A stretch of DNA of 64,000 bases from Alphaproteobacteria bacterium (GTDB lineage Bacteria; Pseudomonadota; Alphaproteobacteria; UBA828). The notes under the pieces were generated by a model. It saw only the letters and a list, made by a program, of their open reading frames with translations, made no database searches and had not been told where the DNA came from. Each line of letters begins with the position of its first letter. Position 1 is the stretch's first letter. Location of the stretch: positions 192,001-256,000 of the forward strand of contig CAXXMU010000006.1 in assembly GCA_963667785.2 (NCBI GenBank), in the 5' to 3' direction. Below are positions 1-64,000 of this stretch, one piece after another. Position numbers and translations under genes: made by a program.

Positions 1-60
1 CTGCGCGAGATGCGCCGCATCGTCGCCATCGCCGACCGGATCGGCGCCGCAAGAGAATGA
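1..60 (+). CDS. 3' end of an unidentified gene running in from the left edge
   Basis: Frame 1 reads LREMRRIVAIADRIGAARE to TGA at 58-60 with typical GC3-rich codons; too short to name. Confidence 0.5.
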   Translation: MREMRRIVAIADRIGAARE

Positions 61-75
61 GCGCAAACGGCGGAT

Positions 76-190
76 TGGCCCTCGCGGTCGACCGGGATCG
101 AGGAGGGTCCGAGCCCGGCCACTTCAGACATGGCCGCGCCGATTGCCTTCAACTAGCATTGAAACCGGACCACTCAGTGGGGGCCGGTCG
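76..190 (+). mobile_element. Probable right end of a decayed IS3-family (IS407-group-like) element
   Basis: WP...AAPIAFN-TAG followed by CATTGAAACCGGACCACTCAGTGGGGGCCGGTCG. This resembles, from recall, the transposase tail and right inverted repeat (..GGACCAC..TGGGGGCNGGTCA) of alphaproteobacterial IS407-group elements; terminal CA appears as CG. Confidence 0.4.
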
Positions 191-351
191 GGGTTCTTCG
201 AACACTGACACGTCTTCCCCCGATTCGCCGCACTCTTGGCGGAAAGGCTGCGTCGCGAGATCGAGTGCCTTGCGCGTCCCAGGGCCCACAGAGGGCTTTC
301 ACGCCCCGAACGTGCTCCTCTCGCGCCGCCGAGGGCGAAGCCGGCGCGTCT

Positions 352-392
352 GTTGACAGTCCTCGAAGCGAGGTCCTACCTTCCGGGTCAAC
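352..392 (+). promoter_or_regulatory. Putative sigma70 promoter of the sugar ABC operon with flanking inverted hexamers
   Basis: TTGACA 353-358, 17 nt spacer, CTACCT 376-381; GTTGAC 352-357 and GTCAAC 387-392 form an inverted pair. Confidence 0.4.
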
Positions 393-462
393 GTCTTTCG
401 CTTTCCCGGCGCGCGGTGCGTCGGCGGACGCAAGACAACCTTCTTCCAGGGAGAGGCAACAG

Positions 463-2130
463 ATGAAAGTTGAGGTCTTCAATCGACTCATGGCTGCCCA
501 GACCACCAGGCGCAGGATGCTGAAGGGCATGGCCGGCGCCGGCGCGATGGCTGCCGTTGCAGGAAGCGGGATCGGTGGCTTCGCCGGCTCGTCCTCGGCA
601 CAGGACAACGTCCGGGCCGAAATTCTCAAGATTCCGGGCGTCGGCGTCGGCTCTCCCATGGATTCCGACTGGCAGAAGGTGGGCGCGCTCTGCCTCGGGC
701 CGGCCAAGGAACATGTCTCCGAGGGCGAGTTTGAGGGTGTCGAGCTCACCTTCCTCGGCCTCAACAACCAGAACCTCCACAACTTCCTCTTCCGCGGCTT
801 CCTCAAGCCGTGGGAGGCCTATACCGGGGCCACGATCAACTGGATCGACCTCGCCCAGGCCGACTACAACGCCCGCCTGCAGCAGTCGATCGCCACCGGA
901 ACGGTCGACTTCGACATCATCGAGATGGGCGCGCCCTTCGAGGGCGACGTCTGCGGCAAGGGCCTCGCCTCGGTCATGCCCGACTGGGTGAAGAGCCAGA
1001 TCGACATGGACGACTACGTCGGCTACCTCAAGGCGCCGGTCGGCACCTGGGAAGGCAAGACCTACCGAATCTCGATCGACGGCGATTGCCACAATTTCAA
1101 CTATCGCACCGACTATTTCGAGGACGAGGATCTTGCGGCTGCCTGGGAGGCGGAAGGCCACGAGGGCCCGTGGGAGGTGCCGACGACCTGGCAGAAGGTC
1201 CAGGAGGTCACCAAGTTCCTCAAGGGCAAGAAGGTGGGCGGCTTCGACGCCTACGGCTACCTCGATCCGCTGAAGGGCTGGGGCGGCTTCGCCTTCTACT
1301 TCCTCGGCTCGCGGGCGACCGCCTATGCCAAGCACCCGGACGATCCGGCGTGGCTGTTCGACGCCGACACCATGAAGCCGCGCGTCAACAACCCGGCCTG
1401 GGTGCGCGCGATCCAGGACGTGCTGGACACGCTCGATTCCCAGCCGCCGGACCAGATCAACGCGGATCCGGGGACCACCGGCTTCCAGCAGTTCCTGGCG
1501 GGCACCGGCTCGATGCTGAGTTGGTGGGGCGACATCGGCTCCAACGCCAAGACCTCCGACACCTCGGTGGTGGGCGACACGGTGGGCTTCTCGATCCTCC
1601 CCGGCTCGGACGACGTGTACAACGCGGCGACCGGCGCATGGGAGACGCTGGCATCCGGCCCGAACTTCTCGCCCAACATGGCCTACATCGGCTGGGGCGT
1701 TTACGTCATGGCCCGCGTGGACGCCGACGCGCAGAAGCAGAAGGCGGCCTGGTCCGCCGCCGCCCATCTCGGCGGCAAGGACCTCTCGCTCTGGTGCGCC
1801 GCCTATCCGTCGGGCTTCCAGCCCTACCGGAACTCCCACTTCAACATTCCCGAGTGGGTGGGCGCGGGCTACGACGAGGCCTTCATCGCCGACTACCTCG
1901 CGTCGGAGGCGGATTCCTACAACCATCCCAACGCGGCGATCGAGCCGCGCATTCCGGGCATCTTCCAGTACTACTCGGTGGCCGAGGACGAGCTGGCGCG
2001 CATCTACGCCGGCGAGTACGGCGCCCAGGAAGGCGCGGACCGGATCGCGGCCGCGTGGGAGAAGATCACCGATCAGATCGGGCGCGAAAGCCAGATCGCG
2101 CTTTATCGGGCGTCGCTGGGTCTCTCATAG
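463..2130 (+). CDS. Sugar/polyol ABC transporter (CUT1) substrate-binding protein, Tat-exported
   Basis: ATG 463 after GGGAGAGG RBS; twin-arginine TTRRRMLK plus hydrophobic stretch ending SSAQ; family-1 SBP features (NYRTDYF, VPTTW); followed by two permeases and an ATPase. Confidence 0.9.
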   Translation: MKVEVFNRLMAAQTTRRRMLKGMAGAGAMAAVAGSGIGGFAGSSSAQDNVRAEILKIPGVGVGSPMDSDWQKVGALCLGPAKEHVSEGEFEGVELTFLGLNNQNLHNFLFRGFLKPWEAYTGATINWIDLAQADYNARLQQSIATGTVDFDIIEMGAPFEGDVCGKGLASVMPDWVKSQIDMDDYVGYLKAPVGTWEGKTYRISIDGDCHNFNYRTDYFEDEDLAAAWEAEGHEGPWEVPTTWQKVQEVTKFLKGKKVGGFDAYGYLDPLKGWGGFAFYFLGSRATAYAKHPDDPAWLFDADTMKPRVNNPAWVRAIQDVLDTLDSQPPDQINADPGTTGFQQFLAGTGSMLSWWGDIGSNAKTSDTSVVGDTVGFSILPGSDDVYNAATGAWETLASGPNFSPNMAYIGWGVYVMARVDADAQKQKAAWSAAAHLGGKDLSLWCAAYPSGFQPYRNSHFNIPEWVGAGYDEAFIADYLASEADSYNHPNAAIEPRIPGIFQYYSVAEDELARIYAGEYGAQEGADRIAAAWEKITDQIGRESQIALYRASLGLS

Positions 2131-2187
2131 CCCCGCGTTCTCGCTCGTGTCATTGGGATTGGCGGCCGTGAGGCCGCCAATCCTGCT

Positions 2188-3321
2188 TTGGCGGGCAGGC
2201 ACGTGAGCACCCCTGCGCAACTCGAGGGCAACCAGCTCTACGTCGTCACCTCCGATCACATGTCGCGCGGCCGCATCCTCGCCGGGCGCGCGCTGATGTG
2301 GGGGGCCGCGCTCGTCCTTCTGCTCATGGTGGTGATCCAGGGCCTCCGTGAGAACGAGAGCATCTCCTTCGGCTTCGAGACCTGGCGCCCGGTGCTCTAC
2401 GCCTATGCGTTTTGGGCGGTCTGTCTCTGTATCGGGCAGGTGCTGACGCGCGGCGAGCAGGGCAAGCGCGCGCTCTTCGTTCTGCCGGGTGTGCTGTTCG
2501 TCGTCTCGATGGTGATCTTCCCGATCCTGTTCGGGATCTACATCTCGCTCACCGACTGGAACCTCTCCTCGCTCACCGGGCGGAAGTTCAACGGCGTCGA
2601 CAATTTCGTGCAGATGGCCGGCGATTCGTTCTACTGGAACGCCCTCAAGAACATGGTCTACTACGTGCTCGCGATCAGCGTGGAATATGCGATCGCGTTC
2701 GGCCTGGCCCTCCTTCTCAACGCCCAGATTCGCGCCCGAAAATTCTTCCGGGTGGCGTTCCTCCTTCCCCTCATGCTCTCGCCGGTGGCGGTGAGCTGGA
2801 TGGTGGGGAAGTCGATGATGGAGATCCGCTTCGGCCCTCTCGCGAACCTCGGCCGGTTCCTTGGCTGGGAGACGCCGTCCTTCTTCGGGACGGCCGAGAT
2901 CGCGCGGCTCACCATGATGGTGATGGACGCGTGGACCTTCATTCCGTTCATGATGATCATGCTGCTCGCCGGGCTTCAGGCGTTGCCCAAGGACGTGGTG
3001 GAGGCGGCCAAGGTGGACGGGGCCTCGCGCTGGACCACCTTCTGGCACGTGACGTTTCCGCTGATGCTGCCGGTCAGCATCACGGCCATCCTCATCCGCA
3101 TCATCTTCAAGCTGAAGCTCGCGGACATCATCATCAACGTCACCGCCGGCGGCCCCGGCGGCGCCACGGATACCGTCACCAGCTTCATCTTCCGCGAGTA
3201 CCGTGACCGCTCCAACGTCGGCTACGGCACGCTGCTCGCCATGGTCTATCTGGTGCTGATCATCGTCTTCATCACGCTGCTGCTGAAGCTGGTGAGGCGC
3301 TGGATGCGGCAGTCGTACTGA
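2188..3321 (+). CDS. Carbohydrate ABC transporter permease (MalF-like)
   Basis: Multiple TM helices, EAA loop EAAKVDGASRW; start may be GTG 2203. Confidence 0.92.
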   Translation: MAGRHVSTPAQLEGNQLYVVTSDHMSRGRILAGRALMWGAALVLLLMVVIQGLRENESISFGFETWRPVLYAYAFWAVCLCIGQVLTRGEQGKRALFVLPGVLFVVSMVIFPILFGIYISLTDWNLSSLTGRKFNGVDNFVQMAGDSFYWNALKNMVYYVLAISVEYAIAFGLALLLNAQIRARKFFRVAFLLPLMLSPVAVSWMVGKSMMEIRFGPLANLGRFLGWETPSFFGTAEIARLTMMVMDAWTFIPFMMIMLLAGLQALPKDVVEAAKVDGASRWTTFWHVTFPLMLPVSITAILIRIIFKLKLADIIINVTAGGPGGATDTVTSFIFREYRDRSNVGYGTLLAMVYLVLIIVFITLLLKLVRRWMRQSY

Positions 3322-3367
3322 TGTCGTGTGCTGGAGCCGACGATGAATAGTCCCTGCGTGTCCCTTT

Positions 3368-3455
3368 CCGTCATGGCCGGGCATGTCCCGGCCATCCATG
3401 CTCCCTCGCCGCACTTGGCGCATGTGGATGCCGGGAACAAGTCCGGGCATGACGG
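3368..3455. repeat. CGTC-tagged palindromic REP-type doublet, copy 1
   Basis: CGTCATGGCCGGGCATGTCCCGGCCATCCA...TGGATGCCGGGAACAAGTCCGGGCATGACG; near-identical arms at 44924-45009. Confidence 0.85.
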
Positions 3456-3509
3456 TGGGAGGAAAGCGCTGTTCGTGCGTATTTCCGCTCAAGCTCTCCA
3501 GGCGGGGCC

Positions 3510-4436
3510 ATGAGCGCCGAGACCGGCCAGATCTTCAAGGATGCCGCGCCCGACCTGAAGTTCCGGGCCAAGTGGTACACGCGGCGCGTGCTGATCTACG
3601 GCACGCTGCTCTTCTGGACCGTGATCTGCCTCTTCCCCATCTACTGGACCGCGACGACCTCGTTCAAGATCGCGCCCGACGTGATGCAGGGGCACCTGAT
3701 TCCCTGGGCCGACTTCGAGCCGGCTTGGCGCGGCTGGCGCTCGCTCGGGCTCTCGCCGCAGACGATCTTCGAGACCTCGACCGTGCGCGAGGAGTTTCTC
3801 AAGCGCTTCACCAACAGTGTCATCACCTCGCTCGCGGCCTCGGCGCTGGCGGTCGTGCTCGGATCGATGGCGGCGTACGGCCTCAGCCGCTTCACCTACC
3901 GCCTCAAGTTCATCAAGAACCGAGACATCTCGTTCTTCTTCCTGAGCCAGTTGATCCTGCCGCCGGTGGTGCTCGCGCTGCCCTTCCTCGTGCTTTACAA
4001 GGAGCTCGCACTGCTCGACAGCCATATCGGGCTGATCCTGCTCTACACGCTGATGGTGCTCCCCATCGTCATCTGGATCATGCGTGACCAGTTCAGTGCC
4101 ATTCCGGTGGAGCTGGAGGAGGCCGCGCTGGTCGACGGGCTCTCGGTGTGGAAGGCGTTCCTCCAGATCGTGCTTCCGATCGCGCTGCCGGGGATGATCG
4201 CCGCGTTCATCCTCTCGCTGGTGCTGTGCTGGAACGAGTATTTCTTCGCCGCGCTGCTCACCAGCACCGACGCGAAGACGATCCCGGTCATGGTGGCGAG
4301 CCAGACCGGCAGCCAGGGCATCAACTGGTGGTCGATGGCCGCGCTCTCGTTCGCCGCGATCCTGCCGCTGGTGATCATCGGCATCGTCCTCGAGCGCTTC
4401 ATCATCAAGGGCATGGCGGCGGGAGCGGTGAAGTGA
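3510..4436 (+). CDS. Carbohydrate ABC transporter permease (MalG-like)
   Basis: EEAALVDG loop, WNEYFFA, C-terminal GMAAGAVK. Confidence 0.93.
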   Translation: MSAETGQIFKDAAPDLKFRAKWYTRRVLIYGTLLFWTVICLFPIYWTATTSFKIAPDVMQGHLIPWADFEPAWRGWRSLGLSPQTIFETSTVREEFLKRFTNSVITSLAASALAVVLGSMAAYGLSRFTYRLKFIKNRDISFFFLSQLILPPVVLALPFLVLYKELALLDSHIGLILLYTLMVLPIVIWIMRDQFSAIPVELEEAALVDGLSVWKAFLQIVLPIALPGMIAAFILSLVLCWNEYFFAALLTSTDAKTIPVMVASQTGSQGINWWSMAALSFAAILPLVIIGIVLERFIIKGMAAGAVK

Positions 4437-4517
4437 CGGCGGGCGGGTGGACAGGCGCCGCCGCCTCGGCTACCTCACCGGGGCCGGCGGGCGCGACGCG
4501 GGAGGCGAAGCGGCACC

Positions 4518-5582
4518 ATGGCTGAGGTCACCATTCGCCAGCTGCGAAAATCGTTCGGGTCGGTCGAGGTCATCCGCGGCGTCGACATCGACATCCCGGA
4601 CGGCGAGTTCGTGGTGCTGGTGGGCCCCTCCGGCTGCGGCAAGTCCACCTTGCTGCGCATGATCGCGGGCCTCGAGGACGTGACCGCAGGCACGATCCGC
4701 ATCGGCGAGCGCGTCGTCAACAACCTGCCGCCGGCGGAGCGCGACATCGCCATGGTGTTCCAGAACTACGCGCTCTATCCGCACAAGACGGTGGCGGCCA
4801 ACCTCGCGTTTTCGCTGAAGGTGCGAAAGACCGACCGCGCCGTCGTGAAGGAGCGCGTGGAACAGGCGGCGGAGACGCTGGGCCTCACGCCCTACCTGCA
4901 CCGCTACCCGCGCCAGCTTTCGGGGGGCCAGCGCCAGCGCGTGGCCATGGGCCGGGCGATCGTGCGCGACCCTCAGGTCTTCCTGTTCGACGAGCCGCTG
5001 TCGAACCTCGATGCCAAGCTCCGCATCCAGATGCGCACCGAGATCAAGGAGCTGTACCAGCGCCTCGGCACCACCACCGTCTTCGTCACCCACGACCAGA
5101 TCGAGGCGATGACCATGGCGGACAAGATCGTGGTCATGGAGGACGGCCTCGTCGAGCAGGTGGGCACTCCCCTTGAGTTGTTCGACCGTCCCAGGAACGT
5201 GTTCGTGGCGACCTTCATCGGCTCGCCTGCCATGAACCTGATCCACGGCACCGTGCGCCGCGACGGCGCGCCCCACGTGGAGGCGAACGGGCACCGGCTG
5301 CCGGTCAGGCCGGACCGCGAGGCGCCGGACGGCCACTCCGTGATCTACGGGATCAGACCGGAGCATCTCGACCTCGCTGAAGACGGAGGCGGCTTTCCCG
5401 CGCGCGTCGCCGTGGTCGAGCCCACCGGCTCGGAGACGCTGGTCTTCCTGCGCTTCGGGGAGACCGAGGTCGTGGCGCTCTTCCGGGACCGGCACTTCTT
5501 CAAGCCGGGCGAGACGGTGCACCTCCGCCCGCGCACGGATCAGACACACCTCTTCGACGCTGCGACCGGCGTCCGCCTCTGA
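4518..5582 (+). CDS. Carbohydrate ABC transporter ATP-binding protein (MalK/UgpC-like)
   Basis: Walker A GPSGCGKS, VFQNYALYPH, LSGGQRQR, DEPLSNLD, TOBE-like tail. Confidence 0.96.
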   Translation: MAEVTIRQLRKSFGSVEVIRGVDIDIPDGEFVVLVGPSGCGKSTLLRMIAGLEDVTAGTIRIGERVVNNLPPAERDIAMVFQNYALYPHKTVAANLAFSLKVRKTDRAVVKERVEQAAETLGLTPYLHRYPRQLSGGQRQRVAMGRAIVRDPQVFLFDEPLSNLDAKLRIQMRTEIKELYQRLGTTTVFVTHDQIEAMTMADKIVVMEDGLVEQVGTPLELFDRPRNVFVATFIGSPAMNLIHGTVRRDGAPHVEANGHRLPVRPDREAPDGHSVIYGIRPEHLDLAEDGGGFPARVAVVEPTGSETLVFLRFGETEVVALFRDRHFFKPGETVHLRPRTDQTHLFDAATGVRL

Positions 5583-5632
5583 CCCGGGACCGCGCGCACG
5601 CCCGCCGCCGGCCGCACGCCGAGAACGAGAGA

Positions 5633-6631
5633 ATGCGCGACGCCGCTCCGCCCTGCTACGCCGCCAGGCTGAACTCCTTCAAGGTCGGCGCCGAAGCCTA
5701 CTGGCCCGGCAGGAACCGGGTGACGACCGTAGACCTGCTGGAGCGCGCGGCGACGGTGGAGGGTCTCAACGCCGCCGATCTCAACTACCCGGATCACTTC
5801 GAGGGCACGAGCCCGCGGGAGCTCGCCGCCGTGCTCGACCGGCTCGGCATCGGGCTGAACGGCCTCGCCATGCGCTACTACTCGGACCCCGACTTCCGGC
5901 TCGGCGCGCTCACCAATCCCGACCCCGTCCGGCGGCGGAAGGCCATCGACCTCACCCGGCGCGGTCTCGACACCCTCGCCGAGATGGGCGGGACGCTGAT
6001 GACGCTCTGGCTCGGCCAGGACGGCTTCGACTATCCCTTCCAGGCCGACTACGGGCGGATGTGGGACGACACCATCGCGGCCGTTCGCGAGATCGCCGGG
6101 CACAACCCGGAGATCGACATCGCGCTCGAGTACAAGCCCGACGAGCCGCGCAGCTACTCCCTCATGCCCGACGTGGGCACGACCCTGCTCGCGATCCGCG
6201 AGGCGGGGGCGGCGAACCTCGGCGTCACGCTCGACTTCGCGCACGTCCTCTATGCCGGCGAGATGCCGGCGCACGCGGCCTGCCTCGTGGACCGCCACTC
6301 CCGCCTGCTCGGCATCCAGCTCAACGACGGCTACGGCAAGCGCGACGACGGCCTGATGGCGGCGACCGTCCACCCCGTTCAAACCGTCGAACTGCTGGTG
6401 GCGCTGGGCCGCTGCGGCTACGGGCGCGCGATCTATTTCGACACGTTCCCCGACACCGGCGGGCTCGACCCGGTGGCGGAGTGCCGGGCCAACATCGAGA
6501 CCATCGAGCGCCTGCAGGAGGTCGCCGCATCGCTCGCAGATGACGAGCGCCTGGCACGGGCGATCGCCCGACACGACGCGACGGCGAGCCAGCGGATCGT
6601 GGCCGCCGCGCTCTACGGAGGGCGCCGTTGA
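5633..6631 (+). CDS. Xylose-isomerase-like TIM-barrel sugar isomerase
   Basis: WLGQDG, EYKPDEPR, TLDFAH, QLND and YFDTFP metal-binding motifs of the xylose isomerase family. Confidence 0.85.
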   Translation: MRDAAPPCYAARLNSFKVGAEAYWPGRNRVTTVDLLERAATVEGLNAADLNYPDHFEGTSPRELAAVLDRLGIGLNGLAMRYYSDPDFRLGALTNPDPVRRRKAIDLTRRGLDTLAEMGGTLMTLWLGQDGFDYPFQADYGRMWDDTIAAVREIAGHNPEIDIALEYKPDEPRSYSLMPDVGTTLLAIREAGAANLGVTLDFAHVLYAGEMPAHAACLVDRHSRLLGIQLNDGYGKRDDGLMAATVHPVQTVELLVALGRCGYGRAIYFDTFPDTGGLDPVAECRANIETIERLQEVAASLADDERLARAIARHDATASQRIVAAALYGGRR

Positions 6632-7584
6632 GCGGCGGGGTGGTCGTCGTCGGCTCCCTGCATCTGGACGTCGTCGTCACCGCGCCGCGCCTGCCCGCCC
6701 CGGACGAGACCGTCATGGGAGAGGCGGTCACGCTCGTGTGCGGAGGCAAGGGCGGCAACCAGGCGGTCGCTGCGAGCCGCCACGGCGCGCCGACCGCCAT
6801 GCTGGGGCGCGTGGGCGGCGACGTCTTCGCGGCAGCGCTCGTCGACAATCTCCGCGCGGCCGGCGTCGACACCTCCCTGATCCAGCAGGACGAGGCGGCC
6901 ATGTCGGGCCTCAGCGTCGCGGTCGTCGGCGCCGACGGGGAATACGGTGCGGTGGTGGTCTCGGCCGCCAATCGAGGGCTCTCTGCGGACGGCTTCGCGC
7001 TGCCGGAGGGCGCCCGCGTCTTCGTCCTGCAGAACGAGGTGCCGGAGGCGGTCAACCGGGCGGTCGCGGCCGAGGCCCGCCGACGCGGCGCGACCGTGGT
7101 GCTCAACGCGGCGCCCATGCGCCCGACGGCGCCGGAGACGATGCACCTCGTGGACCTCCTCATCGTCAACCGCATCGAGGCGGAGGCGTTGTTCGAGACT
7201 CCGATACACGGCGTGAAGGATGCCCTCGCCGCAGCGAAATGGGCCGGGGGCGGATTCGACGGGGAGGCGATCGTCACCCTGGGGAGCGATGGCTTGGTTC
7301 ACCGTGATCGCAGCGGCGCGGTGCGGCACCATGCGGTCCGCCCGGCGCCGGTGGTCTCGGCGCACGGTGCAGGCGACGTGTTCGTGGGCGCGCTCTCCGC
7401 CCGTCTGGCCGTCCCCGCCGCCATGGACGAGGCCATCGCCGACGCCCAGGCTGCCGCCGCCCGCTTCGTGTCGACCCCCCTCGGGGAGCGGGGACTATCG
7501 ATCGCGGCCGGCCCCGCTTCGGTTGTTTCTCGGGCACCTTCAGCCCCTCGCGCCGCCCCAGGCGCTCGACCCGCTTGTCGTTGA
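6628..7584 (+). CDS. PfkB/ribokinase-family carbohydrate kinase; C-terminus runs into an IS fragment
   Basis: GSLHLD, GGKGGNQAVA, LQNE, NAAP, GAGD anion hole; TTG start overlaps upstream TGA. Confidence 0.9.
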   Translation: MSGGVVVVGSLHLDVVVTAPRLPAPDETVMGEAVTLVCGGKGGNQAVAASRHGAPTAMLGRVGGDVFAAALVDNLRAAGVDTSLIQQDEAAMSGLSVAVVGADGEYGAVVVSAANRGLSADGFALPEGARVFVLQNEVPEAVNRAVAAEARRRGATVVLNAAPMRPTAPETMHLVDLLIVNRIEAEALFETPIHGVKDALAAAKWAGGGFDGEAIVTLGSDGLVHRDRSGAVRHHAVRPAPVVSAHGAGDVFVGALSARLAVPAAMDEAIADAQAAAARFVSTPLGERGLSIAAGPASVVSRAPSAPRAAPGARPACR

Positions 7585-7590
7585 CCTGCC
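7507..7590 (-). mobile_element. IS3-family (IS407-group) transposase OrfB internal fragment
   Basis: Minus strand reads QVNDKRVERLGRREGLKVPEKQPKRGR, matching the recalled OrfB motif VNxKRVERIWRREGLKVPxKQPKRGRLW. Confidence 0.8.
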
Positions 7591-7667
7591 GCGGGCAGTC
7601 CTACAGAGCGTGGATGACGTTCGCGGCGAGAGAGACGCAGTAGACCGCGAGACGGATATGGCAGACC

Positions 7668-9839
7668 CTATGCCCTGTTCGGGTAGGTCGGGTGCCCCCA
7701 GATGTGCTTCTCGCTGATGAAGGGAAGCGGATACTGCGGATTGTCCGACTCGAATTCGCGGCCTAGCCGGTGCCCTTCGAACACGGATAACTGGATGAAG
7801 CGCGGCGTGTGGCAGTCCCCCACGTGATAGACCGCCTGCACGTCGTTTTCAGGCCAGTCGTCCTTCCGCGCCTTGAGCGATGTAAACAGCTCGGTTCTCG
7901 ACTGGCGCGCCGTACAGAGGATCACGGTATCGCATTCCAGCATCGTCGTTTCGGTGCCGAGGCGCCTCGGCACGTGGCCTTTTCGCGGCGGCAGCTCGAT
8001 ATCGGCACCGTCGCGATAGGCATACGCGATCTCGACCTTGACCGTGTTGTCGACGGCAAGGGATTCGACCCAGTGAAGCGGGTAGCACTGGATCTCCTTC
8101 TCGTAGAGAAGCCGCTGCAGGTTGGGCCCCTCAAGGGTGTTCTGGCAGAACGGGGCGACCTCGTTGAACTGGGTGACGACGGAGACCTGCTTGCCTCTCT
8201 CCGCCATGATTTCGGCCATCGCGACGCCGGTGAAGTAGCCGTCGCCGTCCAGGATCACCACGCGATCACCGAGTTCCTTTCCGTTCATCACCTGCTCGGG
8301 CGTGCAGAACTGCGGCGCTTCGGCATCGGCGCCCTCGATCGGTCCGAAGTTGACGGCGTTGAGCCCATCCGAGGCCCAACGGGCGCCGACGGCGATCACG
8401 ACCTTGTCAGCTCCGTAGGCAAGCACGCTGTCGGCCGTCATGTCGTCCACGCCGGTGTGCACCTCGACGGTCCTGAGCTTGTCGAGCTGGGTCTGCCGGT
8501 AGCTGATGATGCGGCCCCATTCCGCAAGCCCCGGGTAGCGCATGACCTGGCGGATGTGCCCTCCGATCTCGTCTTCGCGCTCGCGCAGGTGAACGTCGTA
8601 GCCTCGCTCGCCGAGCACGCGCGCGCATTCCATCCCTGCGGGGCCGGCACCCACGACCAGGACCGAACAGGGATTCTCCGCCCTTTCGAACTCTTCGGGA
8701 TGCCAGCCCCGCCGGTACTCCTCCATCGCCGTCGCGTTCTGGGTGCAGATGAGCGGGGCCTCCAGGTTGAACTGTGAGACGCAGATGTTGCAGCCGATGC
8801 ACTCCCGGATGTCGTCTGTCCTGCCTTCCCTGATCTTGCGTGGCAGAAACGGATCGGCGATCGACGGCCGCGCGGCGCCGATCAGGTCCGCCTCGCCGGC
8901 GCGGATGATGCGCACCATGTCGTCCGGGCTGGTGACCCGTCCCACGCCGACTACGGGGACATTCGTCACTTCTTTGACCGCCTTGGTGGCCCAGGTCTGA
9001 TAGGCGGGCTCGAAGAAGCGCGAGGGGCCGGCGTCGTTGCCCCACTCCATGAAGTACGAGATTTTGATGTTCCAGAGATCGCACACGCCTTCACGCGTGA
9101 CCAACTCCACGAACTTGAGGCCCTCCTCCAATTCCAGCCCCGCCGGCCCCAGCAAATTGTCGATCGCGATGCGCGTGCCGACGGCGACGCGATCGCCCAC
9201 GGCGCGCTTGAGAGCCGCCATGGTCTCCAGCCAGAAGCGGGCGCGGTTCTCGAACGAGCCGCCCCAGCGGTCGGTGCGCTTGTTGTACATCGGCTGGAGA
9301 AACTGGGTCGGAAGCGAGGAATCCGAGCCGACGATGTCGATGTAGTCGAAGCCCGCGTCCTCGGACAGTTTGGCGGCATCGACATACATCTGAATGAGCT
9401 CGCGGATGTCGTCTTCGTCGCACTCGTGGCAGTAGTTCTGATAGGCCGTTTCCGACGGCATCTGGCTGGGGCCGCGGGCGATCCCGAGGGTTTCGCGCAC
9501 CGGCGCGTGCGCGCCGCCGTACCAGAGCTGAATACCGGCCAGAGCACCGTGCCGATGCACGCTCTCGGTCGTGTGTCGCAGATTGATGACGTCGCCTTCG
9601 TCCCATAGACGCACGCCGATGTGGGGCGTGTCGTCGGATTCCGGGCTGATTGCGCAGTATTCGACGCAAACGACTCCCCAGCCGCCCTCGGCCTTCATCG
9701 CGCGAAAGGCAGCCTGAGCGCCGGGTCTCTGGGAGCCTGCGCCGTTGCAATGAGGAACCTGGAAGAATCGATTGGGAGCCTGCTTTGGCCCTATTCGAAC
9801 GGGCTCGAACAGGACGTCATACGTCGGATTGCGCGTCAT
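7668..9839 (-). CDS. Trimethylamine/histamine-dehydrogenase-family iron-sulfur flavoprotein
   Basis: NRFFQVPHC (Cys for covalent FMN), AEGGW, ESDD...LWDEGD, EWGNDAGPSRF, CIGCNIC...CTQN 4Fe-4S motif, EEYRRGWHPE, VGAGPAG; ATG 9839. Confidence 0.9.
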   Translation of the reverse strand: MTRNPTYDVLFEPVRIGPKQAPNRFFQVPHCNGAGSQRPGAQAAFRAMKAEGGWGVVCVEYCAISPESDDTPHIGVRLWDEGDVINLRHTTESVHRHGALAGIQLWYGGAHAPVRETLGIARGPSQMPSETAYQNYCHECDEDDIRELIQMYVDAAKLSEDAGFDYIDIVGSDSSLPTQFLQPMYNKRTDRWGGSFENRARFWLETMAALKRAVGDRVAVGTRIAIDNLLGPAGLELEEGLKFVELVTREGVCDLWNIKISYFMEWGNDAGPSRFFEPAYQTWATKAVKEVTNVPVVGVGRVTSPDDMVRIIRAGEADLIGAARPSIADPFLPRKIREGRTDDIRECIGCNICVSQFNLEAPLICTQNATAMEEYRRGWHPEEFERAENPCSVLVVGAGPAGMECARVLGERGYDVHLREREDEIGGHIRQVMRYPGLAEWGRIISYRQTQLDKLRTVEVHTGVDDMTADSVLAYGADKVVIAVGARWASDGLNAVNFGPIEGADAEAPQFCTPEQVMNGKELGDRVVILDGDGYFTGVAMAEIMAERGKQVSVVTQFNEVAPFCQNTLEGPNLQRLLYEKEIQCYPLHWVESLAVDNTVKVEIAYAYRDGADIELPPRKGHVPRRLGTETTMLECDTVILCTARQSRTELFTSLKARKDDWPENDVQAVYHVGDCHTPRFIQLSVFEGHRLGREFESDNPQYPLPFISEKHIWGHPTYPNRA

Positions 9840-10018
9840 CGCCTTGCCCTCGCATGTATCGCCTGCATCCCACGGCATCCAAGCATGACGCGGCCCGCAT
9901 TCGGATGCAAAATGCCGACCGGGAGAAAGCGCCGGTACAGCCTCGACCATCCGGCGATCCCCCGGGGCCGGCAGTCGTACGACGCGACCGCGCCGATCCC
10001 TGGGAAGGAGCTTGAACG

Positions 10019-11341
10019 ATGGCCCGCTCCAACGACGATCTGAGCCAGCGCGACACCGCGGCGATTGCGGAGATTCAGAAGCTCCGCTTCAACCCGCTGG
10101 CGGCCCGCGGCGGCAGCGGCTCCTACCTCACCAGCGAGGACGGCCGGCGCATCCTCGATCTCTCGGCGTCCGCGACCGCCGCGAGCCTCGGCTACGCCCA
10201 CCCGGCAGTGACCGAAGCGGTGACCAGGGCGCTCACCGACATGGCGGGTGCGAGCCTCTTGATGTACCCGAACGAGTCGGCCGCCGCGCTCGCCGAAGCG
10301 TTGCTCCAGGTCACGCCGGGTAGTGGCGAGCGGCGCGTCTGGTTCGGCCATTCCGGCTCGGACGCGAACGATGCCGCGGCCCGCGTGCTGGAGGCGGCCA
10401 CCGGCCGCCCCCGCTTCATCTCGTTCATCGGCTCCTATCACGGCGGGGTCGCAGGCTCGATGGCGATCTCGGGCCATACCGCGATGACCCACACCCTGCC
10501 GCGACCGGGCCTGGTGCTGCTGCCCTATCCCGACCCGTACCGGCCGCGCTTCTCGGCGGACGACGTGCTCGACATGCTGGACTACCAGTTCGAAACCACG
10601 TGTCCGCCGGAACAGGTCGCCGCCGTCTTCATCGAGCCCATCATGTCCGACGGCGGGCTCATCGTGCCGCCCGCAGGCTTCCTGAAGGCGCTGGAGGAGC
10701 GCTGCCGGCGACACGGCATTCTCACGGTGCTCGACGAGGTCAAGGTCGGCTGCGGGCGCAGCGGGCTGTTCCACGCCTTCAGTCACGAGGGCCTGGAGCC
10801 CGACATGGTGGTGCTCGGCAAGGGGCTGGGCGGCGGCCTGCCGCTCTCCGCCGTGATCGGGCCCGCGGACGTTCTGGACCACCGCCCCGCCTTCGCCATC
10901 CAGACCACCGGAGGCAATCCGGTCTGCACCGCCGCGGGCCTCGCCGTGCTGCGCACCATTCTCGACGAGGACCTTCCCGATCACGCCGCGCGCATGGGCA
11001 AGCAACTGGCGGACGGCCTGCGGGCGCTGGGCGAACGACACGCGATGATCGGCGATGTGCGCGGCCGCGGGCTCGCGATCGGTGTCGACCTGGTGCGGGA
11101 CCGCGAGAGCAAGGCGCCGGTCGACGCCACCACCACGGCCAAGGTGATCCTGCGCGCCTACGAGCTTGGCGCGAGCTTCATCTATGTCGGGCTTGCCGCC
11201 AACGTGCTGGAAATCACGCCACCCCTGAACTTGAGCGACGCAGAACGCGGCGAGGGGCTTGCCATCATTGACCGGGCCCTCACCGATGTCGCCGAGGGCC
11301 GCGTCTCCGACGAGGCGGTGCAGGCCTACATGAACTGGTGA
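10019..11341 (+). CDS. Class III PLP enzyme, alpha-amino-epsilon-caprolactam/amino-acid-amide racemase-like
   Basis: QKLRF, WFGHSGSDAN, LPYPDPYRP, IEPIMSDGG, DEVKVG (Lys instead of the usual Gln), LGKGLGGGLPLSAV, terminal Trp; all as recalled for Achromobacter obae ACL racemase. Confidence 0.8.
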   Translation: MARSNDDLSQRDTAAIAEIQKLRFNPLAARGGSGSYLTSEDGRRILDLSASATAASLGYAHPAVTEAVTRALTDMAGASLLMYPNESAAALAEALLQVTPGSGERRVWFGHSGSDANDAAARVLEAATGRPRFISFIGSYHGGVAGSMAISGHTAMTHTLPRPGLVLLPYPDPYRPRFSADDVLDMLDYQFETTCPPEQVAAVFIEPIMSDGGLIVPPAGFLKALEERCRRHGILTVLDEVKVGCGRSGLFHAFSHEGLEPDMVVLGKGLGGGLPLSAVIGPADVLDHRPAFAIQTTGGNPVCTAAGLAVLRTILDEDLPDHAARMGKQLADGLRALGERHAMIGDVRGRGLAIGVDLVRDRESKAPVDATTTAKVILRAYELGASFIYVGLAANVLEITPPLNLSDAERGEGLAIIDRALTDVAEGRVSDEAVQAYMNW

Positions 11342-11498
11342 GCGACCGCCCCGCGCGGCGCGCATTGACGGGACTGAGGACGTGACATTGGTGAGACGTC
11401 CGGGCTACCGTCGGATTCGATGCTTCGAGCATCATTTCCCCAACGAACAAGAAAATATCGTCGGTACAACTGACGTGAACAAGAAAGGGAGGTCAACG

Positions 11499-12893
11499 AT
11501 GTCGATAATCAACAAGCTTGCCCTCGGAGCCGGCGCCGCTGCGCTGGCCGCCGTTCTGGCCGGGGCGCCCCTGGATGCCAACGAGGCGCACGCCTGGTCG
11601 CTGGAGGAGGCGGCCAAGCCCTATGCCGGAACGGAAGTCCGCGGCATCTGCGACGGTTACGCGCCGTGCATGTCCTATGTCGCGCTGACCGACGAATTCG
11701 AGCAGCTCACCGGCATCAAGGTGAACTTCGAGATCGCCGACCTCGCGGCGATTCAGACCCAGTTCCTGACGGACCAGATCACCGCATCGCAGTATTACGA
11801 TATGGTCGAGGTGGTATCGTTCTCCACGGGCGTGTTTCCGGCCCATGGTTTCGTGCACGACTGGTCCACGTTTACCGACAATCCGGCGCTGAAGGATCCG
11901 GACGTCAATTTCGCGACTGACCTCGTCCCGGCGCTCTACGAAGTTTCGACTCTTCACGACGGCAATCTCTACAGCGTGCCAACAAAGTACGTGCTGGCCT
12001 TCATGGTCTACCGCAGCGACCTCGTAACCGACGAGGAGAAGGCCAACTTCGAAGCGGCGAACGGCTACGCCATGCCGCTACCGCCGACCACCTGGCAGCA
12101 CTATCACGACCTCGCCGCCTTCTACACGCGCGAGAAGGGCGAGACGCTGGCGGGGCAGGTGCTGGAGAGCGACTTCTACGGCACGATCGTGCCCTTCAAG
12201 CGCCACCTCGCCGTGCTCTACGACTACGAGCGCATCCTGATCAACATGGGCGGCCGCTATCTGGACGAGAACGGCAACGTCGCGCTCGACGAAGGCGATG
12301 CCGCGGTCAAGGCGCTCGAGTTCATGCTCTCGCTCCGGCCCTACTCGAACCCCGGCTACATGGAAGCGACCTGGGACGAAGAGTACTCGGAGATGTGCGC
12401 CGGCAATCTGTTCACCATGTTCACCTGGGGCGATACCACGCCCTACCTCGAGATTCCGGAAGACTGCCCCGGTTCGGCCGGAAAGATGACCTACTATGCG
12501 CATCCCGGCATGGGGCTCTCCATCGCCGAGGCCAACAACTGGATGATTCCGAAGAGCGCCCAGAACCCGGAAGCCGCGTTCCTCTTCGCCCAGTGGATCA
12601 ACCGCAAGGACATCCAGGCCCGGACCATGCCGGCGGGCGGCAATCCGACCCGGAGCGACGTCTACGCAATGCCCGAGTGGAGCGACCCGAACTGGGTGAA
12701 CATCCAGCGCGACCAGCTCTATCGGTGGCTTGAGGAGAACGACAAGCTGCTGCCCCGTCCGAATCCGCCGACGTGGCTCGCCTGGACGGAGATCTTCACG
12801 GAAGAGCTCTCCAACGCCGGCGCCGGGAACCAGGATGCGGCGACGACAATCGCCAACATCGCGCAGCGGATGCGCGACGTGGCGGAGCAATAA
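11499..12893 (+). CDS. CUT1-type ABC transporter substrate-binding protein
   Basis: ATG 11499 after GGGAGG; Sec signal ending AHA-W; SLEEAAKPYAG, YRSDL, PTTW, EAAFLFAQW. Confidence 0.88.
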   Translation: MSIINKLALGAGAAALAAVLAGAPLDANEAHAWSLEEAAKPYAGTEVRGICDGYAPCMSYVALTDEFEQLTGIKVNFEIADLAAIQTQFLTDQITASQYYDMVEVVSFSTGVFPAHGFVHDWSTFTDNPALKDPDVNFATDLVPALYEVSTLHDGNLYSVPTKYVLAFMVYRSDLVTDEEKANFEAANGYAMPLPPTTWQHYHDLAAFYTREKGETLAGQVLESDFYGTIVPFKRHLAVLYDYERILINMGGRYLDENGNVALDEGDAAVKALEFMLSLRPYSNPGYMEATWDEEYSEMCAGNLFTMFTWGDTTPYLEIPEDCPGSAGKMTYYAHPGMGLSIAEANNWMIPKSAQNPEAAFLFAQWINRKDIQARTMPAGGNPTRSDVYAMPEWSDPNWVNIQRDQLYRWLEENDKLLPRPNPPTWLAWTEIFTEELSNAGAGNQDAATTIANIAQRMRDVAEQ

Positions 12894-12908
12894 GGGCGGG
12901 GGTGTCGC

Positions 12909-13020
12909 AGCCCAGGGAAACCTGCTTCGGGGGGCCGAACCGGCCCTCGGGACCCCGACCTGGGCTCGCAGGATAGGCTGAGTGCCGTCCCCGGTGTTGC
13001 GCCCGGCAACGCCGGGGACC
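12909..13020 (+). other. Stem-loops downstream of the SBP gene (likely mRNA stabiliser or partial terminator)
   Basis: AGCCCAGG...CCTGGGCT and GTCCCCGGTGTTGC...GCAACGCCGGGGAC inverted repeats. Confidence 0.5.
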
Positions 13021-13101
13021 GGCTGCGTTGACGGCGGCGCAGCGTCGCTGTGAGCGTGGGCTCGGGTCAAGCCGTCCCTGAACTCCGAGAAGGGCCTTGT
13101 C

Positions 13102-14622
13102 ATGGCAGACGTCCATTACGACGCGATCATCGTCGGCGCGGGTCATAACGGGCTGGTCGCCGCCTTCTACCTCGCGCGCGCCGGACGGAAGGTGCTGCTC
13201 TGCGAGCGCCGGTCGTTCGTGGGCGGTGCCTGCGCCACCGAAGAGCTGTTCGATGGCTATCGGGTGTCGTCCTGTGCCTACGTGATGTGGAAGCTGGAGC
13301 AAAAGGTGCGCGACGACATGGGGTTGGACAGGCGCGGCCTGACCATGCATCTGATCGACCCGCCGGTGTTCTTTCCCTACGAAGACGGTTCGCACGCGTT
13401 CCTGCACTACGACATGGATCGCACGGTGGAATCGATCGCGCGGCTGAACCGCCATGATGCCGCGCGATTTTCCGACTGGGTGGACCTCTGGACCCGGGCA
13501 ACGGGGCTGGTGCAGCCCTACATGCTGACCGATCCGCCGACACTCTCCGACGTCTGGGAACGCGCCAAGGCAAGCGGGGACGAAGCCGTGCTGGAGCGCT
13601 TTCTCACCAGCTCGCTCGTCGATCTCGCGGCCGACCACTTCGAGGACGAGCGCGTGCGCGCGATGATGCTCTACGTGCAGGATATCGCCGATCCCCATGC
13701 GCCGGGCAGCGCCTGGGCCGAGGTCTTTTTCCAGTTCGGCGCCGCGGGCGGACACGGCTACTACGTCGTCGAAGGGGGCATGGGCTCGATCACGCAATAC
13801 ATGGCCGATGCCGTGACCGAGCAGGGCGGCGAAATCCGTTGCGACGCGCCGGTCGCGCAGGTCTTGGTGGAGAACGGCGTGGCCAGCGGTGTGCGCCTCG
13901 AATCGGGCGAGGAGATCAGCGCAGGCATCGTGGTGTCGAACGCCGATCCCAAGCGCACCTATCGCACCCTCTTTTCCGCCGATGACCTGCCCGGCGACCT
14001 CGCCAGGCGCGTGGAACGGCTCAAGACCGGAACAGGCTACTTCAAGTTCCACTGCGTGATGGACGACGTTCCGGATGTCTCGGGCTACCTCGATGGGTAC
14101 GACGGCCCGCCCATCTCCTACATCATGATCGCGCCCAGCCTCGACCACTACGCGCGGGCGGGGGCTGAGATGCGCGCAGGCGTGCCCTGCAGCGAGCCGA
14201 TCTGCCACCTTCAGGTGCCGACGCTCTACGACGGGACCCTGACCGATCGCGACGGCCATATCTGCTCGATCTGGGGGCTCTATGCGCCGGCGCACCTGGC
14301 GGAGGGCACGTGGGATGAGCGCCGCGAGGAGGTGGGCGAAGGCGTCATCGATTACGTGACGCGGTTCGTCCCCAACTTCCGCTCCGCGATTCGCGAATGG
14401 ATGTTCATGAGCCCGTGGGACATCGAGCAGCGCGCCGGCATCACCGACGGCGCGATCCGCCATCTCGACGTGGTGCCGAGCCAGTTCCTGAACGGGCGGC
14501 AAAGCTACGACACGCCGATCGGGAACTTCTATCTCTGCGGCGGCGGTACCCATCCGGCCGGTGAGGTCACCGGCGCGCCGGGCCACAATGCCGCGCATCA
14601 CATCTTGCGGACCAACGCCTAG
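13102..14622 (+). CDS. Phytoene-dehydrogenase-like (PYROXD2/COG1233) FAD oxidoreductase
   Basis: IVGAGHNGLVAA, ERR..VGGAC.TEE, GGMGSIT, VSNADP, YLCGGGTHPAGEVTGAPGHNAA. Confidence 0.88.
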   Translation: MADVHYDAIIVGAGHNGLVAAFYLARAGRKVLLCERRSFVGGACATEELFDGYRVSSCAYVMWKLEQKVRDDMGLDRRGLTMHLIDPPVFFPYEDGSHAFLHYDMDRTVESIARLNRHDAARFSDWVDLWTRATGLVQPYMLTDPPTLSDVWERAKASGDEAVLERFLTSSLVDLAADHFEDERVRAMMLYVQDIADPHAPGSAWAEVFFQFGAAGGHGYYVVEGGMGSITQYMADAVTEQGGEIRCDAPVAQVLVENGVASGVRLESGEEISAGIVVSNADPKRTYRTLFSADDLPGDLARRVERLKTGTGYFKFHCVMDDVPDVSGYLDGYDGPPISYIMIAPSLDHYARAGAEMRAGVPCSEPICHLQVPTLYDGTLTDRDGHICSIWGLYAPAHLAEGTWDERREEVGEGVIDYVTRFVPNFRSAIREWMFMSPWDIEQRAGITDGAIRHLDVVPSQFLNGRQSYDTPIGNFYLCGGGTHPAGEVTGAPGHNAAHHILRTNA

Positions 14623-14650
14623 GGCCCCGGCCTGTCCCGAGGCGCCTCGC

Positions 14651-14746
14651 ATGAATGCATCGTTCCCGGATCAGGCGAGAGTGGTGATCGTCGGCGCGCC
14701 GTCGAAGGCGATGGAGGCGCGGCGCGGCGACGCGGGCTCGCCATGA
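14651..14746 (+). pseudogene. Remnant N-terminus of a dimethylglycine/sarcosine-dehydrogenase (GcvT-family) gene
   Basis: MNASFPDQARVVIVGA resembles the P..ARVVIIGGG start of this family but breaks within the GxG motif; 31 codons, ending in ATGA overlap with the permease. Confidence 0.55.
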
Positions 14747-15672
14747 GCAACGGTGCGTCGAGCGGAGGCGTCCTGGCCGATTCCGCGTCGACCAGAACCT
14801 TCCTCTGGGTCTGCATGGGCCCGGTTCTGGTGTTCCTGCTCATCGTGGCGATCGCGCCCATGACGCTCGCGATCGTGGACAGCCTCCGCGAGCTCTCGCT
14901 CACCAGCCTGACGAAGCGGGGCCAGTTCATCGGGCTCGACAACTACCGCGATCTGATCGCAACCGATTCGAAGTTCTACGCGGCGATCGCGCACACGGCG
15001 ATCTTCATGGCCGTCGTGGTGCCGGTGGAGTTCGTGCTCGGCCTGATGATCGCGCTGTGGCTCAATCGCGAGTTCGCCGGCCGCCGGCTGGTGCTGACGA
15101 TCATCATGATCCCCACCATGATCGCACCGGTGGTGGTGGGCATGATCTGGCGTTTCTTCCTGATGCCGAGCTTCGGTGTGCTCACCGTCTACCTCAACCG
15201 GATCGGGCTGTTCGAGGACACGAGTGTCTTCTCGGGCCCGGTGACCGCGTTCGGCGCCCTGATGATCATCGACATCTGGGAGTGGACCCCCTTCATCATG
15301 CTGATCATGCTGGCGGGGCTTTCGGCGGTCCCGAGAGCGCCGATTGAGGCGGCGACCCTGGACGGGGCGTCGCGCTGGCAGATTCTGCGCCACATCGAGC
15401 TCCCGATGCTGGTGCCGCTGATCATCATCGCGCTCATGCTGCGCGCAATCGACGCGAGCAAGATCTTCGACACGATCCATGTGCTGACCGGCGGCGGGCC
15501 GGGAAACGCAACGGAAGTCATCGCCACCTTCGCCTATCGCACCAATTTCCTGACGTGGAACCTGGGCTACGGTGCGGCGGTCTGTCTGGTGCTCGCGTTC
15601 GCGTCGCTCGTGATGGCGGCGCTCTTCTACAAGATCGTGAGCGGCAAGGCGCCGACTCAGGAGGCGGCCTAG
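14743..15672 (+). CDS. CUT1 ABC permease (MalF-like)
   Basis: GLDNY, DIWEWTPF, EAATLDGASRW, TGGGPG. Confidence 0.93.
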   Translation: MSNGASSGGVLADSASTRTFLWVCMGPVLVFLLIVAIAPMTLAIVDSLRELSLTSLTKRGQFIGLDNYRDLIATDSKFYAAIAHTAIFMAVVVPVEFVLGLMIALWLNREFAGRRLVLTIIMIPTMIAPVVVGMIWRFFLMPSFGVLTVYLNRIGLFEDTSVFSGPVTAFGALMIIDIWEWTPFIMLIMLAGLSAVPRAPIEAATLDGASRWQILRHIELPMLVPLIIIALMLRAIDASKIFDTIHVLTGGGPGNATEVIATFAYRTNFLTWNLGYGAAVCLVLAFASLVMAALFYKIVSGKAPTQEAA

Positions 15673-16488
15673 ATGCTGCGCCGCAACTGGGTCACCTTCC
15701 TCGTTCCTCTGGTCCTCTTGCTGGGCGTCGCGCTGATTCCCTATATCTGGATTCTGCTCGCGAGCTTCAAGGAACGGGTGGACTTGATTACGCCCGATCC
15801 GAAGTGGGTATTCGAGCCCACGGTCGTCAATTATGTCGAAATCTTCGGAAGGGGCTTCGACGTGTTTCTCCTGAACTCGATCATTATCGGGTTCTCGAGC
15901 ACCGCGTTGACCGTGATTGTCGGCACCATGGCGGCCTACGGCTTCTCCCGCTTCAAGATCCCGGCGGGGAATCACCTGTTCTTCCTGATCCTGGCGACGC
16001 GGCTCGGGCCGCCGGTCGCCTACGCCTTGCCGATGTACCTGGTTTTCGACGCCTTCGGCCTCGTCAACAGCCATTTCGCGGTCATACTCGCCCACGCGAC
16101 CTTCAATCTCGTCCTCGTGGTCTGGATGATGCGGTCGTTCTTCAACGACGTCCCGCGCGAGATCGAGGAGGCCGCTTACCTGGATGGTTGTGGGCATTTT
16201 CGGGTGTTCTGGCGCTTCGCGATCCCGATGACGTACCCCGGCCTCGTGGCGGTCATGATCTTCGTGTTCATCTTTTCGTGGAACGAGTTGCTGTTCGCCC
16301 TGATTCTCTCAGGCGGGGAGACACGAACGCTCCCGGTGATGATACCGTCCCTCGTGCTGCACACAGGCACGCTCTGGGGGCAGGTCGCCGCAGCCTCGAT
16401 CATTCAGAGCATCCCCGTGCTCATCTTCATCTTCTTCATTCAGAAGAAGCTGGTGCAGGGCCTGACCTTCGGCGCGGTCAAGGGCTGA
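15673..16488 (+). CDS. CUT1 ABC permease (MalG-like)
   Basis: EEAAYLDG, SWNELLFA, GLTFGAVKG. Confidence 0.93.
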   Translation: MLRRNWVTFLVPLVLLLGVALIPYIWILLASFKERVDLITPDPKWVFEPTVVNYVEIFGRGFDVFLLNSIIIGFSSTALTVIVGTMAAYGFSRFKIPAGNHLFFLILATRLGPPVAYALPMYLVFDAFGLVNSHFAVILAHATFNLVLVVWMMRSFFNDVPREIEEAAYLDGCGHFRVFWRFAIPMTYPGLVAVMIFVFIFSWNELLFALILSGGETRTLPVMIPSLVLHTGTLWGQVAAASIIQSIPVLIFIFFIQKKLVQGLTFGAVKG

Positions 16489-16522
16489 GGCACGCGCGCC
16501 TCCCGCGGCGGTCGGGAGAGCC

Positions 16523-17602
16523 TCAGGCGCGCAGGCGCTCGCCCGTTTCGGTGTCGAACGCGAGCACCTTCACGGGATCGGTGAAGAGCCTGACGGTATC
16601 GCCGTAGCGGATCGCATCGTTGCGGATCGTCTTGGCGGTAAGGGCCGGCCCCTCGGACGAGAGCTCGAGGATCGTCTCGGCACCCAGATGCTCGACGGCC
16701 TCGACCCGACAGTCCAGCCCGACCGCGTCGCCATCGGATCCGGGAGCGAGGAATTCCGGGCGGATACCGAGCGTGACGGCTCGCCCCTGCGCCGCAGCGT
16801 GGGTCGGCGGCAGCCCGAGTGCGAGTTCGCCGGCGCGAAAGACCGGCGCGCCGTCGGAGGGCTCCACCACGCCGTCGATCAGGTTCATGGTCGGGCTGCC
16901 GATGAAGCCCGCGACGAACATGTTGTCCGGGTTGTCGTAGACGGCGAGCGGCGTGCCGATTTGCTGGATGCGTCCTTCGTTCATGACGACGATGCGATCG
17001 CCCATGGTCATCGCCTCGGTCTGATCGTGGGTGACGTAGATCATCGTCGCGGAGAGCCTGTGATGAAGCTTGATCAACTCGCCGCGCATCGCCATGCGCA
17101 GCTTGGCGTCCAGATTGGACAGCGGCTCGTCGAACAGGAAGACCGCCGGATCCCTCACGATCGCCCGCCCCAGAGCGACCCGCTGCTGCTGCCCGCCCGA
17201 CAGGGTCTTGGGCTTGCGCGACAACTCCTCGGTGATGCCGAGGATCGTCGCCGCGTCCCGAACGCGCCGGTCGATCTCGTCGCGCGGCACCTTCTTCAGT
17301 TTCAGGGCGAAGCCCATGTTGTCGGCGACCGACATGTGCGGGTAGAGGGCGTAGGACTGGAACACCATCGCGACATCGCGGTCCTTGGCGTGGACGCTGG
17401 CGACGTCGCGATCGCCGATGTAGATGCTTCCCGAGGTGACCGCCTCCAATCCAGCGATCATGCGCAGGCATGTCGTCTTGCCGGAGCCCGAGGGACCGAC
17501 CAGGACCACGAACTCGCCGCTTCCGATGCTGAGATCGACGGCGTCGACGGCGGCCACGGCGCCGAAGCGCTTGGTGAGGCCTTCGAGCCGCACCGCGCTC
17601 AT
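16523..17602 (-). CDS. CUT1 ABC ATP-binding protein
   Basis: GPSGSGKT, VFQSYALYPH, LSGGQQQR, DEPLSNLD; ATG 17602 overlaps upstream TGA (TGATG). Confidence 0.95.
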   Translation of the reverse strand: MSAVRLEGLTKRFGAVAAVDAVDLSIGSGEFVVLVGPSGSGKTTCLRMIAGLEAVTSGSIYIGDRDVASVHAKDRDVAMVFQSYALYPHMSVADNMGFALKLKKVPRDEIDRRVRDAATILGITEELSRKPKTLSGGQQQRVALGRAIVRDPAVFLFDEPLSNLDAKLRMAMRGELIKLHHRLSATMIYVTHDQTEAMTMGDRIVVMNEGRIQQIGTPLAVYDNPDNMFVAGFIGSPTMNLIDGVVEPSDGAPVFRAGELALGLPPTHAAAQGRAVTLGIRPEFLAPGSDGDAVGLDCRVEAVEHLGAETILELSSEGPALTAKTIRNDAIRYGDTVRLFTDPVKVLAFDTETGERLRA

Positions 17603-17760
17603 CACAGGGCTCCCAGGTAGATCATCTCGGCGGCCACGAAGAGTGCCACACCCCAGAAGCGGACCTCGCCGGGCGTGAGCCATCGCTTGCGTGTGTTCCA
17701 GATTCCCAGAAGAAACTGAAACGGCGCGCAGACGGCAAAAACGATGATGTGCTCCAGCAC
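17602..17760 (-). CDS. Small membrane protein, 52 aa, about 2 TM segments
   Basis: GTG start; VLEHIIVFAVCAPFQFLLGIW...FWGVALFVAAEMIYLGAL; stop overlaps the ATPase start. Confidence 0.55.
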   Translation of the reverse strand: MLEHIIVFAVCAPFQFLLGIWNTRKRWLTPGEVRFWGVALFVAAEMIYLGAL

Positions 17761-17768
17761 GGCCGGGC

Positions 17769-17966
17769 CTACGGAGTGTTCTTGTTCGCCCGGAGGACAA
17801 ACAGGAACGGCACGCTCGCGATCAGCGGGAAGGCGAACAGGCCGATCGGCACGACGATGAAAGGCGAAATGTCGGCCTCGATCATCGCGCCGCAGCCGAC
17901 GACGACCATGAAAGAATAGAGAACTGCCCAAAGTGAGGCGCGAAGGTTGGGGCGATCGAGAGGCAT
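17769..17966 (-). CDS. Small membrane protein, 65 aa, about 2 TM segments
   Basis: GAGGTG RBS, ATG 17966; LWAVLYSFMVVVGCG and FIVVPIGLFAFPLIASVPFLFVL hydrophobic segments. Confidence 0.6.
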   Translation of the reverse strand: MPLDRPNLRASLWAVLYSFMVVVGCGAMIEADISPFIVVPIGLFAFPLIASVPFLFVLRANKNTP

Positions 17967-18277
17967 GTTGCGAGCACCTCGCCCGGTGCGGCTCGGCGTG
18001 CCGGCGGGCGCTTGTTCGGCCGCGCCGACCATAGCATCGGACCCTTGTACGGTATACCGCCACGGCTCGGACGCCCCACGGAACACCTCGCCGCCGCATC
18101 GTGCGTTGCTACGCTGCCCCCCACCGGCCTCCCTGTGCCCGACGGACAGAGACCTGAGCTCATTTCCGCCAGGGCGCGCCAGTTGTCCGTGGAGTCCGGC
18201 AAGAGGATGAACACGGTCGAGGCCGTGCATCAGGCGCCCGCCGGCGGCGCGCGCGACGCGCAGGACACGGAGTCCAG

Positions 18278-18395
18278 GCGGGATTCGGCGGGACGGGCGG
18301 GATTATCCCAGGTCTCCATCCCAAGACCCCCCGAGGCGGGATTCGCCGGGATAGCAAGGGATTCCGTTGGGATATCGGGGCGGGTTTCCGGGATG
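18278..18395. repeat. Helically phased GGGAT direct-repeat array (putative protein-binding site)
   Basis: GGGAT at 18280, 18299, 18338, 18348, 18358, 18369, 18390; GGGAC at 18290; inverted ATCCC at 18305 and 18318. Confidence 0.65.
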
Positions 18396-18533
18396 AAGCC
18401 TGCGATCGCGAGATGGCGTCGGGCGACGTGCCCCCTCGCCCCGTCTGACCCGATCCGTTCGTTCACGCGCTGCATGGCGCGATCGTCGCACCCGCGCCCA
18501 GCGCCGTGCACCGCGCAATGGTCCGGGGTGTCG

Positions 18534-18625
18534 CTCGCGCCCGAAGGGTCGCGAGCGCGGAAGAAGAGTCCGCGCCCGAGGGATCGCGAGCGCGAGAGAA
18601 GAGTCCCTCGCGCCCGCAGGAGCCG
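18534..18625. repeat. About 36-bp imperfect tandem repeat (2.5 units) with internal hairpin
   Basis: CGCGCCCGA(A)GGG(A)TCGCGAGCGCG..AGAAGAGTCC twice plus a partial third unit, just past the livM stop. Confidence 0.6.
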
Positions 18626-18638
18626 CGGAAGCGGGACG

Positions 18639-19694
18639 CTAGATTCGGAGGCGCTCTCTCGTGATGGCGATGAGACGCGCCATGCCGTGCGGCTCGAGGA
18701 TCAGGATCACGATGATGAGGCCGCCGAAGATGATCACCTCGATGTGCTTGGCGAGGTCGACGGCCAGGTCGATGCCGAGGATCGGGTTCAGGTTGGTGAG
18801 GAAGATCGGCAGGATGGTGATGAAGGCGGCGCCGATGATGGAGCCGGAGATCGAGCCGAGGCCGCCCACGATGATCATGAAGAGCACGAGGAAGGAGACG
18901 TTGACGTCGAAGGCGATGGTCTCGGCGCTGCCTAGGTAGAGGAAGACGAAGAGCGCGCCGGCGACGCCGCAGAGGTAGGAGCTCACGCCGAAGGCGAGCA
19001 GCTTGGTGCGGAGCAGCGGGATGCCGACGATCTCGGCGGCCACGTCCATGTCGCGTACAGCCATCCAGGCGCGGCCGAAGCGGCTCCGCATCAGATTCCA
19101 GGAGAAGAAGACGAAGACCGCCAGCAAGACGAGCGCCACCAGATAGCGCACCTCGGCAGCGGCCTCGGGGCCTGTGATCATGACGCCGGCGAAAGTGCGG
19201 GGCGGCGCCGTGATCGTGCCCGACGGGTTGTCGTTGTAGAACCACGGCACCCGGTTGAAGAGCCAGATCAGGAAGAACTGCGCGGCCAGCGTCGCCACCG
19301 CCAGGTAGAAGCCCTTGATGCGCAGGCTCGGCAGACCGAAGAGGATGCCGACGCCGGCGGCGAAGAAGCCCGAGATGAAGAAGACGGCGATGATGTCGAG
19401 CCCGGGCCACGCGGTCGTCATCTTGAAGGCGGCATAGGCGCCGACGGCCATGAACCCGCCGGTGCCGAGGGAGAGCTGGCCGGCGAAGCCGGTGAGCAGA
19501 TTGAGCCCCAGCGCCGCGAGCGCGAAGATCAGGAACGGGATCAGGATCGCCTGGAGCCAGTACTCGTTCGCCAGCGTCGGCACGGCGAAGAGCGCGAGCA
19601 GCGAGATCACGGTCACGAAGACCGTGTTGATCGTGCGCGAGCGGGTCGCGAAGAAGGTGGCGTAGAGGTCTGTCAAATGAGTGAGCACGGTCAC
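18639..19694 (-). CDS. livM: Branched-chain amino acid-type ABC permease (LivM-like)
   Basis: LGLNLLTGFAGQLSLG, GFYLAVATLA, FGRAWMAVRD; GTG 19694 overlaps livH stop. Confidence 0.88.
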   Translation of the reverse strand: MTVLTHLTDLYATFFATRSRTINTVFVTVISLLALFAVPTLANEYWLQAILIPFLIFALAALGLNLLTGFAGQLSLGTGGFMAVGAYAAFKMTTAWPGLDIIAVFFISGFFAAGVGILFGLPSLRIKGFYLAVATLAAQFFLIWLFNRVPWFYNDNPSGTITAPPRTFAGVMITGPEAAAEVRYLVALVLLAVFVFFSWNLMRSRFGRAWMAVRDMDVAAEIVGIPLLRTKLLAFGVSSYLCGVAGALFVFLYLGSAETIAFDVNVSFLVLFMIIVGGLGSISGSIIGAAFITILPIFLTNLNPILGIDLAVDLAKHIEVIIFGGLIIVILILEPHGMARLIAITRERLRI

Positions 19695-20629
19695 ACCCGC
19701 TCGATGATCTTCTCGCCGAACAGGCCCTGGGGCCGGAACATGAGGACCAGCATCGCCAGCATGTAGGCGAACCAGTTCTCGATCGCGCCGCCGATCACCG
19801 GGCCCCAGTAGACCTCGGCGATCTTCTCGCCGAGCCCGATGATGAGTCCGCCGACGATGGCGCCGGGAACAGAGGTGAGCCCGCCCAGGATGAGCACGGG
19901 CAGCGCCTTCAGCGCGATCAGCGAGAGGCTGAACTGCACGCCGCTCTTCGCCCCCCACATGATGCCGGCGACGATGGCGACGATGCCGGCCACCGACCAG
20001 ACGATGATCCAGATGGTCCTGAGCGAGATCCCGAGGGAGAGCGCGGCCTGCGGATCGTCGGCCACGGCCCGGAGCGCGCGCCCCATGGGCGTGTGCTGGA
20101 AGAGCAGCGCCAGCGCCGCCACCAGCACCGCCGCCACCAGCGCGGCGATGAGGTCGAATTCGTTGAGCAGCATGCCGCCGACGTCGACCGGCGAATTCGG
20201 GATGCCGAGGTCGAGCGCCTTCACGTTCGAGCCCCAGGCCCACTCGCCGGCGCCTTCGAGCAGGAAGCTCAGACCGATGGTCGCCATGAAGAGCGTGATC
20301 GGCGGCTGGTTGATCAGCGGGCGCAGCATCCCGCGCTCGATCGCGAAGGCGAGCCCGACCATGACGATCGCCGTGACCGGCAACGCGCCCCAGATCGGCA
20401 GGCCATGCTCTATCAGTCCCACCAGGGTCAGCGCCGCGAACAGCACCATCGCGCCCTGCGCGAAGTTGAACACCTGCGAGGCCTTGAAGATGAGCACGAA
20501 GCCGAGCGCCACCAGCGAGTACATCACGCCGGTGAGCAGGCCGGAGACCGCGACCTCGGCCAGGAAGATCGGGAAGTCGATCATGTCGAGGAAGGGTGCG
20601 ACGAAGAAGTCCCAGAGAAACTCCATCAC
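19691..20629 (-). CDS. livH: Branched-chain amino acid-type ABC permease (LivH-like)
   Basis: YSLVALGFVLIFKAS..FNFAQG, GRALRAVAD, RPQGLFG. Confidence 0.9.
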   Translation of the reverse strand: MMEFLWDFFVAPFLDMIDFPIFLAEVAVSGLLTGVMYSLVALGFVLIFKASQVFNFAQGAMVLFAALTLVGLIEHGLPIWGALPVTAIVMVGLAFAIERGMLRPLINQPPITLFMATIGLSFLLEGAGEWAWGSNVKALDLGIPNSPVDVGGMLLNEFDLIAALVAAVLVAALALLFQHTPMGRALRAVADDPQAALSLGISLRTIWIIVWSVAGIVAIVAGIMWGAKSGVQFSLSLIALKALPVLILGGLTSVPGAIVGGLIIGLGEKIAEVYWGPVIGGAIENWFAYMLAMLVLMFRPQGLFGEKIIERV

Positions 20630-21453
20630 TCGTCGTCCTCGGTCGCGACGCCCAGGTAGGCGTCGATCACGGCCTGGTCGTTGCGCACCTCCTCCGGCGT
20701 GCCGTCGGCGATCTTGCGGCCGTAGTCGAGCACGACGATGTGGTCGGAGAGCTCCATGACGACGCTCATGTCGTGCTCGATCAGGGCCATCGTCGTGCCG
20801 AAGCGCGCCTTGGTCTCGAGGATGAAGCGGCTCATCTCGGCCTTCTCGCCCCGGTTCATCCCGGCCATGGGCTCGTCGAGCAGGAGCAGGTCGGGCTCGG
20901 CCGCGAGCGCGCGGGCGAGCTCCACCCGCTTCTGCAGGCCGTAGGGCAGGCGCCCCACCGGCACGTTGCGGATGTCCTCGATCTCGAGGAACCCGATGAC
21001 CTCGTCGGCGGCGGCGCGGTGGCGCGCTTCCTCCGTCCGCGACGGCCCCGCCGGCAGCAGGCAGGCCACGAAATTGCTGTGCATCTTGAGGTTGCGGCCG
21101 GCCATGACGTTGTCGAGCGTGCTCATGCCCTTGAACAGCGCGACGTTCTGAAAGGTCCGCGCCATGCCCTCCATGGCGGCAACGCGCGGGCGCATCTTGC
21201 GGCGCGTGCGCCCCTTGAAGGTGATCGTGCCCTCGGTCGGCTGGTAGGCGCCGTTCAGCACGTTGAGCATGGAAGTCTTGCCGGCGCCGTTGGGCCCGAT
21301 GATCGCGCAGATCTCGCCGGCGTAGATGGTGAACTCGACCCCGGCGAGCGCCTGGACGCCGCCGAAGCGCAGCGTGATGCCGTCCACGCTGAGCAGCGGC
21401 TCGCCCGGCGCGGGGAGGCCGGTCGTCGCGTCAGCCTGCACGGCCGCCTTCAT
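20626..21453 (-). CDS. livG: ABC ATPase (LivG-like)
   Basis: GPNGAGKT, ARTFQN, LPYGLQKRVE, DEPMAG, IEHDM, AYLG. Confidence 0.92.
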   Translation of the reverse strand: MKAAVQADATTGLPAPGEPLLSVDGITLRFGGVQALAGVEFTIYAGEICAIIGPNGAGKTSMLNVLNGAYQPTEGTITFKGRTRRKMRPRVAAMEGMARTFQNVALFKGMSTLDNVMAGRNLKMHSNFVACLLPAGPSRTEEARHRAAADEVIGFLEIEDIRNVPVGRLPYGLQKRVELARALAAEPDLLLLDEPMAGMNRGEKAEMSRFILETKARFGTTMALIEHDMSVVMELSDHIVVLDYGRKIADGTPEEVRNDQAVIDAYLGVATEDDE

Positions 21454-22267
21454 CCGCAGGCTGGGCGGTGGCGTGCGAGAGACCCAGATAGTGCTCTCTC
21501 ACGGCCGGGTTGCCGTGGAGCTCCGCCGCCGAGCCCTCCAGGGCGATCTGGCCGCTTTCCAGGATGTAGCCGTAGCCGGCCACGCCGAGGGCCATGTTGG
21601 CGTTCTGCTCGGCAAGCAGGAAGGTGACCCCCTCCTCCTCGTTGAGCTGGCGGACCTCCGAGAAGATCCGGGCGACCACCTGCGGCGCCAGGCCCATGGA
21701 GGGCTCGTCCAGCAAGACCATGGCGGGCCGCGACATCAGCGCCCGGCCGATGGCGAGCATCTGCTGCTCCCCGCCCGAGATGAAGCCCGCGAGGATGCGC
21801 CGCCGCTCGCCAAGCGCAGGGAAGTGTCCGTAGACCCGCTCCAGGTCGGACCGCACCGCCGCCTTGCCGTCCTTCCTGGTATAGGAGCCGGTCAGCAGGT
21901 TCTCGTGCACCGTGAGGTGGGGGAAGCAGCGGCGCCCCTCCATCACCTGGATGATGCCGCGGCGCACGAGGTCGCCCGGCGCGAGCTTGTCGATGCGCTC
22001 GCCCCGGAAGTGGATCTCGCCCCCGGTGATGTCGCCCCGCTCCACCCGCAGCAGGTTGGAGATCGCCTTGAGCGTGGTGGTCTTGCCGGCGCCGTTCGGC
22101 CCCAGCAGGGCGACGATCGCTCCTTCGGGAACCGTAATGGAGACGCCGCGCAGGACCGAGATCACATGGTCGTAGACGACCTCGACCGAGTCGAGCCGCA
22201 AGAGAGCCTCAGGGGCGGCGACCGCGTCGCCGCCGCCCCCGGCCGGACTCTCCAATGGAACCGTCAC
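21431..22267 (-). CDS. livF: ABC ATPase (LivF-like)
   Basis: GPNGAGKTT, EGRRCF, SGGEQQMLA, DEPSMGLAP, AEQNA; GTG 22267 overlaps SBP stop. Confidence 0.92.
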   Translation of the reverse strand: MTVPLESPAGGGGDAVAAPEALLRLDSVEVVYDHVISVLRGVSITVPEGAIVALLGPNGAGKTTTLKAISNLLRVERGDITGGEIHFRGERIDKLAPGDLVRRGIIQVMEGRRCFPHLTVHENLLTGSYTRKDGKAAVRSDLERVYGHFPALGERRRILAGFISGGEQQMLAIGRALMSRPAMVLLDEPSMGLAPQVVARIFSEVRQLNEEEGVTFLLAEQNANMALGVAGYGYILESGQIALEGSAAELHGNPAVREHYLGLSHATAQPADEGGRAG

Positions 22268-23628
22268 ATCTCCTGCGAGCAGTCGCGCGGGGTGATGTTG
22301 TTCTCCTCCGCGTACTGGGCCGCAGCAGCCTCGATCATCGGACGCACGACATCCTGCATCGGCTCGATCCAGTCGCTGACGATGTTCCAGGCCGAACCGT
22401 CCCACTGCTGGATGATCACCGGGCCGTTGCCCTCGTGGTCCTCGCAGGTGATCTTCACCGGCGGGGTGAAGCCGGCGAGGCCGAGCTCGGCCAGCCGCGC
22501 GTCGGTCAGGTCGAGGTTCTCCAGGCCCCAGCGCACCTCGGCGCCGGTCAGCGCCCGGTTGCCGTACTTGGCCTGGGCGGTGCGGATCGCCTCGGTGGTG
22601 TAGACGGAGCTGAGGAGCCCGCGATTGTAGAGCACCTCGCCGAAGTTCTTCTCCGCCGCCGCCGCCGAGTCGCCGCCGTAGAGGCTTGCCAGGATCTCGT
22701 CGTGAAGCGCGAAGCCCGCGCCCGGCGAGTGGAAGGAGCCGCCGCGATAGCCGATGGCATCGTCGCCAGCAGGCACCACGTCGGACTCGCTCGACGACCA
22801 CCAGACGCCGATCAGCTTCTCCATGTCATAGGCGATGGCCGCGGCCTCCTTGAGCGCCACCTGGTTCATCACGCCCCAGCCCCAGAGGAAGGTCCAGTCG
22901 GGCCTGATCTTGCGGATCTGCAGCCAGGTCGCCCGCTGCTCCTGCCCCGGATGGTCGACCGGAAGCAGCTCGAGCGTGTAGCCGAGCTTCTCCGCCAGCA
23001 CCTGGAGGGTCGGGATCGGCTCCTTGCCGTAGGGGCTGTTGTGGTAGATCAGCGCGATCGTCTTGCCCGCGAGCTGATCCATGCCGCCTTCCTGCGCGCC
23101 CACGAACTTGATGAAGGCCGAGGCCTGGCTCCAGTAGGTGGTGGGGAAGGTGAAGGTCCACGGGAAGATGCGCCCGTCGGACGCCGCCGTCTGCCCGTAA
23201 CCCATCGAATGCACCGGAATCTCGTCGACCGGCGCTCTCGGGTTGAGCTGATAGGTCACGCCGGTGGACAGCGGCATCACGATCGACGCCCCCGTCGTCC
23301 CCTGGTTCTTGAGGCGCTCGTAGCACTCGACGCCGAGCTTGGTGTCGTAGCGGTACTCGCACTCCTCGAAGGCGAGCTTGACGCCGTTGATTCCGCCGTC
23401 CCGTTCGTTGATCAGCGTGTAGTAGTCGAGCGCGCCGTTCGCCGCCGGAATGCCGTTGGGCGCGTATGGACCCGTCCGGTAAACGAGCAGGGGAATGAAC
23501 TGCTCGTCGGCCGCCTGGACCTCACCGCTGGTGAGGGTCGTCGTGGCTGCCGCCGCGAGACCGCCGGCGACAACCGCCGCGGCCAGAGCGCCGCTCACGC
23601 CGCGGCGAAATACGTTCTTGAGTTCCAT
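22264..23628 (-). CDS. Liv-type ABC substrate-binding protein (organic acid/aromatic ligand subgroup)
   Basis: Signal peptide; YRTGPYA.NG, INERDGGINGV, GVECYERLK, YGKEPI, WGWGVMN, CEDHEG. Confidence 0.88.
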   Translation of the reverse strand: MELKNVFRRGVSGALAAAVVAGGLAAAATTTLTSGEVQAADEQFIPLLVYRTGPYAPNGIPAANGALDYYTLINERDGGINGVKLAFEECEYRYDTKLGVECYERLKNQGTTGASIVMPLSTGVTYQLNPRAPVDEIPVHSMGYGQTAASDGRIFPWTFTFPTTYWSQASAFIKFVGAQEGGMDQLAGKTIALIYHNSPYGKEPIPTLQVLAEKLGYTLELLPVDHPGQEQRATWLQIRKIRPDWTFLWGWGVMNQVALKEAAAIAYDMEKLIGVWWSSSESDVVPAGDDAIGYRGGSFHSPGAGFALHDEILASLYGGDSAAAAEKNFGEVLYNRGLLSSVYTTEAIRTAQAKYGNRALTGAEVRWGLENLDLTDARLAELGLAGFTPPVKITCEDHEGNGPVIIQQWDGSAWNIVSDWIEPMQDVVRPMIEAAAAQYAEENNITPRDCSQEM

Positions 23629-23821
23629 TTCCTTGCCTCCCGCGTCAGGACCGAGCGTCCCCCGCGGGCACGCCCATCGTTCCCGGCAGCAAACCTAGCA
23701 CGGAGAAACGGCCTCGACCATGCCGTGAAACTACGTATTCGGCAGACGGGCACGGCGGCGCAAACCACGGCCCTGTCGCGATTTCGCGAGATCGCCGGCA
23801 AAAGGGACGACGGCCGAACGC

Positions 23822-23853
23822 AAAGGGGCGCGAGCCCTGCGGCCCGCGCCTCC
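23822..23853 (-). terminator. Probable intrinsic terminator downstream of ibpA
   Basis: Minus strand GGAGGCGCGGGCC-GCA-GGGCTCGCGCCCC-TTT. Confidence 0.45.
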
Positions 23854-23906
23854 GCTCCTGTGCCGCAGCCGCGGGGCGATCCCGCGGGAGCGGCCGATCA
23901 GGCCTC

Positions 23907-24359
23907 TCAGGCGGCCTTGCTGTCGAGCCGCTTGCGGCCGCCGGTCGCGATGGCGATCTTGCGCGGCTTCAGCGCCTCGGGCAGCTCGCGCACCAGGTCG
24001 ATGTGCAGCAGCCCCTTGTCGAGCGCAGCGCCCGTCACCTGGATATGGTCGGCCAGGTTGTAGCGCCGCTCGAAGGCGCGGGTGGCGATCCCCCGGTGGA
24101 GGTAGCTCTCATTCGCCCCGTTCTCCCTGGCGAGCTTGCCCGTGACGGTGAGCAGGTTCTCCTTGACCTCGACCGCGATCTCGTCCTCGCCGAAGCCGGC
24201 GACGGCGAGCGTCACGCGATAGGCGTTCTCACCGGTCTTCTGGATGTTGTAGGGCGGATAGGAGGGTGCCGTCTCGCTCGGCATCTGCTCGAGCAGCCGC
24301 GCCATCCGGTCGAAACCGACGGTGGTGCTGAAGAGCGGGGAAAGATCGAATGCACGCAT
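23907..24359 (-). CDS. ibpA: Small heat-shock protein (Hsp20, IbpA-like)
   Basis: FDLSPL...VGFD, YPPYNI, LAVAGF, YLHRGIA.RAFER, GLLHIDL..PEA.KPRKI. Confidence 0.95.
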   Translation of the reverse strand: MRAFDLSPLFSTTVGFDRMARLLEQMPSETAPSYPPYNIQKTGENAYRVTLAVAGFGEDEIAVEVKENLLTVTGKLARENGANESYLHRGIATRAFERRYNLADHIQVTGAALDKGLLHIDLVRELPEALKPRKIAIATGGRKRLDSKAA

Positions 24360-24463
24360 GGTGTGACTCCTTTCTCAAGCAAGTCTTCGGTGGTCCGCCG
24401 TCATGGCCGGACCGGTTCCATGCCCTGTCGGGGGCCCGTCCTGCGGCACCCCCTCGGGCACCC
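24360..24463 (-). ncRNA. ROSE-type RNA thermometer in the ibpA 5' UTR
   Basis: 3' hairpin ACUUGCU-UGAGAA-AGGAGU (24384-24366) pairs the U(U/C)GCU motif with the Shine-Dalgarno leaving a bulged G; GC-rich upstream hairpins. Confidence 0.8.
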
Positions 24464-24466
24464 ATG

Positions 24467-24495
24467 ACATGGTGAGTCAGGAAGGCGATTTCAAG
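24467..24495 (-). promoter_or_regulatory. RpoH (sigma32)-type promoter of ibpA
   Basis: CTTGAA-N17-CCATGT immediately upstream of the ROSE leader. Confidence 0.6.
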
Positions 24496-24555
24496 GGTTG
24501 GCGCGGAGGGTAGCGGCGCTGGACCTGGGGGCGCCGGCAGGCAAGGCTGTGCGCC

Positions 24556-25494
24556 ATGGCGCATCATCCGGCCCCGCCCGGCGGCTCGACGCACGGCGTC
24601 CACGCCGCGGTCTTCGTCGCCATGTTCCTCATCTCGTTCGCCTATCCCGTGGGCGAGGCGATCGCCAACGAGCTGGACACCGGCGTGCTGCTCTTCCTCC
24701 GCTTCGCGCTCGCCGCTGCGCTCTTCGCGCCGCTGGTCGTCTGGCGCCACGGCCTCGCCTGGCCCGGCTGGCGGGCGCTCGGCGGCTATGCGGCGATCAG
24801 CCTCTCCCTCGTCGCCTTCTTCTGGTGCCTGTTCTACGGCCTGCGCACCACCAGCGCGCTCAACACCGGCGCCCTCTCGACGCTGATTCCCGGCCTCACG
24901 GCGATCGGCGGCGCCATCCTCGTGGGCGAGCGGCTGGGCTGGCACCGGCTCGCCGCGCTCGGCATGGGGCTGGTCGGCGCGCTCTGGGTGGTCTTCCGCG
25001 GCGACTGGGGGCGCTTCACCTCCCTCGACCTCAACGAGGGAGACCTGATCGTCTTCGCCGGCTGCGTCGCGATGGGCTTCTACAGCCCGCTGGTCAAGCG
25101 CTTCCACCGGGGCGAGCCGGTGATGGTGATGACCCTCTGGGTGGTGGCCATCAATGCGGTGTGGTGCCTGGTCATCGCCAACGCCGCGCTCGTGACCATG
25201 GACTGGGGCGCGGTGCCGCTCTTCGCCTATGGCGGCGTCGCCTACGTCGCGATCGGCTCCACTGTCGTGGCCTTCTTCCTGATGCAGTGGGGCACGATCC
25301 GGCTCGGCCCGACCCGCGTCCAGGCCTACAGCTACCTCCTGCCCGCTTTCGTGCTGGCGATCGACTGGGCGCTGGGCAAGGGCCTGCCGACGGCGATCAC
25401 CACGCCCGGCATCGTCATCGTCATCGCCGCGAGCCTGGTGATCCAGCGCGGCGAGGTCTTCGCCGGCCGCTCGGCGGGCGCCGCGCGCTCCTAG
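24556..25494 (+). CDS. DMT/EamA-family permease
   Basis: About 10 TM segments, RFALAA, YGLRTTSA, GERLG, GDL. Confidence 0.9.
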   Translation: MAHHPAPPGGSTHGVHAAVFVAMFLISFAYPVGEAIANELDTGVLLFLRFALAAALFAPLVVWRHGLAWPGWRALGGYAAISLSLVAFFWCLFYGLRTTSALNTGALSTLIPGLTAIGGAILVGERLGWHRLAALGMGLVGALWVVFRGDWGRFTSLDLNEGDLIVFAGCVAMGFYSPLVKRFHRGEPVMVMTLWVVAINAVWCLVIANAALVTMDWGAVPLFAYGGVAYVAIGSTVVAFFLMQWGTIRLGPTRVQAYSYLLPAFVLAIDWALGKGLPTAITTPGIVIVIAASLVIQRGEVFAGRSAGAARS

Positions 25495-25669
25495 AGCGTA
25501 TCCGTCATTGACAGATACGCGACAGGCCGCGACTGCGGCCCGCCGCGCATGCGGCGCCCTCGCGGAGGCGCCAGCCGTCGCGCCGGCAGGCGCGCGGAAT
25601 CGCGGGACGGCTGGCTGCCGTGAGCGAAAAACAGATAGAGCGTTTCCGTGTCAAACGGAAACGCTCTAT
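25491..25669 (-). mobile_element. About 179-bp MITE-like palindromic element, copy 1
   Basis: TAGAGCG...CGCTCTA termini with terminal hairpins; reverse complement closely matches 43983-44162; overlaps the stop codons of both flanking convergent genes. Confidence 0.85.
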
Positions 25670-26916
25670 CGCCGCTCGATCGCGAAGAGGCGGGCGGTGA
25701 CGACGAGGCCGATCGCCGGGCAGATCAGCATGCACCACCAGGCGGCCTCCCAGCTTCCGAGGCCGCCGACCACCACGGCCATCAGCGGCGGCCCGAGCAG
25801 CATGCCGATCGCCGCCCCCTGCGCCATGAAGCCGTTGGCCATCGTCACGAGATCGGGCTTGGGCGCATGCACGGCCGCGCCGGCGTAGGCGGCTGCAGGC
25901 AGGATGCCGCTGCCGGCGCTGAAGACGATCGCGAGCGGGATCTTCGCGCCGTCGGGCACGAAGCCCGCGAGGATCAGCACGCCGGTGACGGCCATGATGA
26001 CGTTCGCCGACCCCACCAGAGCGAAGCGCGGCACCCCTCGGTGCATCAGCCAGCCGCCGATCAGGTTGCCGAGGACGTTCACCCCCACCACCAGCGCCGA
26101 GAAGAGCGCGGCGCCGATGAGCCCACGGCCCTGGGTCTCGGTCAGGAAGGTCGGCAGCCACGCGGCCACCGCAAACCATTGAATCGTGAAGAGCAGGAAG
26201 GCACCGCCGTAAAGCCAGAGCGCGCCGACCGGCAGCGTCGCCCGCGCGCCGGCCCAGTCGAAGCGCGCGTCCGCGTCCCGGCGCGGCTGCTCGGGCCAGC
26301 GCCGCCGCGTGGTGCCGACCACCGCGAGCACCGTCGCGATCAGCGCCGCGCCGGCCATGAGCCACCAGAGAGCGCGCCAGCCCAGCGGTTCGGCGATGAA
26401 GGGCGCCACGATCATGGCGAGCGCCATCCCGCCCGGCATGTAGCCGCTCCAGATGCCGAGCGTGAGGTTCCGGTCCTCGGGCCGCGAGGCGTCGACCGTG
26501 ATCTTGGGCGCGGAGGCCACGATGGCCGCGAAGCTGATCCCCTCGAAGACGCGGACCGCAAGCAGCATGGTGGCGCCGGTCGCGAGCGCGCCGGCGATAC
26601 CGCTCAGGACGAGAACGAGAACGCCCGTCAGCAGGAGGGCGCGGGCGCCGATGCGCCCGCCGGTCATCCCCGTCAGCACGCCGAAGCCCGCGCCATAGGC
26701 GAAGAAGATCGAGGCGAGCCAGCCGGCGGTGATCTTGTCGAGTCCGAACTCGTCGGACACCAGCCCGATGGTCGGCGGCACCTTGCCGACCGCGTAGCCC
26801 ACGATGACGCTCACGAAGATCGCGACGACGACGACGCTCCAGCGGGTGCGCACCGCCGTGGCGGCCGCTTCGTTCTCAGGCGTCCCGTTCGCCCTGGCTT
26901 CGTCCACGCGGGCCAT
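25666..26916 (-). CDS. MFS transporter (CynX/NimT-like)
   Basis: About 12 TM segments, GRIGAR motif A variant, RVFEG, WLPTFL. Confidence 0.88.
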   Translation of the reverse strand: MARVDEARANGTPENEAAATAVRTRWSVVVVAIFVSVIVGYAVGKVPPTIGLVSDEFGLDKITAGWLASIFFAYGAGFGVLTGMTGGRIGARALLLTGVLVLVLSGIAGALATGATMLLAVRVFEGISFAAIVASAPKITVDASRPEDRNLTLGIWSGYMPGGMALAMIVAPFIAEPLGWRALWWLMAGAALIATVLAVVGTTRRRWPEQPRRDADARFDWAGARATLPVGALWLYGGAFLLFTIQWFAVAAWLPTFLTETQGRGLIGAALFSALVVGVNVLGNLIGGWLMHRGVPRFALVGSANVIMAVTGVLILAGFVPDGAKIPLAIVFSAGSGILPAAAYAGAAVHAPKPDLVTMANGFMAQGAAIGMLLGPPLMAVVVGGLGSWEAAWWCMLICPAIGLVVTARLFAIERR

Positions 26917-26929
26917 GCGGCTCAGGGGG

Positions 26930-27325
26930 CTAACGCCAGGGCCCGCAGGCAGACAGCGCCTGGGTGTCCTCGTAGGCGTCCCAGACGGCGATCCCGCCGT
27001 CCCGCACGGTGAAGACCCAGCACCACTTCGCGCGGTAGTGCTTGCCGCTGAGCTTCGACGAGCCCGCCTCCTCGCCGTTGACGGAAACGGTGTCGCCGTC
27101 GACGACCCAGGTCTTGATGACGTGCTCGTGCATGGCGAGCGCCGCCGGCATGACGCGGAAGTAGTCCTCGATCGCGGCCCGGCCTTGCCAGCGGCCCGCC
27201 CAGGGCAGGTCGTCGCCGCCCGGCATATCGATCACCGCGTCGTCGGTGAACATGGCCACGATGGTGGCGGCGTCCCCGCCGGCGAGCTGGTCGAGGAAGC
27301 CTCTCACGACGTCTCTCGCGGACAT
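26930..27325 (-). CDS. SnoaL/NTF2-like protein
   Basis: DAVIDMPG..LPWAGRWQGR, VFTVRDGGI...YEDT. Confidence 0.82.
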   Translation of the reverse strand: MSARDVVRGFLDQLAGGDAATIVAMFTDDAVIDMPGGDDLPWAGRWQGRAAIEDYFRVMPAALAMHEHVIKTWVVDGDTVSVNGEEAGSSKLSGKHYRAKWCWVFTVRDGGIAVWDAYEDTQALSACGPWR

Positions 27326-27541
27326 GGCCGTCGCTCCCAGAACAGAGGCGCAGCGGCGCGCGGCCGCTGCCTCTCACGGTCATAGCACCTCGGGAGGGCG
27401 ATGGCGATGCGCCGCGCGCGCCGAAACGACTGGACGGCGCGCGGAAATGCTGGCTTGCTTCGCTCCGGCCTGCCTCGCGCCCCTCGCGGGGCGGGAGCCC
27501 GGCCAAGGCGGCTCTCACGTTGGACGAGAAGGACGGAACCC

Positions 27542-28873
27542 GTGGCCCTCAGCGACGCACGCGGCGTGCAGACATCGGCGACCGAGCCCGGCAGCCTGGC
27601 TCTCCTCGAGACGGCGATGCGCCAGTTCCAGTGCTATCGCGGCGATGCCGTCGAGACCATCGACCGGGCGCTGGCGGAAGACCCGGACTTCGTGACCGGG
27701 CACATCTTCCGCACCGCGATGCACGCCATGCTCTGGGAGAGGAGCGTGCTGCCGGAGGTCGAGGCGGGCCTCGGCCGGCTCCGCGCGCTGGAGAGCACCG
27801 CCACCGAGCGTGAGCGGGCCCATGTCGCGGCGCTCGCGGACTGGGCCGCCGGCGACTGGGACGGCATGCGGGCACGGCTGGACCGGATTCTCGCCGACGA
27901 GCCGCGCGACGCCCTGGCGCTGCAGGCCGGCCACCTCGGCGACTTCTTCCTCGGCGACCGCGACAATCTGCGCGGCCGTATCGCCCGCGCGCTGCCGGCC
28001 TGGAGCCGGGACGACCCCGGCTACGGCTTCGTGCTCGGCATGGCGGCCTTCGGGCTGGAGGAGTGCGGCGACTACGGCGCCGCGGAGGACGCCGGCCGGC
28101 AGGCGCTCGCGCTGGAGCCGGACGACTGCTGGGCCCAGCACGCGCTCTGCCACGTGATGGAGATGCAGGCCCGGCAGGAGGAAGGCATCGCCTTCATGGA
28201 AGGCCGCCGGGATCACTGGGCGCAGGAGGACAACGGCTTCGCCTTCCACAACTGGTGGCACGTCGCCCTCTTCAACCTCGACAACGACCGCTACGACCGC
28301 GTGCTGGAGATCCACGACACGGCGCTCCGGCCCGAGCCCTCGAAGATCCAGCTCGAGATGCTCGACGCCGCGGCGCTGCTCTGGCGCCTCCGCTTGCGCG
28401 GGATCGACACGGGCGACCGCTTCGAGCGCCTGGCCGCGACCTACGAGGCGTCGCCGGCGGAGCACGGCTTCTACGCCTTCAACGACATGCACGCGATGAT
28501 GGCCTACGTGGCGACCGGACGGGATCGCGCCGCCGCCCTGCTCGAGAAGGCGGCGCTGGCTGCGGCGGAGGGGGCGGGCACCAACGCCCGCATGACCCGC
28601 GAGGTGGGGCTCCCCATCCTGCGCGCGCTCCGTGCCTTCGGCGCCGGGCGCCACGGCGAGGCGGTGGACCTGCTGATGCCGGTGCGCTACCGGGCGCATG
28701 CCTTCGGCGGCAGCCACGCCCAGCGCGACATCGTCCACCGCACGCTGATCGAGGCTGCGATGCGCGACGGCCAGCGCGGCCTCTCGCAGGCGCTGGCGAA
28801 CGAGCGCATCGCGCTGAAGCCGGACTGCCCCTTCAGCCGCTCGCTCGGGGAACGCGCCGGAGCGCCGGCCTGA
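27542..28873 (+). CDS. TTC38-like tetratricopeptide repeat protein
   Basis: GTG 27542 after AGGA; GMAAFGLEE, DCWAQHA..HV.EM, HNWWH.AL, FNDMHA, GGSHAQRD. Confidence 0.88.
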   Translation: MALSDARGVQTSATEPGSLALLETAMRQFQCYRGDAVETIDRALAEDPDFVTGHIFRTAMHAMLWERSVLPEVEAGLGRLRALESTATERERAHVAALADWAAGDWDGMRARLDRILADEPRDALALQAGHLGDFFLGDRDNLRGRIARALPAWSRDDPGYGFVLGMAAFGLEECGDYGAAEDAGRQALALEPDDCWAQHALCHVMEMQARQEEGIAFMEGRRDHWAQEDNGFAFHNWWHVALFNLDNDRYDRVLEIHDTALRPEPSKIQLEMLDAAALLWRLRLRGIDTGDRFERLAATYEASPAEHGFYAFNDMHAMMAYVATGRDRAAALLEKAALAAAEGAGTNARMTREVGLPILRALRAFGAGRHGEAVDLLMPVRYRAHAFGGSHAQRDIVHRTLIEAAMRDGQRGLSQALANERIALKPDCPFSRSLGERAGAPA

Positions 28874-28901
28874 CCGACACGCGGCGCCCGCGGCGGGCGG
28901 G

Positions 28902-29627
28902 TCAGCGCGCCTCGCCGCCCCGCGAATGGGTGAAGCGCCAGGCGTAGGCGCCGAGCGCCATGCCGACGAGGGGGCCGGCGACGTAGATCCAGTAGTGGCC
29001 GAAGTCGCCCATCGCGACATAGGGGCCGAGCGCCCGCGCCGGGTTCATGGCGGCGCCCGCGACCGGGCCCATCAGCATCACCTCGATGCCCACCACCGCG
29101 CCCACCGCGACGCCCGCGAGGGCGCCGTGCGCCCGCTTGTCGAGGCCGACGCCCGCCACCACCCACATGAGCAGGAAGGAGAGGAAGAGCTCGATGGCGA
29201 ACGCCGTCACGGGCGCGATGCCGATCGCCTCGTTGGGGAGGTTGGCGCCCATCGCGCCGTGATCGCCGAGCGCCCAGAGCAGGCACATCCCCGCCAGCAC
29301 CGAGCCGGCGAGCTGGGCCAGCGCGTAGCCGGGCACCAGCCGCCACGGGAGATGGCCGATCAGCGCAGCCGCGAGCGAGAGCGCCGGATTGACGTGGGCA
29401 CCCGAGACGTGGCCGAAGGTGTAGATGACGACGGTGATGACGAGGCCGGAGATCAGGCCGGGGCCGATGGCGCCGAGCGTGCCGCCCATCTTCGCGTCCA
29501 CCATCACTGCGCCGGCGGCGAAGAAGACGAGCGAGAAGGTGCCGATGAACTCGCACGCATAGCGGCGTAGCTCGTCGGATCGCATGCCCGGCGGCAGGCG
29601 CAGCCGTCGCGTGTCCTCTCCCGTCAT
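28902..29627 (-). CDS. MIP-family channel (aquaporin, NIP/AqpN-like)
   Basis: EFIGTF, SGAHVNPA, AMNPARALGP, WIYVAGP; start may be 29585. Confidence 0.93.
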   Translation of the reverse strand: MTGEDTRRLRLPPGMRSDELRRYACEFIGTFSLVFFAAGAVMVDAKMGGTLGAIGPGLISGLVITVVIYTFGHVSGAHVNPALSLAAALIGHLPWRLVPGYALAQLAGSVLAGMCLLWALGDHGAMGANLPNEAIGIAPVTAFAIELFLSFLLMWVVAGVGLDKRAHGALAGVAVGAVVGIEVMLMGPVAGAAMNPARALGPYVAMGDFGHYWIYVAGPLVGMALGAYAWRFTHSRGGEAR

Positions 29628-29776
29628 CGGCCCAGGATACCCCGAGCGGCGCCTCGCCGCCCGTGCCGGAGACGCCGTCTCCGCCGCGCCGCCCGCATCG
29701 TACCGGGGTTCCGTTGCCGCCGGGCGCCCCCTGCCCTACCCTGCGCCACCCCGGCAGGCAGACGCGGAGCCTGAGC

Positions 29777-30229
29777 ATGGAACGGCAGTGCGAGCAGGAA
29801 GTGCGGAGCTTCCACGCCTTCCTGCGGGACTGGCTCGCGGGCGCGGTGCCGCGCACGGCAGAGACCTTCGCCCGCTTTCCCGGCGCGATGGACGCGGGCG
29901 TCGAGGTGGTGAGCCCGCTCGGCACCGTGACCGGACGCGACGCGCTGGTGGCGGAATTCGAGGCGCTGCACGGGCAACTCGCCGGCGATGCCGAGGCCTT
30001 CGACATCTGGATCGAGAACTTTCGCTGCCGCTGGCTTCTGGGCGACCACGCGGTGGTCGTCTACGAGGAATGGCACCGGCGCCGCGGCGCGACCTCCGCC
30101 CGGCTCTCGACCGCCCTCTTCCGCCGCGACGAGGCGGCGCCGAGCGGCGTCCGCTGGCTCCACGTTCACGAGACCTGGCTGCCGGGCCTGGCGCCGGAAG
30201 GCGGCGAGCGCTTCCCGGAGACCGCCTGA
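29777..30229 (+). CDS. NTF2-fold (DUF4440-like) protein
   Basis: FHAFLRDWLAG, IWIEN, YEEW, RLST, VRWLHVHETW. Confidence 0.72.
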   Translation: MERQCEQEVRSFHAFLRDWLAGAVPRTAETFARFPGAMDAGVEVVSPLGTVTGRDALVAEFEALHGQLAGDAEAFDIWIENFRCRWLLGDHAVVVYEEWHRRRGATSARLSTALFRRDEAAPSGVRWLHVHETWLPGLAPEGGERFPETA

Positions 30230-30253
30230 CCGCGCCCCGGATCGCGCCGCCCC

Positions 30254-31375
30254 GTGCACGCGCCGACCGCCATCGAGACCCCGACCCCGGCCGCTGCGGC
30301 AGGCCATCAGGCGATCCATACCCGCGAGCGCCAGTTCACCCGCATCTTCACCACCATGTACGGCCAGAAACAGCGCGCGCGCTCGCGGCTGCCGGTCAAG
30401 ACCCGGGCGGTGCGGATACACGCGCCCGGCGGCCCGGAGGCGCTGAGCGTCGACGACATACGGGTGCCGGACCCCGGCGCCACCGAGGCGCGGGTGTCGC
30501 AGCGGGCCATCGGCCTCAACTTCCTCGACATCCACCAGCGCAACGGCGGCTATCCGTCGCCGGGGCTGCCGTGGGTCGTCGGCTTCGAGGGCGCGGGCGT
30601 GGTGGAGGCGGTGGGCGGCGCGGTGCGGGGGCTCAGAGAGGGCGACCGCGTCGCCTATGCATGCGCACCGCCCGGCGCCTATGCGGGGCTTCGCACCATC
30701 GCGGCGGACGCGCTGGTCGCGCTGCCCGATTCCATCGGCTTCGAGCAGGCCGCCGCCGCCATGCTGAAGGGCATGACGGCCGAGTACCTGGTGCACAGGA
30801 GCTACGCCGTGCAGCCGGGGGACGGCGTCCTGGTCCAGGCGGCTGCCGGCGGCACCGGCCTCCTGCTCTGCCAGTGGCTCGCTCATCGCGGCGCCACCGT
30901 CATCGGCTGCGTCGGCGACGACGGCAAGCGCGCGCTAGCGGAGAGCCACGGCTGCCGCCACGTGATCAACTACCGGCGCGAGGATATCGTCCCGCGCGTC
31001 GCAGATCTTGCCGGCGGAGACGGCCTCGCCGCGGTCTACGACTCCGTAGGCCGCGATACCGCCGAGGCCTCCGTCGTCTGCCTTCGCCCCGGCGGCACGC
31101 TCGTCCTCTTTGGCGGCTCGTCGGGCGCGGCTCCCACCCCTGCCCTCGCCGCGGCGGCGGCGAAGTCCGTCACGGTGGTGCGCCCCGGCCTCTTCGAGGA
31201 GAACGCCACGCCGGCGGCGCTCCAGGCCAGGGCGCAGGCCCTCTTCGCGGTGCTGGAGAGCGGCGCGGTCCGCGTCCACGTCGGCGCGTGCCATGCGCTA
31301 ACGGACGCGGCGGACGCGCACCGAGCCATCGAGGCCCGGCGCACGGCCGGCCAGAGCGTGCTGATCCCGGAATAG
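30254..31375 (+). CDS. qor: NADPH:quinone oxidoreductase (MDR/zeta-crystallin); start uncertain
   Basis: GGPEAL, AIGLNFLD, GFEGAG, LKGMTAEYL, AAAGGTG, YDSVG. Confidence 0.85.
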   Translation: MHAPTAIETPTPAAAAGHQAIHTRERQFTRIFTTMYGQKQRARSRLPVKTRAVRIHAPGGPEALSVDDIRVPDPGATEARVSQRAIGLNFLDIHQRNGGYPSPGLPWVVGFEGAGVVEAVGGAVRGLREGDRVAYACAPPGAYAGLRTIAADALVALPDSIGFEQAAAAMLKGMTAEYLVHRSYAVQPGDGVLVQAAAGGTGLLLCQWLAHRGATVIGCVGDDGKRALAESHGCRHVINYRREDIVPRVADLAGGDGLAAVYDSVGRDTAEASVVCLRPGGTLVLFGGSSGAAPTPALAAAAAKSVTVVRPGLFEENATPAALQARAQALFAVLESGAVRVHVGACHALTDAADAHRAIEARRTAGQSVLIPE

Positions 31376-31385
31376 GGCCGCGCGC

Positions 31386-34040
31386 TCAGGCGGCGTCGGC
31401 GAGCGCCTTCTCGATCGCCCGGAGTGCCTCGTCGAGACGCTCGCCGTCCGGGCCGCCGGCCTGCGCCATGTCGGCCCGGCCGCCCCCGCCCTTGCCGCCG
31501 ACCGCGGCGGCGCCGGCACGGGCGAGATCGACGGCGCTCACCCGGGCGGTGAGGTCCTCGGTGACGCCGACCGTGAGCGCGGCCTTGCCGTCGGTGCGGC
31601 TGACCACGGCATAGACGCCAGACCCCATCTGCTGCTTCAGGTCGTCGACCATGGCGCGCAGCTCCTTGGGCCGGGCGCCGTCAAGCGCGCGGCCGACGAA
31701 GGCCATGCCGGCGATCTCGCGGGCCTCCACGGCGGGGCCGCTGCCGGCGGTGGCGAGCGCCCGGCGGGTCTCTGCGAGGGTGCGCTCGAGCTTGCGGTGG
31801 TCGTCCACCAGCGCGCCGATGCGGCCCGCAAGCTCGGCCGGCGGCGCCTTGAGCACCGCCGCGGCCTCCCTGAGGGCCGCTTCGAGCCCCGTGCCGTGGC
31901 GGCGCGCCGCCTCGCCCGTCAGCGCCTCGATGCGGCGGATGCCGGCGGCGCTGGCGCTCTCGCCCACGATGCGGAAGAGCCCGATGTCGCCGGTGCGCTC
32001 CACGTGGGTGCCGCCGCAGAGCTCGACCGAGTAGGGCGCGTCGTCGCCGTCTTCGTCGTCGCCCATGGAGACGACGCGCACCTCGTCCCCGTACTTCTCG
32101 CCGAAGAGCGCGAGCGCGCCGGCCTCAACGGCCTCGTCGGGACCCATCAGGCGGGTGACCAGCGGGGTGTTCTGGCGGATCAGCCGGTTGACCTCCGCCT
32201 CGATCGCATCGAGGTCCTCCGCCGGGATCGCGCCGGGGTGGCTGATGTCGAAGCGGAGCCGGTCGGGCGCGACCAGCGAGCCCTTCTGGGTGACGTGATC
32301 GCCGAGGGCGCGGCGGAGTGCCGCGTGCAGCAGGTGGGTGGCCGAGTGGTTGGCGCGGAGCATGGTGCGCCGCGCGCCGTCGACGCTGAGCAGGACGGGA
32401 TCGCCCGGCGCCAGCGCGCCTTCCTCCACCACCGCGTGGTGGACGTGGAGGCCGTCGGCCTCGCGCCGCGTGTCGGTGACGCGCAGCCGGGCGCCCGTGG
32501 CGGCGGCAACGGTGCCGGTGTCGCCCACCTGGCCACCGGCCTCGGCGTAGAAGGGGGTCTGGTTGACCACCAGCGCCACCGTGTCGCCGGCCTCGGCACG
32601 CTCGGCCTCCGCGCCGCCCAGCACCAGCGCCTGGACCTCGGCCTCGGCGCTCTCCGTGCCGTAGCCGAGGAACTCGGTGGCGCCCACGCGCTCGCGAATG
32701 CCGAACCAGACCGTGTCGCTCGCCGCCTCGCCGGAACCCGCCCAGGCGCGGCGCGCGGCCTCGCGCTGGCGTTCCATGCAGGCCTCGAAGCCCGCGCGCT
32801 CGACCGCGCGGCCTTGCGCGCGGAGCGCGTCCTCGGTCAGATCGAGGGGGAAGCCGTAGGTGTCGTAGAGGCGGAACGCGGTCTCGCCCGCCAGCGGCGC
32901 GCCGGGGGCGAGGCCGGTGGTCGCCTCGTCGAGCAGGCGGAGGCCCCGCGCGAGCGTCTCCTTGAAGCGGGTCTCCTCCAGCCGGAGCGTCTCGGTGATG
33001 AGCGGCTCGGCGCGGACGAGCTCGCCGAAGGCCTGGCCCATCTCGCGCACCAGCGCCGGCACCAGGCGCCACATCAGCGGCTCGGCGCAGCCCATGAGGT
33101 GGGCATGGCGCATGGCGCGCCGCATGATCCGCCTCAGCACGTAGCCGCGCCCCTCGTTGGACGGCATCACGCCGTCGGCGATGAGGAAGGCGCTCGCCCG
33201 CAGGTGATCGGCGACCACCCGATGGGAGGCGCGATGCGGGCCGTCCGCGGCCGCGCCGCTGAGCTCGACGCTGGCCGCGATCAGGTTGCGGAAGAGGTCG
33301 GTCTCGTAGTTGTCGTGGGTGCCCTGCATGATCGCGGCGATGCGCTCCAGCCCCATGCCGGTGTCGATCGAGGGGCGCGGCAGGTCGATCCGCTCGTCCG
33401 GCGTGACCTGCTCGAACTGCATGAACACCAGGTTCCAGATCTCGACGAAGCGGTCGCCGTCCTGATCGGCGCTCCCCGGCGGCCCGCCGGCTATGTGCGG
33501 GCCGTGGTCGTAGAAGATCTCCGAGCAGGGGCCGCAGGGGCCGGTCTCGCCCATGGCCCAGAAATTGTCCGAGGTCGGAATCCGCAGGACACGCTCCTCG
33601 GGCAGGCCCGCGATCCGGCGCCAGAGCCCGTGCGCCTCGTCGTCCTCGGCGAAGACCGTGACCAGCAGGCGGTCTTCCGGCAGGCCGTAGTCCTGCGTGA
33701 CCAGCCGCCAGGCGAGTTCGATCGCGCGCTCCTTGAAGTAGTCGCCGAAGGAGAAGTTGCCGAGCATCTCGAAGAAGGTGTGGTGGCGCGCGGTGTAGCC
33801 GACATTGTCGAGGTCGTTGTGCTTGCCGCCCGCGCGCACGCACTTCTGCGAGGTGGCGGCGCGCTGGTAGGGCCTCGCCTCGGCGCCGGTGAAGACGTTC
33901 TTGAACTGCACCATGCCGGCGTTGGTGAACATCAGCGTCGGGTCGTTGCGCGGCACGAGCGGGCTCGAGGCCACGACCTCGTGGCCGTTGGCGGCGAAAT
34001 AGTCCAGGAACTGCGCGCGGATTTCGCTGACGCTCGGCAT
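31386..34040 (-). CDS. alaS: Alanine--tRNA ligase
   Basis: [49 protein letters not shown]. Confidence 0.99.
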
Positions 34041-34156
34041 GACAGGCCCCGCATGGCCCGCCGGGCGGGAGCCCGCCCGGCGCTGGGATGCGTGCTACTT
34101 AGTGCGGCTTGGGCCGGCTGTCCAGATGGGCTCGCCCGGGACGCGCGCGCCCGGCC

Positions 34157-35239
<1,083 letters not shown>

Positions 35240-35299
35240 GACCGCCTCCTTATTTCATACGGGCCGGCCCGATGCAACGCGAGCCGCCACGAGAGCAAT

Positions 35300-35314
35300 G
35301 TACATGTTTTGTTC
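35300..35314 (-). promoter_or_regulatory. LexA (SOS) box, alphaproteobacterial type
   Basis: GAAC-AAAACAT-GTAC (GAAC-N7-GTAC) about 60 bp upstream of recA. Confidence 0.85.
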
Positions 35315-35570
35315 TCATCGCGCAATCCCTAATTTCGGCACCGCATCGTGTTGATGAGTCTTTGCTCATCCCTCAGGCGCCGGGCGCTCGCTCCACTCGC
35401 TTGGCTACGCGCTTCCGGCGCATCGTGCGCCTGCGCACGTGGACGTGCGACGCGCGGTCGCGCCGTCCGGGCCTAGCGGCCCGGCTCCATATCCCCCAGG
35501 CGCTAGGCACTCGCATCCGGTCGCGGCCCGCGCCCGGGCGCGCTATGATGGGCGCCGCGTCCCGCCGACC

Positions 35571-35647
35571 GGGCCCGTAGTTCAACTGGTTAGAACTCGC
35601 CGCTCATAACGGCGTTGTTGCAGGTTCGAGTCCTGCCGGGCCCACCA
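35571..35647 (+). tRNA. tRNA-Ile2 (CAU anticodon, lysidine-modified)
   Basis: GGGCCCG acceptor stem, CGCCG-CTCATAA-CGGCG anticodon arm, GGTTCGAGTCC T arm, ACCA end; acceptor stem fits Ile2 rather than Met or fMet. Confidence 0.92.
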
Positions 35648-35823
35648 ACTCCCGTCATCCGGTGCAAATCGCCGCGAAACCGTTTATGCACCTCGCCTGA
35701 CGCGAGCGGACGGGAACCGGGCCGCAGGCCCGGACGGCGCGGCAGCGTCGCGCGCCGCCAGGCGCGTAGGCAAGCGAGCGGAGCGAGCGCCCGCCGTTGA
35801 GGGAAAGAACAAGAGGACGGACA

Positions 35824-37191
35824 ATGGCGGACTACGACCTGCTGGTGATCGGCGGCGGCTCGGGCGGCGTGGCCTGCGCCAGGCGCGCGGCGGGCTACGG
35901 CGCCCGCGCTGCCGTGATCGAGAACGACCGGCTCGGCGGCACCTGCGTGCATCGCGGCTGCATCCCCAAGAAGCTGCTCGTCTACGCCTCCCACTTCAGC
36001 CACGACTTCGAGGACGCGGCGGGCTACGGCTGGACGGTCGGCGCCACGGCCTTCGACTGGCCGGCGATGGTGCGCGCCAAGGTGGCCGAGCTCGACCGGC
36101 TGGAGGGGATCTACCGGCGGCTCCTGAAGGACGCCGGCGCGACCCATATCGCCGGGACCGGGCGGCTGCTCGATGCCCATACCGTCCAGGTGGGCGACGA
36201 GCGGCACAGCGCCGAGACCATCGTGATCGCCACCGGCGGCCGACCGACCATGCCGGACATTCCCGGCATCGAGCTCGCCGTGAGCTCGGATGCGATGTTC
36301 GACCTGCCGGCGCTGCCGGCCCGCGTGGTGATCGTGGGCGGCGGCTACATCGCCTGCGAGTTCGCCTGCATCATGCAGGGCCTGGGCTCCCGCGTGACCC
36401 AGCTCTACCGCGGCGAGCTCCTCCTGCGCGGCTTCGACCGCGACCTCCGCCAGGTGCTCTGCGAGGAGATGCGGAAGGGTGGGGTCGACCTCAGGCTCGA
36501 GACCAACGCGGTCTCGCTCGCCGAGGCGGGCGGCGCCATCGCGGTCACGACCACGGCCGGCGAGACGATCGAGGCGGACGTGGTGCTCTTCGCCACCGGG
36601 CGGCGGCCCAACGTCGCCGGCCTCGGGCTCGAGAACGCCGGCGTGGAGACCGGCGAGAACGGCGCCATCCGCGTCGATGCGGCCTCCCGTACCGGGGCGG
36701 CCAACATCTACGCCGTGGGCGACGTGACCGACCGCATCAACCTGACGCCGGTGGCGATCCACGAGGGCCGCTGCATCGCCGAGACCCTCTACAACGACAA
36801 CCCGCAAGAGCCGGACCACAGGGACGTGGCGACCGCCGTCTTCACCACGCCTGAGCTCGGCACGGTCGGGCTGACCGAGGAGGAGGCGCGGGGGACCATC
36901 GCCGCCGTGGACATCTACAGGACCCGCTTCCGCCCGCTGAAGCACACGCTCTCCGGGCGGGACGAGACCGTCTTCATGAAGCTCGTCGCGGACCGCGCGA
37001 CGGGCCGGGTGGTGGGCTGCCACATGGTCGGCGACGGCGCGGGCGAGGCGGTGCAGCTCTTGGGGATAGCGGTGAAGGCGGGCGCGACCAAGGCGCAGTT
37101 CGACGCGACCATGGCGGTGCACCCGACTGCGGCGGAGGAGTTCGTCACCCTCTACGAGCCTGTGCCCGAGGCCGCCGCCCCGGCCGCCTAG
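35824..37191 (+). CDS. gor: Glutathione-disulfide reductase
   Basis: GGGSGG, GGTCVHRGCIPKK, GGGYIA.E, LTPVAI.EG, HPTAAEE. Confidence 0.96.
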   Translation: MADYDLLVIGGGSGGVACARRAAGYGARAAVIENDRLGGTCVHRGCIPKKLLVYASHFSHDFEDAAGYGWTVGATAFDWPAMVRAKVAELDRLEGIYRRLLKDAGATHIAGTGRLLDAHTVQVGDERHSAETIVIATGGRPTMPDIPGIELAVSSDAMFDLPALPARVVIVGGGYIACEFACIMQGLGSRVTQLYRGELLLRGFDRDLRQVLCEEMRKGGVDLRLETNAVSLAEAGGAIAVTTTAGETIEADVVLFATGRRPNVAGLGLENAGVETGENGAIRVDAASRTGAANIYAVGDVTDRINLTPVAIHEGRCIAETLYNDNPQEPDHRDVATAVFTTPELGTVGLTEEEARGTIAAVDIYRTRFRPLKHTLSGRDETVFMKLVADRATGRVVGCHMVGDGAGEAVQLLGIAVKAGATKAQFDATMAVHPTAAEEFVTLYEPVPEAAAPAA

Positions 37192-37287
37192 CTGCGGGCG
37201 CCTCTCCGGCTCAGGAAAATGCTGGAACGACCGGCGGTTCGGGCGTATAGCTCTGCCCCAACGAAAAGATTTCCGCGGGAGTACCCT

Positions 37288-38670
37288 ATGCCCGGCACCT
37301 GGAACCCCGGCCGCTGGCGCGGGCTGCCGATCAAGCAGCAGCCGGCCTGGCCGGACAAGGCGGCGCTCGCCGGCGTCGAGGAGCGGCTGAGCCGCACGCC
37401 GCCGCTGGTCTTCGCCGGCGAGGCGCGCAGGCTGCGCGAGCGCCTGGCGCGGGTCTGCCAGGGGCACTCCTTCCTCCTGCAGGGCGGCGACTGCGCCGAG
37501 AGCTTCGCCGAGTTCCACCCGGACACGGTGCGCGACACCTTCCGCGTCCTGCTGCAGATGGCGGTGGTGCTGACCTATGGCGCCAAGGTGCCGGTGGTGA
37601 AGGTGGGCCGCCTTGCGGGCCAGTTCGCGAAGCCCCGCTCGTCGGACACCGAGACAGTGGGCGAGACCACGCTGCCGGCCTACCGCGGCGACATGATCAA
37701 CGGCATGGCCTTCGACGGCACGTCGCGCCGGCCCGCGCCCAAGCGCCTGCTCCAGGCCTACGGCCAGTCGGCGTCTACGCTCAACCTGCTGCGGGCGCTT
37801 GCTCACGGCGGCTACGCCGGCCTCCACGCGGTGCACCGCTGGAACCTCGGCTTCGTCGCCGAGAGCACCCAGGGCGCGCGCTACAGGGCCATGGCCGACC
37901 AGATCGGCGAGACGCTCGACTTCATGGCCGCCTGCGGGCTCACCGAGGAGACCTCCCCGCAGATTCGCGAGACCGAGTTCTACACCTCCCACGAGGCGCT
38001 GATCCTGGAATACGAGCAGGCGCTGACGCGGATCGATTCGACCACCGGCGAGTGGTACGACTGCTCCGCGCACATGCTCTGGATCGGCGATCGCACGCGC
38101 CAGCCCGACGGCGCCCATGTCGACTTCCTGAGCGGCGTCGGCAACCCGGTCGGCATCAAGGCGGGCCCCAGCCTGGACCCGGACGAGCTGCTCGCCCTCA
38201 TCGACCGGCTCAACCCGCAGGACGAGCCCGGCCGGATCACGGTGATCGCGCGCATGGGGCACGAGGCGGCCGAGGCCAAGCTGCCGCCGCTGGTGCGCGC
38301 CGTGAAGCGCGAGGGCCGGCAGGTGGTATGGTCGTGCGACCCCATGCACGGCAACACGATCAAGTCCTCGAACGGCTACAAGACCCGCGTCTTCGACCAG
38401 GTGCTGGCCGAGGTGCGCGCCTTCTTCGCGGTGCACCGGGCGGAGGGCACCTATCCCGGCGGCGTCCACTTCGAGATGACCGGCCAGGACGTGACCGAAT
38501 GTCTCGGCGGCGCCCAGGCGATCACCGAGGAGGACCTGTCGGACCGCTACCACACCCATTGCGATCCGCGCCTCAACGCCTCGCAGGCGCTCGAGCTCGC
38601 CTTCCTGATCGCCGAGCACATCAGGGAGGAGCGGGCGACTCCCGCGCAGCCGAGGGCGCTGCACGGTTAG
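37288..38670 (+). CDS. Class II 3-deoxy-7-phosphoheptulonate (DAHP) synthase
   Basis: [40 protein letters not shown]. Confidence 0.96.
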
Positions 38671-38686
38671 CCGGGCCGGGCGCGCC

Positions 38687-39844
38687 ATGCTGCACCAGAA
38701 CGGCCCTCGCGATCGCGAGGTCGCCCGCTACACCGACCACTACTTCACGCGCACGCGCACGGCGATCGCCCGCTTCGGCGATTCGCGCGTCACCTACGCG
38801 CTGTTCCTGAGGCGGCCGGTCTGCTTCGCGCCGCGCCTGATGATCGATTGGCTGGAGGCGGTCGCGGCCGAGCGCGACACCCGCTTCACCATCGAGTGCC
38901 AGTTCGAGGAGGGCGCATGGGTCGGCGCCGGCGAGCCGCTGATCTACCTCTCCGGCTCCTTCCGCCACCTGGTCGATCTCGAGACCCTCTACCTGCAACG
39001 GCTGGGCGCCGCCTGCGTCGCCGCCTACAACGCCTACGCCATGGCCCGCGCGCTCCCCAAGGTGGGCTTCCTGGCGATGGACGCGCGGCACTGCGCCGGC
39101 ATCGAGATGGCCGAGATGATGGCCTATGCGGCGAGCGTCGGCTCCCGCGCGGCGCAGAAGGAGGCCGGCGCCGTCGGCTTCATCGGCAACGCGACGGACG
39201 CGACCGCCCACTATTTCGGCAACCAGCGGGGCTACGGCACGATGCCGCATGCCTTCATCGGCTATGCCGGCTCCACGGTCCGCGCCGCGGAGATGTATCA
39301 CGAGATCTTCGACGGCGAGCCGATGACCGTGCTGGTCGACTACTACGGGCAGGAGATCACCGATTCGCTCGCCGTCTGCGAACGCTTCCCCGACCTCGCC
39401 CGGCAGGGCGATCTCAGCATCCGCCTCGATACCCACGGCAGCCGCTACGTCGAGGGCCTGGACATGGCCGAGTCCTATTCGGTGCTGGAGCGCTACAGCC
39501 CGAACGCGGTGCGCGAATACCGCACCGAGGCGGAGCTGCGCTGGCTCAACGGCACCGGGGTCAGCGCGGCGGCGCTCTTCCACCTGCGCGCAGCGCTCGA
39601 CCAGGCGGGCTTTCCCAAGGTGAAGATCGTCGCGAGCTCTGGCTTCGGCCCGGCCAAGTGCCGGGTCATGGCCAGCGTGAACGCGCCGATCGACGTGATC
39701 GGCACCGGCTCCTTCCTGCCCGAGAACTGGTCCGAGACCTTCGCCACGGCCGATATCGTCGACTATGGCGGCACGGCGCGGGTCAAGCTCGGCCGCGAGT
39801 TTCTGCTACGCAACGGCAGCGGCACATCGGAGCCCACACGCTAG
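38687..39844 (+). CDS. pncB: Nicotinate phosphoribosyltransferase family protein
   Basis: TDHYF, GTMPHA, LVDY, IRLDT, ASSGF, GTGS; adjacent to nadE. Confidence 0.78.
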   Translation: MLHQNGPRDREVARYTDHYFTRTRTAIARFGDSRVTYALFLRRPVCFAPRLMIDWLEAVAAERDTRFTIECQFEEGAWVGAGEPLIYLSGSFRHLVDLETLYLQRLGAACVAAYNAYAMARALPKVGFLAMDARHCAGIEMAEMMAYAASVGSRAAQKEAGAVGFIGNATDATAHYFGNQRGYGTMPHAFIGYAGSTVRAAEMYHEIFDGEPMTVLVDYYGQEITDSLAVCERFPDLARQGDLSIRLDTHGSRYVEGLDMAESYSVLERYSPNAVREYRTEAELRWLNGTGVSAAALFHLRAALDQAGFPKVKIVASSGFGPAKCRVMASVNAPIDVIGTGSFLPENWSETFATADIVDYGGTARVKLGREFLLRNGSGTSEPTR

Positions 39845-40018
39845 AGCGTGTCCGCTTTACACGGAACCGCTCTAGCCTCTTTGTCGCTCACGGCAGCCGA
39901 CCTGCGGTCGGCGCCGTCGCGCGGGACGCGCGCGGAGCGCACGATGCGGACGCGCCGCATAAGCGGCGGGCCGCAGTCGCGGCCTGTCGCGTATCCGTCA
40001 AAGACGGATACGCTCTAG
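39841..40018 (+). mobile_element. About 178-bp MITE-like palindromic element, copy 2 (variant core)
   Basis: CTAGAGCG...CGCTCTAG; arms match copies 1 and 3; TAG 39842-44 is the pncB stop. Confidence 0.85.
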
Positions 40019-40105
40019 GAGCGCCGTGCAGGCCCGCGCGCGCAGGGCAGGAGGCGATAATCGGAGCCGGCAGTCGCCGGCTCATCCGTGTATAACCGTG
40101 CCGCC

Positions 40106-41767
40106 ATGACCGACACGCTCGCCATCGCGCTCGCGCAGCTCAATCCCACGGTGGGGGATCTCGAGGGCAACAGGGCACTGATCCTGCGCGCCCGGACGCG
40201 GGCCGCGGCGGAGGGCGCGGACCTCGTGATCTGCACCGAGCTCGTGGTCACCGGCTATCCGCCGGAGGACCTCGTGCTCAAGCCGATGTTCCAGGAGCAG
40301 ACGCGCGCCGTCGTCGACGCGCTCGCCGAGGCGACGGCGGACGGCGGCCCGGCGCTCCTGATCGGCGCTCCCTGGGCCGAGGACGACAAGCTCTATAACG
40401 CCGTGCTGCTGCTCGACGGCGGCCGGGTCGAGGCCCGGCGCTACAAGTACGAGCTTCCCAACTACGGGGTCTTCGACGAGGTGCGCGTGTTCGCGCGGGC
40501 CGGCCTGCCGGGGCCGATTCCCTTCCGCGGCGTGCGCCTCGGCGCCATGGTCTGCGAGGACATGTGGTTCCCCGAGGTCGCCGAGTGCCTCGCGGAATCG
40601 GGCGCGGAGATCATGATCGCGATCAACGGCTCGCCCTTCGAGAGCGACAAGGGCGATGCACGCCTCAATCTCGCCGTGGCGCGGATCGGCGAGACCGGCC
40701 TGCCGCTGATCTACGTCAACCAGGTGGGGGGGCAGGACGAGCTGGTCTTCGACGGCGCCTCCTTCGTCCTCGGCGCCGACCACGGCCTCCGTGCCCAGGC
40801 GCCGGCCTTCGAGGAGGCGGTCGTGCTCACGCACTGGTCGCGCGAAGAGGGCGGCTGGGCCTGCGCGCAAGGCGCCTGCGCCGCGCTGCCCGAGGGCCAC
40901 GCCGCCACCTGGCGGGCCATGACCGCAGGCCTCGCCGACTACGTCGCGAAGAACGGCTTTCCCGGCGTCCTCATCGGGCTCTCCGGCGGGATCGATTCCG
41001 CGCTCACGGCGGCCGTCGCCGTCGATGCGCTGGGGCCTGAGCGCGTCTTCTGCGTCGCCATGCCGTCCCGCTACACCGCGCAGTCCTCGCTCGACGACGC
41101 AGCCGAATGCGCGCGCCTGCTCGGCGTCCGCCACGAGGTGGTGGGGATCGAGCCTGCGGTCGATGCGATGGACGGCATGCTCGCGCCGCTCTTCGCCGGC
41201 CGCGCGGCCGACGAGACCGAGGAGAACATCCAGGCGCGGGTGCGCGGCGTCATCCTCATGGCGATCAGCAACAAGCTCGGCCACATGGTGCTCACCACCG
41301 GCAACAAGTCCGAGATGTCGGTGGGCTACGCCACGCTCTACGGCGACATGTGCGGCGGCTACTCCGTGCTGAAGGACGTCTACAAGACCGACGTGTTCGA
41401 GATGGCGCGCTGGCGCAACCGGAACTGGATGGCGGGCCTGGACGGGCCACAGGGGCCGGTGGTGCCCGAGGCGATCATCGAGAAGCCGCCGAGCGCGGAG
41501 CTCCGCCCCGACCAGACCGATCAGGACACGCTGCCGCCCTACGAGGTGCTCGACGACGTGCTGAGCGGACTGGTGGAGGAGGAGCGCTCGATTGCGGAAA
41601 TCGTCGCCCGCGGCCACGCGGCGGAGACCGTGGAGCGCATCTGGCGGATGCTCGATGTCGCCGAGTACAAGCGGCGCCAGGCGCCGCCCGGCATCAAGCT
41701 CACGCTGCGCTCCTTCGGCAAGGACCGCCGCTACCCCATCACCAACCGCTACCGCGGGGCCGGCTGA
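40106..41767 (+). CDS. nadE: Glutamine-dependent NAD+ synthetase
   Basis: Nitrilase domain (EL..TGYPPED, K..LPNY, CEDMW) plus SGGIDSA, ENIQAR, TGNKSE, PPSAEL. Confidence 0.97.
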   Translation: MTDTLAIALAQLNPTVGDLEGNRALILRARTRAAAEGADLVICTELVVTGYPPEDLVLKPMFQEQTRAVVDALAEATADGGPALLIGAPWAEDDKLYNAVLLLDGGRVEARRYKYELPNYGVFDEVRVFARAGLPGPIPFRGVRLGAMVCEDMWFPEVAECLAESGAEIMIAINGSPFESDKGDARLNLAVARIGETGLPLIYVNQVGGQDELVFDGASFVLGADHGLRAQAPAFEEAVVLTHWSREEGGWACAQGACAALPEGHAATWRAMTAGLADYVAKNGFPGVLIGLSGGIDSALTAAVAVDALGPERVFCVAMPSRYTAQSSLDDAAECARLLGVRHEVVGIEPAVDAMDGMLAPLFAGRAADETEENIQARVRGVILMAISNKLGHMVLTTGNKSEMSVGYATLYGDMCGGYSVLKDVYKTDVFEMARWRNRNWMAGLDGPQGPVVPEAIIEKPPSAELRPDQTDQDTLPPYEVLDDVLSGLVEEERSIAEIVARGHAAETVERIWRMLDVAEYKRRQAPPGIKLTLRSFGKDRRYPITNRYRGAG

Positions 41768-41770
41768 GCG

Positions 41771-43153
<1,383 letters not shown>

Positions 43154-43197
43154 GCGGCGGGAGCCGACTCCGCCCCTTCGCCTCACCGGGCTGAGCC

Positions 43198-43986
43198 GTG
43201 GCGGGGACCGACCGTCGCAAGAGCCGCGCGGCGGACCATGTCGACGAGGACGCGCCGGCGGTCATCCTGGTGCGCCCCCAGCTCGGCGAGAACATCGGCA
43301 CGGCGGCCCGCGCGATGCTGAACTGCGGCCTCTCCGAGCTGCGCCTGGTGGAGCCTCGCGACGGCTGGCCCAACGTCAAGGCGTTGGGCGCGGCCTCGGG
43401 CGCCGACACGGTGCTGAGCGGCGCGCGGGTCTTCGCGACCGTGGCGGAGGCCGTGAGCGATCTCAACCTGGTCCACGCCACCACGGCGAGACCGAGGGAG
43501 ATGCTGAAGCCGGTGCTGGCGCCGGGTGCTGCGATCGCGACGCTGCGCGAGGGCGCCCGCCGGGGCGCCCGCCTCGGCCTGCTCTTCGGGCCGGAGAAGG
43601 CGGGCCTCCGTAACGAGGAGCTGGTGCTGGCCGACGCCATCGTCAGCATCCCGCTCAACCCCGCCTTCGCCTCGCTCAACCTGGCCCAGGCGGTGCTCAT
43701 CATGGCCTACGAATGGCGCCTCGCGGGCGCCGCGCCGGAAGAGGAGCCGCCCCCGCCGCCGGCCAGCGGCAGCGCGCGGCCCGCCACCAAGGACGAGATC
43801 CTGCACTTCTTCGCGCACCTGGAGGGCGAGCTCGACGCCCGCGGCTTCTACCCCACGCCCGAGATGCGGCCCCGGATGGTGCTGAACATGCGCAACATGT
43901 TCGAGCGCATCTCGCTCACCCGCCAGGACGTGCAGACGCTCAGGGGCGTCGTGCGCGCGCTGACCGGCGGGCGGCTACGGCGCTAG
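43198..43986 (+). CDS. trmJ: TrmJ/LasT-family SPOUT RNA methyltransferase
   Basis: PQLGENIGTAARAM, ATTAR, FGPEKAGL.NEE, SLNLAQAV. Confidence 0.9.
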   Translation: MAGTDRRKSRAADHVDEDAPAVILVRPQLGENIGTAARAMLNCGLSELRLVEPRDGWPNVKALGAASGADTVLSGARVFATVAEAVSDLNLVHATTARPREMLKPVLAPGAAIATLREGARRGARLGLLFGPEKAGLRNEELVLADAIVSIPLNPAFASLNLAQAVLIMAYEWRLAGAAPEEEPPPPPASGSARPATKDEILHFFAHLEGELDARGFYPTPEMRPRMVLNMRNMFERISLTRQDVQTLRGVVRALTGGRLRR

Positions 43987-44162
43987 AGCGTGTCCGTTTT
44001 ACACGGAAACGCTCCAGCCTCTTTGTCGCTCACGGCAGCCGGCCGTCCAGCGATTCCGCGCGCCTGCCGGCGCGACGGCCGGCGCCTCCGCGAGGGCGCC
44101 GCATGAGCGGCGGGCCGCAGTCGCGGCCTGTCGCGTATCCGTCAAAGACGGATGCGCTCCAG
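43983..44162 (+). mobile_element. 180-bp MITE-like palindromic element, copy 3
   Basis: CTAGAGCG...CGCTCCAG; TAG 43984-86 is the trmJ stop; ends 17 bp before the rpsD -35 box. Confidence 0.85.
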
Positions 44163-44179
44163 TCCCCCGGTTCGGCCGA

Positions 44180-44207
44180 TTGACACGGGACCTTCGAGGG
44201 CTATAGT
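44180..44207 (+). promoter_or_regulatory. sigma70 promoter of rpsD
   Basis: TTGACA-N16-TATAGT followed by a GC-rich discriminator. Confidence 0.75.
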
Positions 44208-44264
44208 GCGCCCGGCTCGCCGCCCCGGAGCGGCGGCGCGCGTCCTCCCACCGGCACGGGCACG

Positions 44265-44879
44265 ATGAGCAAGCGACAGCAGTCGAAATACAAGATTTGC
44301 CGGCGCCTCGGCGTCAACCTCTGGGGCCGGCCCAAGAGCCCGACCAACCGGCGCGACTACGGGCCGGGACAGCACGGCCAGCGTCGGCGCAAGCCGTCGG
44401 ACTTCGGCGTGCAGCTCTCGGCCAAGCAGCGCCTGCGCGGCTACTACGGCAACATCACCGAGAAGCAGTTCCGCCGCTACTACAAGGCGGCCGGCGACCG
44501 CAAGGGCGATACCGGCGAGAACCTGATCGGGCTGCTGGAGCGGCGCCTCGATGCGGTCGTCTACCGCATGAAGTTCGTGCCGACCGTGTTCGCGGCGCGG
44601 CAGTTCGTGAGCCATGGCCACATCCTGGTCAACGGCCGCCGGGTGACGATCCCGAGCTATCTGGTCAAGGACGAGGACCGGATCGAGGTGCGGGAGCGCT
44701 CGCGCCAGCTGCCGCTGGTGCTGGAGGCGGTGGATTCGCCCGAGCGCGACGTGCCCGACTATCTTGAGGTCGACCACGACCGGATGGAGGGCCGCTTCAT
44801 CCGCGCGCCGAAGCTCGCCGACGTGCCCTATCCGGTGCAGATGGAGCCCAACCTGGTCATCGAGTACTACTCGCGTTAG
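44265..44879 (+). CDS. rpsD: 30S ribosomal protein S4
   Basis: [33 protein letters not shown]. Confidence 0.99.
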
Positions 44880-44923
44880 GGCGCGTCAGGCGGTTCCTTC
44901 GCCTCGAGCCAGGCACCCCACCA

Positions 44924-45009
44924 CGTCATGGCCGGGCTCGTCCCGGCCATCCACGTGTCTCCGCCTCGTTTGGCTGATAGAGATGCCCGGAACAAGTCCG
45001 GGCATGACG
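44924..45009. repeat. CGTC-tagged palindromic REP-type doublet, copy 2
   Basis: CGTCATGGCCGGGCTCGTCCCGGCCATCCA...GATGCCCGGAACAAGTCCGGGCATGACG. Confidence 0.85.
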
Positions 45010-45115
45010 GCGTGTGTGGGTGATCGGGTCGGAACGAGCGCACCCTGCCGATTGACAGGGCGCCCCATCCCCGCTTTTGTCTGTCCCAGGCCCCCCGAGG
45101 CATGGGAGGAGCGAG

Positions 45116-45700
45116 ATGGGCACGATGGCGTTCGAGCACCACCTGCTGCAGGAGTCCGGCACCAGCCCCAACAACGGGACGCTGCCGCTGATCGTCTACC
45201 GCGATGCCGTGGACGTCGGCGGCGACGAGCCGGAAGCCGCCGTCGAGCGCCACTTCGGCGCCAACGGCTGGGGCGACGGCTTTCGCGGCGACACCTTCCC
45301 CTTTCACCACTACCACTCGATCGCACACGAGGTCGTGGGCTGCGCGCGCGGCGCGGCGCGGCTGCAGTTCGGCGGGCCGGACGGGCCAGTGGTCGACGTG
45401 AAGGCCGGCGACGCGGTGCTGATCCCCGCCGGCGTGGTCCATGTCCGCCTCGACGACGAGCCGGGCTATGTCAGCGTCGGCGCCTATCCGCCGGGGCAGC
45501 AGCCGGATCTCTGCGTGCTGTGGGACGAGGATGCGGCGGTCTCCCGCGCGAGGGACGACACCGAGGGCCTGGCGCTGAAGGTCGTGGGCGAGGCCGAGAT
45601 GCCCGCGATCCGGGCCACCATCGCCGCGGTCCCGCTGCCTGAGAGCGACCCGCTGGCGGGCGCGCGCGGCCCGGTGGCGGAACTCTGGTTCGACCGCTGA
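45116..45700 (+). CDS. Cupin-domain protein (YjlB-like)
   Basis: PNN..LP, NGW, HHYHS..HE, FGG, IPAGVVH, VGAYP. Confidence 0.85.
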   Translation: MGTMAFEHHLLQESGTSPNNGTLPLIVYRDAVDVGGDEPEAAVERHFGANGWGDGFRGDTFPFHHYHSIAHEVVGCARGAARLQFGGPDGPVVDVKAGDAVLIPAGVVHVRLDDEPGYVSVGAYPPGQQPDLCVLWDEDAAVSRARDDTEGLALKVVGEAEMPAIRATIAAVPLPESDPLAGARGPVAELWFDR

Positions 45701-45715
45701 GCCTCGGCGCTCACG

Positions 45716-46060
45716 TCACGCGAACACGCTGAAGTCGAGGGCGAGCTTCTCGCCGAGCCAGAGCGGGTAGTCGCGGTGGTCGGCGAGGTCGTCGCCGGTG
45801 TTGGGGTGGACCAGCACCGGGTGTCCCCGCCTGTTGAGCATCAGCCAGGGCACGATCTCGTCGAAGACGGCAGGCTCGAAGGCCACCTGGAACATGTGCA
45901 TGGGGTGCGGCCCCACGCGCTTGTCGCGCCAGCGCCCGAGCCGCACGGGGAAGCGCGCGATCAGATCGGTCCTGACCGCGGCGGCGCTCCGCCGCGTCGA
46001 CGGCTCGTAGTAGACGTGGGCGTGGTAGCTGGCGATCGCCGCCGGAGGCAGCGAAATCAA
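45716..46060 (-). CDS. DOPA 4,5-dioxygenase family protein
   Basis: [30 protein letters not shown]; TTG start overlaps grxD TGA. Confidence 0.85.
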
Positions 46061-46410
46061 GCGCGTGGCTCGACGCCGATGCCCTTCGTGCTCAGGAACT
46101 CCGAGAGCTCGCCGGTCTCGTACATCTCGCGGACGATGTCGCAGCCGCCCACGAACTCGCCCTTGACGTAGAGCTGCGGGATCGTCGGCCAGTCGCTGAA
46201 GCGCTTGATGCCCTGGCGGACCTCCGGGTCCTCGAGCACGTCGAAGCCCTTGAAGCGCACGCCGAGCAGCGAGAGCATCTGCACGACGGTGGCGGAGAAC
46301 CCGCACTGCGGGAACACCGGCGTCCCCTTCATGAACAGGACGACGTCGTTCTCGTCGATGAGGGCCCGGATTCTGTTGTCGACCGGTCCGCTGGTCGTGG
46401 CCTCCATCAT
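46057..46410 (-). CDS. grxD: Monothiol glutaredoxin (Grx4)
   Basis: [21 protein letters not shown]. Confidence 0.97.
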
Positions 46411-46438
46411 GCGAAATCCCCTTTCGTTTCCGATCCGC

Positions 46439-46678
46439 TCAGGCGTCCGCGGGCACGCCGGTCTGCAGTGCGAGCGCGTGGAGCTGGTCGCCCATCCGCC
46501 CGCGCAGGGCGCGATAGACCATCTGGTGCTGCTCCACCCGCGACTTGCCCGCGAAGGCGGCGGAGATCACCCGCGCCGCATAGTGGTCGCCGTCGCCGCG
46601 CAGGTCGTCGATGTGAATCTGCGCGTCGGGCAATGCCTCGCGAATGAGCTGCTCGATCTCCTGCACGTCCATCGGCAT
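46439..46678 (-). CDS. bolA: BolA family protein
   Basis: [25 protein letters not shown]. Confidence 0.95.
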
Positions 46679-46702
46679 CGGCGGTGCTCTCAGGCGGTGC
46701 TT

Positions 46703-48981
<2,279 letters not shown>

Positions 48982-48985
<4 letters not shown>

Positions 48986-49671
48986 GAGAGCGCCTCCGCC
49001 AGCGCATCGAACATGACGCGCCCGTCGGCGCCGCCGAGGGCGGACTCCGCGGCGCGCTCGGGATGCGGCATCAGGCCGAGCACGGTGCGGGCCGGATTGA
49101 GGATGCCGGCGATGTGGGCGGCGGAGCCGTTGGGATTGGCGCCGTCGCCGGTCTGGCCCCCGTCGTCGACATAGCGGAAGGCGACCAGCCCCTCGCCTTC
49201 GAGCCGGGCCAGCGTGTCCTCGTCCGCGCAGTAGTTGCCGTCGTGATGGGCGATCGGCATGCGCACCACCTGGCCGGCACTATAGCCGCCGGTGAACACG
49301 CTCTCGCTCGTCTCCACCATGAGGCTCACCCAGCGGCAGACGAAGCGCAGGCCTGCGTTCCGCATCAGCGCGCCGGGCAGCAGCCCCGCCTCGGTCGCGA
49401 CCTGGAAGCCGTTGCAGATCGCCAGCAGGGGCACGCCGGCGCCGGCGCGCCGCACCACGTCTGCCATCGCCGGTGAGCGCGCCGCCATGGCGCCCGCGCG
49501 CAGGTAGTCGCCGTGGGCGAAGCCGCCGGGGAGCACGATCAGGTCGCAGGCGGGCAGCGTCGCCTCGTCGTGCCAGACCATCGCCGGCGCCCTGCCGCAG
49601 CTCGCCTCCAGCGCCACCATGACATCGCGGTCGCAGTTGGAGCCGGGAAAGACCACGACAGCCGCCTTCAT
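48982..49671 (-). CDS. purQ: FGAM synthase glutaminase subunit PurQ
   Basis: FPGSNCD, PGGF..GDYLR, ICNGFQ, MPHPER. Confidence 0.97.
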
Positions 49672-49730
49672 GGCGCCCCCGCAGTCTGGTGTCGCTCGTT
49701 CTCCCTGCCGTGCAGGACCGGAGCACGCTT

Positions 49731-49838
49731 CCCACCTCCCCCTGTCCCCCTCCCCCAAGGGCGGAGGGGGAACGCAGACGGTACCGGCGGGCTCTCCCTC
49801 TCCGCCCCCGGGGGCGGAGAGGGCCGGGGTGAGGTGGG
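49731..49838. repeat. CCCTCTCC/GGAGAGGG-type palindromic REP doublet
   Basis: Outer CCCACCTC...GAGGTGGG inverted repeat enclosing two hairpins; lies between purS and purQ. Confidence 0.75.
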
Positions 49839-49867
49839 GGTGGAGATATGGACTGGGGCGCGCCCGG

Positions 49868-50110
49868 TCATTCCGCCAGGTCGATGGTGTAGTCCTCGAT
49901 CACGGTGTTGGCGAGCAGGCGCGCGCACATGGCGTCGAGCTGGGCGCGCGCCGCCTGCGGATCGGTCTCGGCGAGGTCGAGTTCGAGATACTTGCCCTGG
50001 CGCACGTCCTCGACGCCGGCGAATCCCATGCGCGCGAGCGTGCTCGCGATCGCCTTTCCTTGGGGGTCGAGAACGCCGGGCTTGAGGGTGATGTGGACTC
50101 GGGCTCGCAC
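49868..50110 (-). CDS. purS: FGAM synthase subunit PurS
   Basis: [25 protein letters not shown]. Confidence 0.97.
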
Positions 50111-50116
50111 GCGGTC

Positions 50117-50890
50117 TCACGCGCGCTGGTCGTCGTCGCGATCGCCGTTCAAGTCGTGGACCACCGCCTCGGGCATGAGGCCGAGCCTGCGCGCCACCTC
50201 CTGATAGGCCTCGGAGACCCGGCCGAGATCGCGGCGGAAGCGGTCCTTGTCCAGCTTCTCGTCGGTCTCCAGGTCCCACAGCCGGCAGCTATCGGGGGTG
50301 ATCTCGTCGGCCAGCACGATGCGCATGTCCTCGCCGTGCCAGAGCCGGCCGAACTCGAGCTTGAAGTCCACCAGCCGGATGCCGATGCCGTGGAACAGCC
50401 CGCTGAGGAAGTCGTTGATGCGCAGCGACATCGACAGGATGTCGTCGAGCTCCTGCGGCGTCGCCCAGCCGAAGGCGGTGATGTGCTCCTCGGAGACCAG
50501 CGGGTCGTCGAGCTCGTCGTTCTTGTAGCAGTACTCGACGATCGAGCGCGGAAGCTGGGCGCCCTCCTTGAGGCCGAGCCGCTTGACCAGCGTGCCCGCG
50601 GCGTAGTTGCGGATGATCACCTCGACCGGGATGATCTCCACCTCGCGGATCAGCTGCTCGCGCATGTTCAGCCGGCGCATGAAGTGGGTGGGCACGCCGA
50701 TCTCGTTGAGGCGCGCCATCAGGTGCTCGGAGATGCGGTTGTTGAGCACACCCTTGCCGGTGATGACGCCCTGCTTCTTGTTGTTGAAGGCGGAGGCGTC
50801 GTCTTTGAAGTACTGCACCAGGGTGCCGGGCTCGGGACCTTCGTAGAGAACCTTGGCCTTGCCTTCGTAGATCCGCCTGCGACGGGACAT
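50117..50890 (-). CDS. purC: SAICAR synthetase
   Basis: [33 protein letters not shown]. Confidence 0.98.
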
Positions 50891-51056
50891 GATCGGGATC
50901 CTATGAGCGGGGGCGGGGCGCCGGGACGGCGCGGGTCGCGCTCCCGATACCCCGTCAACATAGTCAGATCAAGGCGCCAGCACAATCGCCCGTCGACGCC
51001 CGCCTGCCGGTCGCGGAGCCCAGCGCACCGGCCCCGCCCGGCGCCGTCAGCCCCTC

Positions 51057-51806
51057 CTAGAAACCAATGTTTTCAAAGGTATGCCGGGCCGGCGGGCCGG
51101 CAGCGAAGAGCCAGACCGGGCGGGTCGCGGGCGGGCCGGGGCGGGGCAGCGCGATGAGCGAGGCGTTGACCGTGCCGAATCCGCCGACAGGTTCGATGCA
51201 CATGGCGGCGTCCGCATCGCCGCCCGAGTCGCCGGCTCCGCGCGCGAGCAGCGCCGCCCACGAGCCCCAGTCGCCGTCCGCGGGCTCGGGCGGCGGCGCC
51301 GCCTCGAAGGCCGCGAGGTGGGTGCGGATGCGGGTCGAGGCTCGGTCGTTGCGCTCGCGCGCCGTGAACATGGAGAGTCCTGCCGGCAGTGGGTGGGACG
51401 CCGGCGCGCCGGCGCCGTCGTGGCGGAGCCAGAAGGCCTCGTCCGAATCCGCCACCACGAGGTTGAACGGGCGATAGGCCTCGCCGTCGATCCCGGCCAG
51501 CGCCGAGGCCGCGGCCGCGGCGTCGGCATGGTCCAGCGCATCGAGCACCAGCTCGCCCCGCGAGCGCTTGTCCGCCGCGGGCCCGAGCGCGCCGGTGCGG
51601 TTCAGGATGCCGGCGACCACGCCGTCGTCGTTGACGCCGAGCCAGCTTCCGCCGGCGAGCTCGTCCTGCCCTGCGGTCACCCCTGCCCGGTCGGGCCAGT
51701 GGCGCCCCGGCCCCCGCCACGGGCGGTCGATCATCTCGTCCCGATTGGCGGCGACGAGCACCGGCCAGTCGTGACCGGGCCGGCGCAGGATGACGAGCGT
51801 GCACAT
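51057..51806 (-). CDS. NRDE/TANGO2 family protein
   Basis: MC start, AANRDE, GGSWLG, SRGELV, FNL, FGTV. Confidence 0.9.
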   Translation of the reverse strand: MCTLVILRRPGHDWPVLVAANRDEMIDRPWRGPGRHWPDRAGVTAGQDELAGGSWLGVNDDGVVAGILNRTGALGPAADKRSRGELVLDALDHADAAAAASALAGIDGEAYRPFNLVVADSDEAFWLRHDGAGAPASHPLPAGLSMFTARERNDRASTRIRTHLAAFEAAPPPEPADGDWGSWAALLARGAGDSGGDADAAMCIEPVGGFGTVNASLIALPRPGPPATRPVWLFAAGPPARHTFENIGF

Positions 51807-51910
51807 CAGCCGCCGCCTGAACCGCGTGCCGCGCCCCGGCGGGCGTGGACCGGGGCCGGCCCCTCTGGCACAATGCGCGCGCGTCCAATCATTGGCTGGG
51901 AGCCCGGGGT

Positions 51911-52231
51911 ATGAACACGTTCGATGACCGCAAGAAGGCCGCCGAGGCGAAGTTCAAGCACGATCAGGAGTTTCAGTTCAAGGTCATCGCCCGGCGCAAC
52001 AAGCTTCTCGGCCTGTGGGCGGCGGAGAAGATGGGAATCGCGGGCGACGATGCCGAGGCCTATGCCAAGCAGGTGGTCATGGCCGATTTCGAGGAGCCGG
52101 GGGACGACGACGTGGTGCGCAAGGTGCGCGGCGACCTGAACCAGAAGGGCATCGAGGCCGACGATCACCTGATCCGCACCCAGATGGAGCGCCTGCTCGA
52201 CGAGGCCAAGGGCCAGGTTTCCGCCGAGTAG
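51911..52231 (+). CDS. DUF1476 / F1Fo-ATPase inhibitor zeta subunit
   Basis: FDDR...EAKF.HD.E..FK..ARRNKLLGLWAA, EEPGDDDV. Confidence 0.92.
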   Translation: MNTFDDRKKAAEAKFKHDQEFQFKVIARRNKLLGLWAAEKMGIAGDDAEAYAKQVVMADFEEPGDDDVVRKVRGDLNQKGIEADDHLIRTQMERLLDEAKGQVSAE

Positions 52232-52274
52232 CGCGCGACGCCCCCTCCTCCATCCACCCGGTTCGAGAAAGTCG

Positions 52275-52799
52275 GTGAGCGGCTCCCCTGCCGGCTGGGG
52301 TGTCCACGCCCACCGCGCCCTGCATGCCGCCGGCGTCCGCCAGATCGGCTACGTGCCGGACGGTGGGCTTTCCGGGCTGCTCGGGCTCTGCGCCGCCGAC
52401 GAGAGCATGCGCACGGTGCTGCTCGCCCATGAGCAGGAGGGCCCGGCGCTGGCCGCCGGCGCCTGGCTCGGCGGCGAGCGGGCGGCGCTGCTGATGCAAT
52501 CGAGCGGGGCCGGAAACTGCGTCGCCGCGCTCTCGCTCATCCGCACCTGCCGCTTCCCCTTCCTCGCCATCGTCACCATGCGGGGCGAGTGGGGCGAGAC
52601 GAACCCGTGGCAGTTGCCCATGGGCCAGGGCACGGCACCCCACCTCGACGAATGCGGCGTGATCGTCTCCCGCGTGGACGATGAGGCGCAGGCGTTCGAG
52701 ACCATCGCCGCCGCCGCCGCGCTCGCCTTCGAGAGCGGAGCCGCGGCGGCGGTCCTGATCGGCCAGCGCGTGATCGGCGCGAAGAGCTTCGACGGATGA
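52275..52799 (+). CDS. Sulfo-/phosphonopyruvate decarboxylase alpha-subunit-like (ComD-like)
   Basis: YVPD, EQEG, AGAWLGG, LMQSSG.GN, RG..GE.NPWQ.PMG. Confidence 0.82.
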   Translation: MSGSPAGWGVHAHRALHAAGVRQIGYVPDGGLSGLLGLCAADESMRTVLLAHEQEGPALAAGAWLGGERAALLMQSSGAGNCVAALSLIRTCRFPFLAIVTMRGEWGETNPWQLPMGQGTAPHLDECGVIVSRVDDEAQAFETIAAAAALAFESGAAAAVLIGQRVIGAKSFDG

Positions 52800-53401
52800 G
52801 CGCGCGGGAACGGCCTGAGACGAGCCTCGACCGCCGCGCCGCGACCGCGCTGCTGCTCGAGGGCCGCGACGACCTGCTGGTGGTCCCCGGCCTCGGCTCG
52901 GCCACCTGGGACTGCGCCGCCCTCGGCGACAACCCGCTCCATTTCTCGCTCTGGGGCGCGATGGGCAACGCCGCCATGATCGGCCTCGGGCTCGCGCTGG
53001 CGCAGCCCGCGCGCCGCGTGCTGGTGCTGACCGGCGACGGCGACATGCTGATGGGACTCGCCAGCCTCGCCACCATCGCGACCCAGGCACCGGCCAACCT
53101 GGCGCTGGTGGTGCTCGACAACGAGCGCCACGGCGAGACCGGCATGCAGCTCACGCATACCGCATACCGCACCGATCTCGCCGCCGCGGCCCGGGCCTGC
53201 GGCTTCGCGGACGCGCGTCAGGTGGCGGACGAGGCGGGCCTGCGCGCCTCTCTGACGCTGGTGCACGAGGCGCCGGGCCCGGTGTTCCTGACGGTCAAGG
53301 TGAAGGCGGAACCGCTCCCCCGCGTGCTGCCGCCCCGCGACGGCGCCTTCCTCAAGGATCGATTCCGCACCGCGCTCCTGGGCGAGAACGCGGCCCGCTG
53401 A
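52796..53401 (+). CDS. TPP-binding decarboxylase beta-subunit-like (ComE-like)
   Basis: GAMG, GLGLALAQP, TGDGDMLM...LDNE ThDP motif; ATGA overlap with alpha subunit. Confidence 0.85.
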   Translation: MSARERPETSLDRRAATALLLEGRDDLLVVPGLGSATWDCAALGDNPLHFSLWGAMGNAAMIGLGLALAQPARRVLVLTGDGDMLMGLASLATIATQAPANLALVVLDNERHGETGMQLTHTAYRTDLAAAARACGFADARQVADEAGLRASLTLVHEAPGPVFLTVKVKAEPLPRVLPPRDGAFLKDRFRTALLGENAAR

Positions 53402-53702
53402 TCTCTCCGGCCTGCCGGCCGATGCGGCGGATATCCGCCGTCGCCTGCGTCCTCTCCCGCGCCCGCCCGATCTATTGACTCGCTTTTCCGTCCCGCCCAT
53501 CGTTTTTGTTATGCCTCTCCCGAGTCGCGACGACGTCGGGACGCTTGAGGAGGTCTGGCCCCACAGCGGCATGGGGTAGCGGGATGATCGTCGAGCACCC
53601 GGCGCCGAGCGCCTCCCCCCGCTTCGCCCGAACCGCCCGCGACCGCCTCCCGGCGGCGCTCCCGATCGGGTGCCGCCCCGCTCTGCCAAGGAACGCAATG
53701 CC

Positions 53703-55211
53703 ATGAGACACCCAATCGGTTACCTCCGCACATTCGCAGCGCTGGCGCTGGCCGGCGGCCTGGCGGGCGGACTTTCCGCCTGCGGCGGCTCCGGCGGCGG
53801 AGTGGCGATCACGACCGTGAGCCTGTCCGCGCTTACGTCCGGCTACGCGGTCGCGAGCGGCACCGTTGAAGTCCCCGCCGGAGAGACGCGCGTTCACGGC
53901 GATATCGCCTTCACCTGCCCGTCGGGCGGCGGCGCCTGCACGGTCGAGATCACCGTAGGTACCGACGGGACGGCGACTGCCACGTCGCGAGGCGGCATGG
54001 CGACCGCGATGGACTCCGCCGACTACACGGCGCGCATCCAGTTGCGCGCCGAGAAGCTCGATGACGCGATCATCGCGGATCCCGCGACGGCGTTTCCGGC
54101 CCTGCTCGAGACGGACGGCTCCGGGGCGCCGACCGACGACTCCATGCTCGTGTCGGTGGCCAACGCGGCCAGGGCCGCGATCGCCGGCTGGGACGACGCC
54201 GTCTACCAGCGGTTGAACGAGGAGAGCCTGATCGCAGGCACGCCGGAATCGATCGACAGCGTCGTCCTCTACAGCAATAAGGAGGAGCCGACCCCGACGC
54301 CGTTCGCCGCCGTCCATCCGCTCGACAACGACGCGGACGGCGATTCCACGAACGATTCCGTGGCGCTCGTGACGACCAACGTGGGACTGGTGGGCAACGT
54401 GCCGGGGTTCCCGTCGGCGGTCAATCAGACGGCGGTGCCGTTCGCCGACGATTCGACGCACGCGGGCACGTTCGCCGGGGCGCCGGGCACCTACACCTGT
54501 GTGATGAACTGCACCCTCTCGACCGATGAGAACGGCGACCTGGATGCGGTGGCCGGCACCTGGTACTTCACACCCACCGACGAGGAATACCTGATCCCCG
54601 TGCCGGATGCCGACTACATCCACTTCGGCTACTGGATGAACGAGGCCGATGTCAGCGGCCAGCCCGCCTTCATGGTGGCCCCCGTCGCCGGCGGCACGGA
54701 GGCATCCGCGATCGCCACCGTTCGGAGCCTCGAGGGCAGCGCGACCTACGACGGGGCGGCGACGGGTCTCTTCGTGAGGCGGGTGCTCACGCCGGAGGGT
54801 GACGTCGGGAGCCGGTCCACCGGCCAGTTCAGCGCCGACGCGACGCTCACCGCCTCCTTCGGCGGCGGCGCCGTGCCCGCCAACGACCACTACTCGATCC
54901 AGGGCACGATCGGGCGTTTCGTGGATGGCGGCGGCGCTACGATCGATGCGAGCTGGAGCGTCGAGCTGCAAAGGTCGGCGTTCGGCACGGCGGGGGACGT
55001 CGACGGCAACGTCTTCAGCGGCAGGACCGAGGGCGACGCCGGCCTGATGGGCGACTGGAACGGGCGATTCTTCGGGCCAGTCATGCTCGACGCCGACACC
55101 GTGACGCAGGGCAACCAGTCCACGCTGCCCTCCGCCGTGGCGGGAACCTTCGACGCCCACTTCACGAACGGCGCCGTCATCGGCGCCTTCGGCGCGGAGA
55201 ACGCCGACTGA
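53703..55211 (+). CDS. Surface lipoprotein with TbpB-like C-terminal beta-barrel
   Basis: Lipobox LSA-C then GGSGGG linker; DYIHFGYW, GSATYDGAATG, F.ADATLTASF, G.WNGRFFGP, AVAGTF, GAFGA. Confidence 0.72.
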   Translation: MRHPIGYLRTFAALALAGGLAGGLSACGGSGGGVAITTVSLSALTSGYAVASGTVEVPAGETRVHGDIAFTCPSGGGACTVEITVGTDGTATATSRGGMATAMDSADYTARIQLRAEKLDDAIIADPATAFPALLETDGSGAPTDDSMLVSVANAARAAIAGWDDAVYQRLNEESLIAGTPESIDSVVLYSNKEEPTPTPFAAVHPLDNDADGDSTNDSVALVTTNVGLVGNVPGFPSAVNQTAVPFADDSTHAGTFAGAPGTYTCVMNCTLSTDENGDLDAVAGTWYFTPTDEEYLIPVPDADYIHFGYWMNEADVSGQPAFMVAPVAGGTEASAIATVRSLEGSATYDGAATGLFVRRVLTPEGDVGSRSTGQFSADATLTASFGGGAVPANDHYSIQGTIGRFVDGGGATIDASWSVELQRSAFGTAGDVDGNVFSGRTEGDAGLMGDWNGRFFGPVMLDADTVTQGNQSTLPSAVAGTFDAHFTNGAVIGAFGAENAD

Positions 55212-55242
55212 CGCAGGCCTCCCGCGCCGGCGGGCGTTCCCC

Positions 55243-56001
55243 TCAGTAGCGGCCGACGGTGACGCCGCCGTCGACGATGATGGTCTGGCCGCTCACGTAG
55301 CGCGCGCCGTCGGAGCAGAGGAACAGGATCACGTCGGCGATCTCGTCCGCCTCGCCGTAGCGGCCGAGGGGGACGTACTCGGCGGCGGCCTCCAGCCCGG
55401 CGAGGCCGAGCGAGTGCACGGTGCTGAGTGCCTGCGCGGTCTTGATGAAGCCGGGTGCGATGCCGTTGACGCGGATGCCGTCGCCGCCGAGGTCGCAGGC
55501 GAGCCCCCGCACCAGCCCCACCACGCCGGCCTTGGCCGCGTTGTACTGCACGTGGTCGTGCCAGCCCCAGGTCGTGCCCATGACCGAGGAGACCGCGACC
55601 ATGGCGCCGCGCTTCGCCTCGCGCATGGCCGGCGCGGCGGCGCGCAGCAGGCGGAACACGCCCGAGAGGTCCACGTCCAGCGTGTGGTCCCACTTCTCGT
55701 CGCTCATCTCCGAGAGCGGTACCTTGTGGGCGATGCCGGCGTTGGCGATCACGGCGTCGAGCGCCCCGGTGGCGGACTCGGCGTCCGCGACCGCGGCATC
55801 GACATTGGCGCTGTCGGTCACGTCGACGTGGCTGAACGCGGCGCTGCCGCCGGCCGCCTCGATCGCGGCGACGGTCTCCCTGCCCTCGTCGTCGAGCACG
55901 TCGGTGACGTAGACGTGGTAGCCGGCCCGGCCGAAGGCCAGTGCGGTGGCCTCGCCGATACCGATTCCGGCGCCGGTGATCATGACGGTGGGCTTGCTCA
56001 T
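55243..56001 (-). CDS. Short-chain dehydrogenase/reductase
   Basis: TGAGIGIG, NAG, YNAAK, VNGIAPG, VDGG. Confidence 0.95.
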   Translation of the reverse strand: MSKPTVMITGAGIGIGEATALAFGRAGYHVYVTDVLDDEGRETVAAIEAAGGSAAFSHVDVTDSANVDAAVADAESATGALDAVIANAGIAHKVPLSEMSDEKWDHTLDVDLSGVFRLLRAAAPAMREAKRGAMVAVSSVMGTTWGWHDHVQYNAAKAGVVGLVRGLACDLGGDGIRVNGIAPGFIKTAQALSTVHSLGLAGLEAAAEYVPLGRYGEADEIADVILFLCSDGARYVSGQTIIVDGGVTVGRY

Positions 56002-56052
56002 GAATGACTCCTCTTGCCGGCGGGCCGACAGCCGGCTCCGCCTGTTGATTCC

Positions 56053-58422
56053 CTATGCGCCGCCTTCGGCCGCGGCGCGGATCGCGCGCCAGACCCGCTC
56101 GGCCGTGAACGGCATCTCCACGTGGCGGACGCCGAGATGCCAGAGCGCGTCGAGAACGGCGTTGCCGATCGCGGCCGGCGGCCCGGAGGTGCCGGTCTCG
56201 CCCACGCCCTTGACGCCGAGCGGGTTGGTCTGCGTGAGCGTCACATGCTCGTCGAGGGAGAAGGCGGGCAGGTCGTCAGCGCGCGGTATCGCGTAATCCA
56301 TGAAGGAGCCGGTCAGAAGCTGGCCCGAGCCCGGGTCGTAGCGGATGTCCTCGAGCAGGGCCTGGCCGATGCCCTGGGCGGCGGCCCCATGGCGCTGGCC
56401 GTCGACCACCAGCGGATTGATGACGAGCCCCGGATCCTCCACCGAGTAGTAGCCGGTGAGCCGCACGGCGCCGGTCTCGGGGTCCACGATGACGGTGGCG
56501 ACATGGGTGCCGTAGGGATAGTTGAAGTCGTCCGGGTCGAAGAACGCCGCCTCCTCCAGCCCGAGCTCGAAGCCTTCGGGATAGCTCGCGCCGCGATAGG
56601 CCATGTCGGCGATCTCGGTGAACGTCATCCGCCGGTCGGTACCGCGTACCGCATAGGCACCGGTGCGGAAGTCGATGTCCTCCTCGGCGCATTCCATGAG
56701 GTGGGCGGCAAGGCGGCGGCCCTTCTCGACGATGCGGTCGGACGCCACGGAAAGGGCGCTGCCCACCACGGTGATCGAGCGCGAGGCCCAGGTGCCGAGG
56801 CCGTGCGGGATTCGGTCGGTATCACCTTCGACGACGTCGATGTCGGCAAGCGCGCAGCCGAAGCGGTCGGCGACGATCTGCGCGTAGGTGGTGGCGTGCG
56901 ACTGGCCGTGGCTGTGGCTGCCGCAGAGCACGGTGATCTTGCCGCTGGGGTGGACGCGCACGGTGGCGACGTCCCAGAGCCCCATGCGCGACCCCATGGC
57001 GGCGGCGAGCCGGCTCGGGCCGGCACCGCCCGAGCGGATGAAGGCGGCCATCCCGATCCCCATCAGCGCGCCCGCCTCCCTGAGCCGCGCCTGCTCCGCC
57101 CTGAGAGCGTCGAGATCGGCGAGCGCGCGCGCCTTCTCGAAGACCGCCGGAAAGTCGCCGACGTCGTAGGTGACGCCGGTGGCGCTGGCGTAGGGCATGC
57201 GGTCCGCGGGCACGAGGTTGCGCGCCCGCGCGGCGACCGAATCGCCCGCCCGCTCGCGCGCGCCGTTCTCGATCAGGCGCTCGATGACGTAGGTGATCTC
57301 GGGATTGCCGGCGCCGCGGTAGGCGTCGATCGGCGTGGTGTTGGTGTAGACCCCGAGCACCCGGCAGTGCAGCGCCGGAATCGCGTACTGGCCGGAGAAC
57401 ATGCTGGCGCAGAAGAGCGTCGGGATGCAGGCGCCGAACTGGCTCTGGTAGGCGCCGAGGTTGGCGACGATCTCGGCCTCGATGGCGGTGATGCGGCCCT
57501 CCCCGTCGAACGCCATGCGCGCTTCGGTCACGTGGTCGCGGGCGTGGATGTCCACCGTCAGGGTCTCGGCGCGGGTCGCGGTCCAGCGCACCGGCCGGCC
57601 CACCAGCCGCGCGGCCCAGGGGAGGCTCGCGTCCTCCGGATAGTGGTAGGTCTTCTGGCCGAAGCCGCCGCCGACATCGGGCGCCACCACCCGGATCGCC
57701 TGCTCGGGCGCGCGCAGCGTGTCGCGCGAGAGCCACTGGCGGACGAGGTGCGGGTTCTGGGTGGTGGACCAGAGCGTGTAGCGCTCGCTGCCCGGGTCGT
57801 AGGCCCCGATGGCCGCGCGCGGCTCGATGGCGCTCGGCGCGAGGCGGTTGTTCGTGAGCGTGAGCGCCGTGACATGGGCGGCGGATACGAAGGCCGCCGC
57901 CGTCGCCTCGGCATCGCCGAGCCGCCAGTCGTAGGAGACGTTGCTCCCGAATTCCCCGTGTACCAGCGGCGCGCCCGGCTCGATCGCGGCCGCGAGGTCG
58001 GTCACCGCATCGAGCGGCTCCCACGCGACATCGACCGCGGCCGCGGCGTCGGCCGCCGCATGCGCATCCTCGGCGACGACGAGAGCCACCGTGTCCCCCA
58101 CGTGGCGCGCCTCGTCGGTGGCGAAGACCGGCCTGGGTGCGCACGCCATCGGCGTGCCGTCGTGGGAGGCGATGTCCCACAGCACGTCGGTATCGCCGCC
58201 GCCGTCGCGCCGCCAGTCCTCGCCGGTCAGCACCGCCAGCACGCCCGGCAGGGCGCGCGCCCGGTCGGTGGCGATGGAGGCGATGCGGGCATGCGCGTGG
58301 GGGCTGCGGACGAAGGCCGCAAAGGCCTCGCCCGGCAGGCGGATGTCATCCACGAACCGGCCCCGGCCGGTCAGGAAGCGGTCGTCTTCGCGGCGCGTGT
58401 GCGCCGTGCCGACATGCCCCAT
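56053..58422 (-). CDS. Xanthine dehydrogenase family molybdopterin-binding large subunit (CoxL form II-like)
   Basis: [44 protein letters not shown]; ATG 58422. Confidence 0.92.
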
Positions 58423-58535
58423 GCGCGCCTCTCCCCGCGTTGCCGCCGCGCGCAGGCTAGTGGCCGGGCGCGCAGGCGTCCACCCTCGCCGCCAGTCGCG
58501 TGGTAAGCTGGCGTGGCGGACAGTGGAGAGGGACC

Positions 58536-59594
58536 ATGCTGAAGCCCGAGACGGACGTTCTCGCCTCACAGCTCGACCGTGTGCTGCAGGAGCACGTGGC
58601 GAGCGGCGTGGTCGGCGCCTCGCTCGCCCTCATCCGCCCCGGCGAGCAGCCGCTCACGCTCACCGCCGGCACCGCCGATCGCGCGAGCGCCGCGCCGCTC
58701 GCGCCCGATCACCTGTTCCGCACCGCCAGCACCAAGAAGACCTGGACCGCGGTCGCCGTGCTGGCGCTGGTGCGCGAAGGCCGGATCGACCTCGACGGGA
58801 CCATCGAGGGGTGGTTCCCGGCGCTCCCGCGCGCGGGCGAGATCCGCATCCGCCACCTGCTCAGCCACCGGAGCGGCCTGCCCGAATACGAGGCGCACAT
58901 GCCCAGGGGCTCGGCCGACGACTGGTCGCCCGCACGGATCGTCGAGTTCGCGCTCGCCACCGGCGCACAGAACGCGCCTGGCGGGAACTTCCTCTATTCC
59001 AACACCGGCTACGTGCTGGCCGGCGAGATCGTCGCCGCCGAGCGGGGCGAGCCGCTCTCCCGCTGGCTCAGGCGGGAGGTCTTCGGGCCGGCCGGGATGG
59101 CCGATACCTGGAGCGGGGGCGACGAGGACTTTCCGCGCGCCCGCCTCGCCCGCGCCTACATCTTCGATGCGGAGGAGCCCGGCTCAGCCCCGGCGGAATC
59201 GAGCGGCTGGTTCCCGCTTTCGGGAATCGGCGCCGCCGGCGACCTGGTCACGACCCCGCGCGATCTCGCGCAGGGCTTCCACGCCCTCTTCTCGGGCCAA
59301 ATGCTGGATCGCGCGGGCCTCGACATGCTGCGGACGCCGCGTCTCCCTGCCTGGTTCCCGGGCACCGAGATCACCCATTGTGGCCACGGCGTCCTGGTCT
59401 CCCGCTTCGGCGACCTCGTGATCGAGGGTCATCTCGGCCAGCTACGCGGGCACTTCACCATGGCCGGCCATCACGAGGCGAGCGGGATTACAGCCGTGCT
59501 CTGCCAGAACTCGGCCTCGAGCGATCTGGAGGCGCCCGGCTCGGCCGGCATCCACGGGGCCTTCGCCGAGGTTTTTCGGCTGGCGGGCGCCTGA
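58536..59594 (+). CDS. Serine hydrolase, beta-lactamase/D-peptidase family
   Basis: FRTASTKK (SxxK), LLSHRSG, YSNTGY, GHLG. Confidence 0.9.
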
Positions 59595-59612
59595 CTTCCG
59601 CGTCTAACGAGA

Positions 59613-59642
59613 ACCGGCGCCCCCTGCAGAGGGAGCGCCGGT
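59613..59642. terminator. Hairpin between convergent genes
   Basis: ACCGGCGC.CCC...GGG.GCGCCGGT. Confidence 0.45.
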
Positions 59643-59661
59643 GGTCTGTCGGGACGAACGC

Positions 59662-60081
59662 TCAGTCGAGGCCGTCGAGCGCCCTCTGGAAGCGTCCGGC
59701 GTGGGACTTCTCGGCCTTCGCCAGAGTCTCGAACCAGTCGGCGATCTCGTCGAAGCCCTCGTCGCGCGCGGTGCGCGCCATGCCGGGATACATGTCGGTG
59801 TACTCGTGGGTCTCGCCGGCCACCGCCGCCGCCAGATTATCGCTGGTCTGCCCGATCGGCTTGCCGGTGGCGGGGTCGCCCGTCTCCGCCAGGAAGTCGA
59901 GATGGCCGTGGGCATGGCCGGTCTCGCCCTCGGCGGTCGAGCGGAAGAGCGCGGAGACGTCGTTGTAGCCCTCCACGTCGGCCTTGCGCGCGAAGTAGAG
60001 ATAGCGGCGGTTGGCCTGTGACTCGCCGGCGAAGGCGTCCTTGAGGTTCTGCTCGGTCTTGCTGCCACCCAATGCAGGCAT
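59662..60081 (-). CDS. rbr: Short-chain rubrerythrin (no rubredoxin domain)
   Basis: [36 protein letters not shown] diiron motifs. Confidence 0.93.
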
Positions 60082-60165
60082 GGTGTCGGTCCCCCTTGAC
60101 TGTCGGTCGGATACTGCGTGCCGCTCCGGCTCGGCTCACCGGCGCGGCCTGTGCGTTCGCCGCCC

Positions 60166-60214
60166 TATATGACGCAGCCCGAAGCCGCCGTCAACGGATT
60201 GGAATCATTCCAGG
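60166..60214 (-). promoter_or_regulatory. rbr promoter with adjacent Irr box (ICE)
   Basis: TTGACG-N17-CATATA (60194-60166); ATTGGAATCATTCCAGG at 60198-60214 matches 14/17 of TTTRGAAYNRTTCYAAA. Confidence 0.7.
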
Positions 60215-60675
60215 GTGCGCGGCCGGCGTGACGGCGATGCCGTGCCCTCTTCGGCCTCCTTGCCGGTCACGCGGACGACGATGTCGATGCGCGAGACCGT
60301 GGTTCCCGGCGGCGCCGGCGGCAGTCCGCTGACGGAGACGCGATCGCCCGGCACGTCGACCAGGCGTCCGCTCTCCTCCAGGAAGAAGTGCTGGTGATGG
60401 CTGGTGTTGGTGTCGAAGAAGGAGGGACCCGAATCCACCACAAGCTCACGCAGCAGGCCCGCCTTCGTGAACTGGTGCAGCGTGTTGTAGACGGTGGCGA
60501 GCGAGACGCCCGCCTCCTCCCCCAGCACCTCCGCGTGAAGCCCGGCGGCGGTGACGTGCCGGTGCGGGCCGTCGAAGAGCCGGCGGGCGAGAACGATGCG
60601 CTGGCGCGTGGGCCGCAAACCCGCCTGGCGCAGGCGCTCCCTGGCGGCAGCGTCGCTTTCGGGCGATGTCGTCAT
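60205..60675 (-). CDS. irr: Iron response regulator Irr (Fur family)
   Basis: GLRPTRQR, RHVTA, SLATVYNTLHQF, FDTN..HHQHF, IDIVVR. Confidence 0.92.
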   Translation of the reverse strand: MTTSPESDAAARERLRQAGLRPTRQRIVLARRLFDGPHRHVTAAGLHAEVLGEEAGVSLATVYNTLHQFTKAGLLRELVVDSGPSFFDTNTSHHQHFFLEESGRLVDVPGDRVSVSGLPPAPPGTTVSRIDIVVRVTGKEAEEGTASPSRRPRTLE

Positions 60676-60801
60676 CTGGAGCCCCAGCCTCCGAGATCGC
60701 GTCTCAATACCACACATTCGCGCGGATTACCCTGTCGACTGCGACGATGTGCGCGCACCCCACCCGCGAGTCTTCCGGGATGGCTGTCGCGAAGACCCGC
60801 C

Positions 60802-61770
60802 TCAGGGCTGCTCATCGGGCAGCAGAGACGGGTGGACCGCGATGAAGATCGAGTCGAACGTGCCCTGGCTGCCATCGGCCTCCGTGAACCCGGCGCTGGC
60901 GATGCCGCCAACGAAGCGCGGGTTTCCGTCGGGCGCCAGCCGGTTGGAGAAGCTTCCGCCCCACTCCCCGCCCGACTCCGTGACCGTCCGCGTCGGGTGG
61001 GTGACCGTCACGTCCTGGTCCTCGAAGGTGCCCTTGGGCCCGAGCGCCGTCGGGGCGAAATGAATGTCGTAGTCGGTGGGCATGGCGAGCGGCTCTCTGG
61101 CTCTCCACCCGAGGACCGTGTAGAGGTGCATGCGCTCGATCCAGAGGTCGCCATCGCACCCAAGGCAGCCGGCGACGGTCATGTCGTCGAAGTTCGCCTG
61201 GACCGTCATCGGGCCGTAGAACTCCTCTCCTGCCTCCGGCTGGCCGTTCCCGTCCCAGTCGCTGCCGTAGCGATAGGTGTAGATCCCGCCTACCTGGCCG
61301 ACATAGCTCGCCGTCCCGAGGGTGGGGAGTACAGGCGGGTAGGCGGGGTCGATCTCCGTTCCGTCGATGAAGAGCTCGATATCGCCCGCCGCGAGGGGAA
61401 TGCCGTTGCGGAGACGATAACCGTCGAAGTGCAGCCAGTAGCCGGCGGCCAGGTAGTCCGTGGGGTCGTCATTGTCCCAGCTCACCAGCGCATAGGCGAC
61501 CGAGGTGCCCTCCAGGCCCGTCTTCGCCAGCGCCCAGCGCCGCCCCGAATGATTGGGCAGGAAGGGAACCCAGGTCCGTCCGTACCAGTGGTCCCTCTGC
61601 GTGCTGAACCGTTCCGTGCCGCCGTCCTCTCGCACGAATTCGAGGCGCAGCACCTCGCCGTCGAAGCTGGTGCTGTATCGGGAGTCGCTCTCTCCGTCCC
61701 TGTCCGCGCTGGAGCAGGCGGCCAGCGCGACGGCAGGCGCTATGCAGAGAAGCCTGGCGACGACGTTCAT
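60802..61770 (-). CDS. Lipoprotein with TbpB-like barrel features
   Basis: Lipobox LAA-C; DYLAAGYW, GTASYVG..GG.Y, ANF, G.WGG.FS. Confidence 0.62.
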   Translation of the reverse strand: MNVVARLLCIAPAVALAACSSADRDGESDSRYSTSFDGEVLRLEFVREDGGTERFSTQRDHWYGRTWVPFLPNHSGRRWALAKTGLEGTSVAYALVSWDNDDPTDYLAAGYWLHFDGYRLRNGIPLAAGDIELFIDGTEIDPAYPPVLPTLGTASYVGQVGGIYTYRYGSDWDGNGQPEAGEEFYGPMTVQANFDDMTVAGCLGCDGDLWIERMHLYTVLGWRAREPLAMPTDYDIHFAPTALGPKGTFEDQDVTVTHPTRTVTESGGEWGGSFSNRLAPDGNPRFVGGIASAGFTEADGSQGTFDSIFIAVHPSLLPDEQP

Positions 61771-62045
61771 CGATTACGGTCTCCGCCTCCATCGCCAGTC
61801 GCCGACGATCGCCGGCGTGCGTGCGGGCATGTGCCGGGACTTCCCACGAGCGGATGTCCCGGCCGGGAGAGTATGGGTCGAACCGGCGCCGCCGACAATC
61901 AGCCCACGAGTCGAGAGGATCGGCCGGGCAGACCATGACCGCGCCGACGATTCCGGTCTAAGATGCGGACTCGGATCGGGAGAACTGCCGAGCCGCCGGC
62001 AAGGGACCGGCGAACGAGGTGGCCTCGACCCGAGGAGAACGCGCC

Positions 62046-64000
62046 GTGCAGAGCGAATTCGTCGCCACCGCCTGCCCCCACGACTGCCCGTCCACCTGCG
62101 CGCTGGAGGTGGAGCGCCTGGCTGCCGACCGGATCGGCGCGGTCAGGGGCGCGCGGGAGAACGACTACACCGCCGGCGTGATCTGCGCCAAGGTCGCGCG
62201 CTACGCCGAGCGCGTGCACCATCCGGGCCGGCTCGCGCAGCCACTGCAGCGCACAGGCGAGAAAGGCGCGGGCGAGTTCCGCCCGATCGGCTGGGACGAC
62301 GCGCTCGACGCCATCGCCGAGGCCTTCGTCCGCGCCACGGAGAAGGACGGGCCCGAGGCGGTGTGGCCCTACTACTACGCCGGCACCATGGGCCTCGTGC
62401 AGCGCGACGGGATCAACCGGCTGCGCCACGTCATGGGCTATTCGCGACAGGACGAGACCATCTGCGCGCGCCTTTCCAGCGACGGCTGGTGGGCCGGCGT
62501 CGGCACCTATGTCGGCAGCGACCCACGCGAGATGGCGAAGGCGGACCTGATCGTCGTCTGGGGCTGCAACCCGGCGTCGACCCAGGTCAACGTGATGACC
62601 CACATCGCCAAGGCGCGGAAGACGCAGCAGGCGGCGCTGGTCGTGATCGACCCCTACGAGACCCGCACCGCCAGGGTGGCCGATCACCACGTGGCGCTCC
62701 GGCCCGGCACCGACGGCGCGCTCGCCTGCGGCATCATGCACGTGCTGTTCGCCGAGGGCTTCGCCGACCGCGCCTACCTCGCCCGCCATACCGACTGCCC
62801 GGACGAGCTGGAGGCCCATCTCGCGAGCCGGGGGCCGGAGTGGGCGGCGGCCATCACCGGCATCCCGGCGGCCGAGATCACCGCGCTCGCCCGCATGATC
62901 GGCCGGATCAAGCGCACCTACATCCGCCTCGGCTACGGCTTCACCCGCTCGCGCAACGGCGCCGCCAACATGCACGCCGCCACCTGCATCGCCGCCGTCA
63001 CCGGCGCCTGGCAGTACGAGGGCGGCGGCGCCATGCACACCAACAAGAGCGTCTACCGCATCGACGCCACGCTGATCGAGGGGCTCGACGCGCTCGACCG
63101 CTCGGTGCGGCTCCTCGACATGTCGCGCATCGGCCCGGTGCTGACCGGCGATGCGGGCGACCTCGGCGACGGCCCCCCGGTCGCCGCCACGATCATGCAG
63201 AACGTGAACCCGGCGGCGGTGGCGCCCGAATCGGCCAAGGTGCGCAAGGGGCTCGTGCGCGAGGACCTCTTCCTCGCCGTGCATGAGCAGTTCATGACCG
63301 ACACCGCGCGCTACGCCGACATCGTGCTGCCGGCGACGACCTTTCTCGAGCATGACGACATCTATGTCGGCGGCGGCCACAGCTACCTGCTGATGGGCGC
63401 GCGGATGATCGAGCCCCACGCCGAATCGCGCTCCAATCACGACGTGATCCGCGCGCTCGCCAAGCGCCTCGGCGCCGAGCATCCGGGCTTCGACATGACC
63501 GCGTGGGAGCTGATCGACGCGACGCTCAAGCGCTCGGGCCACCCGGACGCGGCGACGCTGAAGGCCGAGCGCTGGAAGGACTGCATGCCGGACTTCGAGA
63601 CCGCCCATCACCTCAACGGCTTCGGCTGGCCGGACGGGCGCTTCCGCTTCAAGCCGCAGTGGGCGGCGATGGGGCCGCGCGGCGCCGAGATGCCGGCGCT
63701 GCCGGACCACATGGCGGTGACCGAGGCGCCGGACGCCGAGCACCCCTTCCGCCTCGTCACGGCGCCGGCGCACAACTACCTCAACTCGAGCTTCACCGAG
63801 ACGCCCACGAGCCAGACCAAGGAGGAGCGGCCGTCCGCCCTCTTCCACCCCGGCGACGCCCGCGACCTCGGCTTCCGGGACGGCGACCGCATCCGCATCG
63901 GCAACCGGCGCGGCTCCATCCTGCTCCACGCCCGCGTCGCCGGCGGCAACGGCGCGGCGCCGGGCAACGGCGGCGGCAACGGCCAGCAGCGCGGCACCGT
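62046..64000 (+). CDS. Molybdopterin (bis-MGD) oxidoreductase family protein, truncated at window end; absent from the ORF track
   Basis: GAGGAG RBS, GTG 62046; CPHDCPSTC...CAKV 4Fe-4S motif, WGCNP, IDPY, PGTDGALA, ADIVLPA, LNSSF; no stop seen before 64000. Confidence 0.92.
   Translation, partial: MQSEFVATACPHDCPSTCALEVERLAADRIGAVRGARENDYTAGVICAKVARYAERVHHPGRLAQPLQRTGEKGAGEFRPIGWDDALDAIAEAFVRATEKDGPEAVWPYYYAGTMGLVQRDGINRLRHVMGYSRQDETICARLSSDGWWAGVGTYVGSDPREMAKADLIVVWGCNPASTQVNVMTHIAKARKTQQAALVVIDPYETRTARVADHHVALRPGTDGALACGIMHVLFAEGFADRAYLARHTDCPDELEAHLASRGPEWAAAITGIPAAEITALARMIGRIKRTYIRLGYGFTRSRNGAANMHAATCIAAVTGAWQYEGGGAMHTNKSVYRIDATLIEGLDALDRSVRLLDMSRIGPVLTGDAGDLGDGPPVAATIMQNVNPAAVAPESAKVRKGLVREDLFLAVHEQFMTDTARYADIVLPATTFLEHDDIYVGGGHSYLLMGARMIEPHAESRSNHDVIRALAKRLGAEHPGFDMTAWELIDATLKRSGHPDAATLKAERWKDCMPDFETAHHLNGFGWPDGRFRFKPQWAAMGPRGAEMPALPDHMAVTEAPDAEHPFRLVTAPAHNYLNSSFTETPTSQTKEERPSALFHPGDARDLGFRDGDRIRIGNRRGSILLHARVAGGNGAAPGNGGGNGQQRGT

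Follow-up and report, generated by a model that had tools for sequence, protein, structure and literature searches.

What substrate is handled by a block of genes that sets a trimethylamine dehydrogenase (TMADH)-family enzyme and an amino-acid-amide racemase homologue beside a flavoprotein and a sugar-type importer, and does the block amount to a whole pathway? It lies in a 64,000-nucleotide stretch of bacterial DNA, referred to here as the window, whose carrier has its relatives among uncultured Alphaproteobacteria; runs labelled sponge metagenome contain the block. Profile searches showed the gene calls of the first-pass annotation in 7668..17966 to be correct (seven genes at ~7.7-17.6 kb), and a literature search of limited scope found no described pathway that matches the combination, which that annotation had also failed to recognize. 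The features are as follows.

7668..9839, minus strand: TMADH-family FMN/4Fe-4S/ADP-binding amine dehydrogenase (Pfam), 723 residues from Met38; the open frame extends to 9950
9840..10018: intergenic region separating the divergent TMADH-like and racemase genes, with coordinates from inferred starts
10019..11341, plus strand: PLP enzyme, homologue of amino-acid-amide racemase and alpha-amino-epsilon-caprolactam (ACL) racemase, 440 residues, Aminotran_3 (Pfam)
11499..12893, plus strand: periplasmic substrate-binding protein (SBP) of a small CUT1-like family, 464 residues with signal peptide, SBP_bac_8/SBP_bac_1 (Pfam)
13102..14622, plus strand: COG1233/phytoene-desaturase-like FAD oxidoreductase, 506 residues, Amino_oxidase/NAD_binding_8 (Pfam)
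14651..14746, plus strand: deletion scar, a 31-codon chimeric mini-ORF whose stop overlaps the start of permease 1 (ATGA)
14743..15672, plus strand: ABC permease 1 (UgpA/MalF-like), BPD_transp_1, dN/dS 0.027
15673..16488, plus strand: ABC permease 2 (MalG/UgpE-like), BPD_transp_1, dN/dS 0.033
16523..17602, minus strand: convergent ABC ATPase of UgpC/MalK type with a MalK OB/TOBE tail, 359 residues; the open frame extends to 17800
17603..18120: non-coding right end of the island, matching the nearest relative (G001:C9) at 87% over 17600-18120
18280..18612: REP-like repeat with dispersed copies, at the right boundary; contains a 35-nt tandem pair (18536-18605)
C6:761.7-772.4 kb, in the same genome: paralogous cluster B, with seven intact genes

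The enzyme assignments made at first pass, namely a TMADH-fold dehydrogenase, an ACL-racemase-like protein and a PYROXD2-like flavoprotein, all hold. The frame at 7668..9950 on the minus strand combines Oxidored_FMN, an OYE-like second domain and Pyr_redox_2 (Pfam), and residues 40-757 of its translation align end to end with residues 2-719 of trimethylamine dehydrogenase (PDB code 1djn; E 5e-240, 802 bits); the true start is probably the methionine at residue 38, giving 7668..9839. The gene is intact (dN/dS 0.126 against its counterpart in the relative locus L009). Cys30, which carries the 6-S-cysteinyl-FMN of TMADH, is conserved, as are Tyr60, Trp264, Asp267 and the four Fe-S cysteines, but in the alignment the substrate pocket is altered (His172 to Asp, Tyr169 to Val, Tyr174 to Ser and Trp355 to Phe). 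The substrate is probably something other than trimethylamine, and with two residues of the TMADH triad (His172 and Tyr169) replaced the reaction may not be N-demethylation. At least 13 matches to the family, in which histamine dehydrogenase (3k30/6de6) is counted with 1djn/2tmd, occur in the 4.1-Mb genome, and one of these paralogues, TMADH60, also has Asp at position 172 and Ser at 174 in a by-eye comparison. The racemase homologue scores 645 bits against 6gio, an amino acid amide racemase (aligned over residues 8-440), and 467 bits against the ACL racemase 2zuk, with a dN/dS of 0.091 against L009. The COG1233 gene is present in one copy in the genome, and its atlas neighbours bear the automatic name 'pyridine nucleotide-disulfide oxidoreductase domain-containing protein' (PYROXD2-type). 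A scan of the divergent region 9840..10018 for sigma-70-like and terminator-like sites returned none and is uninformative in either direction.

The genes form a discrete island at window positions 7683-18120. Collinearity with the nearest relative (G001) is confined to this interval, and in that relative the left flank, the island and the right flank lie on separate contigs (C108, C9 and C29), with the right flank on another contig from 18637 on. ORFs inside 17603..18120 have no Pfam match. The proposed IS3 fragment at the left edge has to be dropped: the ORF at 7220..7717 has neither a Pfam nor a transposase match, rve (PF00665) and HTH_Tnp_1 (PF01527) have zero matches across the window's part of the genome, and blastn of 7400-7800 against the genome returned no repeated element. 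It is the right edge that carries a dispersed element, the REP-like repeat, in which palindromes and the tandem pair were detected; blastn finds it again on C2, C5 and C6 (216-342 bp, 77-84% identity), together with many shorter copies. An excess of A/T-ending codons had also been noted by eye. In the GC3 profile the island (0.83-0.91, mean 0.874) does dip below its immediate flanks (0.86-0.97), but its mean is ordinary for the contig (mean 0.878, s.d. 0.086, 814 ORFs), where 34% of 808 seven-gene runs have an equal or lower GC3, and the profile gives no foreign codon signature. With neither an IS3 fragment nor atypical codon usage, a recent foreign origin of the island is not demonstrated.

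Comparison with L009 shows that the window holds a deletion derivative lacking four genes rather than an intact pathway. Window positions 7683-14696 correspond to 4580-11596 of L009 and 14713-17886 to 18354-21518, collinear apart from a 6.76-kb gap. In L009 a TMADH-like gene diverges from an operon that starts with the racemase, SBP, COG1233 and dimethylglycine-dehydrogenase-like (DMGDH-like) genes and continues with an oppositely oriented SDR gene, a second DMGDH-like gene, a choline/ethanolamine-kinase-like gene (226 bits against 3dxq, of the choline/ethanolamine kinase family) and two permease genes, followed by the convergent ATPase; the gap covers four of these, namely both DMGDH-like genes, the SDR gene and the kinase gene. 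What had been read as a GcvT-family scar is indeed one, an in-frame fusion of about the first 15 codons of the DAO-GcvT (DMGDH-like) gene with the last codons of the kinase gene, joined at about 14696-14713. Contigs from four runs (X1-X4) in two studies span the junction. On this alignment, the segment 7683-18120 is a 10.4-kb derivative of a putative catabolic island of ~17 kb, from which a single in-frame deletion took out all four genes, leaving translational coupling to the permeases in place.

The expectation that the three enzymes would co-occur with this SBP stood for one other genome: TMADH-like, racemase, COG1233 and SBP genes are found together at one of 34 SBP-family loci (L113, which shares its record with L009), and the parts otherwise recur separately. 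In a 3.4-kb fragment (L010), SBP adjoins COG1233. The four-part combination, seen in that one other genome alone, could be a recent, fortuitous mosaic. Across the 34 loci the neighbours include DMGDH-like (11) and TMADH-like (10) enzymes, kinases (7, by tblastn), SDRs at ≥55% identity (6) and amidase-signature enzymes (4), and DeoR regulators (5) and HAD phosphatases (3) appear among the 16 loci scanned with Pfam; a Rieske oxygenase, a DMFase-like protein, a creatinase-like protein, MttB and formamidase also lie near SBP-family genes. The constant partners of the family are DMGDH-like demethylases, choline-kinase-like kinases, SDRs and DeoR regulators, not the racemase or COG1233. Around COG1233 itself, a clade of 11 loci at ≥68% identity (matches over ≥50% of the query) has DMGDH-like neighbours in seven, SDR in six, TMADH-like in five and racemase in three, with an amidase in L019, an isochorismatase-family hydrolase in L015 and a proline-iminopeptidase-family hydrolase in L011. 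These related MAGs are not independent observations. At ≤53% identity, 0 of 76 loci have a TMADH-like neighbour and one a DMGDH-like neighbour, so the link between COG1233 and demethylases does not extend beyond a narrow group of related MAGs. Amide-bond hydrolases lie beside 13 of 47 scanned loci of distant COG1233 homologues (amidase in six, γ-glutamyltranspeptidase in five and amidohydrolase in two more). The theme of C-N bond chemistry put forward at first pass recurs in related loci, on amines and amides alike.

From this gene content we infer a substrate class and an order of steps. The island would be a mosaic that serves to break down an N-methylated amine or amide, half-decayed in this genome, a proposition that we regard as evenly poised; the earlier suggestion of a chiral N-alkyl or cyclic amine is a reasonable guess. 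A polar N-methylated amine or amide would enter through the CUT1-type transporter, and the TMADH-like and folate-dependent DMGDH-like enzymes would oxidatively remove N-methyl or N-alkyl groups, passing electrons to ETF. The racemase could interchange the enantiomers of an α-amino amide or lactam intermediate, making both usable by a stereospecific partner, the COG1233 flavoprotein may oxidize a C-N or adjacent C-C bond in an amide, and the kinase and SDR would process a hydroxyl group. Against this reading, the island encodes no regulator, amidase or aldehyde dehydrogenase.

The transporter would also suit a different substrate. The importer is of the sugar type, as first described, with two BPD_transp_1 permeases and a convergent ATPase that scores 454 bits against NF008653 UgpC (cut-off 432; dN/dS 0.106), all of Ugp/Mal type. 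The SBP gene is placed at 11499..12893, though its frame opens at 11382, since the signal peptide begins at Met40. Its family is small: a search of 5.8 billion proteins yielded no more than 172 relatives at E ≤ 1e-10. The structure model of the SBP (pLDDT 89.6) has sugar-binding proteins as top Foldseek matches (TMt 0.75-0.85), all CUT1 sugar or glycoside binders with no amine or betaine binder among the matches listed, and its sequence matches in the PDB (four at E ≤ 0.01) are sugar binders. The compound might accordingly join an amine to a sugar or polyol, as in opines, in Amadori-type glycated amino acids or their amides, and in N-methylated amino sugars or polyols, a possibility that we consider unlikely. 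Kinase, SDR, DeoR and HAD phosphatase would then deal with the sugar moiety in the form of a phosphate ester; the TMADH-like, DMGDH-like and COG1233 enzymes would cut the sugar-nitrogen or alkyl-nitrogen bond, and the racemase would act on the freed amino-acid amide. DeoR regulators commonly sense sugar phosphates, and the counts of DeoR, HAD phosphatase and kinase neighbours given above fit. However, identity between the SBP and solved sugar binders does not exceed 20%, so that its fold alone does not give the ligand class; neither the island nor the scanned loci showed a glycoside hydrolase, deglycase or sugar isomerase; and the GcvT domains of the DMGDH-like enzymes suggest transfer of one-carbon (N-methyl) units to folate, not of larger N-alkyl groups.

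A second alternative, which we think somewhat less probable again, takes the island as a relic with no present role, one of the redundant methylated-amine clusters that the organism is shedding, whose genes are intact only because the loss is too recent. Besides the 6.76 kb and four genes missing here, cluster B has lost its own COG1233 gene (COG1233b, a stub of about 44 codons) and Liv-type transporter (LivF reduced to its last 74 residues); an SBP paralogue at 56-58%, present in relatives (L122-L125), was not found in this genome, where the SBP has a single match at E ≤ 1e-30; and the island lacks a regulator of its own. Against this, none of the seven genes is truncated or interrupted by a stop codon, and they are under purifying selection (dN/dS 0.03-0.14 against L009, an average across the whole divergence from which selection since the deletion is not readable), the deletion is in frame with the ATGA overlap retained, and the deleted form occurs in runs from two studies. 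The two clusters have also lost different functions: each has shed some transport genes, no enzyme family of the module set is gone from both, and cluster B has intact copies of the functions deleted from the island. On the reading that we prefer, cluster B may supply the missing steps, the two remnants working as one pathway. Gene loss in both clusters is also compatible with simple decay.

A choline or glycerophosphocholine-type system, in which a choline ester or phosphodiester enters by Ugp-like import, kinase and phosphatase act on choline and phosphocholine, and the TMADH-like and DMGDH-like enzymes act on dimethylglycine and sarcosine in the degradation of betaine, is improbable. In its favour, the best matches of the permeases and ATPase are UgpA/UgpE/UgpC, the kinase is similar to the choline kinases 3dxq and 4r77, related loci contain HAD phosphatases, a Rieske oxygenase and GMC oxidoreductases (the family of choline dehydrogenase), and TMADH-like DgcA functions in dimethylglycine breakdown in Pseudomonas. 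Against it, no glycerophosphodiesterase or betaine-aldehyde dehydrogenase was found in the island or scanned loci, UgpB is absent from the four PDB sequence matches of the SBP and from the Foldseek matches listed, the racemase and COG1233 would be left without a role, and a quaternary nitrogen is, by established chemistry, beyond the reach of flavin dehydrogenases.

Catabolism of an N-methylated amine or amide, the reading that we prefer, can be set against known systems part by part. The TMADH-like protein is collinear over its full length with TMADH of Methylophilus methylotrophus W3A1 (1djn/2tmd) and has the same three-domain build. The racemase homologue aligns over nearly its whole length with 6gio of Ochrobactrum anthropi and 2zuk of Achromobacter obae, and conserves the PLP-lysine context 'GKGLGGG'. 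It differs from both in sharing an operon with a transporter and flavoenzymes, in an island without an amidase; a paralogue in the same genome (61% identity) lies directly downstream of an amidase and upstream of an amidohydrolase. The pairing of racemase and amidase is exploited in industrial resolutions, and we know of no established natural role for amino-acid-amide or ACL racemases. The COG1233 protein shares the FAD Rossmann fold and Amino_oxidase domain with PYROXD2-like proteins and carotenoid ketolase CrtO. CrtO is its best NCBIfam match, but at 235 bits, far under the cut-off of 1000, with no carotenoid genes nearby and with amidases, DAO oxidases and γ-glutamyltranspeptidases as neighbours of COG1233. 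GWAS results (PMC9286311, Table 2) link the human PYROXD2/HPS1 locus to levels of trimethylamine, dimethylamine and caprolactam, but that source favours HPS1 as the causal gene. As a whole, the island can be compared with gene clusters for the catabolism of methylated amines and betaines. Those compared here comprise dimethylglycine and sarcosine dehydrogenases, DgcAB, the N-methylproline demethylase StcD and HpbA of hydroxyproline-betaine breakdown, and they share with the island the union of TMADH-family and DAO-GcvT demethylases with an ABC importer. Unlike them, the island shows no betaine-specific gene, its SBP is of the CUT1 sugar type rather than the betaine type, and it adds a racemase, a COG1233 flavoprotein, a kinase and an SDR.

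All of the genes that the first-pass annotation had listed for the island (window ~7.7–18.1 kb) are borne out by Pfam, NCBIfam and comparison with solved structures:

7668..9839, minus strand: TMADH-like gene; frame open to 9950, Met at residue 38, similarity from residue 40
10019..11341, plus strand: racemase-like gene, divergent from the TMADH-like gene
11499..12893, plus strand: family-1 solute-binding protein (SBP) with signal peptide
13102..14622, plus strand: COG1233 flavoprotein
14743..16488, plus strand: two permeases
16523..17602, minus strand: UgpC/MalK-type ATPase, convergent

All seven genes are full length and free of internal stops. The transporter genes form a CUT1-type importer (Pfam and NCBIfam), in which the family-1 SBP is joined by a pair of permeases of MalF/MalG type and an ATPase that ends in a MalK-type regulatory tail. 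No Rfam family reached its gathering score in 5000–21000, and a search for promoters and terminators between the divergent TMADH-like and racemase genes found no site.

The TMADH-like protein can be aligned over its full length with trimethylamine dehydrogenase (TMADH; PDB code 1djn; 802 bits, E = 5e-240), query residues 40–757 being collinear with chain residues 2–719, and contains the three domains of the family (Oxidored_FMN, OYE-like_second_a-b and Pyr_redox_2). In TMADH, Cys30 provides the covalent FMN link, Cys345, Cys348, Cys351 and Cys364 are the 4Fe-4S ligands, Tyr60, Trp264 and Trp355 form an aromatic bowl and Tyr169-His172-Asp267 a triad. The segments QVPHCNGAG and CIGCNICVSQFNLEAPLIC of the island protein match the TMADH motifs that carry Cys30 and the four Fe-S cysteines, and the 1djn alignment shows that the FMN-linking cysteine, the four Fe-S cysteines, Tyr60, Trp264 and Asp267 are retained and that His172 is replaced by Asp, Tyr169 by Val, Tyr174 by Ser and Trp355 by Phe, leaving the bowl and triad of trimethylamine dehydrogenase proper incomplete. 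TMADH60, a paralogue in the same genome, appears in a comparison by eye to share two of the four replacements, Asp for His172 and Ser for Tyr174. Because of these pocket changes, partly repeated in TMADH60, we file the protein by its predicted active site as a member of the TMADH family and not as a trimethylamine enzyme.

The racemase-like protein scores 645 bits against amino acid amide racemase (PDB code 6gio) and 467 bits against ACL racemase (PDB code 2zuk), compared with at most 220 bits for GABA transaminases. This PLP enzyme is thus predicted to be an amino-acid-amide/ACL racemase homologue with the class-III aminotransferase fold. A phospholyase identity, prompted by a kinase of the APH/choline-kinase family in the intact form of the island, was rejected because the racemase score lies far above those of the phospholyases 6tor and 5g4i (160–163 bits). 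The COG1233 protein was likewise considered as a carotenoid desaturase or ketolase (CrtI/CrtO); its NCBIfam scores fall under the cut-offs (235 bits against 1000 for CrtO and 110 against 238 for crtI_fam), and no carotenoid genes occur in any flank scanned. Its likeness to PYROXD2 comes from automatic cluster names and not from an alignment to PYROXD2.

The GcvT-family scar noticed in the first reading is a 31-codon ORF (14651..14746, plus strand) within the 120 bases that separate the stop codon of COG1233 from the start of the first permease. Its history is revealed by the island locus of the nearest relative (L009, genome G001), the DNA of which is ∼91% identical to the island: window 7683–14696 corresponds to L009 4580–11596 and window 14713–17886 to L009 18354–21518, and the intervening 6.76 kb are absent from the window. 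This segment encodes four additional proteins:

Extra gene 1: DAO-FAO_M-GCV_T protein, 814 aa, dimethylglycine-dehydrogenase-like
Extra gene 2: SDR on the opposite strand, top model 3-hydroxybutyrate dehydrogenase
Extra gene 3: second DAO-FAO_M-GCV_T demethylase, 806 aa
Extra gene 4: choline/ethanolamine-kinase-like protein, 316 aa, 226 bits to PDB code 3dxq

In the scar, some 15 codons from the start of the first demethylase run in frame into the final codons of the kinase, and the ATGA overlap of the kinase with the permease start is still present. Since remnants of both gene ends survive, the difference arose by deletion in the lineage of the window rather than by insertion in the relative. 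An assembly error is ruled out by contigs that bridge the junction in four public sequencing runs from two studies: two runs labelled sponge metagenome each have one 766-nt bridging contig with two mismatches and one single-base insertion, and two runs labelled 'organism A' each have one of 352 nt with no mismatches. The listing of sequencing runs included no RNA dataset. The window therefore has no four-domain DMGDH-like protein (DAO, FAO_M, GCV_T and GCV_T_C) at this position; the protein is full length in L009 and in cluster B, a paralogous cluster in the genome of the window (G000). Relative to L009, dN/dS of the island genes ranges from 0.03 (permeases) to 0.14 (COG1233), values that are averages over the entire divergence and cannot single out the period after the deletion. 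The dS of the SBP (11499–12893) and COG1233 (13102–14622) genes is 0.14–0.18, against 0.35–0.45 for the other five island genes, a roughly twofold difference; this may reflect recombination or gene conversion inside the island.

The TMADH/OYE-FadH family is markedly expanded in the 4.1-Mb genome, with 18 matches at E ≤ 0.001 and 13 at E ≤ 1e-58. Cluster B (contig C6, 761684–772430) is syntenic with two loci in relatives (L011 and L013; DNA identity 87–90%), in which the order is TMADH41, cupin, TMADH60, COG1233b, DMGDH-like, kinase, proline-iminopeptidase-family hydrolase, SDR and a Liv-type ABC system. In the genome of the window seven of these genes are intact (TMADH41, cupin, TMADH60, DMGDH-like, kinase, proline-iminopeptidase-like hydrolase and SDR), COG1233b has been cut to a stub of ∼44 codons and LivF to its last 74 residues. 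One TAA in the family search suggested an internal stop in TMADH60; translation gives an intact 723-aa protein, so the TAA lay upstream of the start. In the nearest relative the island and cluster B are both whole (L009 and L013). Here, the island retains COG1233, the racemase and the CUT1 transporter, and cluster B retains a folate-dependent demethylase, the kinase, the SDR and the hydrolase, such that the enzyme-family losses do not overlap and the two clusters together hold one copy of each enzyme family. We infer that the two clusters could now act as one pathway; plain decay of both is the alternative explanation for the same losses. The paired losses from the two paralogues, which do not overlap, are also a tidy example of redundant-pathway trimming in a symbiont genome.

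Synteny with the relative runs from window 7683, just past the 3' end of the TMADH-like gene, to ∼18120. Both flanks in the window consist of ordinary sugar and transport genes. The left one (1–7584) encodes a xylose-isomerase-like TIM barrel, a PfkB ribokinase-like kinase and a second CUT1-type sugar ABC system, the SBP of which has 621 aa; the right one (18639–23628) is a minus-strand operon for a Liv-type branched-chain ABC system. In the relative, these flanks lie on contigs other than that of the island (C108 for the left flank and C29 for the right, with the island on C9); the block is therefore a unit found in different surroundings in two ∼91%-identical genomes. To the left of the island, the relative has a TIR-domain protein, a DUF2971 protein and several family-less ORFs (L009 1–4300), which looks like a defence-type neighbourhood. 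A REP-like repeat with a 35-nt tandem (18536–18605) lies at 18280–18612, between the island and the Liv-type operon; further copies of 216–342 bp with 77–84% identity occur on contigs C2, C5 and C6, and many shorter ones in both genomes.

Two further features had been noticed in the first reading. The IS3 fragment proposed for the left edge was not recovered: the ORFs there have no Pfam match, 7400–7800 contains no repeated DNA, and the part of the genome that holds the window gave no trace of an rve integrase core or an HTH_Tnp_1 OrfA at E ≤ 0.01. The excess of A/T-ending codons is real relative to the immediate flanks and vanishes against the contig mean (GC3 of 0.874 versus 0.878), with 34% of seven-gene runs on the contig having GC3 as low or lower. 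Since island GC3 equals the contig average, it is uninformative on origin, and codon usage is ruled out as evidence for a foreign source.

The SBP, whose counterpart in the intact island is 92% identical, is rare. Among 400 other genomes sampled from the class, five have a match at E ≤ 1e-30, with identities of 33% at most, and the three genomes sampled from the same family have none; at E ≤ 1e-10 there are 172 relatives among 5.8 billion proteins. A family-alignment search gave 34 loci, in which the cognate permeases and ATPase are usually present. The neighbours include DMGDH-like proteins (11 loci), TMADH-like proteins (ten), kinases (seven) and SDRs of at least 55% identity (six), and more rarely amidase-signature enzymes (four), COG1233 (two) and a racemase of at least 60% identity (one); Pfam analysis of 16 loci added DeoR regulators (five), HAD phosphatases (three) and GMC oxidoreductases (two). 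Individual loci encode a Rieske oxygenase with DMFase-like and creatinase-like proteins (L121), MttB with isochorismatase-like and amidase enzymes (L142) or a formamidase (L143). The SBP neighbourhoods are thus rich in nitrogen-metabolism enzymes. Only one of these loci is on a record without a MAG label, a contig of Albidovulum sediminis FT324 (L139; SBP identity 40%); it encodes a DMGDH-like protein, a kinase, a HAD phosphatase, a shortened DeoR regulator and a GMC oxidoreductase, is flanked by two IS240-type transposase genes, and may offer an experimentally tractable relative. A model of the SBP (pLDDT 89.6) retrieved with Foldseek, among the matches listed, only CUT1 sugar or glycoside binders (MalE3, TMBP, a sophoro-oligosaccharide binder and sulfoquinovosyl binders; TMt 0.75–0.85, identity at most 20%). 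The earlier description of the importer as 'sugar-type' accordingly stands for the fold and does not tell the ligand, given at most 20% identity to solved binders.

Gene calls in the related loci come from a GC3-based or longest-ORF caller, which may overlook some small genes and put some starts in the wrong place. COG1233 relatives of at least 68% identity were found at 12 loci, all from MAGs and nearly all labelled Alphaproteobacteria. Among the 11 with a match spanning at least half of the query, neighbours are DMGDH-like (7/11), SDR (6/11), TMADH-like (5/11) and racemase at 60% identity or more (3/11); hydrolases in this close clade are an amidase (L019), an isochorismatase-family protein (L015) and a proline-iminopeptidase-family protein (L011). 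At 53% identity or below, none of 76 loci has a TMADH-like neighbour, one has a DMGDH-like neighbour and two have a distant class-III aminotransferase. Pfam was applied to the two ORFs flanking distant COG1233 genes, covering 94 of 122 ORFs at 47 loci and leaving out the 28 ORFs of the 14 most distant loci (L076–L096). Amide-bond hydrolases flank COG1233 at 13 of these 47 loci (amidase six, gamma-glutamyltranspeptidase five, amidohydrolase two more), DAO oxidases at seven and GFO/IDH/MocA oxidoreductases at seven, counts that are not independent since many of the loci come from related Dehalococcoidia.

A racemase paralogue in the genome of the window (61% identity) is immediately preceded by an amidase-signature enzyme and followed by an Amidohydro_1 protein (contig C2, 320964–326334; L146 6965–12335), possibly forming an amide racemase-plus-hydrolase unit. 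The three genes adjoin the housekeeping genes rpsB, tsf, pyrH-like and uppS.

Co-occurrence in other genomes had been proposed as a check on the island. The exact four-part set was seen only in the window and one relative; its parts recur separately, and each is repeatedly tied to the same two themes, the oxidative removal of N-methyl groups and the hydrolysis or racemisation of amides. The island resembles a mosaic in which two modules surround a dedicated transporter, and the exact gene triad is a narrow and possibly recent one. The first-pass annotation, which proposed an island importing and degrading a chiral N-alkyl or cyclic amine, holds largely as an observation and partly as an interpretation, with the qualification that the window copy is truncated and the exact triad narrow. 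The island is real and rare, and as a catabolic unit it probably acts on an N-methylated amine or amide. A rival, less likely reading, for which the sugar-like transporter and the kinases, DeoR regulators and HAD phosphatases of related loci leave room, has a sugar- or polyol-amine conjugate as the substrate.

Within the preferred reading of an N-methylated amine or amide, a more specific proposal, which we consider improbable, is that the COG1233 (PYROXD2-like) protein would be a C–N oxidoreductase acting on N-methylated alpha-amino amides or aminolactams together with the racemase and TMADH/DMGDH-type demethylases, and that the SBP family would represent a new class of importers for sponge-derived or marine methylated nitrogen compounds. 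If true, this would give a first biochemical handle on COG1233, a very large orphan flavoprotein family. A circumstantial link comes from humans, in whom GWAS associate the HPS1/PYROXD2 locus, where the human member of the family lies, with trimethylamine, dimethylamine, asymmetric dimethylarginine and caprolactam (PMC9286311, Table 2); in its treatment of this locus, that source favours HPS1 as the causal gene.

The island places four orphan or under-explained families in one transcriptional context: a TMADH variant with an altered pocket, an amide/lactam racemase, COG1233 and a small SBP family. Between marine animals and their microbes, methylated amines and amides serve as major currencies of nitrogen and carbon, and to our knowledge many of the enzymes that process them are still orphans; amide and lactam racemases are known chiefly from industrial use. 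The shared context yields a short list of proteins and ligands for joint testing, above all in the intact form found in the relative. With an incomplete window copy and a phylogenetically narrow combination, its value is that of a lead and not a discovery, and the intact island of the relative and its SBP are the better experimental object.

Searches of open-access papers found no described gene combination like that of the island. The nearest described systems are the methylated-amine and betaine clusters, with dimethylglycine and sarcosine dehydrogenases, DgcAB and N-methylproline and hydroxyproline-betaine demethylases. The island shares the demethylase types of these clusters, but differs from them in its transporter class, in its racemase and in the presence of COG1233 with a kinase and SDR pair.

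Follow-up and report, generated by a model that had tools for sequence, protein, structure and literature searches.

A class III aminotransferase-fold protein of an alphaproteobacterium is very probably an amino acid amide/caprolactam racemase with alanine in place of the pocket tryptophan

The 440-residue product (P0001) of an open reading frame at positions 10019..11341 (+ strand) of the window, the 64,000-nucleotide stretch of alphaproteobacterial DNA analyzed here, is very probably a PLP-dependent fold-type I racemase of the α-amino-ε-caprolactam (ACL)/amino acid amide racemase family (EC 5.1.1.15 type), and belongs to the subtype with an alanine in place of Trp49, of which the Ochrobactrum anthropi enzyme 6GIO is the solved example. 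The function given to P0001 rests on homology to enzymes that are 52–67% identical to it. This kind of enzyme is already known, with P0001 adding one unsurprising but useful member to the family, and a marine member (from Citreicella sp. SE45) has already been characterized, as indicated by a reference cited in PMC6061476.

The Racemase Gene and Its Automatic Annotation

The reading frame extends from an ATG to a TGA, predicts a protein of the PLP fold-type I, class III aminotransferase fold, and is preceded by a ribosome-binding-like site (GGAAGGAG, 10003..10010, + strand) located 8 nt 5′ of the ATG. The codon-position GC of the + frame is 0.71/0.50/0.90 and the product matches Aminotran_3 (PF00202) with an E-value of 3.9e-83, the sole Pfam domain found; on the basis of this composition and this score, the + frame was taken to be the coding frame. 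The opposite strand of the locus is likewise open, over a 509-residue frame (9836-11365), and open opposite-strand frames are common at such GC content.

The exclusive match to Aminotran_3 is in keeping with a true class III transaminase of the GABA, acetylornithine, or omega-amine type, as are the NCBIfam matches, which are mostly to transaminase models, and the names 'aspartate aminotransferase family protein' and '4-aminobutyrate aminotransferase' carried by relatives at 88–95% identity. The models in question are far below their cut-offs, however. A total of 69 NCBIfam models match P0001 at E <= 1e-10, and none of the best 25 of these reaches its cut-off, leaving the protein with no curated name; the best match, a generic 'aspartate aminotransferase family protein' model, scores 348 bits against a cut-off of 608, and GABAtrnsam (TIGR00700) scores 256 bits against 506. 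The models for racemases of free amino acids fall short in the same manner, with scores of 272.9 for LeuMetRace (NF045634; cut-off 800) and 272.7 for the alanine/serine racemase family model (NF004171; cut-off 639). The initial annotation had expected automated pipelines to label the protein a GABA transaminase, and this was correct as far as the aminotransferase names of the relatives are concerned but does not extend to all of them, one relative at 86% identity being named '2-aminohexano-6-lactam racemase'.

Structural Similarity to Amide and Lactam Racemases

The best PDB match of P0001 is 6GIO, titled 'Amino acid amide racemase' (HMMER, E = 5.1e-193), where residues 8–440 align with no gap and 289 of 433 positions are identical by hand count (66–67% identity). 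The ACL racemases of Rhizobium freirei and Achromobacter obae rank next in the PDB sequence search (E = 1e-144 to 1e-139), with other racemases (1e-81 to 1e-75) and the GABA transaminases (1e-64) further down. An AlphaFold2 model of P0001 (pLDDT 87.1, pTM 0.88) also returned 6GIO as the first hit in Foldseek, with a TM score of 0.95–0.97, an r.m.s. deviation of 1.7 Å, and 66% identity, followed by the ACL racemases (EC 5.1.1.15) of A. obae (2ZUK, 3DXV, and 3DXW) and R. freirei (the 5M46 series) at 52–55% identity and TM scores of 0.91–0.94. The reading of P0001 as a PLP racemase, put forward originally from sequence motifs, thus agrees with its nearest solved relative, with the predicted model, and with its place in the tree described below.

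Isoleucine 2-epimerase from Lactobacillus buchneri and the archaeal Ala/Ser and broad-specificity racemases, whose substrates are free amino acids as judged by PDB titles, are the next-best solved relatives (32–36% identity, TM 0.83–0.91), and have both the fold and PLP racemization chemistry in common with P0001. The fold is also that of Escherichia coli GABA aminotransferase GabT (1SF2, with the mutants 1SZK E211S, 1SZS I50Q, and 1SZU V241A; TM 0.85–0.87), in which the PLP-lysine occupies the same position as in P0001. This shared fold lends some support to a transaminase, but identity to GabT is only 32%, and GABA transaminases overall are 30–33% identical to P0001 as against 66–67% for the solved racemase.

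Active-site Residues of P0001

The motifs SASATAA, IEPIMSDGG, DEVKVG, and GKGLGGGLP and a C-terminal Trp, as first reported, were all found in the 440-residue reading frame when their coordinates were checked. They sit within the gapless alignment to 6GIO (E = 5e-193), so their co-occurrence is not a matter of chance. Alignments made by HMMER to 6GIO, 5M46, and 2ZUK, together with our own, place six residues of P0001 (all codons on the + strand) on catalytic or cofactor positions of the ACL racemases of A. obae and R. freirei. Tyr140 (10436..10438) aligns with Tyr137. In IEPIMSDGG (residues 205–213, 10631..10657), Asp211 (10649-10651) aligns with Asp210, a position held by Glu in transaminases. 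In DEVKVG (residues 239–244, 10733..10750), Asp239 corresponds to Asp238, the partner of the pyridine nitrogen, and Lys242 (10742-10744) to Lys241, where transaminases have Gln. Lys268 (10820-10822), in GKGLGGGLP (residues 267–275, 10817..10843), aligns with Lys267, and Trp440 (11336..11338), immediately 5′ of the stop codon, with Trp436. The Asp and Lys positions are therefore equivalent to those of ACL racemase, as the initial annotation had proposed, and all six residues are identical in 6GIO as well.

We take Asp210 and Lys267 to be the acid/base pair of ACL racemase, where Lys267 is presumably also the lysine that forms the Schiff base with PLP. PDB titles identify 5M4B as the D210A mutant and 5M4D as the K241A mutant, both of which trap reaction intermediates. 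Passages of PMC6424897 describe Tyr137 as packing edge-to-face on the PLP ring and Asp238 and Tyr137 as binding that ring.

The loop SASATAA (residues 49–55, 10163..10183, + strand) contains Ala52, which aligns with Trp49 of the A. obae and R. freirei enzymes and with Ala51 of 6GIO. Although the Ala is common to P0001 and 6GIO (SGSAGPAA), the loops differ in that P0001 has Thr53 in place of Gly, Ala50 in place of Gly, and Ala54 in place of Pro.

A Residue Signature Separating Racemases from Transaminases

Among 118 full-length representative sequences, three types are relevant here. The Glu/Gln type accounts for 41 of the 118, with Arg398 in 41/41, a terminal Trp in 0/41, and Ile at position 52 in 33/41; the contrast drawn at the outset between racemase signatures and the EGG and DEVQ motifs of transaminases is thus a real one. 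These transaminase-type representatives have Ile/Glu/Gln/Arg where P0001 has Ala52/Asp211/Lys242/Glu398. Going in part by PDB mutant names, we take Ile50, Glu211, and Arg398 of GabT to be the corresponding residues, and these set substrate recognition in that enzyme. The Asp/Lys type (29 of 118) has Glu398 in 23/29 and a terminal Trp in 24/29. In the Asp/Gln, or amino acid racemase, type, Gln242 and Arg398 are found in 11/11, a terminal Trp in 7/11, and Ala at position 52 in 9/11.

The last of these types bears on whether P0001 might be a free amino acid racemase or epimerase, in the manner of the L. buchneri and archaeal enzymes named above. Besides the structural relationship already noted, members of this group have Asp at position 211 as P0001 does, mostly also Ala52, and in many cases the terminal Trp; the invariant Gln242 and Arg398 of the group stand against Lys242 and Glu398 in P0001, its profile models score far below their cut-offs, and its members are placed elsewhere in the tree, which together make such an activity very unlikely. 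A true transaminase is considered extremely improbable, as P0001 does not have the Glu/Gln/Arg398 set found in all 41 transaminase-type representatives and lies inside a racemase clade with an SH-aLRT of 100.

The codon for Glu398 lies at 11210..11212 (+ strand), and every transaminase-type and amino acid racemase-type representative has Arg at this position. The use of Glu398, and not Arg, as a signature was derived in the present analysis and not from the literature. A set of family loci was compiled from the best 80 of 520 confirmed matches; it is rich in Mesorhizobium and the counts are not independent samples. Seven loci (L010, L018, L022, L024, L027, L053, and L055), in which the racemase gene was missed by a GC3-based gene finder, are excluded from the residue and neighbor counts, and L010 was examined by tblastn instead. 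In this best-80-of-520 set, Asp211, Lys242, and Lys268 are each present in 75/75 family loci and Glu398 in 73/75, and the complete set of Tyr140, Asp211, Asp239, Lys242, Lys268, and Trp440 is intact in 71/75; two of the four exceptions have truncated C termini and two have Thr140, one of them also with Ile440. The combination of Asp, Lys, Glu398, and terminal Trp cleanly separates the family from the 41 Glu/Gln/Arg398 transaminase-type and the 11 Asp/Gln/Arg398 racemase-type representatives, and could be used in annotation to tell racemases of this family from transaminases within one Pfam family, the more so as none of the 25 best NCBIfam matches recognizes the family.

Position 52 is variable within the best-80-of-520 set (36 Ala, 33 Trp, 3 Cys, 2 Phe, and 1 gap among 75), and the Trp at the Trp49 position is absent from 41 of the 75 sequences as well as from 6GIO. 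The presence or absence of the pocket Trp thus marks a subtype and not the family. The pocket of P0001 had been proposed to be roomier than, or different from, that of ACL racemase; Ala52 does align with Trp49, but the pocket is not of a new type, given that 6GIO and the 36 Ala-containing members already have it. At position 53, 66 of the 75 sequences of the same best-80-of-520 set have the usual Gly, 8 have Thr, and one has a gap, and Thr53 is the sole pocket feature that sets the subclade of P0001 apart.

Phylogeny and a Trp-type Paralog

In a tree that included outgroups, the family forms a clade of 73 rows with an SH-aLRT of 100 and a stem length of 1.0, and the free amino acid racemases fall outside it. 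P0001 is nested within clades of 4 (SH-aLRT 98), 8 (99), and 39 rows (100), in the last of which position 52 is Ala in 33 rows, Cys in 3, Phe in 2, and Trp in 1. The 6GIO sequence was left out of the tree and its placement was inferred from its identity to P0001 and from the SGSAGPA motif that it has in common with Mesorhizobium genes.

A second family member is encoded in the same genome (G000:C2:322441-323751). It is 62% identical to P0001, contains the SxxWGAA loop as in the A. obae and R. freirei ACL racemases, and is found directly 3′ of an amidase-signature gene. This Trp-type paralog offers a direct comparison partner for P0001, which may, as a naturally open-pocket variant (Ala52 and Thr53), accept bulkier or different substrates.

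Gene Neighborhood

The divergent neighbor of the racemase gene (7668..9950, − strand) encodes a 760-residue protein with OYE/FMN and pyridine-nucleotide-disulphide oxidoreductase domains and the 2,4-dienoyl-CoA reductase/TMADH fold (best NCBIfam score 396 bits against a cut-off of 793). It adjoins the racemase gene in 5/5 same-genus orthologous loci, at 87–91% identity, and is part of the conserved context, not of the racemase itself. On the other side, on the + strand, lie the genes for a periplasmic solute-binding protein (SBP_bac_8/SBP_bac_1, 11499..12893) with a signal-peptide-like N terminus, for an FAD flavoprotein predicted from its sequence to be amine-oxidase/CrtI/PYROXD2-like (13102..14622), and for two ABC permeases that are UgpAE/MalFG-like by profile matches (14743-15672 and 15673-16488). 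The start of the binding protein is probably the ATG at 11499 and not the GTG at 11382 of the listed reading frame. A convergent gene (16523..17800, − strand) encodes a UgpC/MalK-like ABC ATPase (UgpC subfamily, 453.7 bits against a cut-off of 432), the true start of which probably lies 3′ of the listed TTG, because the profile match begins only at residue 67. A scan of 9700-18300 for promoters and terminators found no promoter-like site and a single terminator-like one, fewer than expected from shuffled sequence.

These neighbors, comprising a sugar-type ABC importer and both flavoproteins, are partly conserved across two bacterial families. The binding protein is kept at 88–95% in 4/5 orthologous loci and the PYROXD2/CrtI-like flavoprotein is adjacent in 4/5, and the OYE-fold gene, racemase, binding protein, and flavoprotein are kept together in 4/5. 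In the sister family, homologues of the permeases (65–78% identity) adjoin racemase genes in 3/4 loci and homologues of the ATPase (65–67%) are present in 4/4. A flavoprotein at 68% identity is also found directly 3′ of the racemase genes of L014 and L106. The four orthologous loci with both binding protein and flavoprotein have dimethylglycine-dehydrogenase-like genes in place of the permeases of the window, and the operon content is therefore not fixed.

In 60/75 family loci of the best-80-of-520 set, at least one gene within 4 genes of the racemase gene encodes a hydrolase of amides or peptides or a glutamine-synthetase-like enzyme. Mesorhizobium genes with the 6GIO-type motif are preceded by RpiR, isochorismatase-like, glutamine-synthetase-like, and N-formylglutamate-amidohydrolase-like genes, a context that differs from that of P0001. 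No hydrolase gene was found among the neighbors of P0001 in the window, in contrast to the 60/75 loci, a difference that may reflect recruitment of P0001 to another substrate or another role. Varied yet recurrent neighbors (amidases, glutamine-synthetase-like enzymes, importers, and flavoproteins) provide testable leads to the natural substrates of the family.

The best solved-structure matches are phytoene dehydrogenase (4DGK, E = 1e-17) for the flavoprotein at 13102..14622 and a sugar ABC binding protein (E = 1e-7) for the binding protein. Neither gave a hint of substrate, and no characterized close relative was found for the two among solved structures, or for the flavoprotein in the protein atlas, where the matches were confined to clusters named 'pyridine nucleotide-disulfide oxidoreductase domain-containing protein' or 'phytoene desaturase family'. 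At E <= 1e-90, the flavoprotein has a homologue in 1/300 other genomes of the class, with 36% identity, and it is therefore too rare for a co-occurrence statistic.

Proposed Mechanism and Cellular Role

By analogy with the family, Lys268 would hold PLP as an internal aldimine, with Asp239 hydrogen-bonded to the pyridine nitrogen and Tyr140 packed against the ring. An external aldimine would then form with the α-amino group of a carboxyl-masked substrate, be it a lactam, amide, ester, or thiolactone, and racemization would proceed by abstraction of the α-proton on one face and reprotonation on the other, Lys268 and the Asp211/Lys242 pair flanking the substrate from opposite sides. Glu398, where transaminases and free amino acid racemases have Arg, would be consistent with neutral amides and lactams being preferred to free amino acids, and Ala52 would give a more open pocket than in the A. 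obae enzyme, where Trp49 closes it. Sections of a review (PMC7431475) give amino acid amides as substrates of ACL racemases and report that the O. anthropi enzyme also racemizes α-amino acid esters, and a passage of PMC11391342 describes α-proton exchange on homocysteine thiolactone by the A. obae enzyme.

The most likely cellular role of P0001 is to interconvert the D and L enantiomers of an α-amino compound taken up by the cell, allowing a stereospecific downstream enzyme to use both; this enzyme is probably the neighboring flavoprotein here and the amidases in most relatives. It is possible, if rather unlikely, that P0001 retains the chemistry of its family but was recruited to a natural substrate other than an amino acid amide, such as an imported amino-lactone or thiolactone, or an imported amino compound that is amino-sugar-like or N-methylated, and feeds the PYROXD2/CrtI-like flavoprotein and not an amidase. 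Such a recruitment would fit the acceptance of thiolactones and esters by the family, the four-gene core of the same-genus loci, the flavoprotein genes of L014 and L106, the sister-family permeases, and the hydrolase-free neighborhood. Its support comes from gene adjacency alone, with the rarity of the flavoprotein, the lack of a characterized close relative for either the flavoprotein or the binding protein, and the replacement of the permeases in the four orthologous loci counting against it.

If the genes do work together, the island would be a catabolic route for a natural chiral α-amino compound, with amino-lactams, amino-lactones, thiolactones, and N-methylated amino compounds among the candidates, in which the racemase lets a stereospecific flavin oxidase consume both enantiomers. 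The island would then supply a natural role for the ACL/amino acid amide racemase family, for which none was found in the literature searched. We regard it as unlikely, and propose only tentatively, that the Ala52/Thr53 subclade became detached from its usual amidase partners in one order of Alphaproteobacteria and was wired to a sugar-type ABC importer and to PYROXD2/CrtI-like and TMADH/OYE-fold flavoproteins. The order that contains this subclade is known mostly from metagenome-assembled genomes.

Identity and Fold of the Racemase

The open reading frame at window 10019–11341 (+) spans 440 codons from ATG to TGA, with a GGAAGGAG site 8 nt upstream of the ATG, and is judged to be coding because its codon-position GC is 0.71/0.50/0.90; the surrounding region has 65–70% GC. 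A coordinate check located all of the motif strings quoted in the initial annotation, with SASATAA at residues 49–55, IEPIMSDGG at 205–213, DEVKVG at 239–244, GKGLGGGLP at 267–275, and Trp440 as the last residue. The sole Pfam match is Aminotran_3 (E 3.9e-83). None of the NCBIfam models reached its curated cut-off among the 25 best of 69 matches, the top model being the generic 'aspartate aminotransferase family protein' (348 bits vs a cut-off of 608), with LeuMetRace at 273 vs 800 and GABAtrnsam at 256 vs 506.

The best match among all PDB chains was 6GIO, the 'Amino acid amide racemase' from Ochrobactrum anthropi (E 5.1e-193). Residues 8–440 align without gaps to residues 7–439 of the 6GIO chain, with 67% identity (289/433, counted by hand on the alignment identity line). 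The α-amino-ε-caprolactam (ACL) racemases of Rhizobium freirei (5M46 series, E 4.5e-144) and Achromobacter obae (2ZUK, 3DXV, and 3DXW, E 4.5e-139) follow, then Ala/Ser racemase, broad-specificity racemase, and isoleucine 2-epimerase (E 1e-81 to 1e-75), and finally the GABA transaminases (E 1e-64). An AlphaFold2 model built from a 13-sequence alignment (mean pLDDT 87.1, pTM 0.88) gave the same order in Foldseek: 6GIO (TM-score 0.95–0.97, rmsd 1.7 Å, 66% identity), ACL racemases (0.91–0.94, 52–55%), free-amino-acid racemases (0.83–0.91, 32–36%), and GABA transaminases (0.85–0.87, 30–33%).

With indels followed in the PDB-search alignments, Tyr140, Asp211, Asp239, Lys242, Lys268, and Trp440 correspond to Tyr137, Asp210, Asp238, Lys241, Lys267, and Trp436 of ACL racemase, so that the Asp and Lys positions on which the racemase reading had been based are indeed equivalent. 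Asp210 and Lys267 are taken here to be the acid/base pair of that enzyme. R. freirei mutants D210A and K241A trap the geminal diamine and the D-ACL external aldimine (PDB titles 5M4B and 5M4D), and Asp210 and Lys241 therefore matter for turnover. An excerpt of a review (PMC6424897) describes, for 5M46, a hydrogen bond from Asp238 to the pyridine nitrogen of PLP and an edge-to-face contact of Tyr137 with the PLP ring. The window protein belongs to this family, has its fold, and conserves every catalytic and cofactor residue. By analogy with the family, it would operate through PLP aldimine chemistry, the α-proton leaving and returning on opposite faces, and would prefer α-amino compounds lacking a free carboxylate. 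Substrates of its relatives named in excerpts of PMC7431475 and PMC11391342 are aminocaprolactam, amino acid amides, esters, and homocysteine thiolactone.

Signature Residues and the Active Site Pocket

The window protein was aligned with 117 full-length (400–500 aa) proteins from the best 150 representatives found when 1.84 billion cluster representatives were searched, and the aligned proteins were grouped according to what they carry at positions 211 and 242. The Glu/Gln type (n = 41) has Arg at position 398 in all 41, never a terminal Trp, and Ile at position 52 in 33. The Asp/Lys type (n = 29) has Glu398 in 23, a terminal Trp in 24, and Trp (19) or Ala (3) at position 52, and the Asp/Gln type (n = 11) has Arg398 in 11, a terminal Trp in seven, and Ala52 in nine; the other 37 proteins are spread over 27 further residue pairs. 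Among these best representatives, the proposed rule setting SDGG, DEVK, and a terminal Trp against the EGG and DEVQ of transaminases is correct. The window protein carries Asp211, Lys242, Glu398, and Trp440, and position 398 can be added as a fourth marker, with Glu in the racemase family where the transaminase type has Arg. In GABA transaminase this Arg binds the substrate carboxylate, and Glu398 in its place fits substrates whose carboxyl group is hidden in an amide or lactam.

In the pocket loop, Trp49 of the A. obae enzyme is matched by Ala52, which also pairs with Ala51 of 6GIO, where the corresponding loop is SGSAGPAA. A family scan using one genome per species yielded 520 confirmed relatives, the best 80 of which were retained; a gene finder recovered the racemase in 73 of the 80 loci, which, with the window copy and a second copy (paralog) in the source genome, gave 75 sequences. 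Within this set from the best 80 of 520, Ala occupies position 52 in 36 sequences, Trp in 33, Cys in three, and Phe in two, and one has a gap there; the six-residue catalytic set is complete in 71, the exceptions being two truncated ends and two proteins with Thr140 (one also with Ile440). Eight of the 75 carry exactly the SASATAA loop, and Thr53 stands where 66 have Gly. The roomier pocket previously predicted is real, in that Ala52 replaces Trp49, but it is not new: Ala is found in 36 of the 75 sequences and in 6GIO, which is already solved and characterized, and the open pocket is therefore already represented. Thr53 is the only pocket feature particular to the subclade of the window protein.

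A quick IQ-TREE analysis (LG+G4) of 83 rows, comprising 73 family sequences and 10 outgroup representatives, with two family rows of <400 aa left out, recovered the racemase family as a single clade (SH-aLRT 100, stem length 1.0). Clades of four (98), eight (99), and 39 rows (100) successively enclose the window protein. Long outgroup branches were flagged, but the ingroup result is independent of them. The 39-row clade has 33 Ala, three Cys, two Phe, and one Trp at position 52 and includes the Mesorhizobium genes with a 6GIO-type loop; the paralog falls in a separate four-row Trp-type clade.

Residue equivalence and clade placement both support reading this aminotransferase-like gene as a racemase, of an enzyme kind already known and an open-pocket subtype that 6GIO represents. 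The expected mislabeling by pipelines holds for the most part, though not everywhere: relatives at 95 and 88% identity are named 'aspartate aminotransferase family protein' (NCBI) and '4-aminobutyrate aminotransferase' (JGI), but one at 86%, in a record labeled with a sponge name, is called '2-aminohexano-6-lactam racemase'. The gene is of modest interest and would not surprise a specialist; it is of use for biocatalysis and annotation rules, and as a lead toward the natural substrates of the family.

Gene Neighborhood and Possible Role

The racemase gene is flanked by a divergent gene (7668–9950, −) for a 760-aa OYE/FMN and pyridine-nucleotide-disulfide oxidoreductase protein, with 'mycofactocin system FadH/OYE family oxidoreductase 2' as best NCBIfam model (396 bits vs a cut-off of 793). 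Downstream lie a solute-binding protein with a signal peptide (probable start 11499, to 12893, +), an amine-oxidase/CrtI/PYROXD2-like FAD protein (13102–14622, +), two UgpAE/MalFG-like permeases (14743–16488, +), and a convergent UgpC-like ATPase (16523–17800, −). This context, with no hydrolase neighbor, is unusual; together with Thr53, the importer and flavoprotein setting is a minor peculiarity of the window gene. Speculatively, the racemase of this island would interconvert the two enantiomers of a compound that is imported, to serve the neighboring FAD flavoprotein.

In the five same-genus loci with orthologs of at least 93% identity, the OYE-fold gene always adjoins the racemase, and the binding protein and flavoprotein come next in four, both being missing in L091. 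The permeases of the window were found in none of the five; at their position, after the flavoprotein, the four loci with both binding protein and flavoprotein carry dimethylglycine/sarcosine-dehydrogenase-like genes (DAO + GCV_T). There are two such dehydrogenase-like genes each in L010 (13634–16078 and 17078–19318), L090, L092, and L093, and one in L094; L010 is apparently the same contig as L092. In a further locus, L014, the flavoprotein lies directly downstream of the racemase.

For the sister family, four loci (L103–L106) were fetched of the five genomes with matches. All four hold Ala-type and Trp-type racemases in tandem (L103 9430 and 8094, for example), preceded by a Cys/Met-metabolism PLP enzyme, and an ATPase 65–67% identical to that of the window. 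Permeases 65–78% identical to those of the window and a nearby isochorismatase-like hydrolase occur in three loci each, and the flavoprotein (68% identity) in L106 only. Activity of the family on homocysteine thiolactone has been reported, which makes amino-(thio)lactones candidate substrates for this tandem.

The source genome (4.09 Mb in 14 contigs, 98% complete, 6.6% contamination) also holds 18 more distant class III paralogs. Its second racemase (G000:C2:322441–323751; 9436–10755, +, in locus L009) is 62% identical to the window protein and has the Trp49-type loop SASWGAA. An amidase-signature gene (PF01425, L009 7965–9386) lies directly upstream, with an amidohydrolase (PF01979) and a luciferase-like monooxygenase close by. 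In nature, the amidase gene and the paralog mirror the amidase-plus-racemase combination used in industry. In the same genus, a search at E ≤ 1e-120 finds the family in 15 of 18 other genomes: five genomes at 93% identity or more, nine at 83–86% (two of which also have the ≥93% type), and a group at ∼61% that is the Trp type. The 83–86% copies, absent from the source genome, form a third racemase locus type; all eight loci fetched of the nine (L095–L102) have a LamB/YcsF-family gene (5-oxoprolinase subunit A-like lactam hydrolase) directly upstream, and seven a luciferase-like monooxygenase directly downstream.

Within four genes of the racemase at the 75 loci (best 80 of 520), where related Mesorhizobium genomes dominate and counts are not independent, neighbors are glutamine-synthetase-like (37 loci), RpiR regulator (25), N-formylglutamate-amidohydrolase-like (22), isochorismatase-like (21), DAO flavoprotein (15), amidase-signature, S15 peptidase, and M1 peptidase (three each), and LamB/YcsF and S58 (DmpA-type) peptidase (two each). 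Branched-chain-type ABC transporter genes are common, and 60 of the 75 loci have at least one hydrolase or glutamine-synthetase-like neighbor. These counts are in line with the family acting on amino amides or peptide-like compounds, and against them the hydrolase-free setting of the window copy stands out as unusual. A block recurs in loci L037–L065 (Mesorhizobium and others) just upstream of the racemase: RpiR, isochorismatase-like, glutamine-synthetase-like, and N-formylglutamate-amidohydrolase-like genes. It is often accompanied by a DAO flavoprotein gene and an ABC importer of the branched-chain type, and resembles a route of amine catabolism through glutamate tagging. No mention of a natural role for the family came up in the literature searched; an excerpt of PMC6061476 is limited to the route in which the racemase and L-lysine-lactam hydrolase turn DL-aminocaprolactam into L-lysine.

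Across the window, the first 24 kb (1–24000), which contains genes for transport and catabolism, the racemase island among them, has a GC of 0.64–0.70. At 26000–64000 GC is mostly 0.70–0.755, and housekeeping genes are found (alaS, recA, cysS, purL/purQ/purS/purC, and DAHP synthase). Four sizeable frames at 27401–28873 (+), 38687–39844 (+), 53670–55211 (+), and 60802–61770 (−) have good coding signal and no Pfam match at E ≤ 1e-5. A 621-aa frame at 265–2130 (+), with GC3 of 0.87, a strong coding signal, and likewise no Pfam match, is directly followed by two ABC permeases, an ATPase, a xylose-isomerase-like TIM-barrel protein, and a PfkB kinase, and is possibly an unusual solute-binding protein.
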